In this document: positions 1-38,468 of the stretch, piece after piece
Position numbering within the stretch: position 1 is the stretch's first letter
How the letters are laid out: each line of letters starts with the position of its first letter
Origin: Dehalococcoidia bacterium
Lineage (GTDB): Bacteria; Chloroflexota; Dehalococcoidia; UBA2979
DNA: 38,468 nt
Assembly (NCBI GenBank): GCA_004297315.1
Contig: SCTU01000244.1
Coordinates: 1-38,468 of the forward strand
Direction: 5' to 3'
The notes under the pieces: generated by a model
Database searches by the model: none
Seen by the model: the letters and a program-made list of their open reading frames with translations, nothing else
Told to the model about the DNA's origin: nothing
Program-made: the position numbers and the translations under genes

Positions 1-377
1 ACCTCGCCACCGACCCGGTCGAGGACTCCTCGCCCGGCACGCAGCCGGCCGTCGCCGAGGCCTACGCCGCCACGGCCCCGGCCGTCCCCGCCGCGCCGGT
101 CGCCGCCCCCGTCGCCTGGATGGCCCCGCCCGCGCTCTCGGCGTCGACGCCCGCGCCGGCCTCCGCCCCCGCGTACTCCTCGACGGTGGCGGTCGCGGTG
201 ACGTCAACGACCACGACAGCGGCCGGGGAGGTCCGCTCAGCCGCCTCGCTCTACGCCGAAGCCCGTCAGAAGGGCTACGAGGGCGACCCCTGCGGCGACT
301 GCGGCCAGCTGATGCTGGTCCGCAACGGCACCTGCCTCAAGTGCATGAACTGCGGCGCGACGAGTGGCTGTAGCTAG
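1..377 (+). CDS. nrdJ: Class II (adenosylcobalamin-dependent) ribonucleotide reductase, C-terminal fragment; the 5' end lies outside the window
   Basis: Frame 3 is open from base 3 to the TAG at 375-377. An Ala/Pro-rich linker is followed by the tail GDPCGDCGQLMLVRNGTCLKCMNCGATSGCS, a 4-Cys zinc-ribbon tail I recognise from NrdJ-type reductases. Only the tail is visible, so the call rests on that motif. Confidence 0.6.
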   Translation, partial: LATDPVEDSSPGTQPAVAEAYAATAPAVPAAPVAAPVAWMAPPALSASTPAPASAPAYSSTVAVAVTSTTTTAAGEVRSAASLYAEARQKGYEGDPCGDCGQLMLVRNGTCLKCMNCGATSGCS

Positions 378-795
378 GAATCCCTTGGATGACTGGGGAT
401 CCGGGTCGCGCTGGAATCGTCCCGATCGGATGTTCGAGGTCGGTACGCCTGGCGTTTCTGATCTCCGTCGGATCATCCCGGGCGGGATGTCATCAAGCGA
501 CCTCGTGGTGAGCCACGGGTCACGGCCAGGCCGGGGCCCGTCCGAGCGGACAGGCGTTGGCGCGTTGGCTCTTCACGGAAACGGTACTCGGGGATGTGCT
601 ATTCCGGGTCCGCGATCGCCTGGCCGCCTCTGAAGATGCCGCAGAGCGGCGGGCGCAAGGGGGCATCGTGCCGGGAGCATTCGTCCAACTCAGGCGAAGC
701 GAAGGACAGCGGTAGCAGCCCCCGCGAGCTACGTCGTTCGCTGGCGAGATGCGTGCACGCTCCTGCGTCCTTGCGGGGTCGACCTACATCTCCAG

Positions 796-1593
796 TCACC
801 TCGGAGCACGGCCCGCCGCCTCCGTCAACCAGAACTCGACGAAGATCGTGCCGTCGAAATTCGCGCCGGCCGTGTGCCCCTGGTTTGGGAACTCCACATA
901 GACCGACTTCACGCCAGCCGCCCGGAGCGTCTCGTGAGTCGCCCGTACTTCCTGCTTCCAGCCCTCATCGAGGGCTCCAACGCCGTTGAACACCGCGCGA
1001 CCGGCCATGGCTGCCGTCAGCGCGGCGGCGTCCATGGGCGCCAGTACCCCCGGTGCCCCAAGCAGCGTGTCGAATCGCTGTGGCTCGCGGACCGCGAGGC
1101 CGAATGCCACGAGGCCACCGTTTGAGACGCCCGCCAGATGCGTCGCGGACGGGCGTCCGTAGCAGGCGATCACCTCGTCGATGATCCGGTACGTGCGGCC
1201 CGCCTCACTGATGTAGTCATCTTCAACAACGGTGTAGGGCAGCACCACGCGGAACTCATCGATGCCGCGCGCCTTCGAGAGGTAGTTCGTCCATATGCGC
1301 ATCGCCGAGTTCCGGCGTCCGCTCCCCCCGCCGAGAAACACGACTAACGGTGCGTCGGGACGGTCGGGCATCGGGTCACGGATGAAATATGGGGCCTCGC
1401 CGACGTCCTTGATCTCACGCAACTCCCCGGGGAGGGCGGCGCTGCATCCACCTGCTCGCTGGTCCGAGGCGGCGGTCGGGGTTGACGGCTCGGACGGAGC
1501 GGCTGTCGGGGCCGAGGTACCCACCACCGGGGGGTTCGAGGCATCCGTTGCTGAGGAGCATGCCGTCGTGAACAGCAAGGCCGCACACGCCAT
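796..1593 (-). CDS. Alpha/beta-fold serine hydrolase (esterase-like) lipoprotein
   Basis: The track ORF 796..2130 is credible only from the ATG at 1591-1593. The upstream part is Arg/Pro-rich and overlaps the neighbouring gene. The N-terminus MACAALLFTTAC carries a lipobox. Further motifs are PLVVFLGGGSG, the nucleophile elbow G-V-S-N-G (LAGVSNGG) and a C-terminal NQGHT His. An alternative GTG start at 1677 has an AAGGGA Shine-Dalgarno. Confidence 0.7.
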   Translation of the reverse strand: MACAALLFTTACSSATDASNPPVVGTSAPTAAPSEPSTPTAASDQRAGGCSAALPGELREIKDVGEAPYFIRDPMPDRPDAPLVVFLGGGSGRRNSAMRIWTNYLSKARGIDEFRVVLPYTVVEDDYISEAGRTYRIIDEVIACYGRPSATHLAGVSNGGLVAFGLAVREPQRFDTLLGAPGVLAPMDAAALTAAMAGRAVFNGVGALDEGWKQEVRATHETLRAAGVKSVYVEFPNQGHTAGANFDGTIFVEFWLTEAAGRAPR

Positions 1594-1697
1594 CGCGATC
1601 GCACGGGCGCCCTGGGATCGGCCAAGCCGCCACTGAACGGCGCCGCGGCCCCGAGTGAGAGGCGTCGCAAGGAACACGCATCCCTTTAAGTTGGGCT

Positions 1698-2543
1698 TCA
1701 ATTCGCGATGGTCCGTCTGAGGCGAAACGGTGATGCGCCTTTCCACTGACGCCGAGCGTGATTCGCGACATTGCCGACCAGCAATGCGGCTGGGAGGAAG
1801 TAGACGATGCCGGTGGTCATGAAGAGGAGATATCCGATGCCGGCAACCAGTGCGCCGTACCAGATCTGATCGAAATACCTCGTCGGGCTCGTCGGAGGGT
1901 CGTCGAGTATGTAGCAAGCGAAGAAGACAGCCATGTGCACATCGGATGCGCCGAAGACCTCGGCCACTCTGACAGGGTCGGGGCCGAAAGCGGTGACGGT
2001 AAACAGGCTGAAGTACGTGCCGAGGAACGCGAGGACCAGCGGAAGTTTGTTGACGTGGTCGACGATCCAGATGCCTGGAAGCAGGATCAGCACCATCCCC
2101 GAGGGCCCGTATGCGGAAAGGCCGCCCCACCAGCTCTCGCCCTGGCCGAACATCAGATGGACGGCTACGAGGCCGACGATCGCCGGATTGAAGACGTTCG
2201 TGGTGCCGCTCCGGATCAGGTGCTTGGATGTCACGCCGATCGCCGCAGCCGCTGCCAGAACGTACGCCGGTGCGTAGGGGTCGAGCACGAGCGCGATGAC
2301 CAAGCCCGTAAGCAGAGCGCCGCTCGGGAACTCCGGCGCGCGACGCCAGGCCGCACGCAGAAGCGCGTCTATGGCTACCGCGGTGACCGCAGCCGCCGCT
2401 ACTCCCGGCATCGTCACGCTGAGGCCAGTCGCCACGGAGCCAATCGCCACGATCGCCCCGATGAAGATCAGCATGTAGCCCTTGGGCGATCGCAGTACAT
2501 GTCGTGCCGTGTGCATGGCTTCCGCCGCGTATGCCGCGTTCAC
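1698..2543 (-). CDS. NqrB/RnfD-family-like polytopic membrane protein (stand-alone)
   Basis: The 281-aa product is hydrophobic throughout. The segment LTGLVIALVLDP...IGVTSKHLIRSGTTNVFNPAIVGLV resembles the conserved TGLLLA...K...G.N.FNPA core of NqrB/RnfD. No [ST]GA[ST] flavinylation motif is visible. The GTG start overlaps the apbE stop (GTGA at 2540-2543). Confidence 0.6.
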   Translation of the reverse strand: MNAAYAAEAMHTARHVLRSPKGYMLIFIGAIVAIGSVATGLSVTMPGVAAAAVTAVAIDALLRAAWRRAPEFPSGALLTGLVIALVLDPYAPAYVLAAAAAIGVTSKHLIRSGTTNVFNPAIVGLVAVHLMFGQGESWWGGLSAYGPSGMVLILLPGIWIVDHVNKLPLVLAFLGTYFSLFTVTAFGPDPVRVAEVFGASDVHMAVFFACYILDDPPTSPTRYFDQIWYGALVAGIGYLLFMTTGIVYFLPAALLVGNVANHARRQWKGASPFRLRRTIAN

Positions 2544-3442
2544 GGGGCAGACCTGTCCAGGCCCGGCGTCGCTGTCATCTCGAACGAAGGATCGATGAGT
2601 AACGCTTCGGCGTCGTAACGAGCAATCAGTGGTAGCGCCCGCGCTGGGCCGAGCACGCAGGCGGCTGTAGCGAGCGCATCCGCGAGCATGCCACTGGAGG
2701 CGACGACGGTTGCGCTGATCAGTCCGTGTGCAGACTGGCCGGTCACGGGATCAAGCAGATGATGTCCCTCAGCAACGTCGGGTTGGGTGCGGAGATAACT
2801 GCCCGACGTGCACACCGCCGCGTCTCTTACCTCGAGAACCCGACACGCTGTTGCCGGGTCGCGCGGGTCGCGGACCTGGATTGGCCACGACGGAAGACCT
2901 GGCGGCGCCCCACGGACCAGGAGGTCGCCCCCGGCAGCAATCATGTGATTCGGGAACTTGTGCAGTTCCTCGCTCGCAAGGTCGATCGCAAAGCCCTTCG
3001 CCACGGCTCCGAGGTCGAGCGTCATCGCGGTCTCCAACGTAACTTTGCGGCGCGGCACGTCGATTGAGATGTCTCGGTACGACGCCGTGGCCTGACGAGA
3101 TTGCGGTGAAGACTCGACGCCGTCGCGATAGCCGTATCGGAAGCCAGCACGGATCATCGCGTCGCCCACAGTTGGGTCGAAGGCCCCCTCGCTCGCCTCG
3201 GCCATTCCGATCGCGAACTGAAGCAGGCGGAAGAGCAACGGGCTGACGGCGACGGGCACCCAGACCGTCGCGGAAAGCCGTGCCAGTTCACTGTCGCGGT
3301 CGAATCGGTTGCACGTCGTCTCGACGAGGTGAAACCAGTTGAAGGCGCGCGAGATCGCCTCGCGCGCCTTGCCCATGTCGCCGGGCGGCCAGACCTCAAT
3401 CGTGACGCCAGTGTCCATGAAGATTCGAAGCTGCCTGATCAC
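2540..3442 (-). CDS. apbE: FAD:protein FMN transferase (ApbE family), with no recognisable signal peptide
   Basis: ApbE-type motifs are present: IFMDTGVTIEV (the MGT-type core start at residue 9), FDPTVG, DLGAVAKGFA, AAGGDL and CTSGSY. The GTG start overlaps the stop of the upstream FMN_bind gene (GTGA at 3439-3442). No in-frame start lies further upstream in the ORF track. Confidence 0.85.
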   Translation of the reverse strand: MIRQLRIFMDTGVTIEVWPPGDMGKAREAISRAFNWFHLVETTCNRFDRDSELARLSATVWVPVAVSPLLFRLLQFAIGMAEASEGAFDPTVGDAMIRAGFRYGYRDGVESSPQSRQATASYRDISIDVPRRKVTLETAMTLDLGAVAKGFAIDLASEELHKFPNHMIAAGGDLLVRGAPPGLPSWPIQVRDPRDPATACRVLEVRDAAVCTSGSYLRTQPDVAEGHHLLDPVTGQSAHGLISATVVASSGMLADALATAACVLGPARALPLIARYDAEALLIDPSFEMTATPGLDRSAP

Positions 3443-3981
3443 TTCGAGGCCTTGACCAACGCGTCACTCACGGCCCGCACGTAGGCGCTGCTGCTGTCCG
3501 TTGCGCCGGTAACCCTCGTCACATGCAGGAGGTCCTGGAGTTCGACGACCTGCTCCTCGAGCGGCGCGATGCGGTCGCAGGGATAGCGCGTCCCGCATTC
3601 CGTGATCTGCGCGCCGACGATGAGTCCGCCGGCGATCACGACCTCGACGTCCACCGTGCCGTGAGGGCCGCGGCCCGCGCCGGCGAAGGTCCCGTCACGG
3701 TACGGCGACGGGGTAGACAACGGCGGCGGCGTAGGGCGCAATCCCGGAGTCCCTGGTACCAAAGAGGGCGCGGTCTGCGATGTTGCGCTCGCGAGCCGCA
3801 CGATCGTGTCGAAGTCACGGCGATCGTCAATTGACCGAGTCTGCGTGTAGCCCGCCGCATACACAGCGAGGATGGCCGACGAACTCAGCGCAACCAGGGA
3901 AGGTGAGACCTTACGCCGGCGTCGCGAAGAGGGCCGTGCCACGGGTAGTCCTGTCATCCGGCAATCGAGCGCCGATGCCAA
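3439..3981 (-). CDS. Membrane-anchored FMN-binding-domain protein (predicted ApbE flavinylation substrate)
   Basis: The N-terminus has an Arg run plus a hydrophobic anchor (SSRRRRKVSPSLVALSSSAILAVYAAGY), followed by a Pro-rich linker. The FMN_bind-like core is YRDGTFAGAGRGPHGTVDVEVVIAGGLIVGAQI ... VTRVTGATDSSSAYVRAVSDAL. TGAT matches the [ST]GA[ST] flavinylation motif. An alternative ATG start is at 3957. Confidence 0.8.
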   Translation of the reverse strand: MASALDCRMTGLPVARPSSRRRRKVSPSLVALSSSAILAVYAAGYTQTRSIDDRRDFDTIVRLASATSQTAPSLVPGTPGLRPTPPPLSTPSPYRDGTFAGAGRGPHGTVDVEVVIAGGLIVGAQITECGTRYPCDRIAPLEEQVVELQDLLHVTRVTGATDSSSAYVRAVSDALVKASK

Positions 3982-4008
3982 GTCGCGAGTTGCTCTGGGG
4001 CCGCACCG

Positions 4009-4557
4009 CTAGGGCGCGACCACGGTCAGCGTGCCCTTCAGGTCGGGGTGCAGCGGGTCGCTGACCTGGTACGTCCCTGGAGCCAGGGCATAGAAATGCA
4101 CGACGTCTACCTGCGTGCCGGCAGCGTAGGCGTGGACCTCCTTGAGCGTGGGCTTAACGCCACGCGGCGACGTCCCGCGCCACGCGACGAAATCCTTCGC
4201 ATGATGCTTCTCATGATCTTCCTCGGTGACACCCTCCTCGCGGACCACGTCCTCCTCTTTGGCCGCGAGCCAGAGGATCTCGGTCGCATCGAGGCCCACA
4301 ACGCGATAATGGAACTCGTCAGCACTTCGGTTGCGGAGAATCAATTGGATGCTGGGCCCGGCGGGTATGCGTACATCAGCAGGTTCATAGCCTTTCTCAG
4401 AGACGTCGATGTTGACGGTCACCGCTTCCGCGTCCTCGTCCGGCCGGTACGTGCCATCTCCGCCCGCGCCACAGCTCACGGCGACGAGGGCGACCGCCCC
4501 GAGGAGCGCGACCGCAAACGTGCGCATGATCACCCGTCGTCGCGAGTCCATTGCCAT
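4009..4557 (-). CDS. Cupredoxin-fold-like lipoprotein lacking the copper-ligand Cys
   Basis: A lipobox is present (LVAVSCG). The pattern VTVNIDVSEKGYEPADVRIPAGPSIQLILRNRSADEFHY ... PGTYQVSDPLHPDLKGTLTVV follows the cupredoxin_1 layout (F.P..i.v.aG..v.l...N.....H ... pGtY.f.C...gH..GM.G.l.V). The Cys and the terminal Met positions are substituted. The insertion EEGVTEEDHEKHHAKDF is rich in His and Glu. The start could instead be the ATG at 4551, which has better spacing to GGGGAG. Confidence 0.55.
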   Translation of the reverse strand: MAMDSRRRVIMRTFAVALLGAVALVAVSCGAGGDGTYRPDEDAEAVTVNIDVSEKGYEPADVRIPAGPSIQLILRNRSADEFHYRVVGLDATEILWLAAKEEDVVREEGVTEEDHEKHHAKDFVAWRGTSPRGVKPTLKEVHAYAAGTQVDVVHFYALAPGTYQVSDPLHPDLKGTLTVVAP

Positions 4558-4565
4558 CTCCCCGC

Positions 4566-5039
4566 CTACGACTGCTTGCCGAGGACTGCGAGATAGGCGA
4601 CGACCGCCTTGATCTCGTCATCAGTCAATTTCACGATCGACATCATGCCGACGGTGGCGAGCGCTTTCCGGACCTGCTCTTCGTCGGCACCCCGGTTCGC
4701 CGGCGCTCCGATGCAGCTGCTGCCCTTGCCGTCCATCCCGTGGCAGGCTGCGCAGCCCACGCCACCTGCGGTCTTCTCAAAGATCTCCTTGCCCCGGACC
4801 AGCACTGCATCCGCAGCGGTTGCCGCGGCCGGGTCGCTTGGCACCGGTGCTGATGCGGCGGCGGCTCCGCCCGGCGCTACGGATAGTGCCGCGATTCCGC
4901 CGCCGGGCCCAGAACTCGCTGGCTGCGACGTTCCGTCCCGGGACGCGGAGGCTGCGCCACCGCAGGCCGTCGCGATCACCATCGCCGCGACCGCAATCAG
5001 TCCCGGGACGAGGATCCTGCGAGCTGTGTGATCCTTCAT
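4566..5039 (-). CDS. Lipoprotein-tethered class I c-type cytochrome
   Basis: A lipobox is present (VIATACGG), followed by an Ala/Ser/Pro-rich linker. The heme motif is CAACH in TAGGVGCAACHGMDGKG, with a candidate distal Met in VGMMSIVKLTDDEI. The ATG at 5037-5039 is preferred over the TTG at 5060. Confidence 0.85.
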   Translation of the reverse strand: MKDHTARRILVPGLIAVAAMVIATACGGAASASRDGTSQPASSGPGGGIAALSVAPGGAAAASAPVPSDPAAATAADAVLVRGKEIFEKTAGGVGCAACHGMDGKGSSCIGAPANRGADEEQVRKALATVGMMSIVKLTDDEIKAVVAYLAVLGKQS

Positions 5040-5097
5040 GTCGTGACTCTTACGCGTCAACGTCTGGGGCTGGCCGAAACGGAGTGCTGATGGCGCG

Positions 5098-5568
5098 CTA
5101 TTGCCCGCCCAAGGACTTCACGAAGGCAGCAACGGCCACGATCTCGTCCTCAGACAACTTGATGAATCCCATGACCGGTACGCCGCCCGCCAGGGCTGCA
5201 CGGATCCTCGAGATGTCGGCGCCTCGGATGTTCGGGGCACCGAGCTTGGCGGCTCCGTCACCGCGAGCTTCCATGCCATGACACATTTGGCAGCCGACGC
5301 CGCCGGCGGTCTGCTGGAAGATGATCTGGCCCTTCGCGATGAGGTCCTTCTCAGGGTCGCCCGTGGAGGCGGGGGCGGTCGCGGGAGCCGTCGTCGAGGT
5401 TACGGGCGCAGACGTGGTGGTCGCTGTCGCTGCCGTCGCTGCCGTCGCCGACGCCTTCACGCCTGCGCCTGCCGTCTCGGCACTCCCGCTGCAGGCGATG
5501 GCTAGGGCAGCCATCGATGCGACGAGGCCGAGCAGGAGTGCGCGCGCGGGCTTGGTGTACATCTTCAT
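5098..5568 (-). CDS. Lipoprotein-tethered class I c-type cytochrome (paralog of 4566..5039)
   Basis: A lipobox is present (LAIACSGS), followed by an Ala/Thr-rich linker. The heme motif is CQMCH in TAGGVGCQMCHGMEARG, with a candidate distal Met in VPVMGFIKLSEDEI. The heme domain aligns by eye along its whole length with the neighbouring cytochrome. Confidence 0.85.
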   Translation of the reverse strand: MKMYTKPARALLLGLVASMAALAIACSGSAETAGAGVKASATAATAATATTTSAPVTSTTAPATAPASTGDPEKDLIAKGQIIFQQTAGGVGCQMCHGMEARGDGAAKLGAPNIRGADISRIRAALAGGVPVMGFIKLSEDEIVAVAAFVKSLGGQ

Positions 5569-5686
5569 CGTTGTGGCCTTCTCTTCCTGGACGTTCGGTC
5601 GCCGCCGAAAGCCAGGTGCGCCCCAGTCCAGCGGGGACCGGGGCGCCCTGGGCTACTTGCTTATCTGACTACCCGCGCGGTGCCTC

Positions 5687-7168
5687 CTATCGAGCCGGAG
5701 CCGGCGTGGCGGCAGCGGCTGCGACCGAGGCGGCGGCCGCCGCCTTCATCTTTGCCCACATGTCAGGCCCCGGAGTCGCGTGGTCGGCCATCTTGGTGCC
5801 GGCGCCGTCGGCCGCGTAGCTGACGAAGGCGCCAGAGTGCGTGTCACCACCGTACGAGACGGGAATCCGTGCCTTCACCTTGTTGGTGTTCAGGTCCAGG
5901 ACGATCGTCTCCCACGTGCCCGAGCTGCTGATCCACATCTCCGCCTTCGCGGGGTCCGGGTGCAGGATGCCGTGGTCGATGATCTGGCCACCAGTCTCGA
6001 TCGGCATCGGCACGTCCACATTGTTCGGGACGCTCATCGTCTTGGTGTTCATCACCGAGACGCCGCCACCGATGTTGTGCGTGCCTTCACCCTTGCCCAT
6101 GATGTAGAGCTTCGTCTGGTCCCAGCCGAGGCGGATGCCGTACGGGCCAGCCACGCCCGCGCTTCCCTTGGCGACCACGGCGTTCGTCGCCAGGTCGATC
6201 TTGTAGATCATGCTTCCGTGGCCGTCCGCGACGAAGAGGAACTTGCCGTCGGACGTGGCAGCGGTGCCAATCGGGTGGTTGCCCACCTCAGTGATCACCG
6301 TCACGCCGCCGGTCTTCAGGTCAAGCTTCGCGATGTTCGCCACATGCGCCGGAGCCTCGCGGATCCAGGCCGACCCCATCGAGATGAAGAGGTACTGCCC
6401 GGTCGGGTCTGCCGACACATACGGGTGTCCCATCGGAGCGATGTCGGCATCGGTGATGGCCTTGACGACCTTGTTGTCGTCCTTCGGGTCGAGCAAGAAG
6501 TACGGCCCGCCGGTCGCACCAAAGCCATACTCGAGCACCACGCGGTCCTTGCCTTCGAAGTCAACGAAGGAAGTGATGTGGTGGATGTCCTGTGAGCGGT
6601 CCTTGCCTTGGACCTTGCTCGACTGCCTCAGGACCTTGTCGAGTTTCAGCGTCTTCGCGTTGACGACGAGCGTGACGTGCTGTTGTACCTTCTTGTCGTC
6701 CTCGTAGACGTAACCGAGGTACGCCCACTGGCCGTCAGGCGATAGGCCCAGGCCGTGCGGCTGACGGACCGCAGTGCCGCCGAGGTCGAACAGCGCGGAG
6801 GCGATGCTCTCCTTGCTGTTTGCGTCGATCACCTGGATGCCGGGGAGTTTGTTGCTCTTGGACGGCCGGTGCGCGTAGCCCTGCCCGATGCTGGTGAAGT
6901 AGACGAGCGGGTGGGCCTTCATGTCCCACGCGTTGTTACCTTTGGAGTCGTATGTCGCGACGAGTTGTAGGCCGCCACGGAGGGACTCCTCGGTGTTCCA
7001 GCCAGATGCCGCCGCTCCGGCTGCCACCGGTTGGAGCTGGCCCGCCTGGACGATCTTCGTCGCCTCGGTCGACTTGGCCTCCTCCTTCTTCTCGGTGCAG
7101 GCTGCCGCCCCGAGCAGCGTCATCGCTGCCAGGACAACCAGCCCCACTCTGATCACTGGTTTCCTCAT
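5687..7168 (-). CDS. Secreted beta-propeller lipoprotein (YVTN/NosZ-like blade repeats, His-rich); function unknown
   Basis: The ATG at 7166-7168 is preceded by AGGAGG at 6-nt spacing. The lipobox is LLGAAAC. Repeated blade-start motifs are QPHGLGLSPDGQWAYL, MGHPYVSADPTGQYLF, GNHPIGTAATSDGKFLFVAD and GPYGIRLGWDQTKLYI, plus DIHHITSF, IIDHGILHPD and GGDTHSGAF. The C-terminal tail is Ala-rich. Confidence 0.7.
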   Translation of the reverse strand: MRKPVIRVGLVVLAAMTLLGAAACTEKKEEAKSTEATKIVQAGQLQPVAAGAAASGWNTEESLRGGLQLVATYDSKGNNAWDMKAHPLVYFTSIGQGYAHRPSKSNKLPGIQVIDANSKESIASALFDLGGTAVRQPHGLGLSPDGQWAYLGYVYEDDKKVQQHVTLVVNAKTLKLDKVLRQSSKVQGKDRSQDIHHITSFVDFEGKDRVVLEYGFGATGGPYFLLDPKDDNKVVKAITDADIAPMGHPYVSADPTGQYLFISMGSAWIREAPAHVANIAKLDLKTGGVTVITEVGNHPIGTAATSDGKFLFVADGHGSMIYKIDLATNAVVAKGSAGVAGPYGIRLGWDQTKLYIMGKGEGTHNIGGGVSVMNTKTMSVPNNVDVPMPIETGGQIIDHGILHPDPAKAEMWISSSGTWETIVLDLNTNKVKARIPVSYGGDTHSGAFVSYAADGAGTKMADHATPGPDMWAKMKAAAAASVAAAAATPAPAR

Positions 7169-7344
7169 GTCGCTCCTCCTCGCCTCCCCTTCGGCCATCC
7201 GAATGGTCAAGCGCAATCCCGTTACCAAGCGTTAGTACTCCGCCGTCGAGTGCGATCGTCGGGGCGCGGGTGCATGGCGAGAACACCAGAAATGGTGGGG
7301 GCCGATGTGGGGAGCGCTAGGGGGACGAGGCAACTGAGGAATGG

Positions 7345-8013
7345 TTACCGACGCAGATACCCGCGTTGCACCGCCCACGCCACCACTTCCGCGCGATTGC
7401 GGAGATGCAGCTTGCCGAAGATGTTCTTCAGGTGGAAGTTCACCGTGTTCTCGGAGATGCCAAGCCTGAGCGCGACTTCGCGGGTGCGCCCACCACGCGC
7501 GACCTCCGTGAGGACGTCTCGCTCCCGGGGCGTGAGACCAGACTCTTGGGGTGCCCCGACCGCGGCGTTCGCCCTGCCGACGTGCGTGAATTCATTGAGG
7601 AGGTTGCGCGCCAGTCGTGGCGAAATCACGGGCTCACCACGGCGCATTTGCTCCACGAACTTCTCGAATTCGTCCTCGGCAAGGTCTTTGAGCAGATAGC
7701 CCTCAGCGCCGCTCTTCACGGCCTCGAACAGGTCCCCCTCGTCGTCCGAGACAGTGAGGATCACCACACGCACCGCAGGCCATTCGGCCTTGATCGCGCG
7801 GGTCGCCTCAAGCCCGTTCATGTCGGGCATGCGGATGTCCATGAAGACGACGTCCGGGTGCAGTTGACGCACTGCCTCCACAGCGGCCGCACCATCCGCT
7901 GCCTCGCCTACGACTTCGAATTGCCACGCACGGAGCAGGGAAGCGAGCCCCGCGCGGATGAGCGCGTGGTCATCCACGAGAAGGACGCGGAGCGCATGGG
8001 GAGGCTCGGTCAT
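7345..8013 (-). CDS. NarL/FixJ (LuxR-type HTH) family response regulator
   Basis: The receiver domain shows LLVDDH...VVFMDIRMPDMNGLE...ILTVSDD. The C-terminal LuxR HTH shows LTPRERDVLTEVARGGRTREVALRLGISENTVNFHLKNIFGKL. The ATG overlaps the kinase stop (ATGA at 8010-8013). Confidence 0.9.
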   Translation of the reverse strand: MTEPPHALRVLLVDDHALIRAGLASLLRAWQFEVVGEAADGAAAVEAVRQLHPDVVFMDIRMPDMNGLEATRAIKAEWPAVRVVILTVSDDEGDLFEAVKSGAEGYLLKDLAEDEFEKFVEQMRRGEPVISPRLARNLLNEFTHVGRANAAVGAPQESGLTPRERDVLTEVARGGRTREVALRLGISENTVNFHLKNIFGKLHLRNRAEVVAWAVQRGYLRR

Positions 8014-9881
8014 CGCTCAATCGGCATCCTGACCACGACGCGGGTCCCCCGCCCGACGTGGCTCTCGATATCGAAAGTGCCTCCGGCGGCCTGTGCGCGT
8101 TCTCGCATCATCTGCAAGCCGAACCGCGGTCGCCCAGTGGCGGGCAGGGCCTCCGGATCGAAGCCAGCGCCGTCGTCGCTGACCTCGACGACCAACGTGT
8201 CGCAGTCGACCGACAGCCTCGTCTGGACAGAGGTGGCGACGGCGTGCTGCCGGACATTACTGAGCGCCTGCTGCACGATACGGATCAACTGGATCTCGCA
8301 GGTGGGAGTGCGCCGGACGCGCTCCACCTCCGGCGCTACCTCCAATACTGCATCGATGCCGAACATCTCCCGGTACGAGGTGATGTACTCCGCGAGTGCC
8401 GCCGTGAAGCCTTGTTCGCCTGGGGCCGAGCGCAGCGCAAGGATGTTGTCGCGCACATCGGCATAGAGCGAGCGGGCCGCCGCGTCGAGGTGTCGCAACT
8501 CCTCGAGCGCCGTGACCGTATTTCCGCTGTCCAGCAGTTTGCGCACCGCCAGCACCTGCGTGTTCACATAGCCCAAGATCTGCCCCATGCCATCGTGCAT
8601 CTCGCGCGAGATGCGTTCGCGCTCCTGCATGATAGAGACTTCCTGGATCTTCCGGTGCAGGTTGGCATTCTCGACGGCTGGCGCGATCTGATCGCCAATC
8701 GCATCGAGCAGGCTCAACTCGGAACGCCGCGACATCGAAGACGCCTCACTGGCCGCCAGCACCATCACACCGACGGAGCTACCGCGGAAACACAGCGGGA
8801 CCGCACAGCACACGCGATATCCCCGCGCGGTGAGGGCGTCGTTGAAGTCGGGCTCGCCAGCGACTACGCGGATCGTCTTACCCGTCACCGTCGCCCGTCC
8901 CAGGAGCCCCTTGCCATGGGGCGAGTGGGTGATATCAAGGAGAGGCTCGTTGACAGCATCGGCGCGGCAGTGCAAGACCAGTCCGTCGCCGCTCGAAAGC
9001 CAGATTTCGCCTTCGTCTGCCCTCGTGAGCTTCGTGACCGCGCTCAGCGCGCGCGCGAGCACATCGTCCAGGTCCAGGGAGGAGGAGGTGGCTGCCTGCA
9101 CGTCGAGCAGTGCCGAGAGTTCGCGGTTCTGTGCGACCGAAGCGTCATACAGCTCTGCGTTGTGGATCGCTAACCCCAGATGCTGTCCCACGCCATGAAG
9201 AAAGGCGTAGTCGTCATCATCAAATCGGTACTCACGCCGATAGGCCACGACGACGATGCCGTTCACCGCCCCAGAACACATCAGAGGGACGCTCACCCCT
9301 GACATGATGCCCTCCTTCGTGGAGATCGCGCGGACATCGGGGTCGCTGAGCACGTTGCCGAATCGGACTGGCTGGCCGCTCCGGACGACTTCGGAAGCGA
9401 TCACGTCTTCCGCGAGTTTGGCACGCTGGATGCGCTGCATGACCGCCGGGGAGAACCCGCGGGAACCGATGGCTGTGTGCTCCTCCTCGTCAGCGAACAG
9501 ACGGCAAACAAGACTCGCGTCCGCCCCGGTCGCCGCGACGATCTGATCGAGCCCGCGCCCGACCGTGGTCGCCAGGTCAAGGTTCTCGGAGGTTGCCGCT
9601 GCCAGACGGTTGAGTGCCTCGATCTGCGCTGAGCGCTTCGCTGCACGCGCCTCGAAACGGGCGATCTGGCGGAAGACCGAAAGTGCAAAAAAGCCGGCGC
9701 CCGCGGTCACGAGAAGCAAGGTCACTACAAACCCGAGCGGGCTCCGCCAGAGGCTATCCGCCGTGCTTCGCTGGGCGAACTCCAGCAACATAATGAACGC
9801 AACCGGGGCCACGATCGTCGTCCAGCGCAGGCGGCGAAGCTCCGATGCAAGCTTCTGTTGCCGAGGCAGGGTGATTTCCAT
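8010..9881 (-). CDS. Sensor histidine kinase with 2 TM segments, two GAF domains, HisKA_3 and HATPase_c
   Basis: Two N-terminal hydrophobic segments are separated by a very short loop. Two GAF-like blocks are visible (LDLATTVGRGLDQIV... and LDLDDVLARALSAV...). The H-box is REMHDGMGQILGY and the ATPase motifs are LSNVRQHA, DDGAGF and GLQMMRERA. The ATG at 9879-9881 has a GGAGGG Shine-Dalgarno. The track's longer start at 9947 is less supported. Confidence 0.85.
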   Translation of the reverse strand: MEITLPRQQKLASELRRLRWTTIVAPVAFIMLLEFAQRSTADSLWRSPLGFVVTLLLVTAGAGFFALSVFRQIARFEARAAKRSAQIEALNRLAAATSENLDLATTVGRGLDQIVAATGADASLVCRLFADEEEHTAIGSRGFSPAVMQRIQRAKLAEDVIASEVVRSGQPVRFGNVLSDPDVRAISTKEGIMSGVSVPLMCSGAVNGIVVVAYRREYRFDDDDYAFLHGVGQHLGLAIHNAELYDASVAQNRELSALLDVQAATSSSLDLDDVLARALSAVTKLTRADEGEIWLSSGDGLVLHCRADAVNEPLLDITHSPHGKGLLGRATVTGKTIRVVAGEPDFNDALTARGYRVCCAVPLCFRGSSVGVMVLAASEASSMSRRSELSLLDAIGDQIAPAVENANLHRKIQEVSIMQERERISREMHDGMGQILGYVNTQVLAVRKLLDSGNTVTALEELRHLDAAARSLYADVRDNILALRSAPGEQGFTAALAEYITSYREMFGIDAVLEVAPEVERVRRTPTCEIQLIRIVQQALSNVRQHAVATSVQTRLSVDCDTLVVEVSDDGAGFDPEALPATGRPRFGLQMMRERAQAAGGTFDIESHVGRGTRVVVRMPIER

Positions 9882-10029
9882 CGATTCCCTCCGCCCGACT
9901 CTAGCAGGGAGCCACGACCGAGGCGCTACCAGTTCTTGTGGGTTCAACTCTGTGCCCGAGCCCTAGGCTCGTCAGTATCACGACGTGGCTCCATCCGAGG
10001 CACGTGCCGCAAGGCCAGGAGAAGAACCA

Positions 10030-10260
10030 ATGCGATCAGCCGTCTTGCGGTCCGCAGCGCGGATGGCAACTGTGATTGGCGTCGCCGCTCTTGCGGCGCT
10101 CGCCCGTCCAAGTGTCGTCCTGGCCCATGACGGGGAGGATAAGTCGCTTTCGCATGTGCTCCTCGATGTGGGTGTGTGGAGCCTCGGTGCGGTCGCAGTA
10201 CTCGGACTGCTCGTCGCGGTCCTCTGGCTGAGGGCTCGGCGACGAGGACTCGACACGTGA
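10030..10260 (+). CDS. Small secreted, C-terminally anchored protein (76 aa) whose mature end is predicted to begin HDGED
   Basis: The ATG at 10030 has AGGAG 8 nt upstream. The signal-peptide-like N-terminus is MRSAVLRSAARMATVIGVAALAALARPSVVLA|HDGEDKSLSH. A C-terminal TM segment (VWSLGAVAVLGLLVAVLWL) is followed by RARRR. The stop overlaps a possible GTG start of the next gene. Confidence 0.45.
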   Translation: MRSAVLRSAARMATVIGVAALAALARPSVVLAHDGEDKSLSHVLLDVGVWSLGAVAVLGLLVAVLWLRARRRGLDT

Positions 10261-10277
10261 GCACCGGTGAGGGTCTG

Positions 10278-11705
10278 ATGGCTCCTCCCGCGCGGCAGCG
10301 ACTCCCGCTGCTCGGACGCATGTCATCCACCGCGTGGATCTTCGTTGGCCTGGTCGGCGTCACGCTGTCCGCCTGGCTCGCCCTCGCATACCTCTTCAGC
10401 GGCATGGGCGGCGGGACGAGCGTTGTGGAAACCCAACGCGTCATCAAGTCGCTGTCTAGCACGACCGCGAAGCATGGCGCGCTCGAGTTCCGGGCGGTCG
10501 CAGTGACGCCGGACTACTTCCGTGTGACCGACCGAGGTGACGAACTCTTCGCCCTAGACCCGAAGAAGAATCTCGCGACGATGGTGGATTCGCCGGAATA
10601 CTTCGACACCTTCAACAAGAGTTCGGCCGACCTCGGCGTCGACCCGGAGCGCTACCTCTCACTACTCGTCACCGTGGCCGTACACGAGGGTGATCTCCCC
10701 GCGACCGAGAGCTGGCTGGAGAGCATCGTCCTGAGGTCCGGAGACGTGGGCGTCGCGCCGCTGCCGGCGCATAAGGTTGCCTACCGCTCCGAACACCATG
10801 TGACGCTTGCCTTGCAGTTCCCTCGCAAAGACGAGAACGGTGTCGCACTGCTGAAGGAAGAAGGCCAACTGCGACTCGTCGCCCCCGGGTTCGCGCCCGA
10901 CCAAGAGCCGCTGGCGGTCTCATGGCAATTGCCGCTCGCCGACACGTCCGACGCGGGGGCGATCGGGGCCGGCGCAACGATGGGGGGCATGCTCGCCGTC
11001 TTCGCGGGCCTGCTTGTCATCTTCTCCCCTTGCGCGGTGCACATGACGGCGTACTTCCTGCCGATGATTACAGGTCTCGGCATGAAGGAGGTCCTGGACC
11101 GGACTGACGACATCCGTTTTCGAGCGCGGCTCATGTCGCTTGCGCTCGCCTTTGTGGGAGGCTTTGTCGTCCTGTACACGCTCTTCGGGGTTGCGGCCGG
11201 GTTCGCCGGCCAATTCTTCTCGGACACGGCGCGACTTGCCCCCTACGTGACGCCGCTGCGCATCTTCGCCGGCACGGTCGTGATCTTCATGGCGATGCAG
11301 ACGCTGGGCGTGTTCCGGCTGCCGTTTGTCTTGAACCTCGCGATACCGGGACGTCCGCATGCAGCAGGTGCGCGGGCTGGCTATTTCGCCGCGGTCGTGT
11401 CTGGGATGACTGTTTCGATGGGCTGCCTGACCTGTGTTGGTGGATCGCTACTCGCGGCGCTCCTCATCTACGCAGGCGCCTCGGGCTCGCCGATGACCGG
11501 TGGGCTGACGCTCTTCCTGTTCTCGTGCGGGATGAGCATCCCGTTCCTCGTTGCCGCGTTTGCCTTCCAGCGGGCGGTGCCGAAGTTCACGGGCGCGCGC
11601 CGGCTGCTGCGGTACTCCACGACCGCGGCGGCTGCACTCATGCTCGTGATGGGCTTGCTCATCATCAGCGGCAACGACTCAATTTTCGAGCGGCTCGTCC
11701 TCTAG
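10278..11705 (+). CDS. Fusion protein with an N-terminal TM, a ~200-aa extracytoplasmic domain of unknown family and a CcdA/DsbD-type (cytochrome c biogenesis) transmembrane thiol-reductant transporter
   Basis: The C-terminal half has 6 or more hydrophobic helices with the CcdA hallmarks LLVIFSPCAVHM (SPC in TM1) and SMGCLTCVGGSLL (the second Cys-containing helix). The N-terminal part has one TM (WIFVGLVGVTLSAWLALAYLF) and then a soluble domain with no motif I recognise. Alternative starts are a GTG at 10257 (GTGA overlap with the upstream stop) and an ATG at 10320. Confidence 0.7.
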   Translation: MAPPARQRLPLLGRMSSTAWIFVGLVGVTLSAWLALAYLFSGMGGGTSVVETQRVIKSLSSTTAKHGALEFRAVAVTPDYFRVTDRGDELFALDPKKNLATMVDSPEYFDTFNKSSADLGVDPERYLSLLVTVAVHEGDLPATESWLESIVLRSGDVGVAPLPAHKVAYRSEHHVTLALQFPRKDENGVALLKEEGQLRLVAPGFAPDQEPLAVSWQLPLADTSDAGAIGAGATMGGMLAVFAGLLVIFSPCAVHMTAYFLPMITGLGMKEVLDRTDDIRFRARLMSLALAFVGGFVVLYTLFGVAAGFAGQFFSDTARLAPYVTPLRIFAGTVVIFMAMQTLGVFRLPFVLNLAIPGRPHAAGARAGYFAAVVSGMTVSMGCLTCVGGSLLAALLIYAGASGSPMTGGLTLFLFSCGMSIPFLVAAFAFQRAVPKFTGARRLLRYSTTAAAALMLVMGLLIISGNDSIFERLVL

Positions 11706-11742
11706 ACGAGCGCTCGGGGGACACGGGACATACGAGACGACG

Positions 11743-11795
11743 GGACCCTGGCAGCGGCGATGAATCGAGGCGATTCATCGCCGCTGCCAGGGTCC
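11743..11795. terminator. Perfect 25-bp inverted repeat with a 3-nt loop between convergent genes (terminator-like hairpin, no U-tract)
   Basis: GGACCCTGGCAGCGGCGATGAATCG (11743-11767), AGG, CGATTCATCGCCGCTGCCAGGGTCC (11771-11795). I verified this base by base. It lies 38 nt downstream of the ccdA-fusion stop. Confidence 0.55.
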
Positions 11796-11865
11796 GCGCC
11801 AGAGATGAGGCTCTCGTGATTACGGGGTCGCAGATAGGTCTCTGAGGGAGTTGTTCCTCCTAAAG

Positions 11866-11893
11866 GCTCGCGCCAGGCGCGGCGCACCTCGTC
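11866..11893. repeat. 28-nt exact direct repeat, copy 1 (in a spacer)
   Basis: GCTCGCGCCAGGCGCGGCGCACCTCGTC is identical to 12825-12852. Confidence 0.9.
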
Positions 11894-11928
11894 CGGCTGG
11901 GAGTCGAAGTTCTCGGCGCCTGACCCAT

Positions 11929-12345
11929 CTAGAGCGCGCGCGTTTCACTGCCGGGTAGATCGGGGTGGTACGCCGGGTCAGTGCGTGGTCGATAGCGACG
12001 ATGCCACCAGCCGTATGCGACACCACCAACTGCGAGCAGGATCACGAGGACGAGTGGGAACTTGCTTCGCGACCGCTTCGGCGAGATCTGCGAAGCGAGC
12101 GAAACGGCAGAGGCGCCGTGGGCGGCACTCTTCTTTCCCTCCTCGATGGCGGGTTGAGCTTGCTCGCGTATGTCTTCGATGCCGTGCAGCACGGCCTCGG
12201 CTTGCTCGCGGAGTTCGCCGAGGCGATCTCGGGCTACGGGGAGCGCATCCCGCAAGGCCTCCCCGCCTTCGCGACCCAGATGCATCAGATGTTCGGCCTG
12301 ACCCATGGCACGTTCACGGCGGCTTCTCGATCTCAGGAGCTTCAT
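11929..12345 (-). CDS. Hypothetical tail-anchored protein (about 139 aa)
   Basis: The 3' part of track ORF 11929..12609 has a helical, charged region (GELREQAEAVLHGIEDIREQAQPAIEEGKK). This is followed by one C-terminal TM (FPLVLVILLAVGGVAYGWW). The start is uncertain (ATG at 12345 or 12306) and no family is recognised. Confidence 0.35.
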   Translation of the reverse strand: MKLLRSRSRRERAMGQAEHLMHLGREGGEALRDALPVARDRLGELREQAEAVLHGIEDIREQAQPAIEEGKKSAAHGASAVSLASQISPKRSRSKFPLVLVILLAVGGVAYGWWHRRYRPRTDPAYHPDLPGSETRAL

Positions 12346-12633
12346 CACTCTGGCTCGCTTCTCTCGGGGTGCTTTGCAACGATCGTTTAGCCCGAGATCG
12401 ACGCTACCACTCCGGAGCCGGTGAACCCGGTCGTATGGCTTACGGGCGCGCGGTGGATGTGGCGAATTCGTTGCGACAGGGCTCCACCTCTGCCCGTGCA
12501 CGGGAGGTGTCGACCGGTTGCCCCAGACATCTATTCCGCGCAAGCGGACGTGTCCGGGCCTTCGGTGAGCAGGGGCGCCCGCCTCACTCGGCCGTTTCGG
12601 GATGCTCACCGCCGAGCCTCCTGCGCAGGGCGC

Positions 12634-13635
12634 CTAACCCACCAGCTTCTTGAAGATCGCGGCGCGCTTCTTTGGGTCGCGTTCGTCCACCGAGACACCG
12701 TGGAGCGTGTAGCCAGCGTCGCGCTGCTCCTCGATCCAGTCGATGGCGCCTTCGACCGGGCCGGCGTAGCCGAGCGCGTGCACGACGTCGTCGGGGACGG
12801 CGGCGTAGGCGGCGGCGGAGCCGTGCTCGCGCCAGGCGCGGCGCACCTCGTCGGCGACCTCGCCGAGGCCGAACGAGCGGTAGGCGTTGTAGTGCAGGTC
12901 GCCCATGCGGGCCATGTAGAAGGCGTTCTGCTGGCGGATGCCGTCGTAGGCGCGCTCCGGATTGTCGGTGACCGTCGCGCCCGCCGAGGCCTTGATCTCG
13001 ATCGTCGAGGGGTCGCGCCCGGCGTCGCGGACGTATTGGTGGAACGTGCTCACCTCGTCGCGCCATTTCGAGCGCGTCGTGTGGCCGGGCAGCCAGCCGT
13101 CGGCGATCGCAGCGGTCTGCCGCACGGACTTCTCCGCGAACGAGCCGATGAAGATCGGGATGTGCTTCCTCGGTAACTCGTCCAGGTGGCGGAGCGTGAA
13201 GCCGCGGTCGAGGTTGAAGATCCTGCCGTGGTAGTGGAGCGGCTCCCCGGCGAGGAGCATGTTGATGATCTCGACGTACTCCTTAATGCGCGTCATCGGC
13301 TTGTCGAAGGGGATGCCGTGGAAGTCCTCGATCACCTGGGGCCCGGAGGTGCCGATGCCGATGATCATCCGGCCGTTGGTCAGCGCGTCGAGCGAGGAGA
13401 ACTGCTGCGCGACGAGGCCGGGGGTCCGCGAAAACACGTTGATGATCGCGGTGCCGATGCGGATGCGGTTCGTCTCGTAGCCGAGGATGGCCATCGTGGT
13501 GACCGCGTCGCGGCCCCAGGCTTCCGCGACCATCAGGTGGTCGACGCCGGAGTCGTCGGCGACCTTCGCCTGCTCGATAGCGTCGCTCATGCTGAACGCG
13601 CCCTGCCAGTTGAGCCCGATCCCGATCTTCCGCAT
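12634..13635 (-). CDS. Luciferase-like (LLM class) flavin/F420-dependent oxidoreductase
   Basis: The sequence MRKIGIGLNW...GVDHLMVAEAWGRDAVTTMAILGYETNRIRIGTAIINVFSRTPGLVAQQFSSLDALTNGRMIIGIGTSG is a typical LLM TIM-barrel N-terminal signature. The ATG at 13633-13635 was chosen. Confidence 0.8.
   Translation of the reverse strand: MRKIGIGLNWQGAFSMSDAIEQAKVADDSGVDHLMVAEAWGRDAVTTMAILGYETNRIRIGTAIINVFSRTPGLVAQQFSSLDALTNGRMIIGIGTSGPQVIEDFHGIPFDKPMTRIKEYVEIINMLLAGEPLHYHGRIFNLDRGFTLRHLDELPRKHIPIFIGSFAEKSVRQTAAIADGWLPGHTTRSKWRDEVSTFHQYVRDAGRDPSTIEIKASAGATVTDNPERAYDGIRQQNAFYMARMGDLHYNAYRSFGLGEVADEVRRAWREHGSAAAYAAVPDDVVHALGYAGPVEGAIDWIEEQRDAGYTLHGVSVDERDPKKRAAIFKKLVG
12825..12852. repeat. 28-nt exact direct repeat, copy 2 (inside the LLM oxidoreductase gene, encoding DEVRRAWRE on the minus strand)
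   Basis: GCTCGCGCCAGGCGCGGCGCACCTCGTC is identical to 11866-11893. Confidence 0.9.
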
Positions 13636-13810
13636 CGCCGTCACCCTCCCCACCGCAGCCACCGAACGTGGGGTGGCGTGCCGCGCATGCTAGCGGACAG
13701 GCACACGAATCCGCGCGCCGGTCCCCCGGAGGAGGAGTCGGACCGCCGGCGGTAAACGAAGGGCGCCGCGCTCACGCGCGACGCTCTCGTTGGCTGGCGG
13801 CGAGAGGTCG

Positions 13811-15049
13811 CTAGTAGGCGGCCTCGAGCGTCGCGATGGCTTCCTTGGTCTGGCGCTCCTCGTCCCGGAGGCCGGCGTTGGAGTTGAAGACCTTCACGGT
13901 GTCCTTGGCGATCGCCGGGATGTCCTCCTTGGACACGTTCAACTCGCGGATGCGGGTGGGCATGTCGTGCTGCTTGTAGATGTGCTCGATCTCATTGGCA
14001 ATGGCCTGCTGCGTCTCCTCGGGCGTCTTGCCGGGCTTGAGGCTCAGCGCCTCGGCGATCTGCTTCAGCGCCTCGGCCGATGGCGTCTTCGAGCGGCGGA
14101 TGACCGTCGGCCGCAGCGCCGAGCCGGCGTCCTGTTGCCAGATGTGCGCGTAGCGGATGTGCAGCGCCGTGGCCAGGCCGTAGTCGTTGTCGAAGATCTC
14201 GCCGACGCGCATGTGCGCGCCGCGCTGCGAGTCGTCCGCGGAGCGGTTGCCGAGGAACGCCGCGGAGAAGAGGTCGAGCCGCCAGTCGATGGTGTCCGGG
14301 CTCTCCAGCATGCGGTGGTACGCGCGCTTGTGGAGCAGGTTGATCTGGTTGTGGTCGGCTTCCTCGACCGGGTTCATCGCGCCTCGGGCGGCGCCCAGTG
14401 CGGCGCTGATGTACCCGTTCACGCAGAACGCGCGCATCATCGAGAACGGCGTCGCCATGATCGCCTCGTGGTCCCAGATCAGCGACATCGGCCGGGTCTT
14501 CGGGTCGAAATACTCCAGCCGCGTCTGGTCGGGGAGGTGCGGGCTCGCGACACCCTGGCCTGCGCGGTTCATGGCTCCCGTGGGCGTGGTGACGATGTTG
14601 ATCGTCGGCAGCTTCGGGGCGTTGAGCCGCGGGCTAAACGCGGGCTTGCCCTCGGGGTACTGCGTCGCCAGCGCCGCGTGGTCACCGGTCTCACAGAGGT
14701 AGATGTTGATCACGCGCACCGCGACCACGATCGTGCCGGCGCCGAGCGAGATCAGCAGGTCAGCGCCGGCCTTGCGGGCGGCCTCGGTCGCCTTCACGAC
14801 GTCCTCGTACGGCGCCTCCATCGGGATCTGGTCGAAGTAGCCGGCGTACAGCGGGCCGAGCGCCTTCTCAATGCGCTCGACGCTGTTGGTCTTGCTCTTG
14901 ATCGACGGCGAGCAGAAGACGAACGCGCGCTTCGCCCCAGCCCGGATCACCTCTTCCTTGAGGCGGTTCTCAATCGCTTCCGAGCCGACGTGGAGCCGGC
15001 AGTCGTAGGTCCGCGAGGACCACTCGTAGAAGTTCGAGAAGTCAGGCAT
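13811..15049 (-). CDS. Iron-containing alcohol dehydrogenase-fold protein (divergent motifs)
   Basis: The layout matches the Fe-ADH family: KRAFVFCSP..., AGADLLISLGAGTIVVAVRV (GGGS-loop position) and PTINIVTTPTGAMNRAG (PTTaGTGSE position). The expected metal-ligand block reads VNGYISAALGA instead of G.DAL.HA.E. Confidence 0.55.
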   Translation of the reverse strand: MPDFSNFYEWSSRTYDCRLHVGSEAIENRLKEEVIRAGAKRAFVFCSPSIKSKTNSVERIEKALGPLYAGYFDQIPMEAPYEDVVKATEAARKAGADLLISLGAGTIVVAVRVINIYLCETGDHAALATQYPEGKPAFSPRLNAPKLPTINIVTTPTGAMNRAGQGVASPHLPDQTRLEYFDPKTRPMSLIWDHEAIMATPFSMMRAFCVNGYISAALGAARGAMNPVEEADHNQINLLHKRAYHRMLESPDTIDWRLDLFSAAFLGNRSADDSQRGAHMRVGEIFDNDYGLATALHIRYAHIWQQDAGSALRPTVIRRSKTPSAEALKQIAEALSLKPGKTPEETQQAIANEIEHIYKQHDMPTRIRELNVSKEDIPAIAKDTVKVFNSNAGLRDEERQTKEAIATLEAAY

Positions 15050-15262
15050 CTCATCTCTTTCTGCAGGAGGGCCGTTCCTGGTTGGCCCTCAGTCACCGCC
15101 GGGAGGATAGAACAATCGTGATGGCGTGTGCGGCCGAGAACGAGGTAATCCGGCCGAAATCTGCCTTTCGACGCCCGATCCCGGCTCACGGCGAGGATGC
15201 GAAGCCTCGGCGGTACCGCTCGGAACACTGACAACGGTGTCCCACGATCATCTGCACACAGC

Positions 15263-15287
15263 GAGGGGAGCCCGATGGGCTCCCCTC
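15263..15287 (-). terminator. Perfect 11-bp stem with a 3-nt loop downstream of the small-protein operon
   Basis: GAGGGGAGCCC GAT GGGCTCCCCTC lies 30 nt past the stop of 15317..15553 on the minus strand. There is no clear U-tract. Confidence 0.45.
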
Positions 15288-15316
15288 TCAGCCGAAATCG
15301 GCTGTCGTCGGCGGGA

Positions 15317-15553
15317 CTAGGCGGCCTTGACGCGAGACTCGTCGATCTTGTGCTCGCCGAGCTTGTCTTTCGTGAAGATGAGGCGGACATCGCCGCCGGC
15401 ATAGCCGGAGGCGCAGCAGTCAGTCTCCAGCCAGTAATCCGGTTGGCCCATCGCGTTTACTTTGAAGTAGCCGCCGCGGACCTCTTTGACCTGGCCGATC
15501 TTGTCGTTGTCGGCCGTGTAGACGTCAGTGCCTGGTAAGATGTTGCTCATCAT
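15317..15553 (-). CDS. Small PRC-barrel/DUF2171-like protein (78 aa)
   Basis: GTDVYTADNDKIGQVKEVRGGYFKVN...DYWL resembles the short D.vG.V..v....fkV... barrel proteins often found next to CsbD-type stress genes. The assignment is by resemblance only. Confidence 0.5.
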   Translation of the reverse strand: MMSNILPGTDVYTADNDKIGQVKEVRGGYFKVNAMGQPDYWLETDCCASGYAGGDVRLIFTKDKLGEHKIDESRVKAA

Positions 15554-15586
15554 CGATCCCCTTCGTCACGCGCTCACGTCGTTAGG

Positions 15587-15736
15587 TCAGTACCAACCCC
15601 GGCCTCGGCTGCCGATGCCGGCGATCGCCGAGACGAGCAGTACCACCAGCAAGACCACGAGCAGGTTGGATGTTAGTGCCCACGCTCCGCCTCCGAAGAG
15701 GAGGAGGAGCAGCAGGACGAGTAGTAGTAGACCCAT
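15587..15736 (-). CDS. Unannotated 49-aa hydrophobic peptide (two predicted TM helices), absent from the ORF track
   Basis: The minus-strand ATG at 15734-15736 runs to a TGA at 15587-15589. I hand-translated it as MGLLLLVLLLLLLFGGGAWALTSNLLVVLLVVLLVSAIAGIGSRGRGWY. It sits between two small stress-type genes and resembles DUF3309-style peptides. Confidence 0.45.
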   Translation of the reverse strand: MGLLLLVLLLLLLFGGGAWALTSNLLVVLLVVLLVSAIAGIGSRGRGWY

Positions 15737-15768
15737 ACCCTTCTCCGTTCTTCCTGCGCTATCCGCGC

Positions 15769-16005
15769 CTAACTGGCCCGACGCGCCCGGTAGTCGTCGT
15801 CTTCGATGGTGGTTGCCCAGTCGTCGACCTCACGGTCGATCTCATCTTTGGCGCGCCCGTAGTGCTTCTGGAGCGCCCCGACGAGCTGATCCTTCTTGCC
15901 GCCGATCTGGTCGATCTCGCCGTCAGTGAGGTCGCCCCACTTCTCGCGGACCTTGCCTTTGAGTTGTGTCCAGTTGCCTTCTATTCGGTCCCAATTCATG
16001 TGCAC
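15769..16005 (-). CDS. CsbD-family general stress protein
   Basis: MNWDRIEGNWTQLKGKVREKWGDLTDGEIDQIGGKKDQLVGALQKHYG is the canonical CsbD signature. Confidence 0.9.
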   Translation of the reverse strand: MHMNWDRIEGNWTQLKGKVREKWGDLTDGEIDQIGGKKDQLVGALQKHYGRAKDEIDREVDDWATTIEDDDYRARRAS

Positions 16006-16055
16006 CGTCCTTCCCTCCCGGGCTCTACGTCAGTGACGCAGAGCCCGGACCGGGG

Positions 16056-16268
16056 CTAGTTGACGTGTACGTCTTCGTGGACGTCGTGGTGCCCGAACGG
16101 CGCGAAGCTCGTCCAGAACAGCATCGAGAGCAATGCTCCGACGACGCCGACGATGAGCAGGATGATGCCCACCGTGTAGAGGCTCACGCCCGACACGTCC
16201 ACATTGACCGCAAACGCCAGGATGGCGCCCACCGCAATGAGGAACAGGCTGAATCCGAGTGCTGGCAT
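16056..16268 (-). CDS. Small two-TM membrane protein (DUF6458-like), 70 aa
   Basis: Only the last 70 codons of track ORF 16056..16964 are credible. The ATG at 16266-16268 has AGGAGG at 6-nt spacing. The product is MPALGFSLFLIAVGAILAFAVNVDVSGVSLYTVGIILLIVGVVGALLSMLFW..., with a His-rich tail HHDVHEDVHVN. Confidence 0.65.
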   Translation of the reverse strand: MPALGFSLFLIAVGAILAFAVNVDVSGVSLYTVGIILLIVGVVGALLSMLFWTSFAPFGHHDVHEDVHVN

Positions 16269-16485
16269 CTCGTCCTCCTTTCGACCGCCTTTAGGATGCG
16301 ATGGAGGAAGGCCGGTTGAAGTAACGACAAGGTGTCTTCGCGTCGCAAGGTTGTGGTGGAACGGCCTGGTACGGACAAAACAAGCCAATCTGCGATAAAG
16401 CTGACACGCCAACGGATCCGCTGTTCGCAGGTCTGCAAGAAGCCTTGAGCCAGAGGGTGGCGGACGGTACGGAAGGAGACCGACC

Positions 16486-17031
16486 TTGCGACTCTTCGTC
16501 GCCCTCGAGGTCCCCGAGCCCTGGCGCGAGGCCGCCCGCGCGGCCGTCGAGGCGCTGCCGGTCGAGGTACGCACGTGGCTGCGGCCCGAGCGGCCGGAGC
16601 GGCTGCACGTCACGCTGTGGTTCATCGGCGAGTACCCGGAGGCGGGCGTGGCGAGGCTTCGGACGGTGCTCGACGAGTACGTCGGCAGTGTCGACCTCGT
16701 GATGGAGTTGCGGGCGGCGGGCACGTTCGGGGGCTCCGTGGTGTGGCTCGGCGTACAGAGCGAGGACCTCGACGGCCTCGTTGGGAGGGTGGAGCAGGCA
16801 ATGGCGACGGCGGGTGTGGCGCCGCGGGACGAGGCGTTCACCGGCCACATGACGATTGCCCGCGCGCGTCGCAGGCTCGACGCGCGGCAGCGTCGGGAAC
16901 TCGCCGCGGCGTTGCGTTCGCTGCCCGCGCCGCCTCGATCCCCCGTGCGTGTGCGTTCCGCCACCCTGTTCGAGTCGACGCAGGAGCGCGGGGTGTCGAT
17001 CTATCGCGCGCTGCACCGGACGGGCAGTTAG
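16486..17031 (+). CDS. thpR: RNA 2',3'-cyclic phosphodiesterase (2H phosphoesterase, LigT/ThpR)
   Basis: The N-terminus is MRLFVALEVP. Two HxT motifs are present (LHVTLWF and GHMTIAR). The start is TTG, preceded by GGAGA. Confidence 0.85.
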   Translation: MRLFVALEVPEPWREAARAAVEALPVEVRTWLRPERPERLHVTLWFIGEYPEAGVARLRTVLDEYVGSVDLVMELRAAGTFGGSVVWLGVQSEDLDGLVGRVEQAMATAGVAPRDEAFTGHMTIARARRRLDARQRRELAAALRSLPAPPRSPVRVRSATLFESTQERGVSIYRALHRTGS

Positions 17032-17215
17032 CCGGTGACCTTCCTCTACCTACGCACCTTCGTCATTCCTCACACGCAATGATGGCGGATCATCTTGAAC
17101 AGGGATCGTAGCCTCGTAAGTACCGGGGACGGAGGCGTCGACCGTGAGTGATGGTGGCTCGCAGGCCGGCGCGGGGGGCGACGTCCGAGCATCAACTCCA
17201 GAGGGAGCATGCCCC

Positions 17216-17425
17216 ATGTCCGAATCGGGCGACCTTCACATTTTCCACGTACTGCTCGGGATGAGCCTCTACCACGACCTGGGGGGGCCGCTCTCGGTGC
17301 ACACCGACGACCAGGACGGGCAGGCACAGGTCACGTTCACCATCGGTGACCCGTCGCGGCTGAGTTCGATCATCGCGGACGTGATCGCGGCCACGCCTGA
17401 CCGCCCCTGGACGCTCAACCTCTGA
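17216..17425 (+). CDS. Hypothetical small protein (69 aa)
   Basis: Third-position GC is high across the ORF. The ATG at 17216 has GGGAG upstream. No family is recognised. The track's longer version starts at 17144. Confidence 0.4.
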   Translation: MSESGDLHIFHVLLGMSLYHDLGGPLSVHTDDQDGQAQVTFTIGDPSRLSSIIADVIAATPDRPWTLNL

Positions 17426-17516
17426 GTCGCGGGCGCACTCACCGAGGAACGTGGACCGTCGTCGAGGGCGTGCCCGGACCGCCGGGAAACGCCTCGATGT
17501 GTCGTACGCTGGATCC

Positions 17517-18389
17517 ATGCTGCGTTGCGCTCGCCGGGCGTTTCTCGCCCTCCCCGCCCTCCTCGTCACGCTGACCATCGCCTGCACCGCAGGCGGCTCC
17601 AGCGGGACGTCCACGCCCGCCGCCACCACCTCGACCGAGCCATCGAGGACCTCGAGCGCTGCCACTCCGGCGATCGAGGTGCCCACGACGACGACCGCCG
17701 CCACGACCGCAAGCCCGACCGCGACGGCTACCGCTGTCACGCCCACACCGAAGGCGACCGCGGCGCCCACACCTCAACCCACGCCTCCGCTCATCCCCCA
17801 ACCGGGACAGGCGAGTATCCGCGCGAGCCGGCTCGCGATCCCCGCGCTCGGGATCGACGCGGTCGTGCAGGCGAGCCAGGTGGTCCTCGACACCTCGCCG
17901 ACGACGCCGGGCTGCCCTCCGACGCCACCGGGACAGGAGACGTTCACGGTGCCGGAACAGGGCATCGCGACGCCGGTCGCGGCGATCGAGGGGCTGGAGA
18001 ACAAGGCGTGGATTTTCGGCCACAGCCGGTGGCTGGGCGCGCCGGGCGTCTTCTACCGCCTGCAGGACATCAACGTGGGGGATGAGGTGTTCATCGACGG
18101 GGTCGACCGCACGACCGGAGAACGCCTCGCCGGTCGGCGCTTCGTCGTGGACGGGCTCTATCTCGCGGACATCGAGTCAGGCGGGAGGCTGGTGACCGCG
18201 GGGAGCGCAGCGGAGACACCGGCGAAGCCCGTCGTGATCCTCCAGACGAGCGTGCGCGAGGACGGCGCGGGCAAGCAGTGGATCCTCGACCGGCAGACCG
18301 TCATCGCGAAGTCCCGCAACCTCGTCGAGGGCGACCTCAATGACCCGTGCAAGTACCTTCTGCTCTTCGTCTTCGCGAAGGCCTCGTAA
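17517..18389 (+). CDS. Sortase-fold (class E/F-like) lipoprotein with Ser at the canonical Cys position
   Basis: The lipobox is LTIACTAG, followed by a long Thr/Pro/Ala linker. The sortase-like order of motifs is LAIPALGIDAVV, IFGHS...GVFYRLQDINVGDEVFI, RRFVVDGLYLADIE and PVVILQTSV (the L.TC position), then ILDRQTVIAKS. Confidence 0.55.
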   Translation: MLRCARRAFLALPALLVTLTIACTAGGSSGTSTPAATTSTEPSRTSSAATPAIEVPTTTTAATTASPTATATAVTPTPKATAAPTPQPTPPLIPQPGQASIRASRLAIPALGIDAVVQASQVVLDTSPTTPGCPPTPPGQETFTVPEQGIATPVAAIEGLENKAWIFGHSRWLGAPGVFYRLQDINVGDEVFIDGVDRTTGERLAGRRFVVDGLYLADIESGGRLVTAGSAAETPAKPVVILQTSVREDGAGKQWILDRQTVIAKSRNLVEGDLNDPCKYLLLFVFAKAS

Positions 18390-18416
18390 CACGCAGGCAG
18401 TGTGCCTTGCGCTCGA

Positions 18417-19295
18417 CTACTTCGAAGCCTGTATCGACTCCAGGGGGAGGCGCACCGTGATCACGCAGCCCTGCCCCTCGATGCTCTCCACCCCGATGGC
18501 TCCGTGATGTGCCTCGGCAATCCGCAACGCCCCGCTCAGGCCAAGGCCAGTGCCCGGGATATCTGAGACGTTCTCAGCGCGATAGAAGCGGTTAAAGACG
18601 AACGGGAGCGCCGCGGCCGGGACTCCGATCCCTTCGTCGCGGACGGCGATGACCGCCCAACGGATATCCTGCTCAGCCTCGACGTGCAGCGAGGCGGTGA
18701 TCGTCCCGCCGTGCGGGCTGTACTTGATCGCGTTCCGCAGGATGTTGTCGAAGGCGTGCAGCAGCAGGCCGCGCTCGCCCAGCCCGACCAGCGCAGCCTC
18801 TTCCTTCACAACCACGAAGCGGTGCTGCACTGCGACCTGGCGGCAGTCTGCGATCGCCTCCTCGATGACCTCGGCAAAGTCGAGCGGGGAGAACTCCAGC
18901 GCCGGCACGGGCCGGGAGCGATCCGCGACCTCGAGGAATGCCGCGATCTCGCCGACGGCACGCGTGACCGCCTCGTCAGCGGCATGCATGTCCGCGGCCA
19001 GCCGTCCGAGCTCGATTGGACGGCCGCGGTCGATCCCTCGCAGGATGCGCTGCGAGAGCGCCTTCAGCACCGTCAGTGGGTTCAGCAGGTCATGCGCGAG
19101 TTGATCGATCTGCTCCTGCCGGAGCAGCACTGCGCGCTCCGCGCCGGACGGACCGGGCAACGCGATCGGGAATTGCTCGACCGCGGGGCCGCCCGCAGCC
19201 TCACCCAGGAGTATCGCGGCAACCTCTTGGTGCGGGCCGGACCGAGTGGATTGTTCGGTTGCCACGTTCGTGACTCCTTTCGGCACACGAACCAT
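18417..19295 (-). CDS. Soluble histidine kinase (HisKA + HATPase_c, no TM, no adjacent receiver)
   Basis: The H-box is IDQLAHDLLNPLTVL. The ATPase motifs are NILRNAIKYSP (N box), VRDEGIGVP (G1), FNRFYR (F) and GTGLGLS (G2). Confidence 0.85.
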   Translation of the reverse strand: MVRVPKGVTNVATEQSTRSGPHQEVAAILLGEAAGGPAVEQFPIALPGPSGAERAVLLRQEQIDQLAHDLLNPLTVLKALSQRILRGIDRGRPIELGRLAADMHAADEAVTRAVGEIAAFLEVADRSRPVPALEFSPLDFAEVIEEAIADCRQVAVQHRFVVVKEEAALVGLGERGLLLHAFDNILRNAIKYSPHGGTITASLHVEAEQDIRWAVIAVRDEGIGVPAAALPFVFNRFYRAENVSDIPGTGLGLSGALRIAEAHHGAIGVESIEGQGCVITVRLPLESIQASK

Positions 19296-19454
19296 AATGA
19301 ACTGGCAATCGTCACACGCGCGTCACACGTACACCCGCCCCGGGATGGATTTGCGATATCCGGCGTCAGAAGACTGAAGTCTGACGATGTTGTAAGCCCG
19401 CCGTCGGGCGGTGTTGGGTGCGGTGCTCCGCCCCAGGCGTCTCTCCGTCAGGAT

Positions 19455-20510
19455 CTAGAGCGTGCGGCGCAACTCGACGACGACACCTTTGATCTCGACA
19501 TCCAGAAGGGCGACTTCTTCATCGGCGTTGTCACTCCGCAACACGAGCTTGCCCTCTCGCGTCGCCAGACGTTTCACGATCCACGAGGAATTGTGCACGG
19601 CGACGACAATGCGGCCAGCCTCCAGTTCGACATCCTGGCTCACCATGAGCTTGTCCCCGTGGCGGATCGACGGCTCCATGCTGATCCCCAGGGCGGCGAC
19701 CTCGAACGCGCGCGTGTCTTCCCCGGCGACCGCCGTCTGAGCCTGGCGGATCACCGACGACCTGTCGGGGAGCCTGGTCGTGGGGGTCGTGACGATCGCC
19801 TGCAACTCCGCCGTCGGCTCCTCATGCATCTCCGCGCGCAATGCAGCACGGAACCGCTCAAACGTCGAACGTGCGGCGGTGTAGTCGCCCTGAGCCTGCT
19901 GCACGCGGATGAGCGCCGCATGGCCCGACTCGCGGAACGGCTCAGCGGCGATCACCAGGCCAGCCGCCTGCGCAGCGGTGGCAAACCGGCCCACGGATGT
20001 CAACTTTTCCGCCAGCGCCTCGAGCGCACGCAGGCGGAGTTCATGCCACCGAGCAGCCTCGTCCGCGGCCCAGTCGTCGTACCAATCGGGCAGCAATTCG
20101 GAGGAGAGCGCCGCGATGGCCGCCTGGCTGAGGTCGGAATCCCCCGAGTCGACATCCACGATGAGCAGACGGTTCGCCAGCGCGCGCGAGTCTCGTAGGT
20201 CCAGTTCGACGCCCTCCGCGAGGCTGAGGTCGAGCACGTTCACGCGCAGAGCGTTGCGGGTCGCCTCATCGAGTCGCGAGAGCAGCGTCCGCAGGCTTGC
20301 CCGAGCATGTGCTTCGGGCGCTTCGGGCCACAGCGTCCCGGCCACGACCGACCGCGGCACCGTCCGATCTCGGACGCCCAGGAACGCGACCAGCCGCTGC
20401 GAACTCCCCTGCAACGCCAGCGGGATCGCATCCGCAGTCAGTTCGAACGCACCAAGCAGGGACAATCGAAACTCCTCAGCCGTCCCTGAAGGTGACCGCG
20501 GGATGTACAT
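19455..20510 (-). CDS. SARP-type winged-helix + BTAD regulator fused to a C-terminal S24 (LexA/UmuD-like) peptidase domain
   Basis: The N-terminus FRLSLLGAFELTADAIPLALQGSSQRLVAFLGVRDRTVPRSVVAGTLWPE...LRTLLSRL is a SARP DNA-binding domain. The middle region LPDWYDDWAADEAARWHELRLRALEAL...AEPFRESGHAALIRVQQAQGDYTAARSTFERFRAALRAEMHEEP is a BTAD. The C-terminus GISMEPSIRHGDKLMV...GRIVVAV...WIVKRL...LVLRSDN...IKGVVVE carries the S24 Ser (SMEP) and Lys (VKRL) motifs. The ATG at 20508-20510 was chosen. Confidence 0.7.
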   Translation of the reverse strand: MYIPRSPSGTAEEFRLSLLGAFELTADAIPLALQGSSQRLVAFLGVRDRTVPRSVVAGTLWPEAPEAHARASLRTLLSRLDEATRNALRVNVLDLSLAEGVELDLRDSRALANRLLIVDVDSGDSDLSQAAIAALSSELLPDWYDDWAADEAARWHELRLRALEALAEKLTSVGRFATAAQAAGLVIAAEPFRESGHAALIRVQQAQGDYTAARSTFERFRAALRAEMHEEPTAELQAIVTTPTTRLPDRSSVIRQAQTAVAGEDTRAFEVAALGISMEPSIRHGDKLMVSQDVELEAGRIVVAVHNSSWIVKRLATREGKLVLRSDNADEEVALLDVEIKGVVVELRRTL

Positions 20511-20693
20511 CGACCGCTCTGGGCGGGGGCTTCCGGCAGGAGATGGGGCCAAGCGTTCCTCAGTACTCTGACGCCTCGCGGCCTCCACATTCGACGCTGC
20601 GGCCTGCGCAGAGGGGGCCAGGACACGTGGGCATTGTACGCGACGGAGCGGTCGAGGCCGAGGCGAGGGGTACGGCAGAATACACTCGACTGC

Positions 20694-20894
20694 ATGGACC
20701 AAGCACGCGTGCGCTGGTGGTCGGTGGCCGCGGGGGTGCTCCTCGCACTCACGGGCAGCGTGTGGGCGCTGCAGGGTGTGGGCGTGCTCGGCGGCAGCAC
20801 AATGAGTGGTAACTCAACGTGGACCGTGATCGGCATCGCCGTCGCAGTCGCGGGCGCCCTGCTCGCCTGGCGTGGGGCCGCGCGCGGGCGATGA
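20694..20894 (+). CDS. Small two-TM membrane protein (66 aa)
   Basis: The product is MDQARVRWWSVAAGVLLALTGSVWALQGVGVLGG...WTVIGIAVAVAGALLAW. The stop overlaps the next start (ATGA at 20891-20894). Confidence 0.5.
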   Translation: MDQARVRWWSVAAGVLLALTGSVWALQGVGVLGGSTMSGNSTWTVIGIAVAVAGALLAWRGAARGR

Positions 20895-21262
20895 GGGCTG
20901 CGGCTCGCCTCGCCCTGCTCGCCGGCGCGGCCCTCGCGCCACTGGCAGCGTGCGGCGGGACGGCGTCAGCGCCTGACGCATCGTCTACCACGCACCGGCT
21001 CACACCCGACGAGGTGACACGACGGTTCACGGAGTGGGCCTGCCCGGGACGCCCGGAACTCGCGACTCCGCTGACGCGTCTCACGCCGCTCGCCGTCGAC
21101 CCGGAGTCGCAGCCGCTTTCGCAGGGCGGCAGGTGGATCGTGTTCACCTCGGCGGGGTCGGTCGGATACCGCGAGTCGACCGGCGCGTTCGAGCCCTCCG
21201 AGCCGGCGGCTGCCTCGGTCCGCGCGCTCCAGGACAGCGCCGAGTGCCGGACTGCTCGCTAG
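20891..21262 (+). CDS. Hypothetical lipoprotein (123 aa)
   Basis: MRAAARLALLAGAALAPLAACGG is a signal peptide with a lipobox. The gene is translationally coupled to the preceding small membrane protein. No family is recognised. Confidence 0.55.
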   Translation: MRAAARLALLAGAALAPLAACGGTASAPDASSTTHRLTPDEVTRRFTEWACPGRPELATPLTRLTPLAVDPESQPLSQGGRWIVFTSAGSVGYRESTGAFEPSEPAAASVRALQDSAECRTAR

Positions 21263-21771
21263 CGCGCGGCTGTGGTGGCCTCGCGGATGGCGTCGCGGAG
21301 GAAGCGCAGGGCGTGCGTCGTGAACTCGACCATGTTGGCGCCACGGTCGGAGAGGCCGGTCTCAACGGTGGTCGTGCGCGACACGGGGCCGGCGACGCCG
21401 ATGGTGGTGCGCCCGGCCTGCGCGACGCGAGCACTGGGCGGCCCAGCGATGCCTGACTCGGAGACGCACCAGGTGGTCCCGAGCCGCTCGCGCATCGACT
21501 CGGCGAGCGAAGCGATAATCTCGGTGGTGGTGCCTCGATAGTTCGCGTACTGCTCGGGGGACACGCCGGCGAGGCCCGTACGCGACTTGAGCGTGTACAC
21601 CACGCCTCCGCCGACGTAGTACTTCGACGCCCCCGCGACCCAGAGCAGCGCCGCCGAGACCAACCCGCCGGTCGTCGCCTCCGCGACCGAGACCGTTTCG
21701 CCACGCTCGGTGAGCAACGCCGCGATCTCCTGCGCGATGCTCTCCTGTTCGGTGTTGAGGAACCCGACCAT
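21259..21771 (-). CDS. CinA C-terminal domain protein (PncC-like nicotinamide-nucleotide amidohydrolase family)
   Basis: IAQEIAALLTERGETVSVAEATTGGLVSAALL...GGGVVYT matches the CinA_C signature (AES.TGG...). Confidence 0.7.
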   Translation of the reverse strand: MVGFLNTEQESIAQEIAALLTERGETVSVAEATTGGLVSAALLWVAGASKYYVGGGVVYTLKSRTGLAGVSPEQYANYRGTTTEIIASLAESMRERLGTTWCVSESGIAGPPSARVAQAGRTTIGVAGPVSRTTTVETGLSDRGANMVEFTTHALRFLRDAIREATTAAR

Positions 21772-21919
21772 GGTGACGCTCCTTCGCGTGGGGCCGCCTC
21801 GTCCAGTGGTCCGGCCGGCTCGCGCGGAGAATAGCAGAGGACAACGTCACCACCACGGAGACAGGAAGGCGGGGCCATACGGCCCCGCCTTCGTCGAACT
21901 CCGCCTGGGGAGCGCCAGT

Positions 21920-23687
21920 CTAGGCGAGCCAGAGCGTGTCGAACTTCTTGTCGTTGTAAGGCAACACGTGTGCGACGAAGCCCTGCACCTGCTTGTAGGC
22001 CGCGGTCTGGCCCATCGACCAGTAGTACATGGTCTTGCCCAGCGCTGGGAGCGAGACCTTCTGCAGGTCCTTCACGAGCTCCTTGCGCTTCGCCGTGTCA
22101 AGTTCCACGGACTGCTTGAGGTACGCCGCCTCGATCTCCGGGGTGGAGAGCTCCGAGTAGTTGCGCGGCGCGCCCTTGATGTAGAACTCGGCCCAGATCG
22201 CATCCGGGTCGTCCAGTGCCACACCGTGCACCCACGGCAGCAGGTCGAAGTCACGCTTGTTCACCCGGTCGTACGCGGCCGCAGTCTCCGCCGGGTCCTG
22301 CTTGACCTTCCAGCCGAAGGCCTTCTGCAACTGGTCGCCGGTGAATAAGCAGATGTCTTCATAGAAGGCCTGGCGGACGAGCAACGTGACGTTCAGGCCT
22401 TCCTTCACGCCCGCCGCGTCCATCATCTTCTTCGCCTCGGCCACCGCGTTCGGGCCCTGCGGCTCGTAACCGGGAATCTTGCGGATGTCGGCCTCGGGCA
22501 GGGCCCAGTCGCCGCCCGGCAGCAGATAGCCGCCGATCACGGCCTCGCCTTTCGCCACGACCTTGATCGCGTCCTCGCGGATGATCGCGAGGTTCACCGC
22601 TCGACGGACACGTTCGTCGTTCCACGGCGCCTTCGAGGTGTTGTAGTTCAACACTGAGAAGCCCAGCGAGGAGCGGCGGTAATAGTTGGCCTTGTCGCCG
22701 ATCGCCTTCTTCAGCGACTCGGACGAGCCAGCCGACAACCCTGCGATCTGCAACTGGCCCGCCTGCAGCGCGGAGTCACGCGAGGCCTCCTGCGGCATCA
22801 GGTAGATGTCGAGGCCGTCGAGGTAGGGGCGCCCCTTGACGTGGTAGTCCTTGTTGCGCTCCATCGTGATCTTGACGCCGCGCTCGTACTTCATGTCGCG
22901 GTACGGGCCGGTGCCGTTGGCCTTGTTCTTCCAGTTCGAACTTGTCGTTCGCGATGTCCTTCTGGGCGTAGATCGACATCCAGCCCTGGCCCACGATCGG
23001 CAGCATCGAGAGCGGCGACGAGGGCCGGGACATGTTCAGCTTCAGCGTGAGGTCGTCCGGCGTCTCCATGCTCTTGATGACCTTGAGCTGGTCACCGCGC
23101 GGCGGGGTCAGACCCTTTGGCGGTGTGATCTGCCGCTGGAGGGATTCCTTCACGTCGCCGGCGACGAACGGCGTGCCGTCGTGGAACTTCACGCCCGCCT
23201 TCAGCTTGAAGGTGTAGGTGAGGCCGTCCTTCGATACCTCCCAGGACTCGGCGAGCTCCGGGATGATGCTCGTCGGCTTCTCGTCGCCGTCCTTGTAGTC
23301 AAAACTGACCAGCGTGTTGAACATCGGCGCGGAGGGCAGGTTCGCTACCGTCGACGATTGGCCGTGCTGGTCGAAGGACGGCGGGTCACTCGCCTGCGCC
23401 CGCGCGATGCGTCCGCCCTGCTTCGGCTGAGCCGCGGCCTGTGCGGTGGCCGTCCCCCCGGCGGGCGCTCCCCCGGTGCTGGTCGCAGCGGGCTTCTCAG
23501 CGGCCTTATCGCCGCCGCCGCAGCCGAGGAGCGCGGCGCCGGACAGACCAGCCGCCCCGATCGCCGCCCCGCGGAGTGCGCCGCGTCTGGTCAGCCTGTG
23601 TGAAGCCAGTGAAGTCCAATAGTTATCCGCCACCAGCAAGTTCCTCCTTGGTAGACCTGTGGACGCGGATGCCACGAGGTACCACAC
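21920..23687 (-). pseudogene. ABC transporter substrate-binding protein, family 5 (peptide/nickel type), interrupted by a 1-nt frameshift
   Basis: Track ORFs 22776..23687 and 21920..22894 are the N- and C-terminal parts of one SBP_bac_5-type protein in different frames. The N-terminal part carries a Tat-like signal plus lipobox (LTRRGALRGAAIGAAGLSGAALLGCGG). Its reading frame stays sensible through ...SIYAQKDIANDKFE. The other frame then reads NWKNKANGTGPYRDMKYERGVKITMERNKDYHVKGRPYLDGL. The frame junction is at about 22933-22941 (aagttcgaactgg on the minus strand). Confidence 0.8.
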
Positions 23688-23811
23688 CCGTGGTGCGCCT
23701 TACCTCTGGTACGAATATGGGTTGGGGCGGGATCTCCCCGGAGGCCAACTCTCGGTTGTTTCGGAGGAGGCAGTCGTTTGCCAAGCGCTCCGACTCGCCG
23801 TCAGTGGTGCT

Positions 23812-24639
23812 TCAGACGCCGCGTCCGGGACGCGCGAGCGGAGTGTCATCCCGATTCGCCCACTCGCCCATTGAGCCGTCATAGGTCCTCGCGCGGTCGT
23901 TCCCAAGCAGGGCGAGGACGAACTGGCCGAAGGCGCCGCGGATCCCGGCTTGGCAATAGGTGACCGTGTCGGCCTCGGGGTCGATGCCTGCTGCTAGCAA
24001 CTCCGCACGGATCTCGTCGAGCGGCCGGAAGCGACGAGCTGGCGGCCCCTGCATGAGGCGCCTCCACTCGAGGTGATGTGCGCCCGGCACGTGTCCGGCG
24101 CGCTTGTTCCCTCGGCTGTTGGCGCCCGTCCACTCCTCCTCCGAGCGCGTGTCCCAGAGGGCCGGCGCGTCCCCGGCCACGAGTGCCGCGTTCAATTCTT
24201 CGAGAGAGATCGAGGCCTGCGAGTCGCGGGCGGTGAATGTCCCTGGCTGTGGACGAGGGGGCGCTGACGTCACGGGCCGACCCTCGTGCAACCACGCGTT
24301 GAACCCGCCGTCGACGACGCGCACATCGCGGTGCCCGTAGCGACGGAACACCCACCAGACCCGCGCTGCGTGCAGCGAGGCGTTGTCGTCATAGACGATG
24401 ACCGGCGAGTCGTCCGATATCCCCCACGACCGCGCAAGCGCCTCGAACTCCGCCGGCGGCATGACCAGCAGCGGGTTCTCTCGCCCCTTGAGGTAGGGAT
24501 GGGGGACGCCGACCGCGCCGGGGATATGGGCGCGCTGGTAGGCCAATGGCTCCCCGGCGTCGACAAGCGCGAAGTCAGGTTGTCCGATCCGGGAAGCCAG
24601 CCATTCAGTGCTGACGAGCAGCTCACTCCCCGTGTACAT
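23812..24639 (-). CDS. Tandem-rhodanese sulfurtransferase (thiosulfate/3-mercaptopyruvate sulfurtransferase family)
   Basis: The N-terminus is LVSTEWLASRIGQPDFALVDAG...YQRAHIPGAV. A second rhodanese domain carries the active-site loop TYCQAGIRGA. Confidence 0.85.
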   Translation of the reverse strand: MYTGSELLVSTEWLASRIGQPDFALVDAGEPLAYQRAHIPGAVGVPHPYLKGRENPLLVMPPAEFEALARSWGISDDSPVIVYDDNASLHAARVWWVFRRYGHRDVRVVDGGFNAWLHEGRPVTSAPPRPQPGTFTARDSQASISLEELNAALVAGDAPALWDTRSEEEWTGANSRGNKRAGHVPGAHHLEWRRLMQGPPARRFRPLDEIRAELLAAGIDPEADTVTYCQAGIRGAFGQFVLALLGNDRARTYDGSMGEWANRDDTPLARPGRGV

Positions 24640-24654
24640 GGGACTCTCCTCGGC

Positions 24655-25623
24655 CTATTGGACGGGCAGACCGCGGCTGACGCGCTGGTGCGCCACGGCC
24701 ACGGCGTGGAACGCGCGCTCGATGCTGCCCTCGCGGTCCGCGGGGTCGAGGAGCGGGTGGGCGAGGATCTCGCCGCAGCCGTCGTCGATCATTTGCGCGA
24801 AGCGAGCCGCGACTTGCTCTTCGGTGCCGGAGACGATGAGGTCGTCCAGCATCGCGTCGGAGTAGCCGGAGCCCGCATCCGGGAAACCAGCAGCATGGAA
24901 CATCGCGAGGTAGAAGGGGACGCTGCCGTAGTTCCCCAGTTGCCGTCGGGCCAGAGCGCGGACCGCTTCGCGGTCCTCGGAGACCATCACGGGCACGTGC
25001 GCGATTAGCGGCGGCGCTGGCCGGCCCACGCGATCAGAGCCGCGCTCGATCGCCGGCAGCGCCTCGCGCACGAGGTACGAGGCAGGGCACATCCACGAGA
25101 TCGCGCCGTCCGCCAGTTCGCCGCAGGTCTCGAACGACCGAGGGCGGAGTGCAGAGGCGAGCAACTCGACGGCGCGAGGGTTGCGGAATGTGGCGCGTGC
25201 GGTCACGTGCTTGCCCTCGAAGTCCACGCTGCCGGCCGTCGTCAGCGTGCGGATCACCGTGAGGTACTCGCGCAGTTGCGTGAGCGGCGCCTCCCAGTGC
25301 ACGCCAAAGTTGCGCACCATCGTCGGCTCGTGCGACGGCCCGATCCCCAGGCGCAGCCGGCCCGGCGCAAGTTGCTCGAGTGCCTGCGCCTGCTGCGCGA
25401 TGACGACCGGATGCCGCGGCCACGTCGGCACGATCGCCGTGCCCAGGCGGATTCGCTCAGTCGCGGTCAGGGCGGCGGCAAAGACGGTGAGCGGGTCGGC
25501 GCCACTCGCCCCGCCGATCGTGGTCCAGGCCACCGGTACGCCGGACATCTCGGCCTGCCGCACCTGCGTGACGAAATCGTGGGCGTCGAACGCCTGGATC
25601 GCGACCCCGACGGTTGCCGACAT
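24655..25623 (-). CDS. Luciferase-like (LLM class) flavin/F420-dependent oxidoreductase
   Basis: The sequence MSATVGVAIQAFDAHDFVTQVRQAEMSGVPVAWTT...IRLGTAIVPTWPRHPVVIAQQAQALEQLAPGRLRLGIGPSH supports the call. The ATG at 25621-25623 was chosen; the track's upstream extension is Arg-rich junk. Confidence 0.8.
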   Translation of the reverse strand: MSATVGVAIQAFDAHDFVTQVRQAEMSGVPVAWTTIGGASGADPLTVFAAALTATERIRLGTAIVPTWPRHPVVIAQQAQALEQLAPGRLRLGIGPSHEPTMVRNFGVHWEAPLTQLREYLTVIRTLTTAGSVDFEGKHVTARATFRNPRAVELLASALRPRSFETCGELADGAISWMCPASYLVREALPAIERGSDRVGRPAPPLIAHVPVMVSEDREAVRALARRQLGNYGSVPFYLAMFHAAGFPDAGSGYSDAMLDDLIVSGTEEQVAARFAQMIDDGCGEILAHPLLDPADREGSIERAFHAVAVAHQRVSRGLPVQ

Positions 25624-25859
25624 CGCACGCTCCTTGTCCTGCGCCTCTTGACGCCGCGTCCCGGTGCGCGGCGGCGCGCTGATGGTACCCGCGACCGCCG
25701 CACTTCGGCTGCCTAATCTGCCCGAACGGATGTGCGCCCGGAAGCCCCGCATTGCCCCGCGGGTAACACGTCTGTATTGTCAGGCGCGACAGGGCGAGCC
25801 CGGTACCCGTTGACGCGACCGGCGCAGGCGATCCCACATTCACCGTACGGAGAACAACC

Positions 25860-27065
25860 ATGGACTGGAACGACAACCCGGTGCAGGCTGCCTTCCGCAA
25901 GGAAGCAAGCGACTTTATCGAACGAGAGCTGCCTGCCCGGTACCGCTCGGACCAGCTTGGCCCCGAAGCGTGGGGCGAGGACCGTCACTCTGACGACCCG
26001 CAGCGCCAGGAATACTCCAGGCAGTGGGTGCGCGCCCTGGTGGCGCGCGGCTGGATCGCGCCCGGCTGGCCGAAGGAATACGGCGGCGGCGGCCTGACCT
26101 CGATGGAGCAGTTCATCCTCAACCACGAACTGGCGAAGCACAACGCGCCGATGGTGGGCGGGCAGGAGATCTCTCAGATCGGGCCGGCGATCATCATCCA
26201 CGGCAGCGACGACCTGAAGAAGGAACACCTCTCGCGCATCCTCACCGGCGAAACCAACTGGTGCCAGGGCTTCTCCGAGCCGGGCGCCGGGTCCGACCTC
26301 GCCTCGCTGACGACGCGTGCCGTGCGCGACGGCGACGAGTACGTGGTCAATGGCCAGAAGATCTGGACGTCGAACGCCCACCACGCCGAATGGATCGCGC
26401 TTCTCGTCCGCACAGACCCGGACGCACCGAAGCACCGGGGGATTTCGTTCCTGCTCGTCGACATGAAGACGCCCGGCGTCAGCGTCCGCCCGCTCGTGAA
26501 CATGGCGTGGGACCACCACTTCAACGAGACGTTCTTCGAGGACGTCCGCGTCCCGGTCAAGAACCGCGTGGGCGAAGAGAACCGCGGCTGGTACGTCAGC
26601 GTGACGCTGATGGACTTCGAGCGCTCCCGCATCCGCCAGGCCGTGTCGGCGCGGCGGCACTTCACGGAGATCGCCGACTACCTCAAGACTGAGGACGGTC
26701 AGAAGAAGTCGCGGCACAAGGAACTGACGTCGTTGCGCCTGGAGATGGCCGACCGGTTCATCGAGACCGAGATCGCCTTCAACATGGCGCTGCGAGTCGT
26801 CTCCATGCAGGCCCGCGGCATCGTGCCGAACTACGAGGCCTCGATGCTGCAGCTCTCAATCTTCGAGACAAACCAGCGCACCGCCCGCTCTGAGGCACGG
26901 CTATATGGGATGTACTCGAATATCTGGAGCGGGCCGCTGGCGGCGCGCGACGGCGAGGGGATCCACGGTTACGTAAGTTCCGTGTCGTCGACGATCGCGG
27001 GCGGCAGCGCCGAGATCCAGCGAAACGTGATCGCCACCCGCGGGCTGGGCCTGCCTCGCGGCTAG
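25860..27065 (+). CDS. Acyl-CoA dehydrogenase
   Basis: Supporting motifs are WPKEYGGGGL, QGFSEPGAGSDLASLTTRAVRDGDEYVVNGQKIWTS, FFEDVRVPVKNRVGEENRGW and the C-terminal GGSAEIQRNVIATRGLGLPR. GGAGA lies upstream of the ATG. Confidence 0.9.
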   Translation: MDWNDNPVQAAFRKEASDFIERELPARYRSDQLGPEAWGEDRHSDDPQRQEYSRQWVRALVARGWIAPGWPKEYGGGGLTSMEQFILNHELAKHNAPMVGGQEISQIGPAIIIHGSDDLKKEHLSRILTGETNWCQGFSEPGAGSDLASLTTRAVRDGDEYVVNGQKIWTSNAHHAEWIALLVRTDPDAPKHRGISFLLVDMKTPGVSVRPLVNMAWDHHFNETFFEDVRVPVKNRVGEENRGWYVSVTLMDFERSRIRQAVSARRHFTEIADYLKTEDGQKKSRHKELTSLRLEMADRFIETEIAFNMALRVVSMQARGIVPNYEASMLQLSIFETNQRTARSEARLYGMYSNIWSGPLAARDGEGIHGYVSSVSSTIAGGSAEIQRNVIATRGLGLPRG

Positions 27066-27195
27066 CCCCCGTTTCCCGGCCGGCCGTGGCGGTGGGTGCG
27101 CCGGTGCGCCCCGTTGCCACGTGGTACGCCCGAGGTTGTACGCTGATCCCCGCGGGCGCGTCCGGAGCGCGTGCGCGCGGCGAGGGGGCCATCGG

Positions 27196-27606
27196 ATGCC
27201 GCTGTACGAGTACTACTGCGAACACTGCAACGGCGTCTTTGAGTTGATCCGCCCCGCGCGCGAGGCCGCACGGCCTCAGCCCTGCCCCGAATGTGACAAC
27301 GACGCGAAGCGCATCCTGAGCAAGGAATGGGCGGCCTTCATCTACCGCGACGGCCTGCCGCGCCGGTTGCCCGACCGCGGCAAGTACTGGCACATCTTCG
27401 AGGAGAAAGACGTACCGATGACCTCCTCCAACGTCGAGGTCCCGGAGGCGAACCCTCGCTACGTCAAGAAGGACGAGGCGGAGGCGGAGGCGCCGGAGGC
27501 AGACGAACTGGCGATCCACGCGGAGGTGACGGGCGCGGCGGACGCGCCGCACACCGGGGGTGGGTTCTTCAAGAGCCGCCCGCGAAGGACGCGCCCCGCC
27601 CGATAA
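27196..27606 (+). CDS. FmdB-family zinc-ribbon protein with a long acidic and then basic C-terminal extension
   Basis: MPLYEYYCEHCNGVFELIRPAREAARPQPCPECDN is the CxxC...CPxC FmdB signature. GAGGGGG lies upstream of the ATG at 27196. Confidence 0.75.
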   Translation: MPLYEYYCEHCNGVFELIRPAREAARPQPCPECDNDAKRILSKEWAAFIYRDGLPRRLPDRGKYWHIFEEKDVPMTSSNVEVPEANPRYVKKDEAEAEAPEADELAIHAEVTGAADAPHTGGGFFKSRPRRTRPAR

Positions 27607-27780
27607 CCCCCGGCAGTCACGCCCCTCCTCCAGCGACCGTGCCTCCGCCGGCCGGGGCCGCGCGCGCTGGTATGCCTCACGGGCGGGGTGTATAACGTGC
27701 GCGGTAGGCGGCAGCGGCTCTGCCCGTCTGTACGAACACCCCTGGACCCCTAGCGTGTGGCAGATAAGGACGGAACTTCC

Positions 27781-28626
27781 ATGGCCGATACCGTTTTGGT
27801 GGACAAGCCCTCCAAGGGCGTGCTCCTCCTCACGATGAACACCCCGGAGAACCTGAACGCCCTCAACGACGAGCTCATGACGCCGTTACTCGAGGAGTTG
27901 ACCCGGTTCGAGTCCGACCGCGAGTTGCGCGCCGTCGTGATCACCGGTGCCGGCCGCGCCTTCTCCTCCGGCGCAAACGTCAAGGGCTTCGCCCGCAGCA
28001 TCCAGGAGCGCGAGCAGAAGCCGGAAGAGCACAAGCCGTCCGCGTGGGAACAGATGGACCCGATCTACTGGGCCCGCGAGACGCGCAACTACGGCACTGG
28101 CCCTTCGATCGTGTCGCAACTGCACAACATGCAGAAGCCGTCGTTCGCAGCGGTGAACGGGCACGCGTACGGCCTCGGCTGCGGGATCGCGCTGTCCGCT
28201 GACTTCCGCGTCGCGTGCCCTTCATCGCGCTTCAACGAGGCGTTCATCCGCAACGGCCTCGTGCCGGCGGACGGCTCGGCCTGGCAGTTGCCCAAGCTGG
28301 TCGGCATGTCCAACGCGATGTGGATGCAGATGTCCGGACTGGCGATCGAAGGCGAAGAAGCGTTCCGCATCGGGCTCGCCAACTGGTTCGTCCCGGACGA
28401 GCAGTTGATGGAGTTCACGCTGGAGAAGGCCGCGCTGCTGGCGCGTGGCCCCGTCTACGCGATGGGGATCGTGAAGCAGTTGATCCACCAGGGCTACCAG
28501 CACGACCTGTCGCAGCACCTGCCGCTCGCCTCGCGCGCGCAGGGCCTGACGCGTAACACCTTCGACCACAAGGAAGGCGTCCAGGCCTTCGTCGAGAAGC
28601 GCCAGGCGAACTACCGCGGCGAGTAA
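27781..28626 (+). CDS. Enoyl-CoA hydratase/isomerase (crotonase) family protein
   Basis: Supporting motifs are VVITGAGRAFSSGANVKGF and AAVNGHAYGLGCGIALSADFRVA. The ATG at 27781 is preferred over the GTG at 27757. Confidence 0.85.
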   Translation: MADTVLVDKPSKGVLLLTMNTPENLNALNDELMTPLLEELTRFESDRELRAVVITGAGRAFSSGANVKGFARSIQEREQKPEEHKPSAWEQMDPIYWARETRNYGTGPSIVSQLHNMQKPSFAAVNGHAYGLGCGIALSADFRVACPSSRFNEAFIRNGLVPADGSAWQLPKLVGMSNAMWMQMSGLAIEGEEAFRIGLANWFVPDEQLMEFTLEKAALLARGPVYAMGIVKQLIHQGYQHDLSQHLPLASRAQGLTRNTFDHKEGVQAFVEKRQANYRGE

Positions 28627-28678
28627 GGCAAACCTCGCGCGCCGATACCGCGCAAGGGACGGTCGCCGAGACTAAGTC

Positions 28679-28717
28679 AGCCGGCTGTCGAGGACTCTCG
28701 ACGGCCGGCTTTTTTTG
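28679..28717 (+). terminator. Rho-independent terminator of the enoyl-CoA hydratase gene
   Basis: AGCCGGCTGTCGAG GACT CTCGACGGCCGGCT forms a 14-bp stem with one U-G pair. It is followed by TTTTTTT. Confidence 0.85.
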
Positions 28718-28806
28718 ACGCCCACCGCGTACCGGCATGCGAGCCCGCTGCGCAGCGCCGACGGTCCCCTGAGCCAAAGAGCTGATCCCTATGCAGCAGT
28801 CACGAC

Positions 28807-28836
28807 AAAAGGAGTCCCGCCTCTCGGCGGGACTCC
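28807..28836 (-). terminator. Rho-independent terminator of the ABC permease operon (minus strand)
   Basis: A perfect 11-bp stem GGAGTCCCGCC/GGCGGGACTCC with a 4-nt loop lies at 28811-28836. On the minus strand it is followed by TTTT (28807-28810). It lies 28 nt past the permease stop. Confidence 0.75.
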
Positions 28837-28863
28837 TCAATGACGCTGCGGGCGTCAGGCGCG

Positions 28864-29802
28864 CTAGGCGCCTCGGAGCCGCGGGTCGAAGATGTCGCGG
28901 AGCGCGTCCCCGAACAGGTTGAACCCGAAGACACCGAGGCTGATCGCGATGCCGGGGAAGATCGCAAGGTACGGCGCGCTGCGGACGTATTGCTGCGCCG
29001 CGCCGCTCAGCATTGTGCCCCAGGACGGGTTCGGCGGCGGCGTGCCCAAGCCGAGGAAGCTCAGGGACGCCTCGGCCAGGATGGCCGTACCGAACCCAGC
29101 CGTGCCGAGGACGATCAACGGAGCGAGGATGTTCGGGAAGACGTGCCGCGAAACGATCAGCGGACCCGGTGCGCCGAGCGACCGCGCCGCCTCGATGTAC
29201 GGCAGGCTCTTCACCCCGAGCGTGGACGCGCGCGTGACACGAGCGATACGCGGGATGCCGACGATGCCCACCGCAATCGTCGTCTGCACGATTCCCTTGC
29301 CCAGTACGGAGACGATGGCGAGCGCAAGAATGATCGTCGGGAACGCGAACATCGCATCCACGATGCGCTGGATGGCGAAGTCGATCCACTTCCCGCCATA
29401 GGCGCTGATCATCCCAGCCGGGGCGCCGACGCCGACGCTGATGCCGACGGAGATGAACCCCACCCAGAGCGAGATCCGCGCGCCGTAGACGATCCGGCTG
29501 AAGAGGTCGCGGCCGAGGTCATCCGTCCCGAGCAGGTGGCCCTTTCCGGGCCGCTGTAGCACCTCGTCCGAGGACATCCGGAACGGGTCGTGGGTGGCGA
29601 TCAACGGAGACGCCTTGCCCTGACTTGAACCAACCGGCAGCGTGTCCAGGCCCGCGCCGAGCGCGATCAGGCTGAACACCGTGAGCATGATCGCCGCGCC
29701 GGCACCCAGCGGGTTCCGCCGGGCGAGCCGCACGGTCTTCTGCCACCGTGTCCGCTCTGGACGCCCTCCCAGGCTCACATGCTCTGCAGCAATTGTCGCC
29801 AT
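28864..29802 (-). CDS. ABC transporter permease (DppC/OppC type)
   Basis: The product is a polytopic membrane protein. LGTDDLGRDLFSRIVYGARISL and the EAA-like loop IEAARSLGAPGPLIVSRHVFPN support the call. The ATG at 29800-29802 has GGAGGAG upstream; the track start at 29892 is less likely. Confidence 0.85.
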   Translation of the reverse strand: MATIAAEHVSLGGRPERTRWQKTVRLARRNPLGAGAAIMLTVFSLIALGAGLDTLPVGSSQGKASPLIATHDPFRMSSDEVLQRPGKGHLLGTDDLGRDLFSRIVYGARISLWVGFISVGISVGVGAPAGMISAYGGKWIDFAIQRIVDAMFAFPTIILALAIVSVLGKGIVQTTIAVGIVGIPRIARVTRASTLGVKSLPYIEAARSLGAPGPLIVSRHVFPNILAPLIVLGTAGFGTAILAEASLSFLGLGTPPPNPSWGTMLSGAAQQYVRSAPYLAIFPGIAISLGVFGFNLFGDALRDIFDPRLRGA

Positions 29803-29857
29803 CTGTTTCTCCTCCGCCTCGGGAATGTCCGAATGAAACCCTCGCCTGGGACGCGTG

Positions 29858-30814
29858 TTACTCGAGCCGGATCCGCGGGTCCAGGACGCCATACGCCAGG
29901 TCGATCACCAGGTTGGTCACCGCGAACATCACCGCGAAGATGAAGGTGAGCGTCTGGACCACCGGGTAGTCGCGATGGTTGATCGCGTCCACCATGAACC
30001 GCCCCACGCCGGGCAGGTTCCACAACGTCTCGATGATCACCGTGCCGCCGATGATGTTGGCCAGGCCGATGCCAATCACGGTGATGACAGGAAGCATCGA
30101 GTTCCGCAGCGCGTGCTTGATCACGACGTTGCGGTCGCGCACGCCCTTCGCCCGGGCGGTGCGGATGTAGTCCTCACGCATCACTTCAAGCAGGCTGGAG
30201 CGCATCATGCGGGCGACCAGCGCGGACTGGATGTACCCCAGCGAAAGCGCGGCCCAGATTAACTGCTGGAAGTTCACCACCGGGTCCTTCGTCAGCGGGA
30301 CGTAGCCGAGGGGCGGAGTCCAGCCGAACCAGGTGACGAGCGCGAGGATGATGAGCACGCTCACCCAGAAGCTCGGGATCGAGAGGCCCCCGAGGACGAA
30401 CACGCGAGACGCGTAGTCCATCCATGTGCCACGCTTGACCGCTGCGATGATCCCCATCGGGATCGAGATCATGAGGGACGTGACCGTCGTCATGATCCCC
30501 AGTTCGACCGTCAGCGGAAGCCGCCGGGCCAGTTCCCCGAAGACGGGCTGGCCGCTCCAGAGGGACGGGCCAACATCCAGCTTCAGCATGCCCAGCATCC
30601 AGTCCGCCCACTGCACGACAAGGGGCTGGTTCAGCCCAAGCTTCTCCTGCAAATCGGCGACTTCCTGAGCCGTCGGCTGGCCCTGTCCGTCCGGCCCGAT
30701 GAGGATCAGCGTGGCGACGTCACCCGGAAGGACGCGCATCAGCCAGAAGATGATCCACGACACGAGCAGCAGCGTCGGGACAACTGAAGCCAACCGCCTG
30801 GCCACGTATTTCAC
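29858..30814 (-). CDS. ABC transporter permease (DppB/OppB type)
   Basis: The N-terminus is MKYVARRLASVVPTLLLVSWIIFWLMRVLPGD. The EAA loop is DYIRTARAKGVRDRNVVIKHALRNS. Confidence 0.9.
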   Translation of the reverse strand: MKYVARRLASVVPTLLLVSWIIFWLMRVLPGDVATLILIGPDGQGQPTAQEVADLQEKLGLNQPLVVQWADWMLGMLKLDVGPSLWSGQPVFGELARRLPLTVELGIMTTVTSLMISIPMGIIAAVKRGTWMDYASRVFVLGGLSIPSFWVSVLIILALVTWFGWTPPLGYVPLTKDPVVNFQQLIWAALSLGYIQSALVARMMRSSLLEVMREDYIRTARAKGVRDRNVVIKHALRNSMLPVITVIGIGLANIIGGTVIIETLWNLPGVGRFMVDAINHRDYPVVQTLTFIFAVMFAVTNLVIDLAYGVLDPRIRLE

Positions 30815-30963
30815 AAGACTTACCCCTCCGGAACTGCGCGCCCACCCTCAGCGCGGCTGTATACTACTACGCACGCAATATGACGCGCGGATTGGTGGCC
30901 CGATTAGTCGGGCGTCCATGGATTTATTTTCCCGTACCGCCGGTACGCAGGACGGGTGCAGAA

Positions 30964-32181
30964 ATGACCTCGGTCCGGACGCCGTCACCAGGCTCCGCAA
31001 GTACGACCGTGGCGCCACTTGCCGGGATACGCGTCCTCGACCTGACGCGAGGCATTGCCGGTCCCTTCGCGGCCAAGATTATGGCCGTGATGGGCGCCGA
31101 CGTCATCAAGGTCGAGCCGCCGGGCGGCGACGTTGCGCGGAGGCAGCCGCCGTTTCTCGGCGACGACCCTCACGTCGAGAAGAGCGGCCTGTACCTCTAC
31201 CTCAACACGAACAAGCGCGGCGTCACGCTCGATCTGGAGCAGCCGTCGGCGCGCGCGATCTTACGTCGCCTATATGCGTGGGCCGACCTCGTCTTCGAGG
31301 ATGCAGCGCCGGGCTGGCTGGCGGACCGCGATCTCGGTTATGCCGCGCTTGAGCGCGTCAACCCGCGCGCGGTCTTGGTCTCAGTTACCCCGTTCGGCCA
31401 GTACGGGCCGTACCGGGACTACGAGGCCACTGACCTCGTGGCGCTGGCGCTGGGCGGATTACTGTATATCAGCGGAGAACCGGCCCGTGAGCCGTTGAAA
31501 CTCGGCGGGCACCCGTCCGAGTACTTCGCGGGACTTGCCGCCTTCTCGGGGGGGATGATCGCCCTCCATCACCGTGACGCCGCCGGCGAGGGACAGCACG
31601 TCGATGTCGCGCAGGTGGAGGGGATCGCCACGGCGCAGGGGTACTCCAGCCTCGGGCACGGCTACATCCACGAGGACCGCAGGCGGATGAACGCCTTCGC
31701 CCCGATGTTCCGGGCGAAGGATGGTTTCGTGGGCGCGATGTTCCGCCAGGACAACTGGGCGGACTTCTGCCAGATGATGGGCCGCCCCGACCTCGTCGCC
31801 GACCCACGCTTCGTCGACCAGAACGCGCGCCGCGATCACACAGAGGAACTCAATGCGATCGTGGGCGAGTGGATGGCCGAACAGCCGAAGGAAGACGTCT
31901 ACCACGCGGGGCAGTTGAAGCGCATGCCGATGGGGTATATCTGTGACCCGGCGGACCTGCTCGCCTCCGAGCAATACCGGGTGCACGAGTACTTCACGAC
32001 ACTCGACCACCCGGTGACCGGCCCACTGCAATACCCCGGGATGCCGATGCGTTGGGGCGACGACCACTGGGACCTGCGCCGCGCGCCGCTCCTCGGCGAA
32101 CACAACCGCGAGGTCTTCTGCGGAATGCTCGGCTACACCTCCGAGGAACTCGTGCTGCTGCGAAGCACCGGGACGATCTGA
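30964..32181 (+). CDS. Family III CoA-transferase (CaiB/BaiF family; a racemase function is also possible)
   Basis: PLAGIRVLDLTRGIAGPFAAKIMAVMGADVIKVEPPGGD supports the call. The ATG at 30964 was chosen. Confidence 0.85.
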   Translation: MTSVRTPSPGSASTTVAPLAGIRVLDLTRGIAGPFAAKIMAVMGADVIKVEPPGGDVARRQPPFLGDDPHVEKSGLYLYLNTNKRGVTLDLEQPSARAILRRLYAWADLVFEDAAPGWLADRDLGYAALERVNPRAVLVSVTPFGQYGPYRDYEATDLVALALGGLLYISGEPAREPLKLGGHPSEYFAGLAAFSGGMIALHHRDAAGEGQHVDVAQVEGIATAQGYSSLGHGYIHEDRRRMNAFAPMFRAKDGFVGAMFRQDNWADFCQMMGRPDLVADPRFVDQNARRDHTEELNAIVGEWMAEQPKEDVYHAGQLKRMPMGYICDPADLLASEQYRVHEYFTTLDHPVTGPLQYPGMPMRWGDDHWDLRRAPLLGEHNREVFCGMLGYTSEELVLLRSTGTI

Positions 32182-32227
32182 TGCAATCACCTGCCTGCCG
32201 GGCGCGGTGCCACGAGGAGCGAGAGCG

Positions 32228-33508
32228 ATGACCCGCATGGCACTCGAAGGCCTCCGCATCCTGGACGTCACGCACGTGTGGGCGGGCCCGATGTGCACTC
32301 GCCTCCTCGGGGACATGGGCGCAGACGTCATCAAGGTGGAGTCCGCGCGCCGTACGGACACCGGGCGCGGCGAGGCGAACCCCCGAGGTGGCCCCGGTTC
32401 GACATACCCGGACGGGATCCCGGGCGAGCGGCCGTGGAACCGCGCGGCGCACGTGAACGAGCGCAACCGCAGCAAGCGCGACATCTGCCTGGACCTCACT
32501 CACCCGCGCGGCATTGAGGCGTTCAAGCGCCTGGTCGCGAACTGCGACGTGGTGGTGGAGAGTTTCCGCAGCGGCGTCATGGCCCGTTTCGGCCTCGGCT
32601 ATCGCGACCTCGTCAAGGTGAAGCCCGACATCATCATGGTGAGCCTCTCGAGCCAGGGGTCGACCGGACCGGAGAGTTCCTACGGCTCCTTCGGTGCGAC
32701 GCTGGAACAGACGGCCGGGCTCGCTTCCGTGACGGGCTACCTCGGCGGCGACCCCACGACTTCCGGCACGTTCTTTCCGGACCCGGTGGTCGCCGTGATG
32801 TCGGTGGGGCTGATCCTCGCCGCCGTCCGCCAGCGCCAGACGACCGGCCGCGGCACATACGTCGACCTCTCGCAGCGCGAGGCCACCACCTCGATCATCG
32901 GCGAGGCGATCATGGACTACACGATGAATGGCCGCGCGATGGGCCCGATCGGCAACCGCGACCGCGTCTTCGCGCCTCAGGGGATCTACCCCTGCACTGG
33001 GGACGACATGTGGATCGTGATCTCGGTGCGCTCGGACGCTGAATGGGCTGCGCTCGCCAACGTCATCGGCCAGCCCGGCCTCGCCGAAGACGCTCGGTTT
33101 GCCGACGTGGTCGCGCGGCGCGCACACCACGACGACGCGGACGCGATCATCGGGGCCTGGACGGCCACGCGCGATGCGTTCGCGGTAATGGCAGCGTTGC
33201 AAGCGGTGCACGTGCCGGCCGGCGTCGCCGAGCAGGGCGCGCACCTGCTCGAAGACCCGCATCTGAACGCGCGCGGGTTCTGGGAGACCGTCACCCATCC
33301 CGAGGCGGGCACGGCGCCGTTCCTCAGCCGTCCTTTCCAGTTCTCGAAGACCCCAGGCGCCACGCGCCGCCATGCGCCGCTCCTCGGCGAACACACCGAG
33401 GAGGTCCTGCGCGAGGTCGGCGGCATGAGCGACGCCGAGATCGCCGAGCTCGCGGCACTGGGCATAACCGAGAACAACCCGCGCGCCGTGGTTGCATCGC
33501 CAGACTAG
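32228..33508 (+). CDS. Family III CoA-transferase (CaiB/BaiF family)
   Basis: LEGLRILDVTHVWAGPMCTRLLGDMGADVIKVES supports the call. GAGGAG lies upstream of the ATG at 32228. Confidence 0.85.
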   Translation: MTRMALEGLRILDVTHVWAGPMCTRLLGDMGADVIKVESARRTDTGRGEANPRGGPGSTYPDGIPGERPWNRAAHVNERNRSKRDICLDLTHPRGIEAFKRLVANCDVVVESFRSGVMARFGLGYRDLVKVKPDIIMVSLSSQGSTGPESSYGSFGATLEQTAGLASVTGYLGGDPTTSGTFFPDPVVAVMSVGLILAAVRQRQTTGRGTYVDLSQREATTSIIGEAIMDYTMNGRAMGPIGNRDRVFAPQGIYPCTGDDMWIVISVRSDAEWAALANVIGQPGLAEDARFADVVARRAHHDDADAIIGAWTATRDAFAVMAALQAVHVPAGVAEQGAHLLEDPHLNARGFWETVTHPEAGTAPFLSRPFQFSKTPGATRRHAPLLGEHTEEVLREVGGMSDAEIAELAALGITENNPRAVVASPD

Positions 33509-33537
33509 ACCCAACGCTTTCGGGGCCGAGCACCGAG

Positions 33538-33563
33538 AAGGGGAGCGCGTTGGCGCTCCCCTT
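33538..33563. terminator. Perfect 11-bp stem with a 4-nt loop between convergent genes
   Basis: AAGGGGAGCGC GTTG GCGCTCCCCTT lies 30 nt after the CoA-transferase stop and 27 nt after the ACAD stop on the opposite strand. Confidence 0.6.
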
Positions 33564-33589
33564 CCTCTTCATGAGCTGTTTGCGACAGG

Positions 33590-34822
33590 CTAGCCGCGAG
33601 GCAGGCCCAGGCCGCGCGTCGCGATGATGTTGCGCTGCACCTCGGAGGTACCACCGCGGATCGTCGCCGGGACCGAGCGGATGTAGTCATCCGCGAACGA
33701 GACCGCGACGTGGTCACCCTCGTTGCGCTCCTGCCACAGGTTCGCATAGAGCCCGAACATCTTCGTGCCCGTACGCGCCAGCGACTGCGACAACTCGGAG
33801 TTGAAGAGCTTCGAGGTAGACGCCTCGTAGTTCGGCAACTGGCCGGCATTGTGCATCGAGATCACGCGGAACGAGAATTGGTACATGACCTCGCTCTGGA
33901 TGTAGCAGTCCGCGAGCGCGTGCCGGCGGACCTCTCCGCCCGCCTGGCCGAGCGTCGAGCGCGCCTGGCCGTCCGGCGTCGAGAGGTGCTGCAGCAGGCC
34001 CTCGATCGTCTTGCGCGCGGAGACCGCGCCACCGATGTTGGAGCGCTCGTAGTCCAGCAGCGTCATGCCAACGTACCAGCCGCGGTTCTCCTCGCCGAGC
34101 ACGTGATCCACCGGCACACGGACGTCCTCGAAGAACGTCTCATTGAAGTAGTGGTGGTTGCCCATGTCGGTCAGCGGCCGGACCGTCAGCCCGGGCGTCT
34201 TGATGTCGTCGATCACGATGAACGTGATCCCGCGGTGTTTGGGCGCGTTCGGGTCCGTGCGGACCATCGCGAAGATCGCGTCGGCGAGGTGCGCGGCGGA
34301 CGTCCAGATCTTCTGCCCGTTGACGACGTACACGTCGCCGTCGCGCACGGCTTTCGTGGTCAGGGACGCGAGGTCGGACCCGGCGCCCGGCTCGGAAAAG
34401 CCCTGCGCCCACGCCGTCTCACCGTTGAGGATGGCGGGGAGGTACTTCTCCTTTTGATCCGGCCGGCCGTGGATGATCATCGCGGGGCCGAGGAGCCCGA
34501 CGCCGGAACCGCCGACGCCAGGGGCGCCCGCAAGCGCCATCTCCTGGTTCAGGACGAACTGCTCCATAGGCTTCAGGCCCCCGCCGCCGTATTCCTTCGG
34601 CCAGTGCGGGGCGACCCAGCCCTTCTCGCGCAGCGCAGCGGCCCACTCCGACGCCGCCTGGCGCACGGCTGGGTCCGAAGACTTCCGGTCGTTCTCCCAC
34701 TGCCGTTCGCCCTGGTGAATCTCCTGGGCGAGGACCTGATAGCGCTTCGGCATCTTCGCCCGGATGTGCTCTTTCACCTGAGTCCGGAAAGCTGCCTGTT
34801 CTGGCGTATCGTTCCAGTCCAA
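33590..34822 (-). CDS. Acyl-CoA dehydrogenase (paralog of 25860..27065)
   Basis: The protein shares MDWND.P.QAAFR, WPKEYGGGGL, QGFSEPGAGSDLASLTTKAVRDGD.YVVNGQKIWTS, FNETFFEDVRVPV and GGTSEVQRNIIATRGLGLPRG with the other copy. Confidence 0.9.
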   Translation of the reverse strand: MDWNDTPEQAAFRTQVKEHIRAKMPKRYQVLAQEIHQGERQWENDRKSSDPAVRQAASEWAAALREKGWVAPHWPKEYGGGGLKPMEQFVLNQEMALAGAPGVGGSGVGLLGPAMIIHGRPDQKEKYLPAILNGETAWAQGFSEPGAGSDLASLTTKAVRDGDVYVVNGQKIWTSAAHLADAIFAMVRTDPNAPKHRGITFIVIDDIKTPGLTVRPLTDMGNHHYFNETFFEDVRVPVDHVLGEENRGWYVGMTLLDYERSNIGGAVSARKTIEGLLQHLSTPDGQARSTLGQAGGEVRRHALADCYIQSEVMYQFSFRVISMHNAGQLPNYEASTSKLFNSELSQSLARTGTKMFGLYANLWQERNEGDHVAVSFADDYIRSVPATIRGGTSEVQRNIIATRGLGLPRG

Positions 34823-34905
34823 CCTGAACCTCTTTCGTCGGCCGTGGACGGCCTTCGCTGCACTAGGGGCGATAATACACGCAATCGCACGCCTGATCGG
34901 CGGCC

Positions 34906-35307
34906 CTAGTGCGCGTCCCTCGCGACGATCTGCAGGAGCAACCCGCCGGCCTGCGCGGGGTGCACAAAGACCTGCCCCTTCACCGGGTTTCCCTCGCCGG
35001 GGTCGCCGATGAGCCGTACGCCCTGCTTGCGCAGCCGCGCGACGGTCCCGTCCAAGTCGTCCACGCGCACCGCCACGAGGTGGACGCCCTGCCCCGTGTT
35101 TTGGATCTTGCGGGCGACAGGCCCCGTCTCGTCCGTCGGCGAGACCAGTTCCAGCATGGTCTTGTCGGGCATGTCGAAATGCGCGTTGTCGAAACCGGGC
35201 GCCTTGCCGCGGCGCGACACGGGGACGCCGAGGATCGCCTCGTACTGCTTGATCCCGGCTTCGAGATCGCTCACTGCGATCACGACGTGGTCAACACCCT
35301 CAAACAT
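34906..35307 (-). CDS. VOC (glyoxalase/bleomycin-resistance) family protein, methylmalonyl-CoA epimerase-like
   Basis: MFEGVDHVVIAVSDLEAGIKQYEAILG...LELVSPTDETGPVARKIQNTGQGVHLVAVRVDDLDGTVARLRKQGVRL...VFVHPAQAGGLLLQIV follows the epimerase pattern. The ATG at 35305-35307 was chosen. Confidence 0.7.
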   Translation of the reverse strand: MFEGVDHVVIAVSDLEAGIKQYEAILGVPVSRRGKAPGFDNAHFDMPDKTMLELVSPTDETGPVARKIQNTGQGVHLVAVRVDDLDGTVARLRKQGVRLIGDPGEGNPVKGQVFVHPAQAGGLLLQIVARDAH

Positions 35308-35356
35308 CGTTCCCCCACCCTTTCGTGATGCGGCAATTGACGCGCCATGCGGCGCG

Positions 35357-36652
35357 CTAGCCGTTCCCCACGCCAACCACTTGTTGCGTCACCAGCGCAC
35401 GAATCTCGTCGTCCGACAGCCCGTGCTCACGCAGCACATCCACCGTGTCGCCGCCGACCATCGGCGCCGGGCCCTGGATGCGCACCGGTGTCTCCGACAT
35501 CAAGGCCACCGGACCCACGACCTTCTGCGGGCCCGACAGCGGATGCACGAGTTCGGTCATCATGCCCAGGGCGACGACCTGCGGGTCCTCGGACATTTCC
35601 TCGGGGAAATTAACCGGGGAACAAGGGACGCCTGCGGCCTCGAAGTCCTTCACCCACTCGTCGAGCGAACGTGTGAGCATCAGTGCGCAGATGCGTTCCC
35701 AGTGCGCCTCGCCGGCGGCGATGTTCGCCGGGTCCATCGCGTCGAAGTCGGGCATGTCGCTGCGGTCGTCGGTGATCCCCATCACGCGGCGGGCGGCGTT
35801 CCGGGTGGCGGGCGTCAGCGCGCCCAACACGATGAACTGTCCGTCGCCCGTCTGGTAGCCGCCGTAGTACCCCTTTAGCGCGGCACGCTGGCCCCGGCCG
35901 CGTGACCGCGCCTCCAGCAACTCCGTGTACGGGGCGCGGCTGGCCCGGAGCCGGCGGATCTCTTCCACCATCGGGTCGCGCCCGGCCGCGTCGCTGACGG
36001 GCTCGCGCATGACGGAGGTGTCCTGGATTGCGAGCGCCGCCCGCAGCAGCGATGTCTCGATCTTCTGGCCCACGCCGGTGCGTTCGCGGTTCACGAGCGC
36101 CGCGTTGATCGCGGCGGCCGCGGAGAACCCGGCGCAGTAGTCGGCCACGGAACTGCTCGTGATCCCCAGCGGAAGGCCGTTCGGGTCGACCTTTGCCTCA
36201 CCGACCATCAGGCCGGAGTAGGCCACGCCCACGATGTCCGTCCCCGCGCGGTTCTTCAGCGGGCCGCCATCGCCAAACCCCGTGATCTGGCAGTAGATCA
36301 GTCGCGGGTTGTACTTCCGCAACGTCTCGTAGTCGATCCCGAGGCGCTCCGGCACGCCGACGCGGTAGTTGACCGTGACGACGTCGAAGTCCGGCAGCAG
36401 CCGGTAGATCACCTCGCGTCCCTGCGGCGTGGAGAGGTCCACGGCCAGCGACCGCTTCCCGCGGTTCAGCGACTGGAAGCGCTTGCCCAGCCCCGGGATG
36501 ATGGCGCCCATGTTGCGGTGCGGGTCACCGCCCAGCGCCTCCACCTTCACCACCTCGGCGCCCAGGTCCGAGAGGATGCAGCCGCAGAACGGCGCAGCCA
36601 CGATCACCGAGAACTCGAGGACCCGGAACCCTCGGAGCGGCCCGTCGGACAT
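35357..36652 (-). CDS. Family III CoA-transferase (CaiB/BaiF family)
   Basis: LRGFRVLEFSVIVAAPFCGCILSDLGAEVVKVEALGGDP supports the call. The ATG at 36650-36652 has GGGGA upstream. Confidence 0.85.
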   Translation of the reverse strand: MSDGPLRGFRVLEFSVIVAAPFCGCILSDLGAEVVKVEALGGDPHRNMGAIIPGLGKRFQSLNRGKRSLAVDLSTPQGREVIYRLLPDFDVVTVNYRVGVPERLGIDYETLRKYNPRLIYCQITGFGDGGPLKNRAGTDIVGVAYSGLMVGEAKVDPNGLPLGITSSSVADYCAGFSAAAAINAALVNRERTGVGQKIETSLLRAALAIQDTSVMREPVSDAAGRDPMVEEIRRLRASRAPYTELLEARSRGRGQRAALKGYYGGYQTGDGQFIVLGALTPATRNAARRVMGITDDRSDMPDFDAMDPANIAAGEAHWERICALMLTRSLDEWVKDFEAAGVPCSPVNFPEEMSEDPQVVALGMMTELVHPLSGPQKVVGPVALMSETPVRIQGPAPMVGGDTVDVLREHGLSDDEIRALVTQQVVGVGNG

Positions 36653-36677
36653 CCTGTCCCCTTTCTGGCCTCTCGTC

Positions 36678-36702
36678 AGCACGCCCCCGAAGCGGGGGCG
36701 TG
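36678..36702 (-). other. Intercistronic 10-bp GC hairpin between an ACAD gene and a CoA-transferase gene
   Basis: GCACGCCCCC GAAGC GGGGGCGTGC. There is no U-tract on the minus strand. It may be an mRNA stability or processing element rather than a terminator. Confidence 0.35.
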
Positions 36703-36733
36703 CTCTTCAAACTCACAGGGAGCGAGTCGAGAA

Positions 36734-37867
36734 CTACTCGATCGTTTCGATCAGGTTCGCGATCTGCTTCCGGTGGTAGCGAGGCTCACCGAGTGCGGCG
36801 TACAGCGAGCGGGACTGGCGCGTGTAGAGCGTCAGGCCGTACGAACGCATGATGCCGGTGCCCGCGTGGACCTCGTGCGAGTAGTCGCACGCCTTGCGGT
36901 ACCCCTCGCTTGCCAGCGTCTTCGCGAGGTGCACTCCGACGCGGGCATCCTGGCCCGTGTCGAGCTTCCAGAGCACCTCGTTGGTGGTCCAGCGCGCGGC
37001 GTCCAGGTGGTTGACTAGCTGGACGATGTGGTTCTGCACGAACTGGAACCGGCCGATCGGGCGGCCGAACTGCACGCGGTCGCGGCTGTACTGGACGGCC
37101 ATGTCACATACGGCCTGCGCGCCGCCGACCTTGTAGGCGCAGAGGATCGGCGTGGCGTACATGATCGCCCGGTCCAGGGCGGCCTTGACGCCGTTCACCT
37201 TGCCGAGCAGGTTGGCCTTCGGCACCTTCACGTTGTTGAAGGTGACTTCGCTCTCCGACGTGGTGAAGCCGTCGAGCTTGCGCCGCGTGACGCCCGGCGC
37301 CTTCGCGTCGACCATCAGGAGGCTGATGTCGTCCGCACCGTCACCGGTGCGGACAGCCGTGATCACCCAGTCCGCGACGTGGCCGTCGTACACGAAGAGC
37401 TTCGTGCCGTTGAGGACGTAGTCGCTGCCGGACTCGGTCGGGCGCAGGCGGACGCCCGCGGGGCCCCACTGGTAGTCCGGCTCCGTCATCGCGAACGCAG
37501 CGACGATGTCGCCCGCAGCGATCGACGGCAGGAACTGCTTCTTCTGCTCTTCGCTGCCGGCCTGCAGGATGATCTGGCCGCAGAGGATGCCGGAACTGAA
37601 CATCGGCCCCGGGACCGGGCCCTTGCCCAGGGCCTCGTAGACCGCTGCCGTCGTGGAGAAGTCGCTACCGCCACCGCCGTACTGCTCCGGGATCATCATC
37701 CCGACCCAGCCGAGTTCAGAAGCCGTGCGCCAGATCTCGTCCGAGTAGCCGCGTTCGGTCTGCTGCAACTCGATCAACTTGTCGCGGTTGGCGTCCCGCG
37801 CGATGAAGTCCTCGACCGTCTTCTGCAGCATCCGCTGCGTCTCGTTGAGAGAGAGATCCATACTCAA
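36734..37867 (-). CDS. Acyl-CoA dehydrogenase
   Basis: Supporting motifs are IPEQYGGGGSDF, AFAMTEPDYQWG, VLNGTKLFV and FNNVKVPKANLLG, with a C-terminal helical domain. Confidence 0.85.
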   Translation of the reverse strand: MSMDLSLNETQRMLQKTVEDFIARDANRDKLIELQQTERGYSDEIWRTASELGWVGMMIPEQYGGGGSDFSTTAAVYEALGKGPVPGPMFSSGILCGQIILQAGSEEQKKQFLPSIAAGDIVAAFAMTEPDYQWGPAGVRLRPTESGSDYVLNGTKLFVYDGHVADWVITAVRTGDGADDISLLMVDAKAPGVTRRKLDGFTTSESEVTFNNVKVPKANLLGKVNGVKAALDRAIMYATPILCAYKVGGAQAVCDMAVQYSRDRVQFGRPIGRFQFVQNHIVQLVNHLDAARWTTNEVLWKLDTGQDARVGVHLAKTLASEGYRKACDYSHEVHAGTGIMRSYGLTLYTRQSRSLYAALGEPRYHRKQIANLIETIE

Positions 37868-37909
37868 TAACCCCCGTAGTCTCGGCCTCTTGCTGCGTGC
37901 GCGGTCGGT

Positions 37910-38468
37910 TTACTCGACGGTCTTGCCGGCGGCCTCCGCCTCGTCGCGGCCGAGGCCCATACGACGCGCCATCAGCACCTTCTGCACGTCGGCCGTGCCG
38001 CCTGGGTGCAGCGAGGTGATCGCCCCACGGTGGTAGGCGTCCAGCGCCCCCTTGGAGAAGTCAAAGTTGCCGCCATTGATGAGCGACGACGGCCCGAAGA
38101 GCTCCTGAAGGTTGGTGGTGATGTCCAGGCCCGTGAGCTTCCGGTAGTACGACGACTGCGAGCCCTCGTACGACATCTTCTGGTGCGTGCGGTTCATCCA
38201 GTAGTTGCGCAGGCCGAAGAGCCGCGAGACCTCCGTCAGGACGAAGATGTCGGCCAGGCGGTCGCGCGCCTCGGGGTCCTGGATCAAGGGACGGCCGCCA
38301 CGCTTCTCGGCCTTCGCCCACTCGACAGCGCGCTCGAACCATTTGTTGCGGCCGATCGAGCCGCCGCCGCCGTGCTCCAACTCCAGGTGCGTGCTCGCCA
38401 CCTGCCAGCCGTTGTTCGCGCCGCCGACGAGGTTCCGAGCGGGGACGCGCGCGTCCTCGAAGTAAACG
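37910..38468 (-). CDS. Acyl-CoA dehydrogenase, C-terminal part (the 5' end lies outside the window)
   Basis: The frame stays open upstream of the track Met to the window edge. Hand translation there gives VYFEDARVPARNLVGGANNGWQVASTHLELEHGGGG. The C-terminus carries HPGGTADVQKVLMARRMGL. Confidence 0.8.
   Translation of the reverse strand, partial: VYFEDARVPARNLVGGANNGWQVASTHLELEHGGGGSIGRNKWFERAVEWAKAEKRGGRPLIQDPEARDRLADIFVLTEVSRLFGLRNYWMNRTHQKMSYEGSQSSYYRKLTGLDITTNLQELFGPSSLINGGNFDFSKGALDAYHRGAITSLHPGGTADVQKVLMARRMGLGRDEAEAAGKTVE

What the first reader, a model, noticed from the sequence alone, without database searches (positions are those of the whole stretch)
1698..11705. Co-directional extracytoplasmic redox cluster that I cannot match to a described system: His-rich propeller, two tethered cytochromes c, Cys-less cupredoxin and an FMN_bind/ApbE/RnfD-like module, with a dedicated GAF-kinase/NarL pair and a divergent CcdA fusion
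Seen in the sequence: nine genes run head-to-tail on the minus strand. The order is kinase 9881-8010, regulator, propeller, cytochrome c x2, cupredoxin-like, FMN_bind, ApbE and NqrB/RnfD-like. Start/stop overlaps occur at 8010-8013, 3439-3442 and 2540-2543, and the other gaps are short. An esterase-like lipoprotein follows on the same strand. A small secreted peptide gene and a CcdA-type gene diverge from the kinase promoter region. Every structural component except ApbE carries a lipobox or a membrane anchor, so the chemistry is predicted to occur outside the cytoplasmic membrane. Established knowledge: N2O reductase is a propeller (CuZ) plus a cupredoxin (CuA) domain. The NosR FMN-binding domain is flavinylated by the ApbE-family protein NosX. 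Clade II nos loci encode c-type cytochromes. CcdA supplies reductant for cytochrome c maturation. Inference: this locus has a nos-like parts list but differs in every detail. It has no nosDFY or nosL. The cupredoxin is a separate protein without Cys ligands. The membrane partner is NqrB/RnfD-like rather than NosR/NapH-like. ApbE lacks an export signal. The locus may therefore encode an uncharacterised extracytoplasmic (possibly copper-dependent) oxidoreductase with its own flavin/heme electron path.
Basis: partly seen in the sequence, partly recalled or inferred. Interest (0 to 1): 0.8.

Follow-up and report, generated by a model that had tools for sequence, protein, structure and literature searches.

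The report
Uncharacterised histidine-ring propeller redox system
This Dehalococcoidia contig carries a conserved but unnamed set of genes for an enzyme outside the cell membrane, a beta-propeller lined with invariant histidines that works with its own cytochromes c; related loci add copper- and sulfur-handling genes, so it looks like a new, probably copper-based, respiratory enzyme family.

Summary

The interpretation mostly holds, but the functional unit must be redrawn. Across 62 non-redundant orthologous loci from at least six phyla, the conserved core is:
- the propeller,
- a class-I cytochrome c, separate or fused to the propeller's C-terminus,
- a CcdA-like membrane protein with a His-triad ectodomain,
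- often the His-rich cupredoxin.

The FMN_bind/ApbE/RnfD-like trio sits beside the propeller only here and in the closest relative. Elsewhere it is a free-standing module, a variant of the described 'Nqr/Rnf-like' complex that lacks the NAD-binding domain.

The propeller models confidently as about eight blades. It has seven or eight near-universal histidines, including one consecutive pair, placed at the entries of the inner strands.

It matches no curated family. It scores 22 bits against L-NosZ (cutoff 700), does not hit the NosZ HMMs, and hhalign gives 8% against NosZ.

Related loci add SCO1 or YtkA copper chaperones (16 loci) and SufS/SufU or exported rhodanese (8 loci).

Best reading: a new extracytoplasmic multicopper, possibly Cu-S, oxidoreductase, probably a terminal reductase. 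Its substrate is unknown.

The parts
5687..7168 (-). Lipoprotein beta-propeller, 493 aa, about eight blades, with a ring of conserved histidines: H86, H138, H196-H197, H364, H399, H403 and H444 (plus H248 and H298 in the Chloroflexi/Acidobacteria subset). The mature protein has no Cys. Proposed catalytic subunit.
   Evidence: Strong Shine-Dalgarno sequence before ATG 7168. AF2 pLDDT 88, pTM 0.88, about 31 strands. His conservation. Only sub-threshold matches to curated families. More than 426 homologs at 90% clustering.
5098..5568 (-). Lipoprotein class-I cytochrome c (CQMCH), tethered by an Ala/Thr-rich linker. Proposed electron partner of the propeller.
   Evidence: Cytochrom_C 26.2 bits. 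Orthologs lie next to or are fused to the propeller in 26 of 31 loci.
4566..5060 (-). Second lipoprotein class-I cytochrome c (CAACH), a paralog of the first.
   Evidence: Cytochrom_C 31.9 bits and Cytochrome_CBB3 30.5 bits.
4009..4557 (-). Lipoprotein cupredoxin-like protein with conserved E81, H83, Y84, H115, H118, H142, D151 and H170. Asp167 sits where 11 of 20 orthologs have Cys (C-P-L-H-P). Proposed electron carrier or copper-handling protein.
   Evidence: Cupredoxin_1 43.7 bits. Ortholog alignment. Fused to the CcdA-like protein in Acidobacteria.
3439..3981 (-). Membrane-anchored NqrC/RnfG-like FMN_bind protein with a Pro-rich tether and the flavinylation motif VTGATDS.
   Evidence: FMN_bind 21.3 bits against a cutoff of 22. 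The motif and anchor are conserved in L001, L090 and L091.
2540..3442 (-). ApbE-family FAD:protein FMN transferase with no export signal.
   Evidence: ApbE 197 bits. No signal peptide in any of four module examples.
1698..2543 (-). Short (281 aa) polytopic NqrB/RnfD-like protein with no NAD-binding domain and no conserved flavinylation Thr.
   Evidence: PF03116 46.6 bits. More than 1400 homologs of about 280 aa. Motif analysis.
796..1593 (-). Lipoprotein with a GxSxG motif (GVSNG). It is weakly esterase-like, and whether it belongs to the system is uncertain.
   Evidence: Esterase 17.6 bits, below cutoff. Homologs near the propeller in L008 and L020.
7345..8013 (-). NarL/FixJ-type response regulator.
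   Evidence: Response_reg 107.5 bits and GerE 63.8 bits. Paired with the propeller in 12 of 31 loci, mostly Chloroflexi.
8010..9881 (-). Membrane histidine kinase: 2 TM segments, two GAF domains, HisKA_3, HATPase_c.
   Evidence: The start at ATG 9881 is favoured by the Shine-Dalgarno sequence and by the operator motif at 9928-9940.
7284..7296 (-). Operator-like palindrome ACCATTTCTGGTG upstream of the propeller gene.
   Evidence: One of only two exact matches to ACCAnTTCnnGTG in the 38 kb window. A related sequence lies at the same place in L001.
9928..9940 (+). Second copy of the operator-like motif (ACCAGTTCTTGTG), in the divergent promoter region.
   Evidence: An exact match lies at the equivalent place in L001 and L002.
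10030..10260 (+). Small bitopic protein (76 aa): signal peptide, predicted mature N-terminus HDGED..LSH, C-terminal TM. Translationally coupled to the CcdA fusion.
   Evidence: Shine-Dalgarno AGGAGAAG and a GTGA overlap with the next gene. Ortholog in L001 with conserved LA|H..(D)..LSH.
10257..11705 (+). CcdA/DsbD_TM-type membrane protein (482 aa; NCBI locus tag EPO16_09980). It has an N-terminal anchor and a 185-aa ectodomain with invariant H170 and H207-H208, plus invariant Cys286 (PC) and Cys417/Cys420 (GCxTCxG). Residue numbers refer to the 509-aa ORF that starts at 10176.
   Evidence: DsbD_TM 62.4 bits. Conservation over 31 orthologs. Ectodomain AF2 pLDDT 89 with no significant PDB neighbour. 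Identity with P0241.

Best explanation
The locus encodes an unnamed extracytoplasmic metallo-oxidoreductase system. Steps are marked as shown or inferred.

Catalytic subunit. It is a lipoprotein beta-propeller. About eight blades each place a conserved histidine (one blade a consecutive HH pair, one a Tyr plus a loop His) at the entry of the inner strand. I infer that these form a multinuclear metal site in the hub, most likely copper and possibly sulfide-bridged. This is analogous to, but not detectably homologous with, CuZ of N2O reductase or the Cu3 site of thiocyanate dehydrogenase.

Electron transfer. Two tethered class-I cytochromes c and a His-rich cupredoxin-like protein exchange electrons with the propeller.

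Divergent operon. The small-ORF/CcdA-fusion operon is inferred to be the maturation or reductant-supply device. Its three invariant Cys carry reducing equivalents, or sulfane sulfur, across the membrane to a His-triad ectodomain. That domain would handle the metal.

Flavin module. In this organism the operon has additionally recruited a free-standing flavin module: cytoplasmic ApbE, a membrane-anchored FMN_bind protein and a short RnfD-like protein. I infer that it feeds electrons from the membrane or cytoplasm outward. That would make the propeller a terminal reductase of a small extracytoplasmic oxidant (N2O, NO or O2 class). The substrate is not determined.

Regulation. A GAF-GAF-HisKA_3 kinase and NarL-type regulator probably control both operons through a shared palindrome, ACCAnTTCnnGTG.
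For: Shown:
- Gene content, overlaps and signals.
- The family is broad: Chloroflexota, Acidobacteriota, Acidimicrobiia, Alpha- and Gammaproteobacteria including Woeseiaceae, Trueperaceae and Tectomicrobia. There are 89 clusters at 50% identity with E<=1e-30, some of which are giant YVTN-repeat proteins rather than family members.
- Core synteny in 31 full-flank loci: cytochrome c 26 (fused in 7), CcdA-like 23, cupredoxin 13.
- Near-universal histidines over 58 members at 36-90% identity: H138, H196, H197 and H444 100%; H399 98%; H364 93%; H86 91%; H403 88%. The mature protein has no Cys.
- The AF2 model is confident. The histidines recur about every 50 residues at H-P or P-H-G motifs just before the first strand of successive four-strand units.
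- The best structural neighbours are eight-bladed d1-type propellers.
- Copper: SCO1/SenC (159 bits in L048) in 11 loci and YtkA-like in 8, mostly on the same strand. A type-1 cupredoxin lies beside CcdA in L001, and two CuA-motif cupredoxins lie in L005.
- Sulfur: SufS-type desulfurase plus NifU_N in 4 loci, with overlapping stop/start codons onto the propeller gene in L027. An exported tandem rhodanese lies in the same operon-like run in 4 loci, directly after the CcdA or cupredoxin-fusion gene in L015 and L016, one gene further on in L060, and just upstream of the propeller in L053.
- The cupredoxin is fused to the CcdA-like protein in Acidobacteria.
- Direction: non-homologous membrane electron modules sit beside the same core in different lineages. 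These are Nqr/Rnf-like here; a NrfC/NrfD-type pair plus extra cytochrome c in SAR202; a NapH/NosR-like protein in L005; PepSY_TM-flavodoxin-FNR plus DUF2271 in L061; and CydA-like plus cytochrome c in at least six Chloroflexi loci.
- Operator: the only two exact matches in 38 kb fall in the two promoter regions, and the motif is conserved in L001.
Against: - There is no direct evidence for any metal.
- I could not obtain model coordinates, so the clustering of the histidines in the hub is inferred from propeller geometry. It was not measured.
- This window itself has no Sco, YtkA, SufS or rhodanese gene within 8 kb of the propeller.
- Its cupredoxin lacks the Cys that would make it a normal type-1 site.
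- Sco proteins and CcdA also serve cytochrome oxidase and cytochrome c biogenesis.
- NrfCD-type modules can run in either direction.
- A Rhodobacteraceae isolate has three paralogs, two of them orphan propeller-cytochrome fusions. That pattern is more typical of dehydrogenases than of terminal reductases.
- The RnfD-like protein has no obvious cytoplasmic electron donor domain, and ApbE has no export signal although its target domain is predicted to be outside.
Confidence: 0.5

Rival explanations
1. The propeller is a substrate-oxidising dehydrogenase, like thiocyanate dehydrogenase or PQQ/quinohaemoprotein dehydrogenases. It would oxidise a small reduced compound, possibly a sulfur species, and pass the electrons through its cytochrome c and cupredoxin to the aerobic respiratory chain. 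The rhodanese would accept sulfane sulfur released in the reaction.
For: - C-terminal cytochrome c fusions and orphan fused genes with no membrane module occur in Rhodobacteraceae, which has three paralogs.
- Most host lineages are aerobes or microaerobes.
- Exported rhodanese lies adjacent in 4 loci.
- CcdA homologs are known in Sox sulfur oxidation (SoxV; own knowledge).
- TcDH is a Cu3 propeller that donates electrons to a cytochrome c (PMC9456337).
Against: - Cytoplasmic SufS/SufU in operon with the propeller has no role in oxidising a periplasmic substrate.
- Four kinds of outward-directed membrane electron modules are recruited next to the core.
- TcDH is not among the top 50 Foldseek neighbours.
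Confidence: 0.25
2. The system is a copper (or other metal) homeostasis or detoxification device rather than a respiratory enzyme. The His-ring propeller and His-rich cupredoxin would bind or oxidise periplasmic Cu(I). CcdA would act like ScsB. The kinase would sense metal stress.
For: - Copper chaperone neighbours.
- His-rich, Cys-poor proteins.
- TonB-dependent receptors adjacent in L048 and L009, and a cation-efflux gene in L009.
- The DsbD homolog ScsB is linked to copper tolerance (own knowledge).
Against: - The strictly conserved partnership and frequent fusion with cytochrome c argue for catalysis coupled to electron transport.
- Quinol- or NAD(P)H-linked membrane modules sit next to the core.
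- No CopA/CusA-type exporters or CueR/CopRS-type regulators were seen in the loci annotated.
Confidence: 0.1
3. The propeller binds an organic or tetrapyrrole cofactor or ligand in its hub, as NirN, NirF, NirS (haem d1) or BtuG (cobalamin) do. Alternatively it is a non-catalytic YncE-like binding protein.
For: The top Foldseek neighbours are NirN, NirF, NirS, YncE and BtuG.
Against: - TM-scores normalised to the query are only 0.43-0.48, with rmsd mostly 5.5-9 A across the named neighbours.
- There is no Cytochrom_D1 Pfam hit.
- Seven or eight near-universal histidines are not the d1 or B12 binding pattern (own knowledge).
- No d1 or cobalamin genes were seen in the loci annotated.
Confidence: 0.07
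4. The nine genes are a chance juxtaposition of three unrelated units: a two-component system, the propeller/cytochrome/cupredoxin genes, and the flavin trio. They have no common function.
For: The flavin trio occurs alone in other genomes and lies beside the propeller in only 1 of 31 full-flank loci other than this window.
Against: - The gaps are 8-37 nt from cytochrome c 1 to FMN_bind, followed by two 4-nt overlaps.
- The identical order is kept at 78% protein identity.
- No terminator-like site was found on the coding strand between the propeller gene and the RnfD-like gene.
- Another flavinylation-type module, DUF2271 plus PepSY_TM-FNR, lies beside the propeller in Rhodobacteraceae L061, and weak ApbE-like hits occur in L034 and L061.
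Confidence: 0.08

Closest known systems
Nitrous-oxide reductase NosZ (clades I and II) with its nos accessory genes
   Same: - Extracytoplasmic propeller with histidines from nearly every blade, one blade giving two consecutive His, seven ligands in all (PMC11573801).
- A cupredoxin and c-type cytochromes serve as electron path.
- An FMN_bind domain (NosR) is flavinylated by an ApbE protein (NosX).
- It needs copper chaperones and a sulfur supply.
   Different: - There is no detectable homology: no hit to TIGR04244 or TIGR04246, and hhalign gives 8%.
- About eight blades rather than seven.
- No fused CuA domain, and no Cys in the protein.
- No nosR, nosD, nosF, nosY or nosL in any ortholog locus examined.
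- A CcdA fusion, SufS/SufU or rhodanese are present instead.
Clade III lactonase-type N2O reductase (L-NosZ; He et al., Nature 2025; NCBIfam NF052460)
   Same: A recently recognised N2O reductase built on a YVTN/lactonase-type propeller. In some MAGs it lacks canonical nos accessory genes and has cytochromes nearby (PMC13477213).
   Different: - L-NosZ has a 7-bladed lactonase-type propeller with a fused cupredoxin (PMC11033732).
- This protein scores 22 bits against a cutoff of 700, which is lower than ordinary YVTN propellers score (86-109 bits).
- The host phyla differ.
Thiocyanate dehydrogenase (TcDH)
   Same: A copper cluster in the central tunnel of a propeller, with electron transfer to a dedicated class-I cytochrome c (PMC9456337).
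   Different: TcDH is seven-bladed. It is not among the top 50 structural neighbours. It is not known to be associated with a CcdA fusion or SufS/SufU.
'Nqr/Rnf-like' flavinylated two-subunit complex (Meheust et al. 2021, PMC8238504; Huang et al. 2024, PMC10979944)
   Same: - An NqrB/RnfD-like membrane subunit that lacks the flavinylation Thr.
- A membrane-anchored NqrC/RnfG-like FMN_bind subunit.
- ApbE in the same cluster.
   Different: - The described complex has a C-terminal NAD-binding domain (PF00175) on the RnfD-like subunit. This 281-aa protein, and more than 1400 relatives of about 280 aa, have none.
- ApbE has no export signal.
CcdA / DsbD / ScsB / SoxV thiol-disulfide transporters
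   Same: The DsbD_TM fold, with the PC motif in TM1 and a Cys in the second conserved motif.
   Different: - An extra invariant Cys makes a CxxC motif (GCxTCxG).
- The N-terminal ectodomain has no Cys, carries an invariant His triad and has no significant PDB neighbour.
- In Acidobacteria it is fused to the cupredoxin domain.
Cytochrome cd1 nitrite reductase and the NirN/NirF d1-type propellers
   Same: Eight-bladed extracytoplasmic propeller, cytochrome c domain fusion in many family members, best Foldseek neighbours.
   Different: No Cytochrom_D1 Pfam match. TM-score is at most 0.48. No d1 biosynthesis genes were seen.

Membership tests
NosZ (clade I/II N2O reductase) | Sequence match to NosZ models (TIGR04244, TIGR04246) or detectable profile homology | tested here: not met
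   Neither model hit at E<=0.1. hhalign of the family alignment against S. meliloti NosZ gave probability 8%.
NosZ (clade I/II N2O reductase) | Seven-bladed propeller whose hub is lined by seven His, including one consecutive pair (CuZ ligands) | tested here: inconclusive
   Seven or eight near-universal His, including the H196-H197 pair, sit at inner-strand entries. However, there are about eight blades, and no coordinates were available to measure clustering.
NosZ (clade I/II N2O reductase) | Fused C-terminal cupredoxin with the CuA motif C-x3-C-x3-H-x2-M | tested here: not met
   The propeller ends in an Ala-rich tail and has no Cys after the lipobox. The separate cupredoxin has no CuA motif.
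NosZ (clade I/II N2O reductase) | nosD, nosF, nosY and nosL (with or without nosR and nosX) in the locus | tested here: not met
   No NosZ, NosR or NosD homolog in the window or in any ortholog locus. Only NosX matches the ApbE (47 bits), and NosF gives generic ABC hits.
L-NosZ (clade III) | NCBIfam NF052460 at or above its 700-bit cutoff | tested here: not met
   22.4 bits over part of the protein. Generic YVTN propellers reach 86-109 bits.
L-NosZ (clade III) | Lactonase-type 7-bladed propeller fused to a cupredoxin domain (PMC11033732) | tested here: not met
   There is no fused cupredoxin, and about eight blades.
Thiocyanate dehydrogenase | Seven-bladed propeller with a Cu3 site; structural similarity to the solved TcDH | tested here: not met
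   TcDH is not among the top 50 Foldseek PDB matches. There is no PDB sequence or profile hit.
Cytochrome cd1 / NirN / NirF (haem d1 propellers) | Pfam Cytochrom_D1 (PF02239) | tested here: not met
   No hit at E<=0.1. Fold similarity is only TM 0.43-0.48.
YVTN / YncE propellers | TIGR02276 repeat or NF052280 above cutoff | tested here: not met
   TIGR02276 scored 24.2 against 27.85, and NF052280 scored 13.3 against 400. Blades 5 and 6 resemble YVTN repeats (1l0q, E 1.5e-18).
Nqr/Rnf-like flavinylated complex | NqrB/RnfD-like membrane subunit (PF03116) | tested here: met
   46.6 bits against a cutoff of 27.7.
Nqr/Rnf-like flavinylated complex | NqrC/RnfG-like FMN_bind subunit with an [S/T]GA[S/T] site, and ApbE in the cluster | tested here: met
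   FMN_bind scored 21.3 bits (cutoff 22) with VTGATDS conserved in four examples. ApbE scored 197 bits.
Nqr/Rnf-like flavinylated complex | [quoted passage not shown] | tested here: not met
   The protein is 281 aa with PF03116 only. Its relatives are about 260-300 aa.
Nqr/Rnf-like flavinylated complex | Flavinylation Thr of NqrB/RnfD not conserved (PMC10979944) | tested here: met
   The local 'GAS' is F-R-A-P-D in 110-117 of 121 homologs.
CcdA/DsbD thiol-disulfide transporters | DsbD_TM domain with the two conserved Cys | tested here: met
   PF02683 scored 62.4 bits. C286 and C420 are invariant, as is an extra C417, in 31 of 31 sequences.
CcdA/DsbD thiol-disulfide transporters | A thioredoxin-like periplasmic partner or domain | tested here: not met
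   There is none in the window. The ectodomain has no Cys. A thioredoxin-like gene lies nearby in only 5 of 62 loci.
DosS/DevS-type haem GAF sensor kinases | Haem-binding GAF-A domain | tested here: inconclusive
   The architecture is the same (GAF-GAF-HisKA_3-HATPase), but only the ATPase domain matches DevS/DosT structures.

The most novel reading that the evidence does not exclude
The His-ring propeller family would be a fourth class of N2O reductase (or another small N-oxide or O2 reductase), not detectably homologous to NosZ and split into separate parts. It would be built on a sulfide-bridged copper cluster. The propeller, cupredoxin and cytochrome c would be separate or variously fused. 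A CcdA-fusion relay with SufS/SufU or rhodanese would replace NosDFY as the sulfur and reductant supply, and Sco or YtkA would replace NosL. If so, abundant Chloroflexota, Acidobacteriota, Acidimicrobiia and Woeseiaceae would be unrecognised sinks.
Probability: 0.12. Interest if true: 0.95.

Novelty: new variant of a known kind. Interest (0 to 1): 0.78.

Why it matters
Propeller-hub copper enzymes are rare. As far as I know, NosZ and thiocyanate dehydrogenase are the only two well-characterised kinds. NosZ is regarded as the only known biological sink for N2O (PMC13122619).

This family has the same design logic: one histidine per blade with one HH pair, dedicated cytochrome c, a cupredoxin, and copper and sulfur logistics. 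It shows no detectable homology to either enzyme. It occurs in abundant soil, groundwater and marine-sediment lineages (SAR202, Vicinamibacterales, Woeseiaceae, Acidimicrobiia).

Whatever its substrate, it would add a respiratory or detoxifying activity that current marker-gene surveys miss.

It also offers a concrete candidate for an open question. How is sulfur or reductant delivered across the membrane to build an extracytoplasmic metal cluster? The candidate is a CcdA-type protein with an extra Cys and a His-triad ectodomain, found in operons with SufS/SufU or an exported rhodanese.

Finally, it shows that the short RnfD-like/FMN_bind/ApbE trio is a portable electron module. The trio is common, and I found no published study of it.

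Tried and rejected
- The primary L-NosZ paper (He et al. 2025) is not held in the library. Its defining features were taken from citing papers and from the NCBIfam model.
- PDB sequence and profile searches with the propeller found only generic YVTN or NHL blades.
- Foldseek gave only generic propellers with TM below 0.5, so it does not assign a function.
- No model coordinates are exposed. His-His distances could not be measured.
- The AF2 model of the CcdA ectodomain is confident but has no significant PDB neighbour (best E 0.03, partial Ig-like).
- The cupredoxin has no informative PDB relative.
- The kinase GAF domains show no sequence link to the DosS/DosT haem GAF domains.
- The sigma-70 promoter scan found nothing in this 66% GC sequence. 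No terminator-like hit falls in an intergenic gap on the coding strand of the structural operon.
- The 'GAS' tripeptide in the RnfD-like protein looked like a vestigial flavinylation site, but it is not conserved.
- The type-1 cupredoxin that lies beside CcdA in the closest relative is absent from this window.
- Four literature searches for the propeller/cytochrome/CcdA/cupredoxin combination found no description.
- The rest of the window holds unrelated metabolism and gives no respiratory context: luciferase-like monooxygenases, Fe-ADH, CoA-transferase and an SBP_bac_5 protein.
- A greedy ORF-based neighbourhood clustering lost short genes to spurious antisense ORFs in this high-GC DNA. Counts were therefore redone on stop-to-stop ORFs.

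Full report
**1. What is in the sequence**

The window is 66% G+C. It is identical to a whole 38,468-bp contig of an NCBI metagenome-assembled 'Dehalococcoidia bacterium'. The CcdA-type protein equals EPO16_09980, annotated 'hypothetical protein'.

- a membrane kinase with two GAF domains, HisKA_3 and HATPase_c (8010-9881)
- a NarL-type regulator (7345-8013)
- a 493-aa propeller (5687-7168)
- two single-haem class-I cytochromes c (5098-5568, 4566-5060)
- a Cupredoxin_1 protein (4009-4557)
- an FMN_bind protein (3439-3981; 21.3 bits against a cutoff of 22, flavinylation motif VTGATDS)
- ApbE (2540-3442; 197 bits)
- a 281-aa NqrB/RnfD-like protein (1698-2543; 46.6 bits)

The 4-nt overlaps at 8010-8013, 3439-3442 and 2540-2543 are real. 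From cytochrome c 1 to FMN_bind the gaps are 8-37 nt. Longer gaps of 176 nt and 118 nt lie before and after the propeller gene.

The propeller, both cytochromes and the cupredoxin each have an N-terminal hydrophobic segment ending in a lipobox-like xxxC. FMN_bind has one TM anchor. ApbE has no signal.

Diverging from the kinase is a 76-aa ORF (10030-10260) with a signal peptide, a predicted mature N-terminal His and a C-terminal TM. Its stop codon overlaps the GTG start of the CcdA-type gene at 10257.

The downstream 'esterase' (796-1593) has only sub-threshold hydrolase matches.

**2. The conserved unit is not the nine-gene string**

The propeller has more than 426 homologs at 90% clustering. 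Against 1.84 billion representatives it has 89 clusters at 50% identity with E<=1e-30, some of which are giant YVTN-repeat proteins rather than family members. Sources name them 'hypothetical' or 'YncE family'.

Hosts span Chloroflexota (Dehalococcoidia, SAR202), Acidobacteriota (Vicinamibacterales), Acidimicrobiia, Rhodobacteraceae, Woeseiaceae and other Gammaproteobacteria, Trueperaceae and Tectomicrobia.

The closest relative (78% identity) keeps the entire arrangement. In 31 non-redundant ortholog loci with at least 4 kb on each side, the counts are as follows:

| Neighbour of the propeller | Loci (of 31) |
|---|---|
| Cytochrome c (fused to the propeller C-terminus in 7) | 26 |
| CcdA-like gene | 23 |
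| His-rich cupredoxin | 13 |
| GAF kinase | 11 |
| NarL-type regulator | 12 |
| FMN_bind / RnfD-like | 1 |

In Acidobacteria the whole system is two genes: a propeller-cytochrome c fusion and a cupredoxin-CcdA fusion.

**3. The flavin trio**

The short RnfD-like protein has more than 1400 relatives of about 280 aa. In complete genomes, FMN_bind-like, ApbE and short RnfD-like genes form a free-standing three-gene module with no propeller nearby.

[quoted passage not shown]. As in that complex, the RnfD-like subunit lacks the flavinylation Thr. Unlike it, there is no C-terminal NAD-binding domain.

In all four examples inspected, ApbE has no signal peptide, although its target domain sits behind an N-terminal TM anchor and a Pro-rich tether. 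This remains unexplained. Export after cytoplasmic flavinylation is one possibility, and the RRRRK stretch before the anchor is compatible with it.

**4. The propeller**

AlphaFold2 with a 56-sequence alignment gives pLDDT 88 and pTM 0.88, with about 31 strands. The strands group into eight four-strand units. The last unit is completed by the two N-terminal strands.

Conserved histidines recur about every 50 residues, at or just before the first strand of successive units:
- H86-P
- P-H138-G
- H196-H197
- H248-P
- H298-P
- Y343, with H364 in the GKGEGxHN loop
- H399 and H403
- H444

Over 58 full-length members at 36-90% identity, conservation is as follows:

| Residue | Conserved in |
|---|---|
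| H138, H196, H197, H444 | 100% |
| H399 | 98% |
| H364 | 93% |
| H86 | 91% |
| H403 | 88% |
| H248 | 62% |
| H298 | 52% |

The mature protein has no Cys.

From canonical propeller geometry, these positions surround the mouth of the central channel. This is an inference, because no coordinates were available.

The pattern parallels CuZ of N2O reductase. There, every blade but one gives a His and one blade gives two consecutive His, seven in all (PMC11573801). It also parallels the Cu3 site in the tunnel of thiocyanate dehydrogenase (PMC9456337).

Homology, however, is not detectable:
- No hit to the NosZ HMMs.
- hhalign against S. meliloti NosZ gives 8%.
- 22 bits against the L-NosZ model with its 700-bit cutoff. 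Ordinary YVTN propellers score 86-109 bits.
- No PDB sequence hit beyond YVTN blades.
- The Foldseek neighbours are eight-bladed NirN, NirF and NirS plus YncE and BtuG, at TM 0.43-0.48 only.

**5. Accessory proteins**

*Cupredoxin-like protein.* It conserves E81, H83, Y84, H115, H118, H142, D151 and H170. The residue before P-L-H170-P is Cys in 11 of 20 orthologs and Asp or Glu in 9, including this one. Part of the family therefore probably has a type-1-like site, and this copy is a natural Cys-to-Asp variant.

*CcdA fusion.* It keeps the canonical PC Cys (C286) and has an invariant GC417-x-T-C420-x-G. Its Cys-free ectodomain has invariant H170 and H207-H208. The ectodomain models confidently as a helical insert plus an Ig-like sandwich, with no significant PDB neighbour.

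**6. What related loci add**

*Copper chaperone genes* lie within 8 kb in 16 of 62 loci. SCO1/SenC occurs in 11, for example in the Woeseia/Gammaproteobacteria operon propeller - cytochrome c - CcdA - second YncE-like propeller - SCO1. YtkA-like proteins occur in 8.

*Sulfur-trafficking genes* lie on the same strand in 8 loci. A SufS-type desulfurase plus NifU_N follows the CcdA gene in three Chloroflexi loci. In an acidobacterial locus the pair precedes the propeller-cytochrome fusion with overlapping stop/start codons. An exported tandem rhodanese (lipobox or Tat signal) follows the CcdA or cupredoxin-fusion gene directly in two loci, lies one gene further downstream in a third, and precedes the propeller in a fourth.

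*Other items:*
- L001 has a classical type-1 cupredoxin beside CcdA.
- L005 has two stand-alone CuA-motif cupredoxins and a NapH/NosR-like protein.
- SAR202 has a NrfC/NrfD-type pair with an extra cytochrome c.
- Rhodobacteraceae L061 has DUF2271 plus PepSY_TM-flavodoxin-FNR.
- At least six Chloroflexi loci have a divergent operon with a CydA-like protein and a cytochrome c.
- No NosZ, NosR or NosD homolog occurs in any locus.

**7. Regulation**

The palindrome-like motif ACCAnTTCnnGTG has only two exact matches in the 38 kb. One is at 7284-7296, upstream of the propeller gene. The other is at 9928-9940, in the divergent promoter region.

It recurs at the equivalent place in the closest relative. 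This fits one regulator controlling both operons. It also supports ATG 9881 as the kinase start.

**8. Most likely mechanism**

*Shown.* There is a conserved, exported propeller with a periodic histidine set. It is obligatorily partnered with cytochrome c and a specialised CcdA-type protein. It recurrently neighbours copper chaperones, sulfur-mobilising proteins and varied membrane electron modules.

*Inferred.* The histidines bind a multinuclear copper centre, possibly sulfide-bridged. SufS/SufU from the cytoplasm, or a periplasmic rhodanese, would be alternative solutions to the same sulfur need. The CcdA fusion supplies reductant or sulfur and, through its His triad and the cupredoxin, handles copper. 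The cytochromes c, with or without the cupredoxin, carry catalytic electrons.

Different lineages attach different outward-directed or quinol-linked modules. I therefore favour a terminal reductase (about 55:30 over a dehydrogenase). The substrate is open; N2O, NO or O2 are the natural candidates for a His-only copper cluster.

*Counter-evidence.*
- There are no metal data.
- This window has no chaperone or sulfur genes near the cluster.
- Orphan fused paralogs occur in a Rhodobacteraceae isolate.
- NrfCD-type modules are reversible.

**9. Comparison and novelty**

Functionally the system resembles a nos system, part for part. It fails every testable membership criterion for NosZ, L-NosZ, TcDH and cd1-type proteins. 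Only the flavin trio and the CcdA TM domain belong to described families, and each is a variant.

Four literature searches for the propeller/cytochrome c/CcdA/cupredoxin combination found no description of it.

I rate it a new variant of a known kind, namely propeller-hub metallo-oxidoreductases with dedicated cytochrome c. It has a real but unproven chance of being a new N-oxide reductase class.

Noticed in passing
window 7284-7296 (-) and 9928-9940 (+); L001 6229-6241: A shared palindrome-like motif, ACCAnTTCnnGTG. Its only two exact matches in the window fall in the two promoter regions of the cluster, and it is conserved in the closest relative. It is probably the operator of the NarL-type regulator.
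   Followed up: partly
window 10030-10260 (+); L001 5907-6140: A small conserved bitopic protein with a predicted mature N-terminus starting with His (ALA|HDGED..LSH). It is translationally coupled (GTGA) to the CcdA fusion. It could be a small metal-binding partner.
   Followed up: partly
L013, L018, L063, L027 (SufS + NifU_N); L015, L016, L053, L060 (exported tandem rhodanese): Sulfur-mobilising genes lie in the same operon-like run as the propeller and CcdA genes in eight loci from four phyla. In L027 the stop and start codons overlap onto the propeller-cytochrome c fusion.
   Followed up: partly
L003, L008, L013, L015, L016, L020 (divergent from the propeller gene): A conserved Chloroflexi block: small Cupredoxin_1 protein, unknown protein, CydA-like (Cyt_bd_oxida_I), cytochrome c, Usp/PCP_red, and in most of these loci a radical-SAM protein. 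It may be another electron-input module. It is absent from this window.
   Followed up: no
L005 3096-5860 (Symbiobacteriaceae-labelled MAG): Two stand-alone membrane-anchored cupredoxins with a perfect CuA motif (C-x3-C-x3-H-x2-M), a type-1 cupredoxin and a NapH/NosR-like Fer4_5 protein lie next to the propeller's regulator genes.
   Followed up: partly
window 4009-4557, residue 167; alignment of 20 orthologs: A natural Cys/Asp dimorphism at the putative copper-ligand position of the cupredoxin. It reads C-P-L-H-P or C-D-L-H-P in 11 orthologs and mostly D-P-L-H-P in 9, including this one.
   Followed up: partly
window 2540-3442; L001 12719-13654; L090 5041-5988; L091 5121-6050: ApbE has no signal peptide in every example of the FMN_bind/ApbE/short-RnfD-like trio, although the FMN_bind domain appears to be extracytoplasmic. 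In L090 and L091 the trio follows a Peptidase_M28 gene.
   Followed up: partly
L029, L030, L042 (Rhodobacteraceae bacterium Alg231_30, an isolate genome): Three paralogs of the propeller-cytochrome c fusion occur in one cultured strain. Two are orphan genes with no conserved neighbours. This is a possible genetic model.
   Followed up: no
L048, L052, L053 and other proteobacterial loci (10 in all): A second, shorter YncE-like propeller (about 370-400 aa) accompanies the CcdA fusion in 10 proteobacterial loci. In the Woeseia and Gammaproteobacteria operons it follows the CcdA gene and precedes SCO1. A TonB-dependent receptor lies immediately upstream in L048, and one lies downstream in acidobacterial L009.
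   Followed up: no
L010 (JACQPP010000111.1): A 60%-identical propeller locus is labelled 'Methanobacteriota archaeon'. Its neighbours are of the Chloroflexi type, so the bin assignment is probably wrong.
   Followed up: no
window 12634-13662, 13811-15049, 24655-25752, 30880-32181: The rest of the contig holds luciferase-like monooxygenases, an Fe-ADH, a family-III CoA-transferase and an SBP_bac_5 protein. No denitrification or oxidase genes were seen.
   Followed up: partly

What the first reader, a model, noticed from the sequence alone, without database searches (positions are those of the whole stretch)
5687..7168. Beta-propeller lipoprotein with His at most blade entrances: candidate NosZ/thiocyanate-dehydrogenase-type multicopper site
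Numbering is from the 7228 ORF start. Blade-start motifs are QPH158GLGLSPDGQWAYL, DIH216H217ITSF, MGH268PYVSADPTGQYLF, GNH318PIGTAATSDGKFLFVAD, GPYGIRLGWDQTKLYI, IIDH419GILH423PD and GGDTH464SGAF. In N2O reductase (CuZ) and in thiocyanate dehydrogenase (trinuclear Cu), the metal cluster on the propeller axis is held by one adjacent His-His pair plus single His residues from other blades. PHG...SPDGxY and DxHH are close to the NosZ motifs as I remember them. There are caveats. The motif order is not collinear with NosZ, no CuA domain is fused, and the P.G..SPDG pattern is generic to YVTN and lactonase propellers. The protein is also strongly Lys-rich (by hand count about 36 K and about 10 R), unlike the Arg-rich cytoplasmic proteins here. 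The other secreted protein I checked (the SBP) is also Lys-rich, so this may reflect localisation rather than foreign origin.
Basis: inference. Interest (0 to 1): 0.7.

Follow-up and report, generated by a model that had tools for sequence, protein, structure and literature searches.

The report
Uncharacterised His-lined propeller redox enzyme
This gene encodes a membrane-anchored, secreted beta-propeller whose central channel is ringed by conserved histidines and which always travels with (or is fused to) a cytochrome c or blue-copper domain, so it is most likely an undescribed metal-dependent respiratory enzyme that resembles, but does not belong to, the nitrous-oxide reductase and thiocyanate dehydrogenase families.

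Summary
The sequence features are real. Window 5687-7168 (-) encodes a 493-aa lipoprotein, and AlphaFold2 predicts a beta-propeller (pLDDT 84). Histidines sit at the start of the innermost strand of most blades.

Conservation supports a functional site:
- H86, H248, H364 and H403 are conserved only in the closer subfamily.

It is not NosZ (clades I-III) or thiocyanate dehydrogenase (TcDH) by any sequence test. It lacks a CuA domain and nosDFYL neighbours, and it appears eight-bladed, like cytochrome cd1.

It is also not an inert YVTN or lactonase protein:
- 37 of the 120 closest relatives carry a fused cytochrome c that is 51-61% identical to the two cytochromes downstream here.
- Distant relatives carry fused type-1 cupredoxins.
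- A GAF-kinase/NarL regulator, a DsbD-type membrane protein, cupredoxin or YtkA-like copper proteins, and quinol- or flavin-based electron modules recur around it.

Best reading: a new family of extracytoplasmic redox metalloenzymes, probably copper and probably a terminal reductase. The metal, the site geometry and the substrate were not shown.

The parts
5687..7168 (-). Gene for the 493-aa lipoprotein beta-propeller, the subject of the finding.
   Evidence: ORF and translation. AF2 model with pLDDT 84.3 and pTM 0.85, all-beta, eight first-strand starts. 426 homologues at E<=1e-3.
7097..7168 (-). Sec-type signal peptide ending in the lipobox Cys24 (MRKPVIRVGLVVLAAMTLLGAAAC). This is the only Cys in the protein.
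   Evidence: Sequence. Homologues align from this Met and share the ...AC/GC lipobox.
6755..6757 (-). Conserved in 39 of 40 sequences of the wide alignment.
   Evidence: It has the same repeat register (PHG....PDG) as the CuZ ligand His326 motif SPHGINTAPDG of S. meliloti NosZ.
6578..6583 (-). Conserved in 39 and 38 of 40 sequences.
5972..5977 (-). H399 is invariant (40/40); D398 is in 38/40.
5837..5839 (-). Invariant (40/40).
6077..6094 (-). GK359GE361GTH364N loop between strands 2 and 3 of blade 6. K359 is in 39/40 and E361 in most sequences. H364-N365 is conserved only in the closer subfamily; distant members have G/A-Q.
6425..6427 (-). Invariant among the 25 close homologues but variable (N, G, R...) in the wider family.
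6911..6913 (-). H86, conserved in the closer subfamily only. It lies before strand 2 of blade 1, so it may be on the opposite face.
5960..5962 (-). Nearly invariant among close homologues; N or S in distant ones.
6275..6277 (-). Not conserved, and out of register with the other His.
5098..5568 (-). Class I c-type cytochrome lipoprotein (CQMCH), 118 bp downstream of the propeller gene.
   Evidence: PF00034/PF13442. 51% identical to the cytochrome c domain fused to the propeller in P0096.
4566..5060 (-). Second class I c-type cytochrome lipoprotein (CAACH).
   Evidence: PF00034/PF13442. 61% identical to the fused cytochrome c domain of P0096.
4009..4557 (-). Cupredoxin_1 lipoprotein with a His-rich insert (EEDHEKHH). 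Orthologues carry a type-1-like TEHH...CPLHP site; here, and in the closest relative, the Cys is Asp (DPLHP).
   Evidence: PF13473, E=3e-11. Alignment A3. Present next to the propeller in all five further contexts aligned in A3 (L001, L003, L004, L005, L007), plus a 181-aa protein with no Pfam hit at the same position in L008.
3439..3981 (-). Membrane-anchored FMN-binding domain protein with a TGAT flavinylation-type motif.
   Evidence: PF04205, 21.3 bits, just under the cut-off of 22. Sequence.
2540..3442 (-). ApbE flavin transferase. Its start overlaps the stop of the FMN_bind gene by 4 bp.
   Evidence: PF02424, E=5.7e-58.
1698..2543 (-). NqrB/RnfD-like polytopic membrane protein, the last gene of the operon. 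A terminator-like hairpin lies at 1598-1581, but such hairpins are not above chance in this region.
   Evidence: PF03116, E=4e-12.
7345..8013 (-). NarL/LuxR-type response regulator directly upstream.
   Evidence: PF00072 + PF00196. The same pairing appears in relatives at 27% identity.
8010..9947 (-). Histidine kinase with two GAF domains, HisKA_3 and HATPase_c.
   Evidence: Conserved beside family members in L001, L007, L008, L090, L092 and L093.
10176..11705 (+). DsbD_TM/CcdA-type membrane protein with a Cys-free extracytoplasmic N-terminal domain of about 270 aa (true start uncertain). Transcribed divergently from the kinase.
   Evidence: PF02683, E=4.8e-17. A protein of this type is adjacent to family members in L001, L003, L005, L007, L008, L024, L090, L091, L092 and L093.
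9985..10260 (+). Small single-pass membrane protein, conserved with the 77-aa gene before DsbD in the closest relative.

Best explanation
The gene encodes the catalytic subunit of an undescribed family of extracytoplasmic, membrane-anchored redox metalloenzymes.

Proposed mechanism:
- The protein is a YVTN-type propeller, probably eight-bladed and cd1-like.
- It presents a ring of His side chains at the top of its central channel. The invariant core is H138, H196-H197, D398-H399 and H444, with K359 and E361 from a loop above. In this subfamily H248, H364 and H403 are added.
- These residues bind a metal centre, most likely two to four copper ions inserted outside the cell after Sec export.
- Electrons enter or leave through the two downstream class I cytochromes c. 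In relatives the partner is a fused cytochrome c or a fused type-1 cupredoxin.
- In this organism the cytochromes would be fed from the cytoplasmic side by a flavinylated FMN-binding protein, ApbE and an RnfD-like membrane module.
- The GAF kinase and NarL-type regulator upstream would control expression.
- The enzyme probably acts as a terminal reductase of a high-potential small molecule. An N-oxide such as N2O, NO or nitrite, or O2 or a peroxide, are the obvious candidates. An oxidative role like that of TcDH is not excluded.

Shown: the fold class, the conservation of the His and Lys/Glu/Asp set, the domain fusions, and the conserved gene neighbourhood.

Inferred: that the His side chains converge, that the metal is copper, the direction of electron flow, and the substrate.
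For: Fold and site:
- The AF2 model is confident (pLDDT 84.3) and all-beta, with the His at the N-terminal ends of the innermost strands. H138 and H399 have the same repeat register (H-G-x3-4-PD) as the known CuZ ligand motif SPHGINTAPDG of NosZ.
- H138, H196, H197, H248, H364, H399 and H444 are invariant in 25 homologues of 49-81% identity.
- H138, H196, H197, H399 and H444, plus K359, D398, E410 and W412, are at least 90% conserved in 40 cluster representatives down to 23% identity. That is 5 His among 22 conserved columns.

Electron-transfer partners:
- 37 of the 120 best homologues are 569-733 aa, and most of these carry PF00034/PF13442.
- The fused domain is 61% and 51% identical to the two cytochromes downstream here.
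- Distant members carry C-terminal cupredoxins with H...C-x2-H-x2-M type-1 sites, or N-terminal cytochrome c.
- The best NCBIfam match of that cupredoxin domain is the NosZ C-terminal domain.

Conserved neighbourhood:
- GAF/PAS kinase, NarL regulator, propeller, DsbD_TM protein and YtkA-like or cupredoxin proteins recur in Chloroflexota, Acidobacteriota and a Rhodobacteraceae isolate. This holds even at 27% identity.
- YtkA/CtaK domains act in copper-site assembly (PMC13344008).
- Different lineages add different electron modules. These are Fer4_11+NrfD, a NapH/NosR-like Fer4_5 protein with CuA-type cupredoxins, CydA-like plus cytochrome c, and FMN_bind+ApbE+RnfD-like here.
- FMN-binding domains are described as feeding extracytosolic reductases (PMC8238504).

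Export: a Sec/lipoprotein signal and no Cys in the mature protein fit metal insertion outside the cell into an all-His site.
Against: - No coordinates were available, so convergence of the His was not measured.
- No metal was determined.
- Foldseek's best PDB matches are generic propellers: a YVTN surface-layer protein, NirN/NirF/NirS, YncE and amine dehydrogenase. TM-scores are about 0.45-0.49, and NosZ and TcDH are absent from the top 50.
- H248 and H364 are lost in the wider family, so a seven-His, CuZ-like site cannot be universal.
- No nosD/F/Y/L-type sulfur and copper assembly genes occur in any of the contexts read.
- The copper-handling neighbours could serve the cupredoxins rather than the propeller.
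- CydA-like modules could equally mean that electrons flow away from the propeller to oxygen.
Confidence: 0.6

Rival explanations
1. It is a cd1-type propeller that binds a tetrapyrrole (haem d1, a precursor, or another haem) in the wide eight-bladed channel, with one His as axial ligand and others as distal residues. It would work like NirS, NirN or NirF with a cytochrome c partner.
For: - Foldseek ranks NirN, NirF and NirS second to about twentieth, with 410-490 aligned columns.
- 14 of 40 family representatives match Pfam Cytochrom_D1. Several score above the gathering threshold of 25.5 bits, and one matches collinearly over profile positions 80-367 of 368.
- Many cupredoxin-fused relatives carry a precomputed PF02239 hit.
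- Eight first-strand starts are predicted.
- NirS and NirN also join a cytochrome c domain to a propeller.
Against: - The window protein itself has no PF02239 hit at E<=1.
- The invariant set is five His plus Lys, Glu and Asp, with no conserved Arg cluster of the kind that holds haem d1 carboxylates (own knowledge of NirS structures).
- No haem d1 biosynthesis genes occur in the contexts read.
- The neighbours are copper proteins. Fusion to type-1 cupredoxins is not known for cd1 enzymes.
Confidence: 0.12
2. It is part of a copper homeostasis system. The His-lined propeller would sequester copper or pass it on as a chaperone, as AztD does for zinc, or oxidise Cu(I) using cytochrome c or cupredoxin as acceptor. 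It would not be a respiratory enzyme.
For: - Conserved neighbours are copper-related: cupredoxin_1 proteins with His-rich inserts, YtkA-like proteins, and a DsbD_TM-family membrane protein that could move reductant or metal.
- The C-terminal cupredoxins of some members weakly match the copper-resistance protein CopI.
- The zinc-chaperone propeller AztD appears among the weak structural and HMM matches.
Against: - The associated two-component system is GAF/PAS-HisKA_3 with a NarL-type regulator, not the CusRS/CopRS type. No CopA/CusCBA efflux genes were seen.
- Dedicated quinol-dehydrogenase-like modules (NrfD+Fer4_11, NapH-like, CydA-like) and flavin conduits point to sustained electron flux, which a chaperone would not need.
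Confidence: 0.12
3. It is a non-catalytic YVTN/YncE-type cell-surface or binding protein. The conserved His would be structural or bind a ligand such as a cofactor or nucleic acid, and the link to cytochromes would be incidental.
For: - The best PDB sequence match is the archaeal surface-layer YVTN propeller 1l0q (E=1e-18 to 1e-23).
- Sources name homologues 'YncE family protein' or 'DNA-binding beta-propeller fold protein YncE'.
- BtuG cobalamin-binding propellers are among the Foldseek hits.
Against: - The match to 1l0q is repeat-level only (19% identity, several overlapping stretches).
- Covalent fusions to cytochrome c occur at either end, and to type-1 cupredoxins, in many independent lineages.
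- The regulatory and maturation module is conserved, and the conserved columns are enriched in His.
- These are hard to explain without redox chemistry.
Confidence: 0.08

Closest known systems
Nitrous-oxide reductase NosZ (clades I and II; CuZ [4Cu:2S] on the axis of a 7-bladed propeller plus a C-terminal CuA cupredoxin; cNosZ has an extra cytochrome c)
   Same: - A propeller with His at the start of the innermost strands.
- In the close subfamily the ring order H, HH, H, none, H, H, H equals that described for CuZ, where blade I gives H, blade II gives HH, blade IV gives none and the others give H (PMC11573801).
- Local motifs are alike (PHG....PDG; DxHH).
- The enzyme is Sec-exported, as clade II NosZ is.
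- Relatives carry a C-terminal cupredoxin whose best HMM match is the NosZ C-terminal domain, or a fused cytochrome c as in cNosZ.
- Neighbourhoods include ApbE/FMN-binding, NapH/NosR-like and Fer4+NrfD modules, which parallel NosR/NosX and NosGH.
   Different: - No hit to TIGR04244 or TIGR04246.
- hhalign gives 9.6% probability over one generic blade.
- Probably eight blades.
- No CuA domain in this protein, and type-1 rather than CuA sites in the fused relatives.
- Only five of the His are invariant family-wide.
- No nosDFYL neighbours. The partner maturation genes are of DsbD_TM and YtkA type instead.
Clade III lactonase-type N2O reductase (L-NosZ, NCBIfam NF052460; He et al. 2025, Nature 646:152, cited through PMC13477213 and PMC11033732)
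   Same: - Both have a YVTN/lactonase-type rather than a classical Nos propeller.
- Both are found in groundwater and soil lineages.
- Neighbourhoods lack the canonical nos accessory genes and contain cytochromes and transporters (PMC13477213).
- It sets a precedent: an overlooked propeller family turned out to reduce N2O.
   Different: - This protein scores 22.7 bits against a cut-off of 700, over a region that is out of register. Canonical NosZ scores 178 bits on the same model, including its CuA region.
- L-NosZ carries a cupredoxin (CuA) domain; this protein does not.
- 30 of 40 family members hit the model, but no more strongly than they hit other generic YVTN models.
Thiocyanate dehydrogenase TcDH (7-bladed propeller, trinuclear Cu in the central tunnel, cytochrome c552/c550 as acceptor)
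   Same: - An all-His/Asp metal site on a propeller axis with a separate class I cytochrome c partner.
- The residue inventory is similar. TcDH has K103, H135-H136, H206, E288, D314, H381, H437, H482 and H528-D529 (PMC6504805). This protein has K359, E361, H196-H197, D398-H399, H138, H444, and also H248, H364 and H403.
- Copper-handling genes and a GAF-containing kinase lie nearby in some TcDH loci (PMC6504805).
   Different: - No TcDH chain appears in sequence or profile searches of the PDB at E<=10, nor in the Foldseek top 50.
- TcDH is Tat-exported, whereas this protein has a Sec/lipoprotein signal.
- TcDH has seven blades, against probably eight here.
- The neighbourhood here favours electron supply (quinol and flavin modules) rather than substrate oxidation, although this is not decisive.
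Cytochrome cd1 propeller family (NirS, NirN, NirF; Pfam PF02239)
   Same: - An eight-bladed propeller with a cofactor in the channel and an attached cytochrome c domain.
- It gives the closest enzyme structural matches in the PDB after the YVTN surface-layer protein 1l0q, alongside non-enzymatic propellers such as YncE.
- Several distant family members pass the PF02239 threshold.
   Different: - The window protein has no PF02239 hit.
- The conserved residues are a His ring rather than one axial His with Arg-rich carboxylate binding.
- No haem d1 synthesis genes lie nearby.
- The neighbours and fusions are copper proteins.
YVTN / YncE / lactonase-type cofactor-free propellers (TIGR02276 repeat, 1l0q, 3vgz)
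   Same: The repeat sequence (P-x-G-...-S/T-P/x-D-G-K-x-hydrophobic strand) and the fold.
   Different: Those proteins lack the invariant His/Lys/Glu/Asp set, the cytochrome c and cupredoxin fusions, and the conserved redox and copper gene neighbourhood.

Membership tests
NosZ clade I/II (TIGR04244 / TIGR04246) | Scores above the family HMM cut-off (625 bits). | tested here: not met
   Neither model hits at E<=1 for the window protein. A genuine NosZ (S. meliloti) scores 1128 and 478 bits with the same tool.
NosZ clade I/II (TIGR04244 / TIGR04246) | Seven His ligands of CuZ, one blade giving HH and one blade giving none. | tested here: inconclusive
   The close subfamily has H138, HH196/197, H248, none, H364, H399 and H444, in the same ring order (PMC11573801). 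H248 and H364 are not conserved in the wider family, H364 lies on a loop, and the 3D geometry could not be measured.
NosZ clade I/II (TIGR04244 / TIGR04246) | C-terminal CuA cupredoxin domain. | tested here: not met
   The protein ends after the propeller with a short helix, and there is no cupredoxin hit. Fused relatives have type-1 (H...C-x2-H-x2-M) sites, not CuA sites.
NosZ clade I/II (TIGR04244 / TIGR04246) | Seven-bladed propeller. | tested here: inconclusive
   The DSSP string of the model shows eight innermost-strand starts, and the cd1-type matches suggest eight blades. No coordinates were available to confirm.
NosZ clade I/II (TIGR04244 / TIGR04246) | nosDFY/nosL maturation genes in the cluster. 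| tested here: not met
   None was seen in the window or in the annotated contexts read.
L-NosZ clade III (NF052460) | Scores above the equivalog cut-off (700 bits), with a collinear match that includes the cupredoxin region. | tested here: not met
   The score is 22.7 bits, with residues 244-439 matched to profile positions 85-258, which is out of register. The best family member reaches only E=2.9e-19.
Thiocyanate dehydrogenase | Detectable sequence similarity to the solved TcDH chains (5F75 family). | tested here: not met
   No TcDH entry appears among the matches at E<=10 with the single sequence or with the 25-sequence profile.
Thiocyanate dehydrogenase | Active-site set K103, H135, H136, Q156, H206, E288, D314, H381, H437, H482, H528, D529, R544 (PMC6504805). 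| tested here: inconclusive
   A similar inventory is conserved here (K, E, D, an HH pair and further single His). No alignment places the residues in correspondence, and there is no conserved Arg/Gln counterpart.
Thiocyanate dehydrogenase | Tat export of the folded enzyme. | tested here: not met
   The N-terminus is a Sec-type lipoprotein signal with no twin-arginine motif.
Cytochrome cd1 propeller (PF02239) | Passes the Pfam gathering threshold (25.5 bits). | tested here: not met
   The window protein has no hit at E<=1. 14 of 40 relatives hit, several of them above threshold, so the family borders this Pfam family.
Cytochrome cd1 propeller (PF02239) | Bound haem d1 or dihydro-haem d1. | not testable with these tools
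   This needs spectroscopy. The only indirect evidence is that no d1 biosynthesis genes occur in the contexts read.
YVTN-type beta-propeller superfamily | YVTN repeat and propeller fold. | tested here: met
   TIGR02276 scores 24.5 bits, just below its cut-off of 27.85. 1l0q matches at E=1.2e-18 in four stretches. Foldseek gives probability 1.0 to 1l0q and YncE.

The most novel reading that the evidence does not exclude
This family could be a fourth, unrecognised lineage of N2O reductase, or of another N-oxide reductase. It would be an eight-bladed YVTN/cd1-type propeller carrying a NosZ-like ring of His around a copper cluster. Electrons would enter through haem c or a type-1 copper domain instead of CuA. 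Maturation would use a DsbD_TM/YtkA/cupredoxin system instead of NosDFYL. It is widespread in Chloroflexota, SAR202, Acidobacteriota (Vicinamibacterales), Actinomycetota and some marine Rhodobacteraceae, so it would be invisible to all current nosZ surveys.
Probability: 0.12. Interest if true: 0.9.

Novelty: new variant of a known kind. Interest (0 to 1): 0.68.

Why it matters
Propeller enzymes with an axial metal cluster are few: NosZ, TcDH and cd1 NirS. Each catalyses a key step of the nitrogen or sulfur cycle. The 2025 discovery of lactonase-type NosZ showed that whole families of such enzymes had been missed.

This family has hundreds of members in abundant but poorly cultured soil, groundwater and ocean lineages. 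It has its own conserved regulator and maturation genes and is hard-wired to cytochrome c or blue-copper domains, yet it is annotated only as 'hypothetical' or 'YncE family'.

If it is a reductase of N2O, NO, nitrite or oxygen species, gene-based budgets of these processes in Chloroflexota- and Acidobacteriota-rich habitats are incomplete. If it is an oxidase of a sulfur or nitrogen compound, it adds a new energy source for these groups. Either way it offers a new copper-site architecture, and a soluble single-subunit target that can be tested directly.

Tried and rejected
- **Family assignment from curated HMMs.** Pfam gave only a sub-threshold SGL hit. NCBIfam gave weak, generic YVTN-type hits (PQQ_ABC_repeats, hydrazine synthase beta, L-NosZ at 22.7 bits). 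None is usable.
- **PDB sequence and profile searches.** Only repeat-level matches appeared. NosZ 1fwx scored E=0.41, and TcDH was absent.
- **Foldseek against the PDB.** All propellers scored alike and there was no specific neighbour.
- **Comparison with a real NosZ.** I recovered S. meliloti nosZ from pSymA. Both hhalign and hmmsearch aligned only the most canonical blade, our blade 5 with the NosZ HH blade, and not the register suggested by the His ring order.
- **The search for related loci with the wide alignment.** This failed because no conserved stretch was available. The narrower alignment found about 25 true loci, nearly all MAGs.
- **Blue-copper gene beside DsbD.** The closest relative has one; it is absent from the window.
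- **Sensor identity of the kinase.** PDB hits match only the ATPase and DHp parts (VraS, DesK, DevS/DosT). The GAF domains were not matched to DosS/DosT, so an O2/NO-sensing role is only an architectural analogy.
- **Solved relatives of the accessory cupredoxin and the cupredoxin-DsbD fusion.** Nothing significant was found.
- **Literature.** No paper in the held library describes this family. 'NosZ-like' reports concern L-NosZ (PMC11033732) or CuA-only DPANN proteins (bioRxiv 10.1101/2023.10.30.564641). The He et al. Nature paper itself is not held.
- **Foreign origin from the Lys-rich composition.** The cytochromes are also K>R. The cupredoxin and FMN-binding proteins are not. Gene GC is only about 4 points lower than the surroundings. 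I left this open.


Full report
**1. What is in the sequence**

The minus-strand ORF 5687..7228 is present. Homologues begin at the ATG at 7168 (MRKPVIRVGLVVLAAMTLLGAAAC), a Sec-type lipoprotein signal whose Cys24 is the only Cys of the protein.

All the quoted motifs are there. Window GC is 61-70% per kb, mostly 64-70%, with a shallow dip to 62.7% over the gene.

The closest relatives are a 90%-identical protein from a sequencing-run assembly and a Dehalococcoidia MAG protein (78% identical by BLASTP, 81% in alignment A1). The window therefore most likely comes from a member of the Chloroflexota.

**2. Fold**

AlphaFold2 with a 25-sequence alignment gives a confident all-beta model: mean pLDDT 84.3, pTM 0.85. 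Only the signal peptide, the linker and one loop are disordered.

The strand list groups into four-stranded blades. Their first strands start at residues 67, 138, 195, 247, 299, 342, 396 and 446. That is eight, and the last blade has only two C-terminal strands. The very conserved but poorly modelled N-terminal segment VVQAGQLQP...GW may supply the rest.

Foldseek against the PDB returns only generic propellers: the YVTN surface-layer protein 1l0q, then NirN, YncE, NirF, aromatic amine dehydrogenase and NirS, at TM-scores of about 0.45-0.49. NosZ and TcDH are not in the top 50.

Several distant family members pass the Pfam Cytochrom_D1 threshold, and one matches collinearly over profile positions 80-367 of 368. 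I therefore think the fold is eight-bladed and cd1-like. I could not confirm this, because no tool returns coordinates.

**3. Are the histidines meaningful?**

Each listed His lies at, or one or two residues before, the start of an innermost strand. In propellers that position is the mouth of the central channel on the face that carries the D-A and B-C loops (established knowledge of the fold).

H138 and H399 have exactly the register of the CuZ ligand motif SPH326GINTAPDG in S. meliloti NosZ, which I recovered from pSymA for comparison.

Among 25 homologues of 49-81% identity, H138, H196, H197, H248, H364, H399 and H444 are invariant. H86 and H403 are nearly so.

A profile search of 1.84 billion cluster representatives found about 50 full-length clusters before generic YVTN repeat proteins take over. 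In an alignment of 40 of these (23-51% identity, mean column identity 19%), the following stay at least 90% conserved: H138, H196, H197, H399, H444, K359, D398, E410, W412 and Y150. Five of the 22 conserved columns are His, against 3% His in the protein.

H248, H364, H86 and H403 belong to the closer subfamily only.

H318 should be dropped. H384 (ORF numbering) and the GKGE loop should be added. There is a five-His core and a nine-His subfamily version.

**4. The His ring compared with NosZ**

In NosZ, blade I gives one His, blade II gives two consecutive His, blade IV gives none, and the other blades give one each (PMC11573801).

Here the order around the ring is:
- blade 2: H138
- blade 3: H196-H197
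- blade 4: H248
- blade 5: none
- blade 6: H364, from a loop
- blade 7: H399
- blade 8: H444
- blade 1: none

This is the same order, with one extra ligand-free blade. From the HH pair onward the two are also collinear in sequence. The resemblance is suggestive for the close subfamily. It is not evidence of homology, and it does not hold for the wider family.

**5. Family membership tests**

- **NosZ.** The window protein has no hit to either NosZ HMM, whereas genuine NosZ scores 1128 and 478 bits.
- **L-NosZ.** The window protein scores 22.7 bits on the L-NosZ model against a cut-off of 700, over an out-of-register stretch. Genuine NosZ scores 178 bits on the same model, including the CuA region.
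- **Direct comparison with NosZ.** hhalign gives 9.6% probability over one blade. hmmsearch of the family profile against NosZ gives 14 bits.
- **TcDH.** No TcDH chain is found in the PDB by sequence or profile at E<=10.
- **Domains and neighbours.** There is no CuA domain, no Tat signal and no nosDFYL neighbour.

Membership of NosZ clades I-III and of TcDH is rejected. What remains is the weaker claim that it works like them.

**6. Why it is nevertheless a redox enzyme**

*Cytochrome c fusions.* Of the 120 best homologues, 37 are 569-733 aa, and most of these carry cytochrome c Pfam domains. The fused domain of the acidobacterial P0096 is 61% and 51% identical to the two cytochromes encoded immediately downstream here.

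*Cupredoxin fusions.* Other members carry the cytochrome at the N-terminus. Many distant members, a large Chloroflexota/Actinomycetota subfamily annotated only as 'cupredoxin domain-containing protein' or 'plastocyanin', carry one or two C-terminal cupredoxins with classical type-1 ligands. Examples are ...HN...CTYHPSM and CAYHPQM. The best NCBIfam match of that cupredoxin is the C-terminal domain of Sec-type NosZ (P0161 residues 417-562 against profile 422-560, 33 bits).

A propeller that evolution has repeatedly welded to one-electron carriers almost certainly holds a redox-active site.

**7. Gene neighbourhood**

In the window the genes form a tight minus-strand operon: propeller, cytochrome c, cytochrome c, cupredoxin_1 lipoprotein, FMN-binding protein (TGAT motif), ApbE, and an RnfD-like membrane protein. 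Gaps range from -4 to 118 bp. A GAF-GAF-HisKA_3 kinase and a NarL-type regulator lie upstream. A divergent small membrane protein and a DsbD_TM protein lie beyond them.

The closest relative has the identical layout.

A core recurs across Chloroflexota, SAR202, Acidobacteriota and a Rhodobacteraceae isolate with at least three paralogues. It also recurs in the cupredoxin-fused subfamily at 27% identity. The core is a GAF/PAS kinase, a NarL regulator, the propeller, a DsbD_TM protein of about 450 aa, and a YtkA-like and/or cupredoxin_1 protein.

YtkA/CtaK domains act in copper-site assembly in Bacillus (PMC13344008).

The accessory cupredoxin has a TEHH...CPLHP site in most orthologues. In the window and its closest relative it reads DPLHP, and it also has a His-rich insert.

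Around this core, different lineages place different membrane electron modules:
- Fer4_11 + NrfD with a cytochrome c or cupredoxin subunit
- a NapH/NosR-like Fer4_5 protein with two CuA-motif cupredoxins and a plastocyanin-like protein
- CydA-like plus cytochrome c
- the flavinylated FMN_bind/ApbE/RnfD-like set here. This resembles the NQR/RNF-like class described as a one-way conduit to extracytosolic acceptors, although the RnfD-like protein here lacks the cytosolic NqrF-like domain that defines that class (PMC8238504).

This mix-and-match pattern is what is seen for periplasmic terminal reductases such as Nos, Nap and Nrf (established knowledge). Electron flow from quinol to a high-potential cytochrome c or blue copper is downhill. 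I therefore favour a reductase of a high-potential substrate. The CydA-like modules could instead mean delivery of electrons to oxygen, so the direction is not settled.

**8. Most likely mechanism**

The protein is exported unfolded by Sec and lipid-anchored outside the membrane. It is then loaded with metal, most likely copper, with the help of the cupredoxin-like and YtkA-like proteins and the DsbD-type membrane protein.

The metal centre would be held by H138, H196/H197, H399 and H444, plus H248, H364 and H403 in this subfamily. D398, K359 and E361 would act as extra ligand and acid-base residues. This inventory recalls the TcDH set K103/E288/D314/H136 (PMC6504805).

The two cytochromes c shuttle electrons between the flavin/RnfD-like conduit and the propeller. 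The kinase-regulator pair switches the operon on under a redox or substrate signal.

Confidence that it is a redox metalloenzyme with an axial His-bound metal site is about 0.6. Confidence that the metal is copper is about 0.5. For a reductase role it is about 0.4, and for N2O specifically about 0.1.

**9. Rivals**

- A cd1-like tetrapyrrole site has fold-level support, but the conserved residues and the copper neighbours speak against it.
- A copper-homeostasis role is supported by the copper neighbours, but the respiratory modules and the regulator type speak against it.
- An inert YVTN/YncE-like protein is supported only by repeat-level similarity and database names.

It is met only by remote PDB matches at about 19% identity, not by the true family.

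**10. Novelty**

Sources name the homologues 'hypothetical', 'YncE family', 'c-type cytochrome' or 'cupredoxin domain-containing'. No curated HMM covers them, and I found no paper describing them.

I rate it a new variant of a known kind, namely propeller enzymes with an axial metal cofactor and an attached electron-transfer domain. It has its own fold subtype, ligand set, partner domains and maturation module.

The main limits are that everything is computational. The geometry was inferred from strand register rather than measured, and the substrate is unknown.

Noticed in passing
window 4009-4557 (-): In the operon's cupredoxin_1 lipoprotein the copper-ligand Cys of its orthologues (CPLHP) is replaced by Asp (DPLHP). 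The same is true in the closest relative. The protein also carries a His-rich insert (EEDHEKHH). This may mark a switch from a type-1 electron-transfer site to a type-2 or chaperone-like copper site.
   Followed up: partly
window 21920-23687 (-): An SBP_bac_5 solute-binding protein is split over two overlapping ORFs. ORF 22776-23687 matches profile positions 2-93, and ORF 21920-22894 matches positions 125-363. This suggests a frameshift, a pseudogene or an assembly error.
   Followed up: no
window 1698-3981 (-): The FMN_bind (TGAT motif), ApbE and RnfD-like genes overlap by 4 bp at each junction. They resemble the 'NQR/RNF-like' flavinylation clusters of PMC8238504, but the RnfD-like protein (281 aa) lacks the cytosolic NqrF-like NAD-binding domain that defines that class. 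The cytoplasmic electron donor is therefore unclear.
   Followed up: partly
window 796-2130 (-): A 444-aa ORF overlaps the RnfD-like gene by about 430 bp. Its C-terminal part is esterase-like (weak PF00756 hit) and contains an internal lipoprotein-like signal (AMACAALLFTTACSS). The real gene probably starts near 1600 and encodes a secreted hydrolase.
   Followed up: no
window 9985-11705 (+): The DsbD_TM protein has a Cys-free extracytoplasmic N-terminal domain of about 270 aa with no Pfam match. In an acidobacterial relative the equivalent protein is a cupredoxin_1-DsbD_TM fusion (L003:9761-11551). The blue-copper protein that follows DsbD in the closest relative (L001:3934-4404) is missing from the window.
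   Followed up: partly
L005:1096-3860 (-): Beside one family member lie two small membrane-anchored cupredoxins with full CuA motifs (CSNTCGVDHAKM and CLETCGNFHPYM). They flank a NapH/NosR-like polytopic Fe-S protein, and a plastocyanin-like protein is also present. This is an unusual stand-alone CuA module.
   Followed up: no
L019:7986-9743; L024:5706-7514 and 8001-9257: The Rhodobacteraceae genome Alg231_30 (not labelled as a MAG) carries at least three paralogues fused to cytochrome c. One sits between tuf and the rplC-rplD-rplW ribosomal protein genes. Two are tandem, next to a DsbD_TM gene, a second YNCE-like propeller and a free cytochrome c. It is the only non-MAG host found, so it is a possible experimental system.
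   Followed up: partly
homologues P0015, P0080, P0121, P0138 (alignments A1 and A2, N-terminal region): Many homologues have a 40-100 residue coiled-coil-like spacer rich in Q, E, K and A between the lipid anchor and the propeller. One source even names P0081 'murein-binding lipoprotein Lpp'. The window protein has only a short K/E-rich linker. The spacer may hold the enzyme away from the membrane.
   Followed up: no
window 23812-24639 (-), 12634-13662 (-), 24655-25752 (-), 30880-36682: The rest of the window is ordinary heterotroph metabolism. It holds a two-domain rhodanese, two luciferase-like monooxygenases, an Fe-alcohol dehydrogenase, three family III CoA-transferase paralogues, an enoyl-CoA hydratase and ABC permeases. 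No nitrogen- or sulfur-respiration genes were seen that could hint at the substrate.
   Followed up: partly

Follow-up and report, generated by a model that had tools for sequence, protein, structure and literature searches.

Self-cleavage by S24 peptidase domains is the textbook means by which repressors such as LexA and phage cI are destroyed, or by which UmuD is brought to its mature form. What, then, would a domain of this kind do on a protein whose DNA-binding part is that of a transcriptional activator? The question is raised by a gene in the stretch of Dehalococcoidia DNA analysed here (38,468 nucleotides, hereafter the window), whose product an initial annotation had read as a SARP regulator carrying a LexA/UmuD-like peptidase domain, an architecture not known to it to have been characterised. 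Full-text literature searches retrieved no paper on a combination of SARP or BTAD with S24 or LexA modules, which bears out that impression, and the source databases label the homologous BTAD+S24 proteins merely as 'SARP family' or 'BTAD domain-containing' regulators. The findings described below lead us to regard this protein, SARP-S24, as probably an uncharacterised activator under proteolytic control.

The gene lies in an ordinary chromosomal region, with acyl-CoA dehydrogenases, CoA-transferases, an ABC transporter and CinA encoded in the window. We looked for signs that the window derives from a prophage or a defence island and rejected the idea: PADLOC returned an empty result, the matches to PHROGs reflect no more than the fold of S24 and that of the kinase, and the neighbouring genes are metabolic. 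Among the related loci, L007 looks like a mobile element.

A winged helix, a BTAD and an S24 domain in one reading frame

The SARP-S24 coding sequence occupies positions 19455 to 20510 of the minus strand and encodes 351 amino acids from an ATG at 20510, the stop codon being included in these coordinates; the assignment draws on the open reading frame and its translation, on Pfam and on the homologous clusters. The frame that ends at 19455 is open as far back as a TTG at 20702, which defines the longest ORF. A second TTG, at 20552, is preceded immediately upstream by the ribosome-binding sequence GAGGAA and would add a possible N-terminal extension of 14 codons (20511 to 20552, minus strand). 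The peptide encoded by these added codons, LAPSPAGSPRPERS, is similar to the N-termini of the homologues P0004-P0007 in our protein alignment (A1), and TTG 20552 may be the real start of the gene.

The three modules claimed from the translation alone are all present, as seen with Pfam, phmmer and an AF2 model searched with Foldseek. The OmpR-type winged-helix DNA-binding domain spans residues 13-103 (20202 to 20474, minus strand) and was delimited by AF2 secondary structure, Foldseek and phmmer; in the model it runs through a beta-beta pair, helices alpha1-alpha3 and a wing hairpin. The Pfam family Trans_reg_C gave no match to this N-terminal part. A phmmer search against PDB sequences aligned residues 13-238 with the SARP region of AfsR and residues 13-116 with EmbR (E ~1e-3). 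The AF2 model has a mean pLDDT of 87.9, exceeding 90 over residues 11-240, and Foldseek placed it on the AfsR SARP (8k60/8hvr) over 250 columns with an E-value of 1e-10 and a TMt of 0.73, EmbR (2fez) being matched as well. The bacterial transcriptional activation domain (BTAD) follows at residues 104-242 (19785 to 20201, minus strand); it is all-helical in the model, with pLDDT above 90, and Pfam PF03704 recognises residues 128-239 within it (E 2.4e-14, 54 bits against a gathering cutoff of 22).

The C-terminal part holds a reduced Peptidase_S24 core, referred to as mini-S24, at residues 265-351 (19458 to 19718, minus strand), assigned by Pfam, by alignment to LexA and by Foldseek. The domain scan that had been proposed as a check detected it clearly, with PF00717 matching residues 263-345 at an E-value of 2.5e-13 and 50 bits against a gathering cutoff of 23. 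The catalytic dyad described from the motifs GISMEP and WIVKRL is indeed intact: Ser277 (codon 19680-19682, minus strand) aligns to LexA Ser119 and Lys313 (codon 19572-19574, minus strand) to LexA Lys156. In Foldseek comparisons the C-terminal 90 residues matched the C-domain of Mycobacterium tuberculosis LexA (6a2q) with a TMt of 0.74-0.75 and UmuD' (1ay9/1umu) with 0.62-0.65. The NCBIfam models for LexA (TIGR00498) and UmuD (NF007621) gave 29 and 35 bits, below their thresholds of about 110, and a trans-acting NiSOD maturation protease also figured among the best NCBIfam matches with a sub-threshold score. Since these matches are all sub-threshold, the protein, as judged by its family profiles, is an orthologue of neither LexA nor UmuD, nor of the NiSOD protease. 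The analysis confirms a SARP, a transcription activator of the Streptomyces type consisting of an OmpR-type winged helix and a BTAD, with a C-terminal LexA-like S24 domain.

Conservation and spread of the fusion

A search of 5.8 billion proteins retrieved 26 clusters, at 47-90% identity, in which BTAD and S24 occur together at full length. The clusters stem from NCBI, ENA, JGI and Logan and represent independent assemblies. In an alignment of 22 sequences (A1) the residues Ser277, Lys313, Ala260, Ala262, Gly263 and Glu264 are invariant. The phyletic spread that the initial annotation had left to an architecture search turned out to be narrow, the fusion being confined to the Chloroflexota wherever taxonomy is known; among the genomes with a taxonomic assignment, all full-architecture matches are Chloroflexota MAGs of the Dehalococcoidia and Chloroflexia. 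The BTAD+S24 family is rare and numbers a few dozen sequences, every one of them from an uncultured MAG.

A minimal S24 module with a short tether

Between the BTAD and the peptidase core lie a linker (residues 243-251), variable in both sequence and length, with indels in alignment A1, and a conserved strand, SSVIRQAQTAVAGE (residues 251-264), which is the putative cleavage-site segment (19719 to 19784 for linker and strand together, minus strand). The strand contains the motif QTAVAGE, in which A-V-A would occupy positions P3-P2-P1 and G-E positions P1'-P2' of a putative scissile bond between Ala262 and Gly263 (codons 19722 to 19727, minus strand). The LexA-like VAG-E sequence singled out upstream of the serine is thus present, with an invariant A-x-A and G-E. 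Ala262 and Gly263 stand 15 and 14 residues ahead of Ser277, so that a spacing shorter than that of LexA, as had been noticed, is measured here at 15 residues.

The same segment can be followed in 46 proteins with a mini-S24 module, where the strand keeps an identical register and the geometry is constant without exception (46/46), the AG being placed 15 residues before the serine and the lysine 36 residues after it. Alanine occupies both P3 and P1 in these proteins and P2 varies (V, A, L or M), with P1' fixed as Gly and P2' as Glu; about 12 residues upstream of the motif are conserved as well. Ser-Lys peptidases prefer substrates that obey an Ala-x-Ala rule. The A-[VALM]-A pattern fits this rule, and by its pattern of conservation the site appears to behave like a substrate. 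The sole member in which P1 Ala is replaced, by Pro (P0120), also carries Ser->Thr and Trp310->Arg changes.

Proteins of family S24 cleave themselves at an Ala-Gly or Cys-Gly bond in a strand-loop-strand region. The corresponding AG-to-Ser distance is about 35 residues in LexA, UmuD and lambda cI, and in the more distant S24 matches of our own search it is 30-42. The alignment attributes the difference to the absence from mini-S24 of LexA residues ~86-108, a stretch made up of the connecting loop and strand two of the cleavage-site hairpin. The 15-residue tether is some 20 residues shorter than that known from any characterised S24 autoprotease, and a geometric estimate leaves just 4-7 residues for the chain to run back from the scissile bond to where the strand towards Ser277 begins. 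Docking of the site in cis, in the canonical manner, is therefore doubtful. In the AF2 models, of the full protein and of the S24 module alone, the cleavage-site segment is placed with a pLDDT below 50-60 and no confident docking. The cleavage of UmuD is intermolecular (PMC9926225), and by analogy intermolecular cleavage is a serious option for SARP-S24, one that would plausibly overcome the obstacle of the short tether. Self-cleavage in family S24 is stimulated by RecA* or by alkaline pH. The pocket for F203 of RecA loop L2 is formed by F111, L113 and V153 in LexA and by Y52, L54 and F94 in UmuD (PMC9926225); in our alignments the equivalents in SARP-S24 are F269, V271 and W310, positions at which there is little or no variation. 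LexA P89 and Q91, in the segment past the scissile bond, are also in contact with RecA (PMC9926225), and this segment is deleted in SARP-S24.

A HMMER scan of the S24 module against 1.84 billion cluster representatives found only 9 proteins below an E-value of 1e-10. The module occurs in three contexts, that is, in the SARP fusion, in fusions to an XRE helix-turn-helix (P0089, P0106, P0110 and P0115) and in stand-alone proteins of 115-125 amino acids (P0126; L015, positions 413-760; L016, positions 5451-5828). Because it is found fused to a SARP, fused to an XRE helix-turn-helix and alone, with ~70% identity to the S24 part of SARP-S24 in the two other contexts, mini-S24 is, to judge from these comparisons, a portable cassette shuffled within one phylum.

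A sensor-less histidine kinase as conserved partner

The surroundings of the gene had been described as a divergent pair of small membrane protein and lipoprotein on one side and an orphan kinase on the other, and the two halves of that description fared differently. The membrane-protein/lipoprotein pair, which matches no Pfam or PHROG family, is not conserved at related loci and was dropped as a part of the system. The kinase, in turn, is a conserved partner of SARP-S24. It is a histidine kinase of 282 amino acids that lacks a sensor and consists of DHp and CA domains only (18417 to 19265, minus strand), with a likely GTG start at 19265 and the ribosome-binding site AAAGGAG at 19274-19280. 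Pfam detects HATPase_c with an E-value of 1e-24 and HisKA as a weak match, and an alignment with the partners at other loci shows conservation of the H, N, G1, F and G2 boxes; the nearest relatives of the kinase form a small Dehalococcoidia group.

A homologous kinase gene adjoins SARP-S24 at no fewer than six independent loci, and three different gene orders occur. The kinase follows SARP-S24 in the window, L002, L004/L005 and L007. It precedes SARP-S24 in L001, where it is a hybrid kinase-receiver and the two genes overlap by 4 nt. L034 has the two genes in divergent orientation, with a receiver-only protein encoded after the kinase. No adjoining kinase was seen at two SARP-S24 loci, L003 and L006, nor was one found beside the BTAD-only paralogues P0042 and P0030. 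Judged by this arrangement and by the promoter described below, the kinase gene is a likely target of SARP-S24.

A SARP-type repeat box at the kinase promoter

The 190-bp gap ahead of the kinase gene contains two 11-bp direct repeats, TGTGACGcgcg TGTGACGattg (19306 to 19327, minus strand), which form a putative SARP box, and 6 nt past the proximal repeat a -10-like hexamer, CATTAT (19294 to 19299, minus strand). The box is the only match to GTSAC-N6-GTSAC in the window, against a chance expectation of 0.25, so that the count alone is not significant; what is significant is its position and its conservation. A position weight matrix scored it at 19.3, the next best site in the window reaching 11.5, and no other block is conserved in the alignment of the intergenic regions (A3). 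The box precedes the kinase gene at 8 loci (the window, L001, L002, L004/5/12, L007, L014, L032 and L034), including L032 and L034, which had been left out when the matrix was built. In the layout that recurs, two to three GTSACG units at 11-bp spacing are followed, after 6 nt, by nAnnnT. A generic sigma-70 scan detected no -35 consensus at the kinase-promoter box and, together with the terminator scan, gave nothing useful on the gene strand. The divergent region 20511-20693, proposed as a place to look for binding, was scanned for GTSAC repeats as a sign of autoregulation or of control over the membrane-protein gene, and contained none.

In the afs box, 11-bp direct repeats cover the -35 position and the proximal repeat stops 6 nt before the -10 element (PMC10936776), and the heptameric direct repeats of SARP boxes are bound by a dimer whose protomers sit side by side, one to each repeat (PMC10936776; PMC10972967). 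The repeats at the kinase promoter match this geometry, which suggests that they would be bound by SARP-S24. The same box occurs near BTAD-only paralogues (L027 and L029) and three times in L026, a locus with an XRE-S24 gene and no SARP gene; since it is found in these places too, it is best read from its distribution as the operator of the whole SARP clade, and the box at the kinase promoter is provisionally assigned to the S24-fused SARP by adjacency.

A model of proteolytic control and its alternatives

We propose that SARP-S24 is an activator of the kinase promoter and that its activity is controlled through a cut made by the S24 domain between Ala262 and Gly263, a model to which, taken as a whole, we would give somewhat less than an even chance. 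Its small SARP part, winged helix and BTAD, would bind the repeats at 19306-19327 as a side-by-side pair, and the bound repeats would stand in for the -35 element, turning the kinase promoter on. The mini-S24, acting through Ser277 and Lys313, would dimerise the protein and cut the Ala262-Gly263 bond, self-cleavage being suggested by the conserved site and dyad; the trigger could possibly be RecA*. The cut would separate the S24 domain from a complete small SARP (residues 1-262), a fragment that matches the length of the natural small SARP paralogues (239-260 amino acids). Small SARPs function without an extra dimerisation domain, and the protein could therefore remain active once S24 is gone. 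As to the sign of the switch, the analogy with LexA and cI makes us lean slightly towards an intact dimer that would be the efficient activator and a cleavage that would lower the occupancy of the box. In cleaved LexA the exposed end is recognised by ClpX and acts as a degron. The cut in SARP-S24 would likewise expose an A-x-A-COOH end resembling one recognised by ClpX, and transcription of the kinase would be switched off. It is tempting to speculate further that a mini-S24 with a 15-residue tether would force a non-canonical, probably intermolecular cleavage, and that RecA* or a stress cue would release or destroy the SARP, thus re-setting transcription of the sensor-less kinase and linking DNA damage directly to a two-component phosphorelay, which would make the system a hitherto unrecognised signalling device of Chloroflexota; as a complete chain of events this seems to us unlikely.

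The same cleavage may operate with the opposite sign, following the logic of UmuD, a reading that we rate as rather improbable and yet worth weighing. The full-length protein would then be a poor or auto-inhibited activator, and the cut at Ala262-Gly263 would irreversibly free an active small SARP, turn the kinase on and feed a stress signal into the phosphorelay. The C-terminal additions of other SARPs are regulatory gates, namely NOD/TPR in AfsR and FHA in EmbR (PMC10936776), which would suit such a release. It would also suit a 1-262 product that equals a natural small SARP in domain content as well as in length, a kinase without input domain, which would most sensibly be governed through its abundance, and the habit of classical S24 systems of turning a response on by cleavage. 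Against it, the A-x-A-COOH end left by the cut could, as in LexA, be a degron. The order found in L001, with the box followed by the kinase and then by SARP-S24, is compatible with either sign, whether activation is switched off or the SARP is released.

The S24 domain might, on the other hand, not cleave its own chain at all. It would then serve as a module for dimerisation or partner binding, or as a protease whose substrates are other proteins only, for example the paralogous XRE-S24 proteins, the stand-alone mini-S24 or the Ala/Gly-rich N-tail of the kinase, and the TAVAGE strand would be kept for the fold or for an interface. The tether that is too short for canonical docking in cis, the strand that AF2 leaves undocked, the intermolecular action of UmuD and the sub-threshold match to a trans-acting NiSOD maturation protease are all consistent with such a role. 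We nonetheless consider it unlikely, since a dyad is superfluous for a purely structural function, the serine, the lysine, A-x-A and G-E are invariant across 46 proteins while P2 is free to vary, and P0120, the only protein without P1 Ala, has also lost the nucleophile. AAGG-like strings in the N-tails of the kinases of the window, L002 and L007 would offer a substrate in trans, but the motif is missing in L004/5.

Self-cleavage by SARP-S24 apart, the box and the kinase might belong to another, BTAD-only SARP paralogue, with the adjacency of SARP-S24 reflecting co-regulation or shared ancestry. The presence of the box at BTAD-only paralogue loci and in L026, without a SARP gene, would agree with this, as would the BTAD-only SARP genes beside the kinase in L032 and in L001, there just upstream of the box. 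However, the recurrence of the kinase next to SARP-S24 at six or more independent loci in three gene orders, and the lack of a second SARP gene among the window ORFs that were scanned, make this account quite improbable.

Lastly, the fusion could be an artefact, two genes merged through a sequencing, assembly or frameshift error, an idea that has nothing in its favour beyond the rarity of the BTAD+S24 architecture and that we reject as virtually without credence, because 26 clusters from independent assemblies keep the same continuous full-length architecture with its linker, AG motif, serine and lysine, and the ORF is open, so that the concern about two ORFs is settled in favour of a single gene.

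Comparison with known systems

Both modules, SARP and S24, are already known, as is the principle of regulators gated by an S24 domain. What is new is the geometry of the mini-S24 module, the conserved neighbourhood of a sensor-less kinase and the SARP-type repeats at its promoter. The classes listed in a review of the SARPs are small, medium, large and SARP-LAL, without mention of a peptidase fusion (PMC10972967). An S24 domain would add a fourth C-terminal gate to SARPs, after NOD/TPR, the LAL-type ATPase and FHA, and on an activator that replaces the -35 element it would extend the logic of self-cleavage to positive control. With a single regulator, a 22-bp box and one kinase gene, the locus is a compact system, and its minimal S24 and short tether pose the question of cleavage in cis versus in trans. 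It also points towards the existence in Chloroflexota of a SARP regulon unrelated to antibiotic clusters.

With LexA and lambda cI, SARP-S24 shares an N-terminal DNA-binding part, a flexible linker, an A-G-E site and a C-terminal Ser-Lys S24 domain, and with LexA in particular the fold of the C-domain (TMt 0.75) and the conserved residues of the pocket for RecA F203. The Ser-Lys spacing of 36 residues is close to the ~37 typical of the family, whose motifs are G-x-S-M and V-K-R/K-L. Unlike LexA, however, SARP-S24 is without the cleavage-site hairpin (LexA ~86-108), with 15 instead of ~35 residues from AG to Ser; and whereas LexA and cI are repressors on a palindromic operator, SARP-S24 is a predicted activator on direct repeats at the -35 position. 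UmuD resembles it in the core fold (1ay9/1umu), and stand-alone relatives of mini-S24 exist (P0126, L015 and L016), but UmuD has a 24-residue arm, ~35 residues between site and serine and no DNA-binding domain.

On the side of the activators, the small SARPs ActII-ORF4, RedD and DnrI, together with AfsR, have the winged helix and BTAD in common with SARP-S24, as well as the candidate 11-bp repeats ending 6 nt before the -10 element. They come from Actinobacteria, whereas SARP-S24 comes from Chloroflexota, lies outside a biosynthetic gene cluster, has a histidine kinase gene as its neighbour and likely target, and carries a C-terminal S24 peptidase. EmbR of M. tuberculosis (2fez) is alike in structure and in plan, being a SARP with one small C-terminal signalling domain as its gate, the FHA domain. 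The gate of EmbR is nonetheless operated reversibly, by Ser/Thr phosphorylation read through FHA, while the protease domain of SARP-S24 implies a control that would be irreversible.

Genomic settings of SARP-S24 genes

At related locus L007, a Dehalococcoidia contig, the pair formed by SARP-S24 and its partner kinase is flanked (292-5579 and 8425-10142) by genes for a large serine recombinase, a 1089-aa unknown protein and an N6/N4 methylase and by a DUF2924/RAMA gene, surroundings that look like a mobile-element context. Three loci have a gene for CinA (competence/damage-inducible), for DinB_2 or for both no more than a few kb from SARP-S24 (21259-21771 on the minus strand of the window; L001, 13470-14623; L002, 11047-11652), weakly hinting that the setting is related to DNA damage. 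Divergent from SARP-S24 on the plus strand of the window, the ORF for a 66-aa two-TM protein (20694-20894) shares 76 nt with a second ORF, whose 147-aa product carries a lipobox (LAAC; 20819-21262); neither protein matched a Pfam or PHROG family, and the adjacency of the two to SARP-S24 is not kept in the other loci. On the minus strand of the window, an SBP_bac_5 solute-binding protein is divided between two overlapping ORFs (21920-22894 and 22776-23687) that match profile positions 125-363 and 2-93, respectively; the gene is probably frameshifted, or else was sequenced with an error. A NarL-type two-component pair, also on the minus strand, comprises a REC+GerE regulator and a GAF-GAF-HisKA_3-HATPase kinase (7345-8013 and 8010-9947); it lies 10 kb away from SARP-S24 and a link between them is not apparent.

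Two SARP-S24 proteins from the database search, P0022 and P0014, carry N-terminal extensions of about 100 aa (L002, 8001-8276, for P0022) resembling read-through of the tail of an acetyltransferase-like gene, and their starts are probably mis-called. Other SARP relatives (P0065-P0067, P0079 and P0085), some of them from Actinobacteria (Marisediminicola, Galbitalea), are fused to an HxlR-type HTH domain (PF01638), which is a further unusual SARP architecture.

Partner kinase and possible phosphorelay

Directly 3' of the partner kinase in L034 lies a gene for a 139-aa receiver-only response regulator (2766-3185), a possible phosphorelay partner, and in L001 a receiver domain is found within the kinase itself. 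The AAGG-like strings EAAGGP, GAAGGI and AAVGGA occur in the N-terminal tails of the partner kinases of the window (residues about 20-27), L002 and L007, some 25-35 residues N-terminal to the H-box and within unconserved stretches; such a motif is not present in the L004/5 kinase tail, and these strings could be due to chance, kinase tails being Ala/Gly-rich. P0184, a 190-aa fragment with 91% identity to the window kinase, is labelled as deriving from a Lysobacteraceae/Xanthomonadaceae MAG (1.8-kb contig); this label clashes with the Chloroflexota distribution, and the source contig was probably mis-binned.

Repeat boxes and stand-alone mini-S24 proteins

Between the putative SARP box and the SARP-S24 stop codon, the window contains an imperfect inverted repeat, CGTCAGACTTCAGTCTTCTGACG (19364-19386), which is not accompanied by a T-run and could form a structure like that of a terminator or serve as a second operator. 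A perfect box occurs in L002 (7905-7925; CGTCACAAC x 2). L026 has three high-scoring GTSACG tandem boxes (3500-4480), 5' of an XRE-S24 gene and of small genes in divergent orientation; in the XRE-S24 protein (P0120) the putative cleavage site, Ser and Trp are degenerate. An SRAP gene is located close by. The occurrence of these boxes in L026, although a SARP gene is absent from its 10 kb, hints that the SARP and XRE-S24 systems might be cross-regulated, possibly in the setting of a mobile element.

The mini-S24 module also stands alone, in proteins of 115-125 aa (L015, 413-760; L016, 5451-5828; P0126) that retain the TA(V/M)AGE site and the dyad, thereby resembling a miniature version of UmuD.
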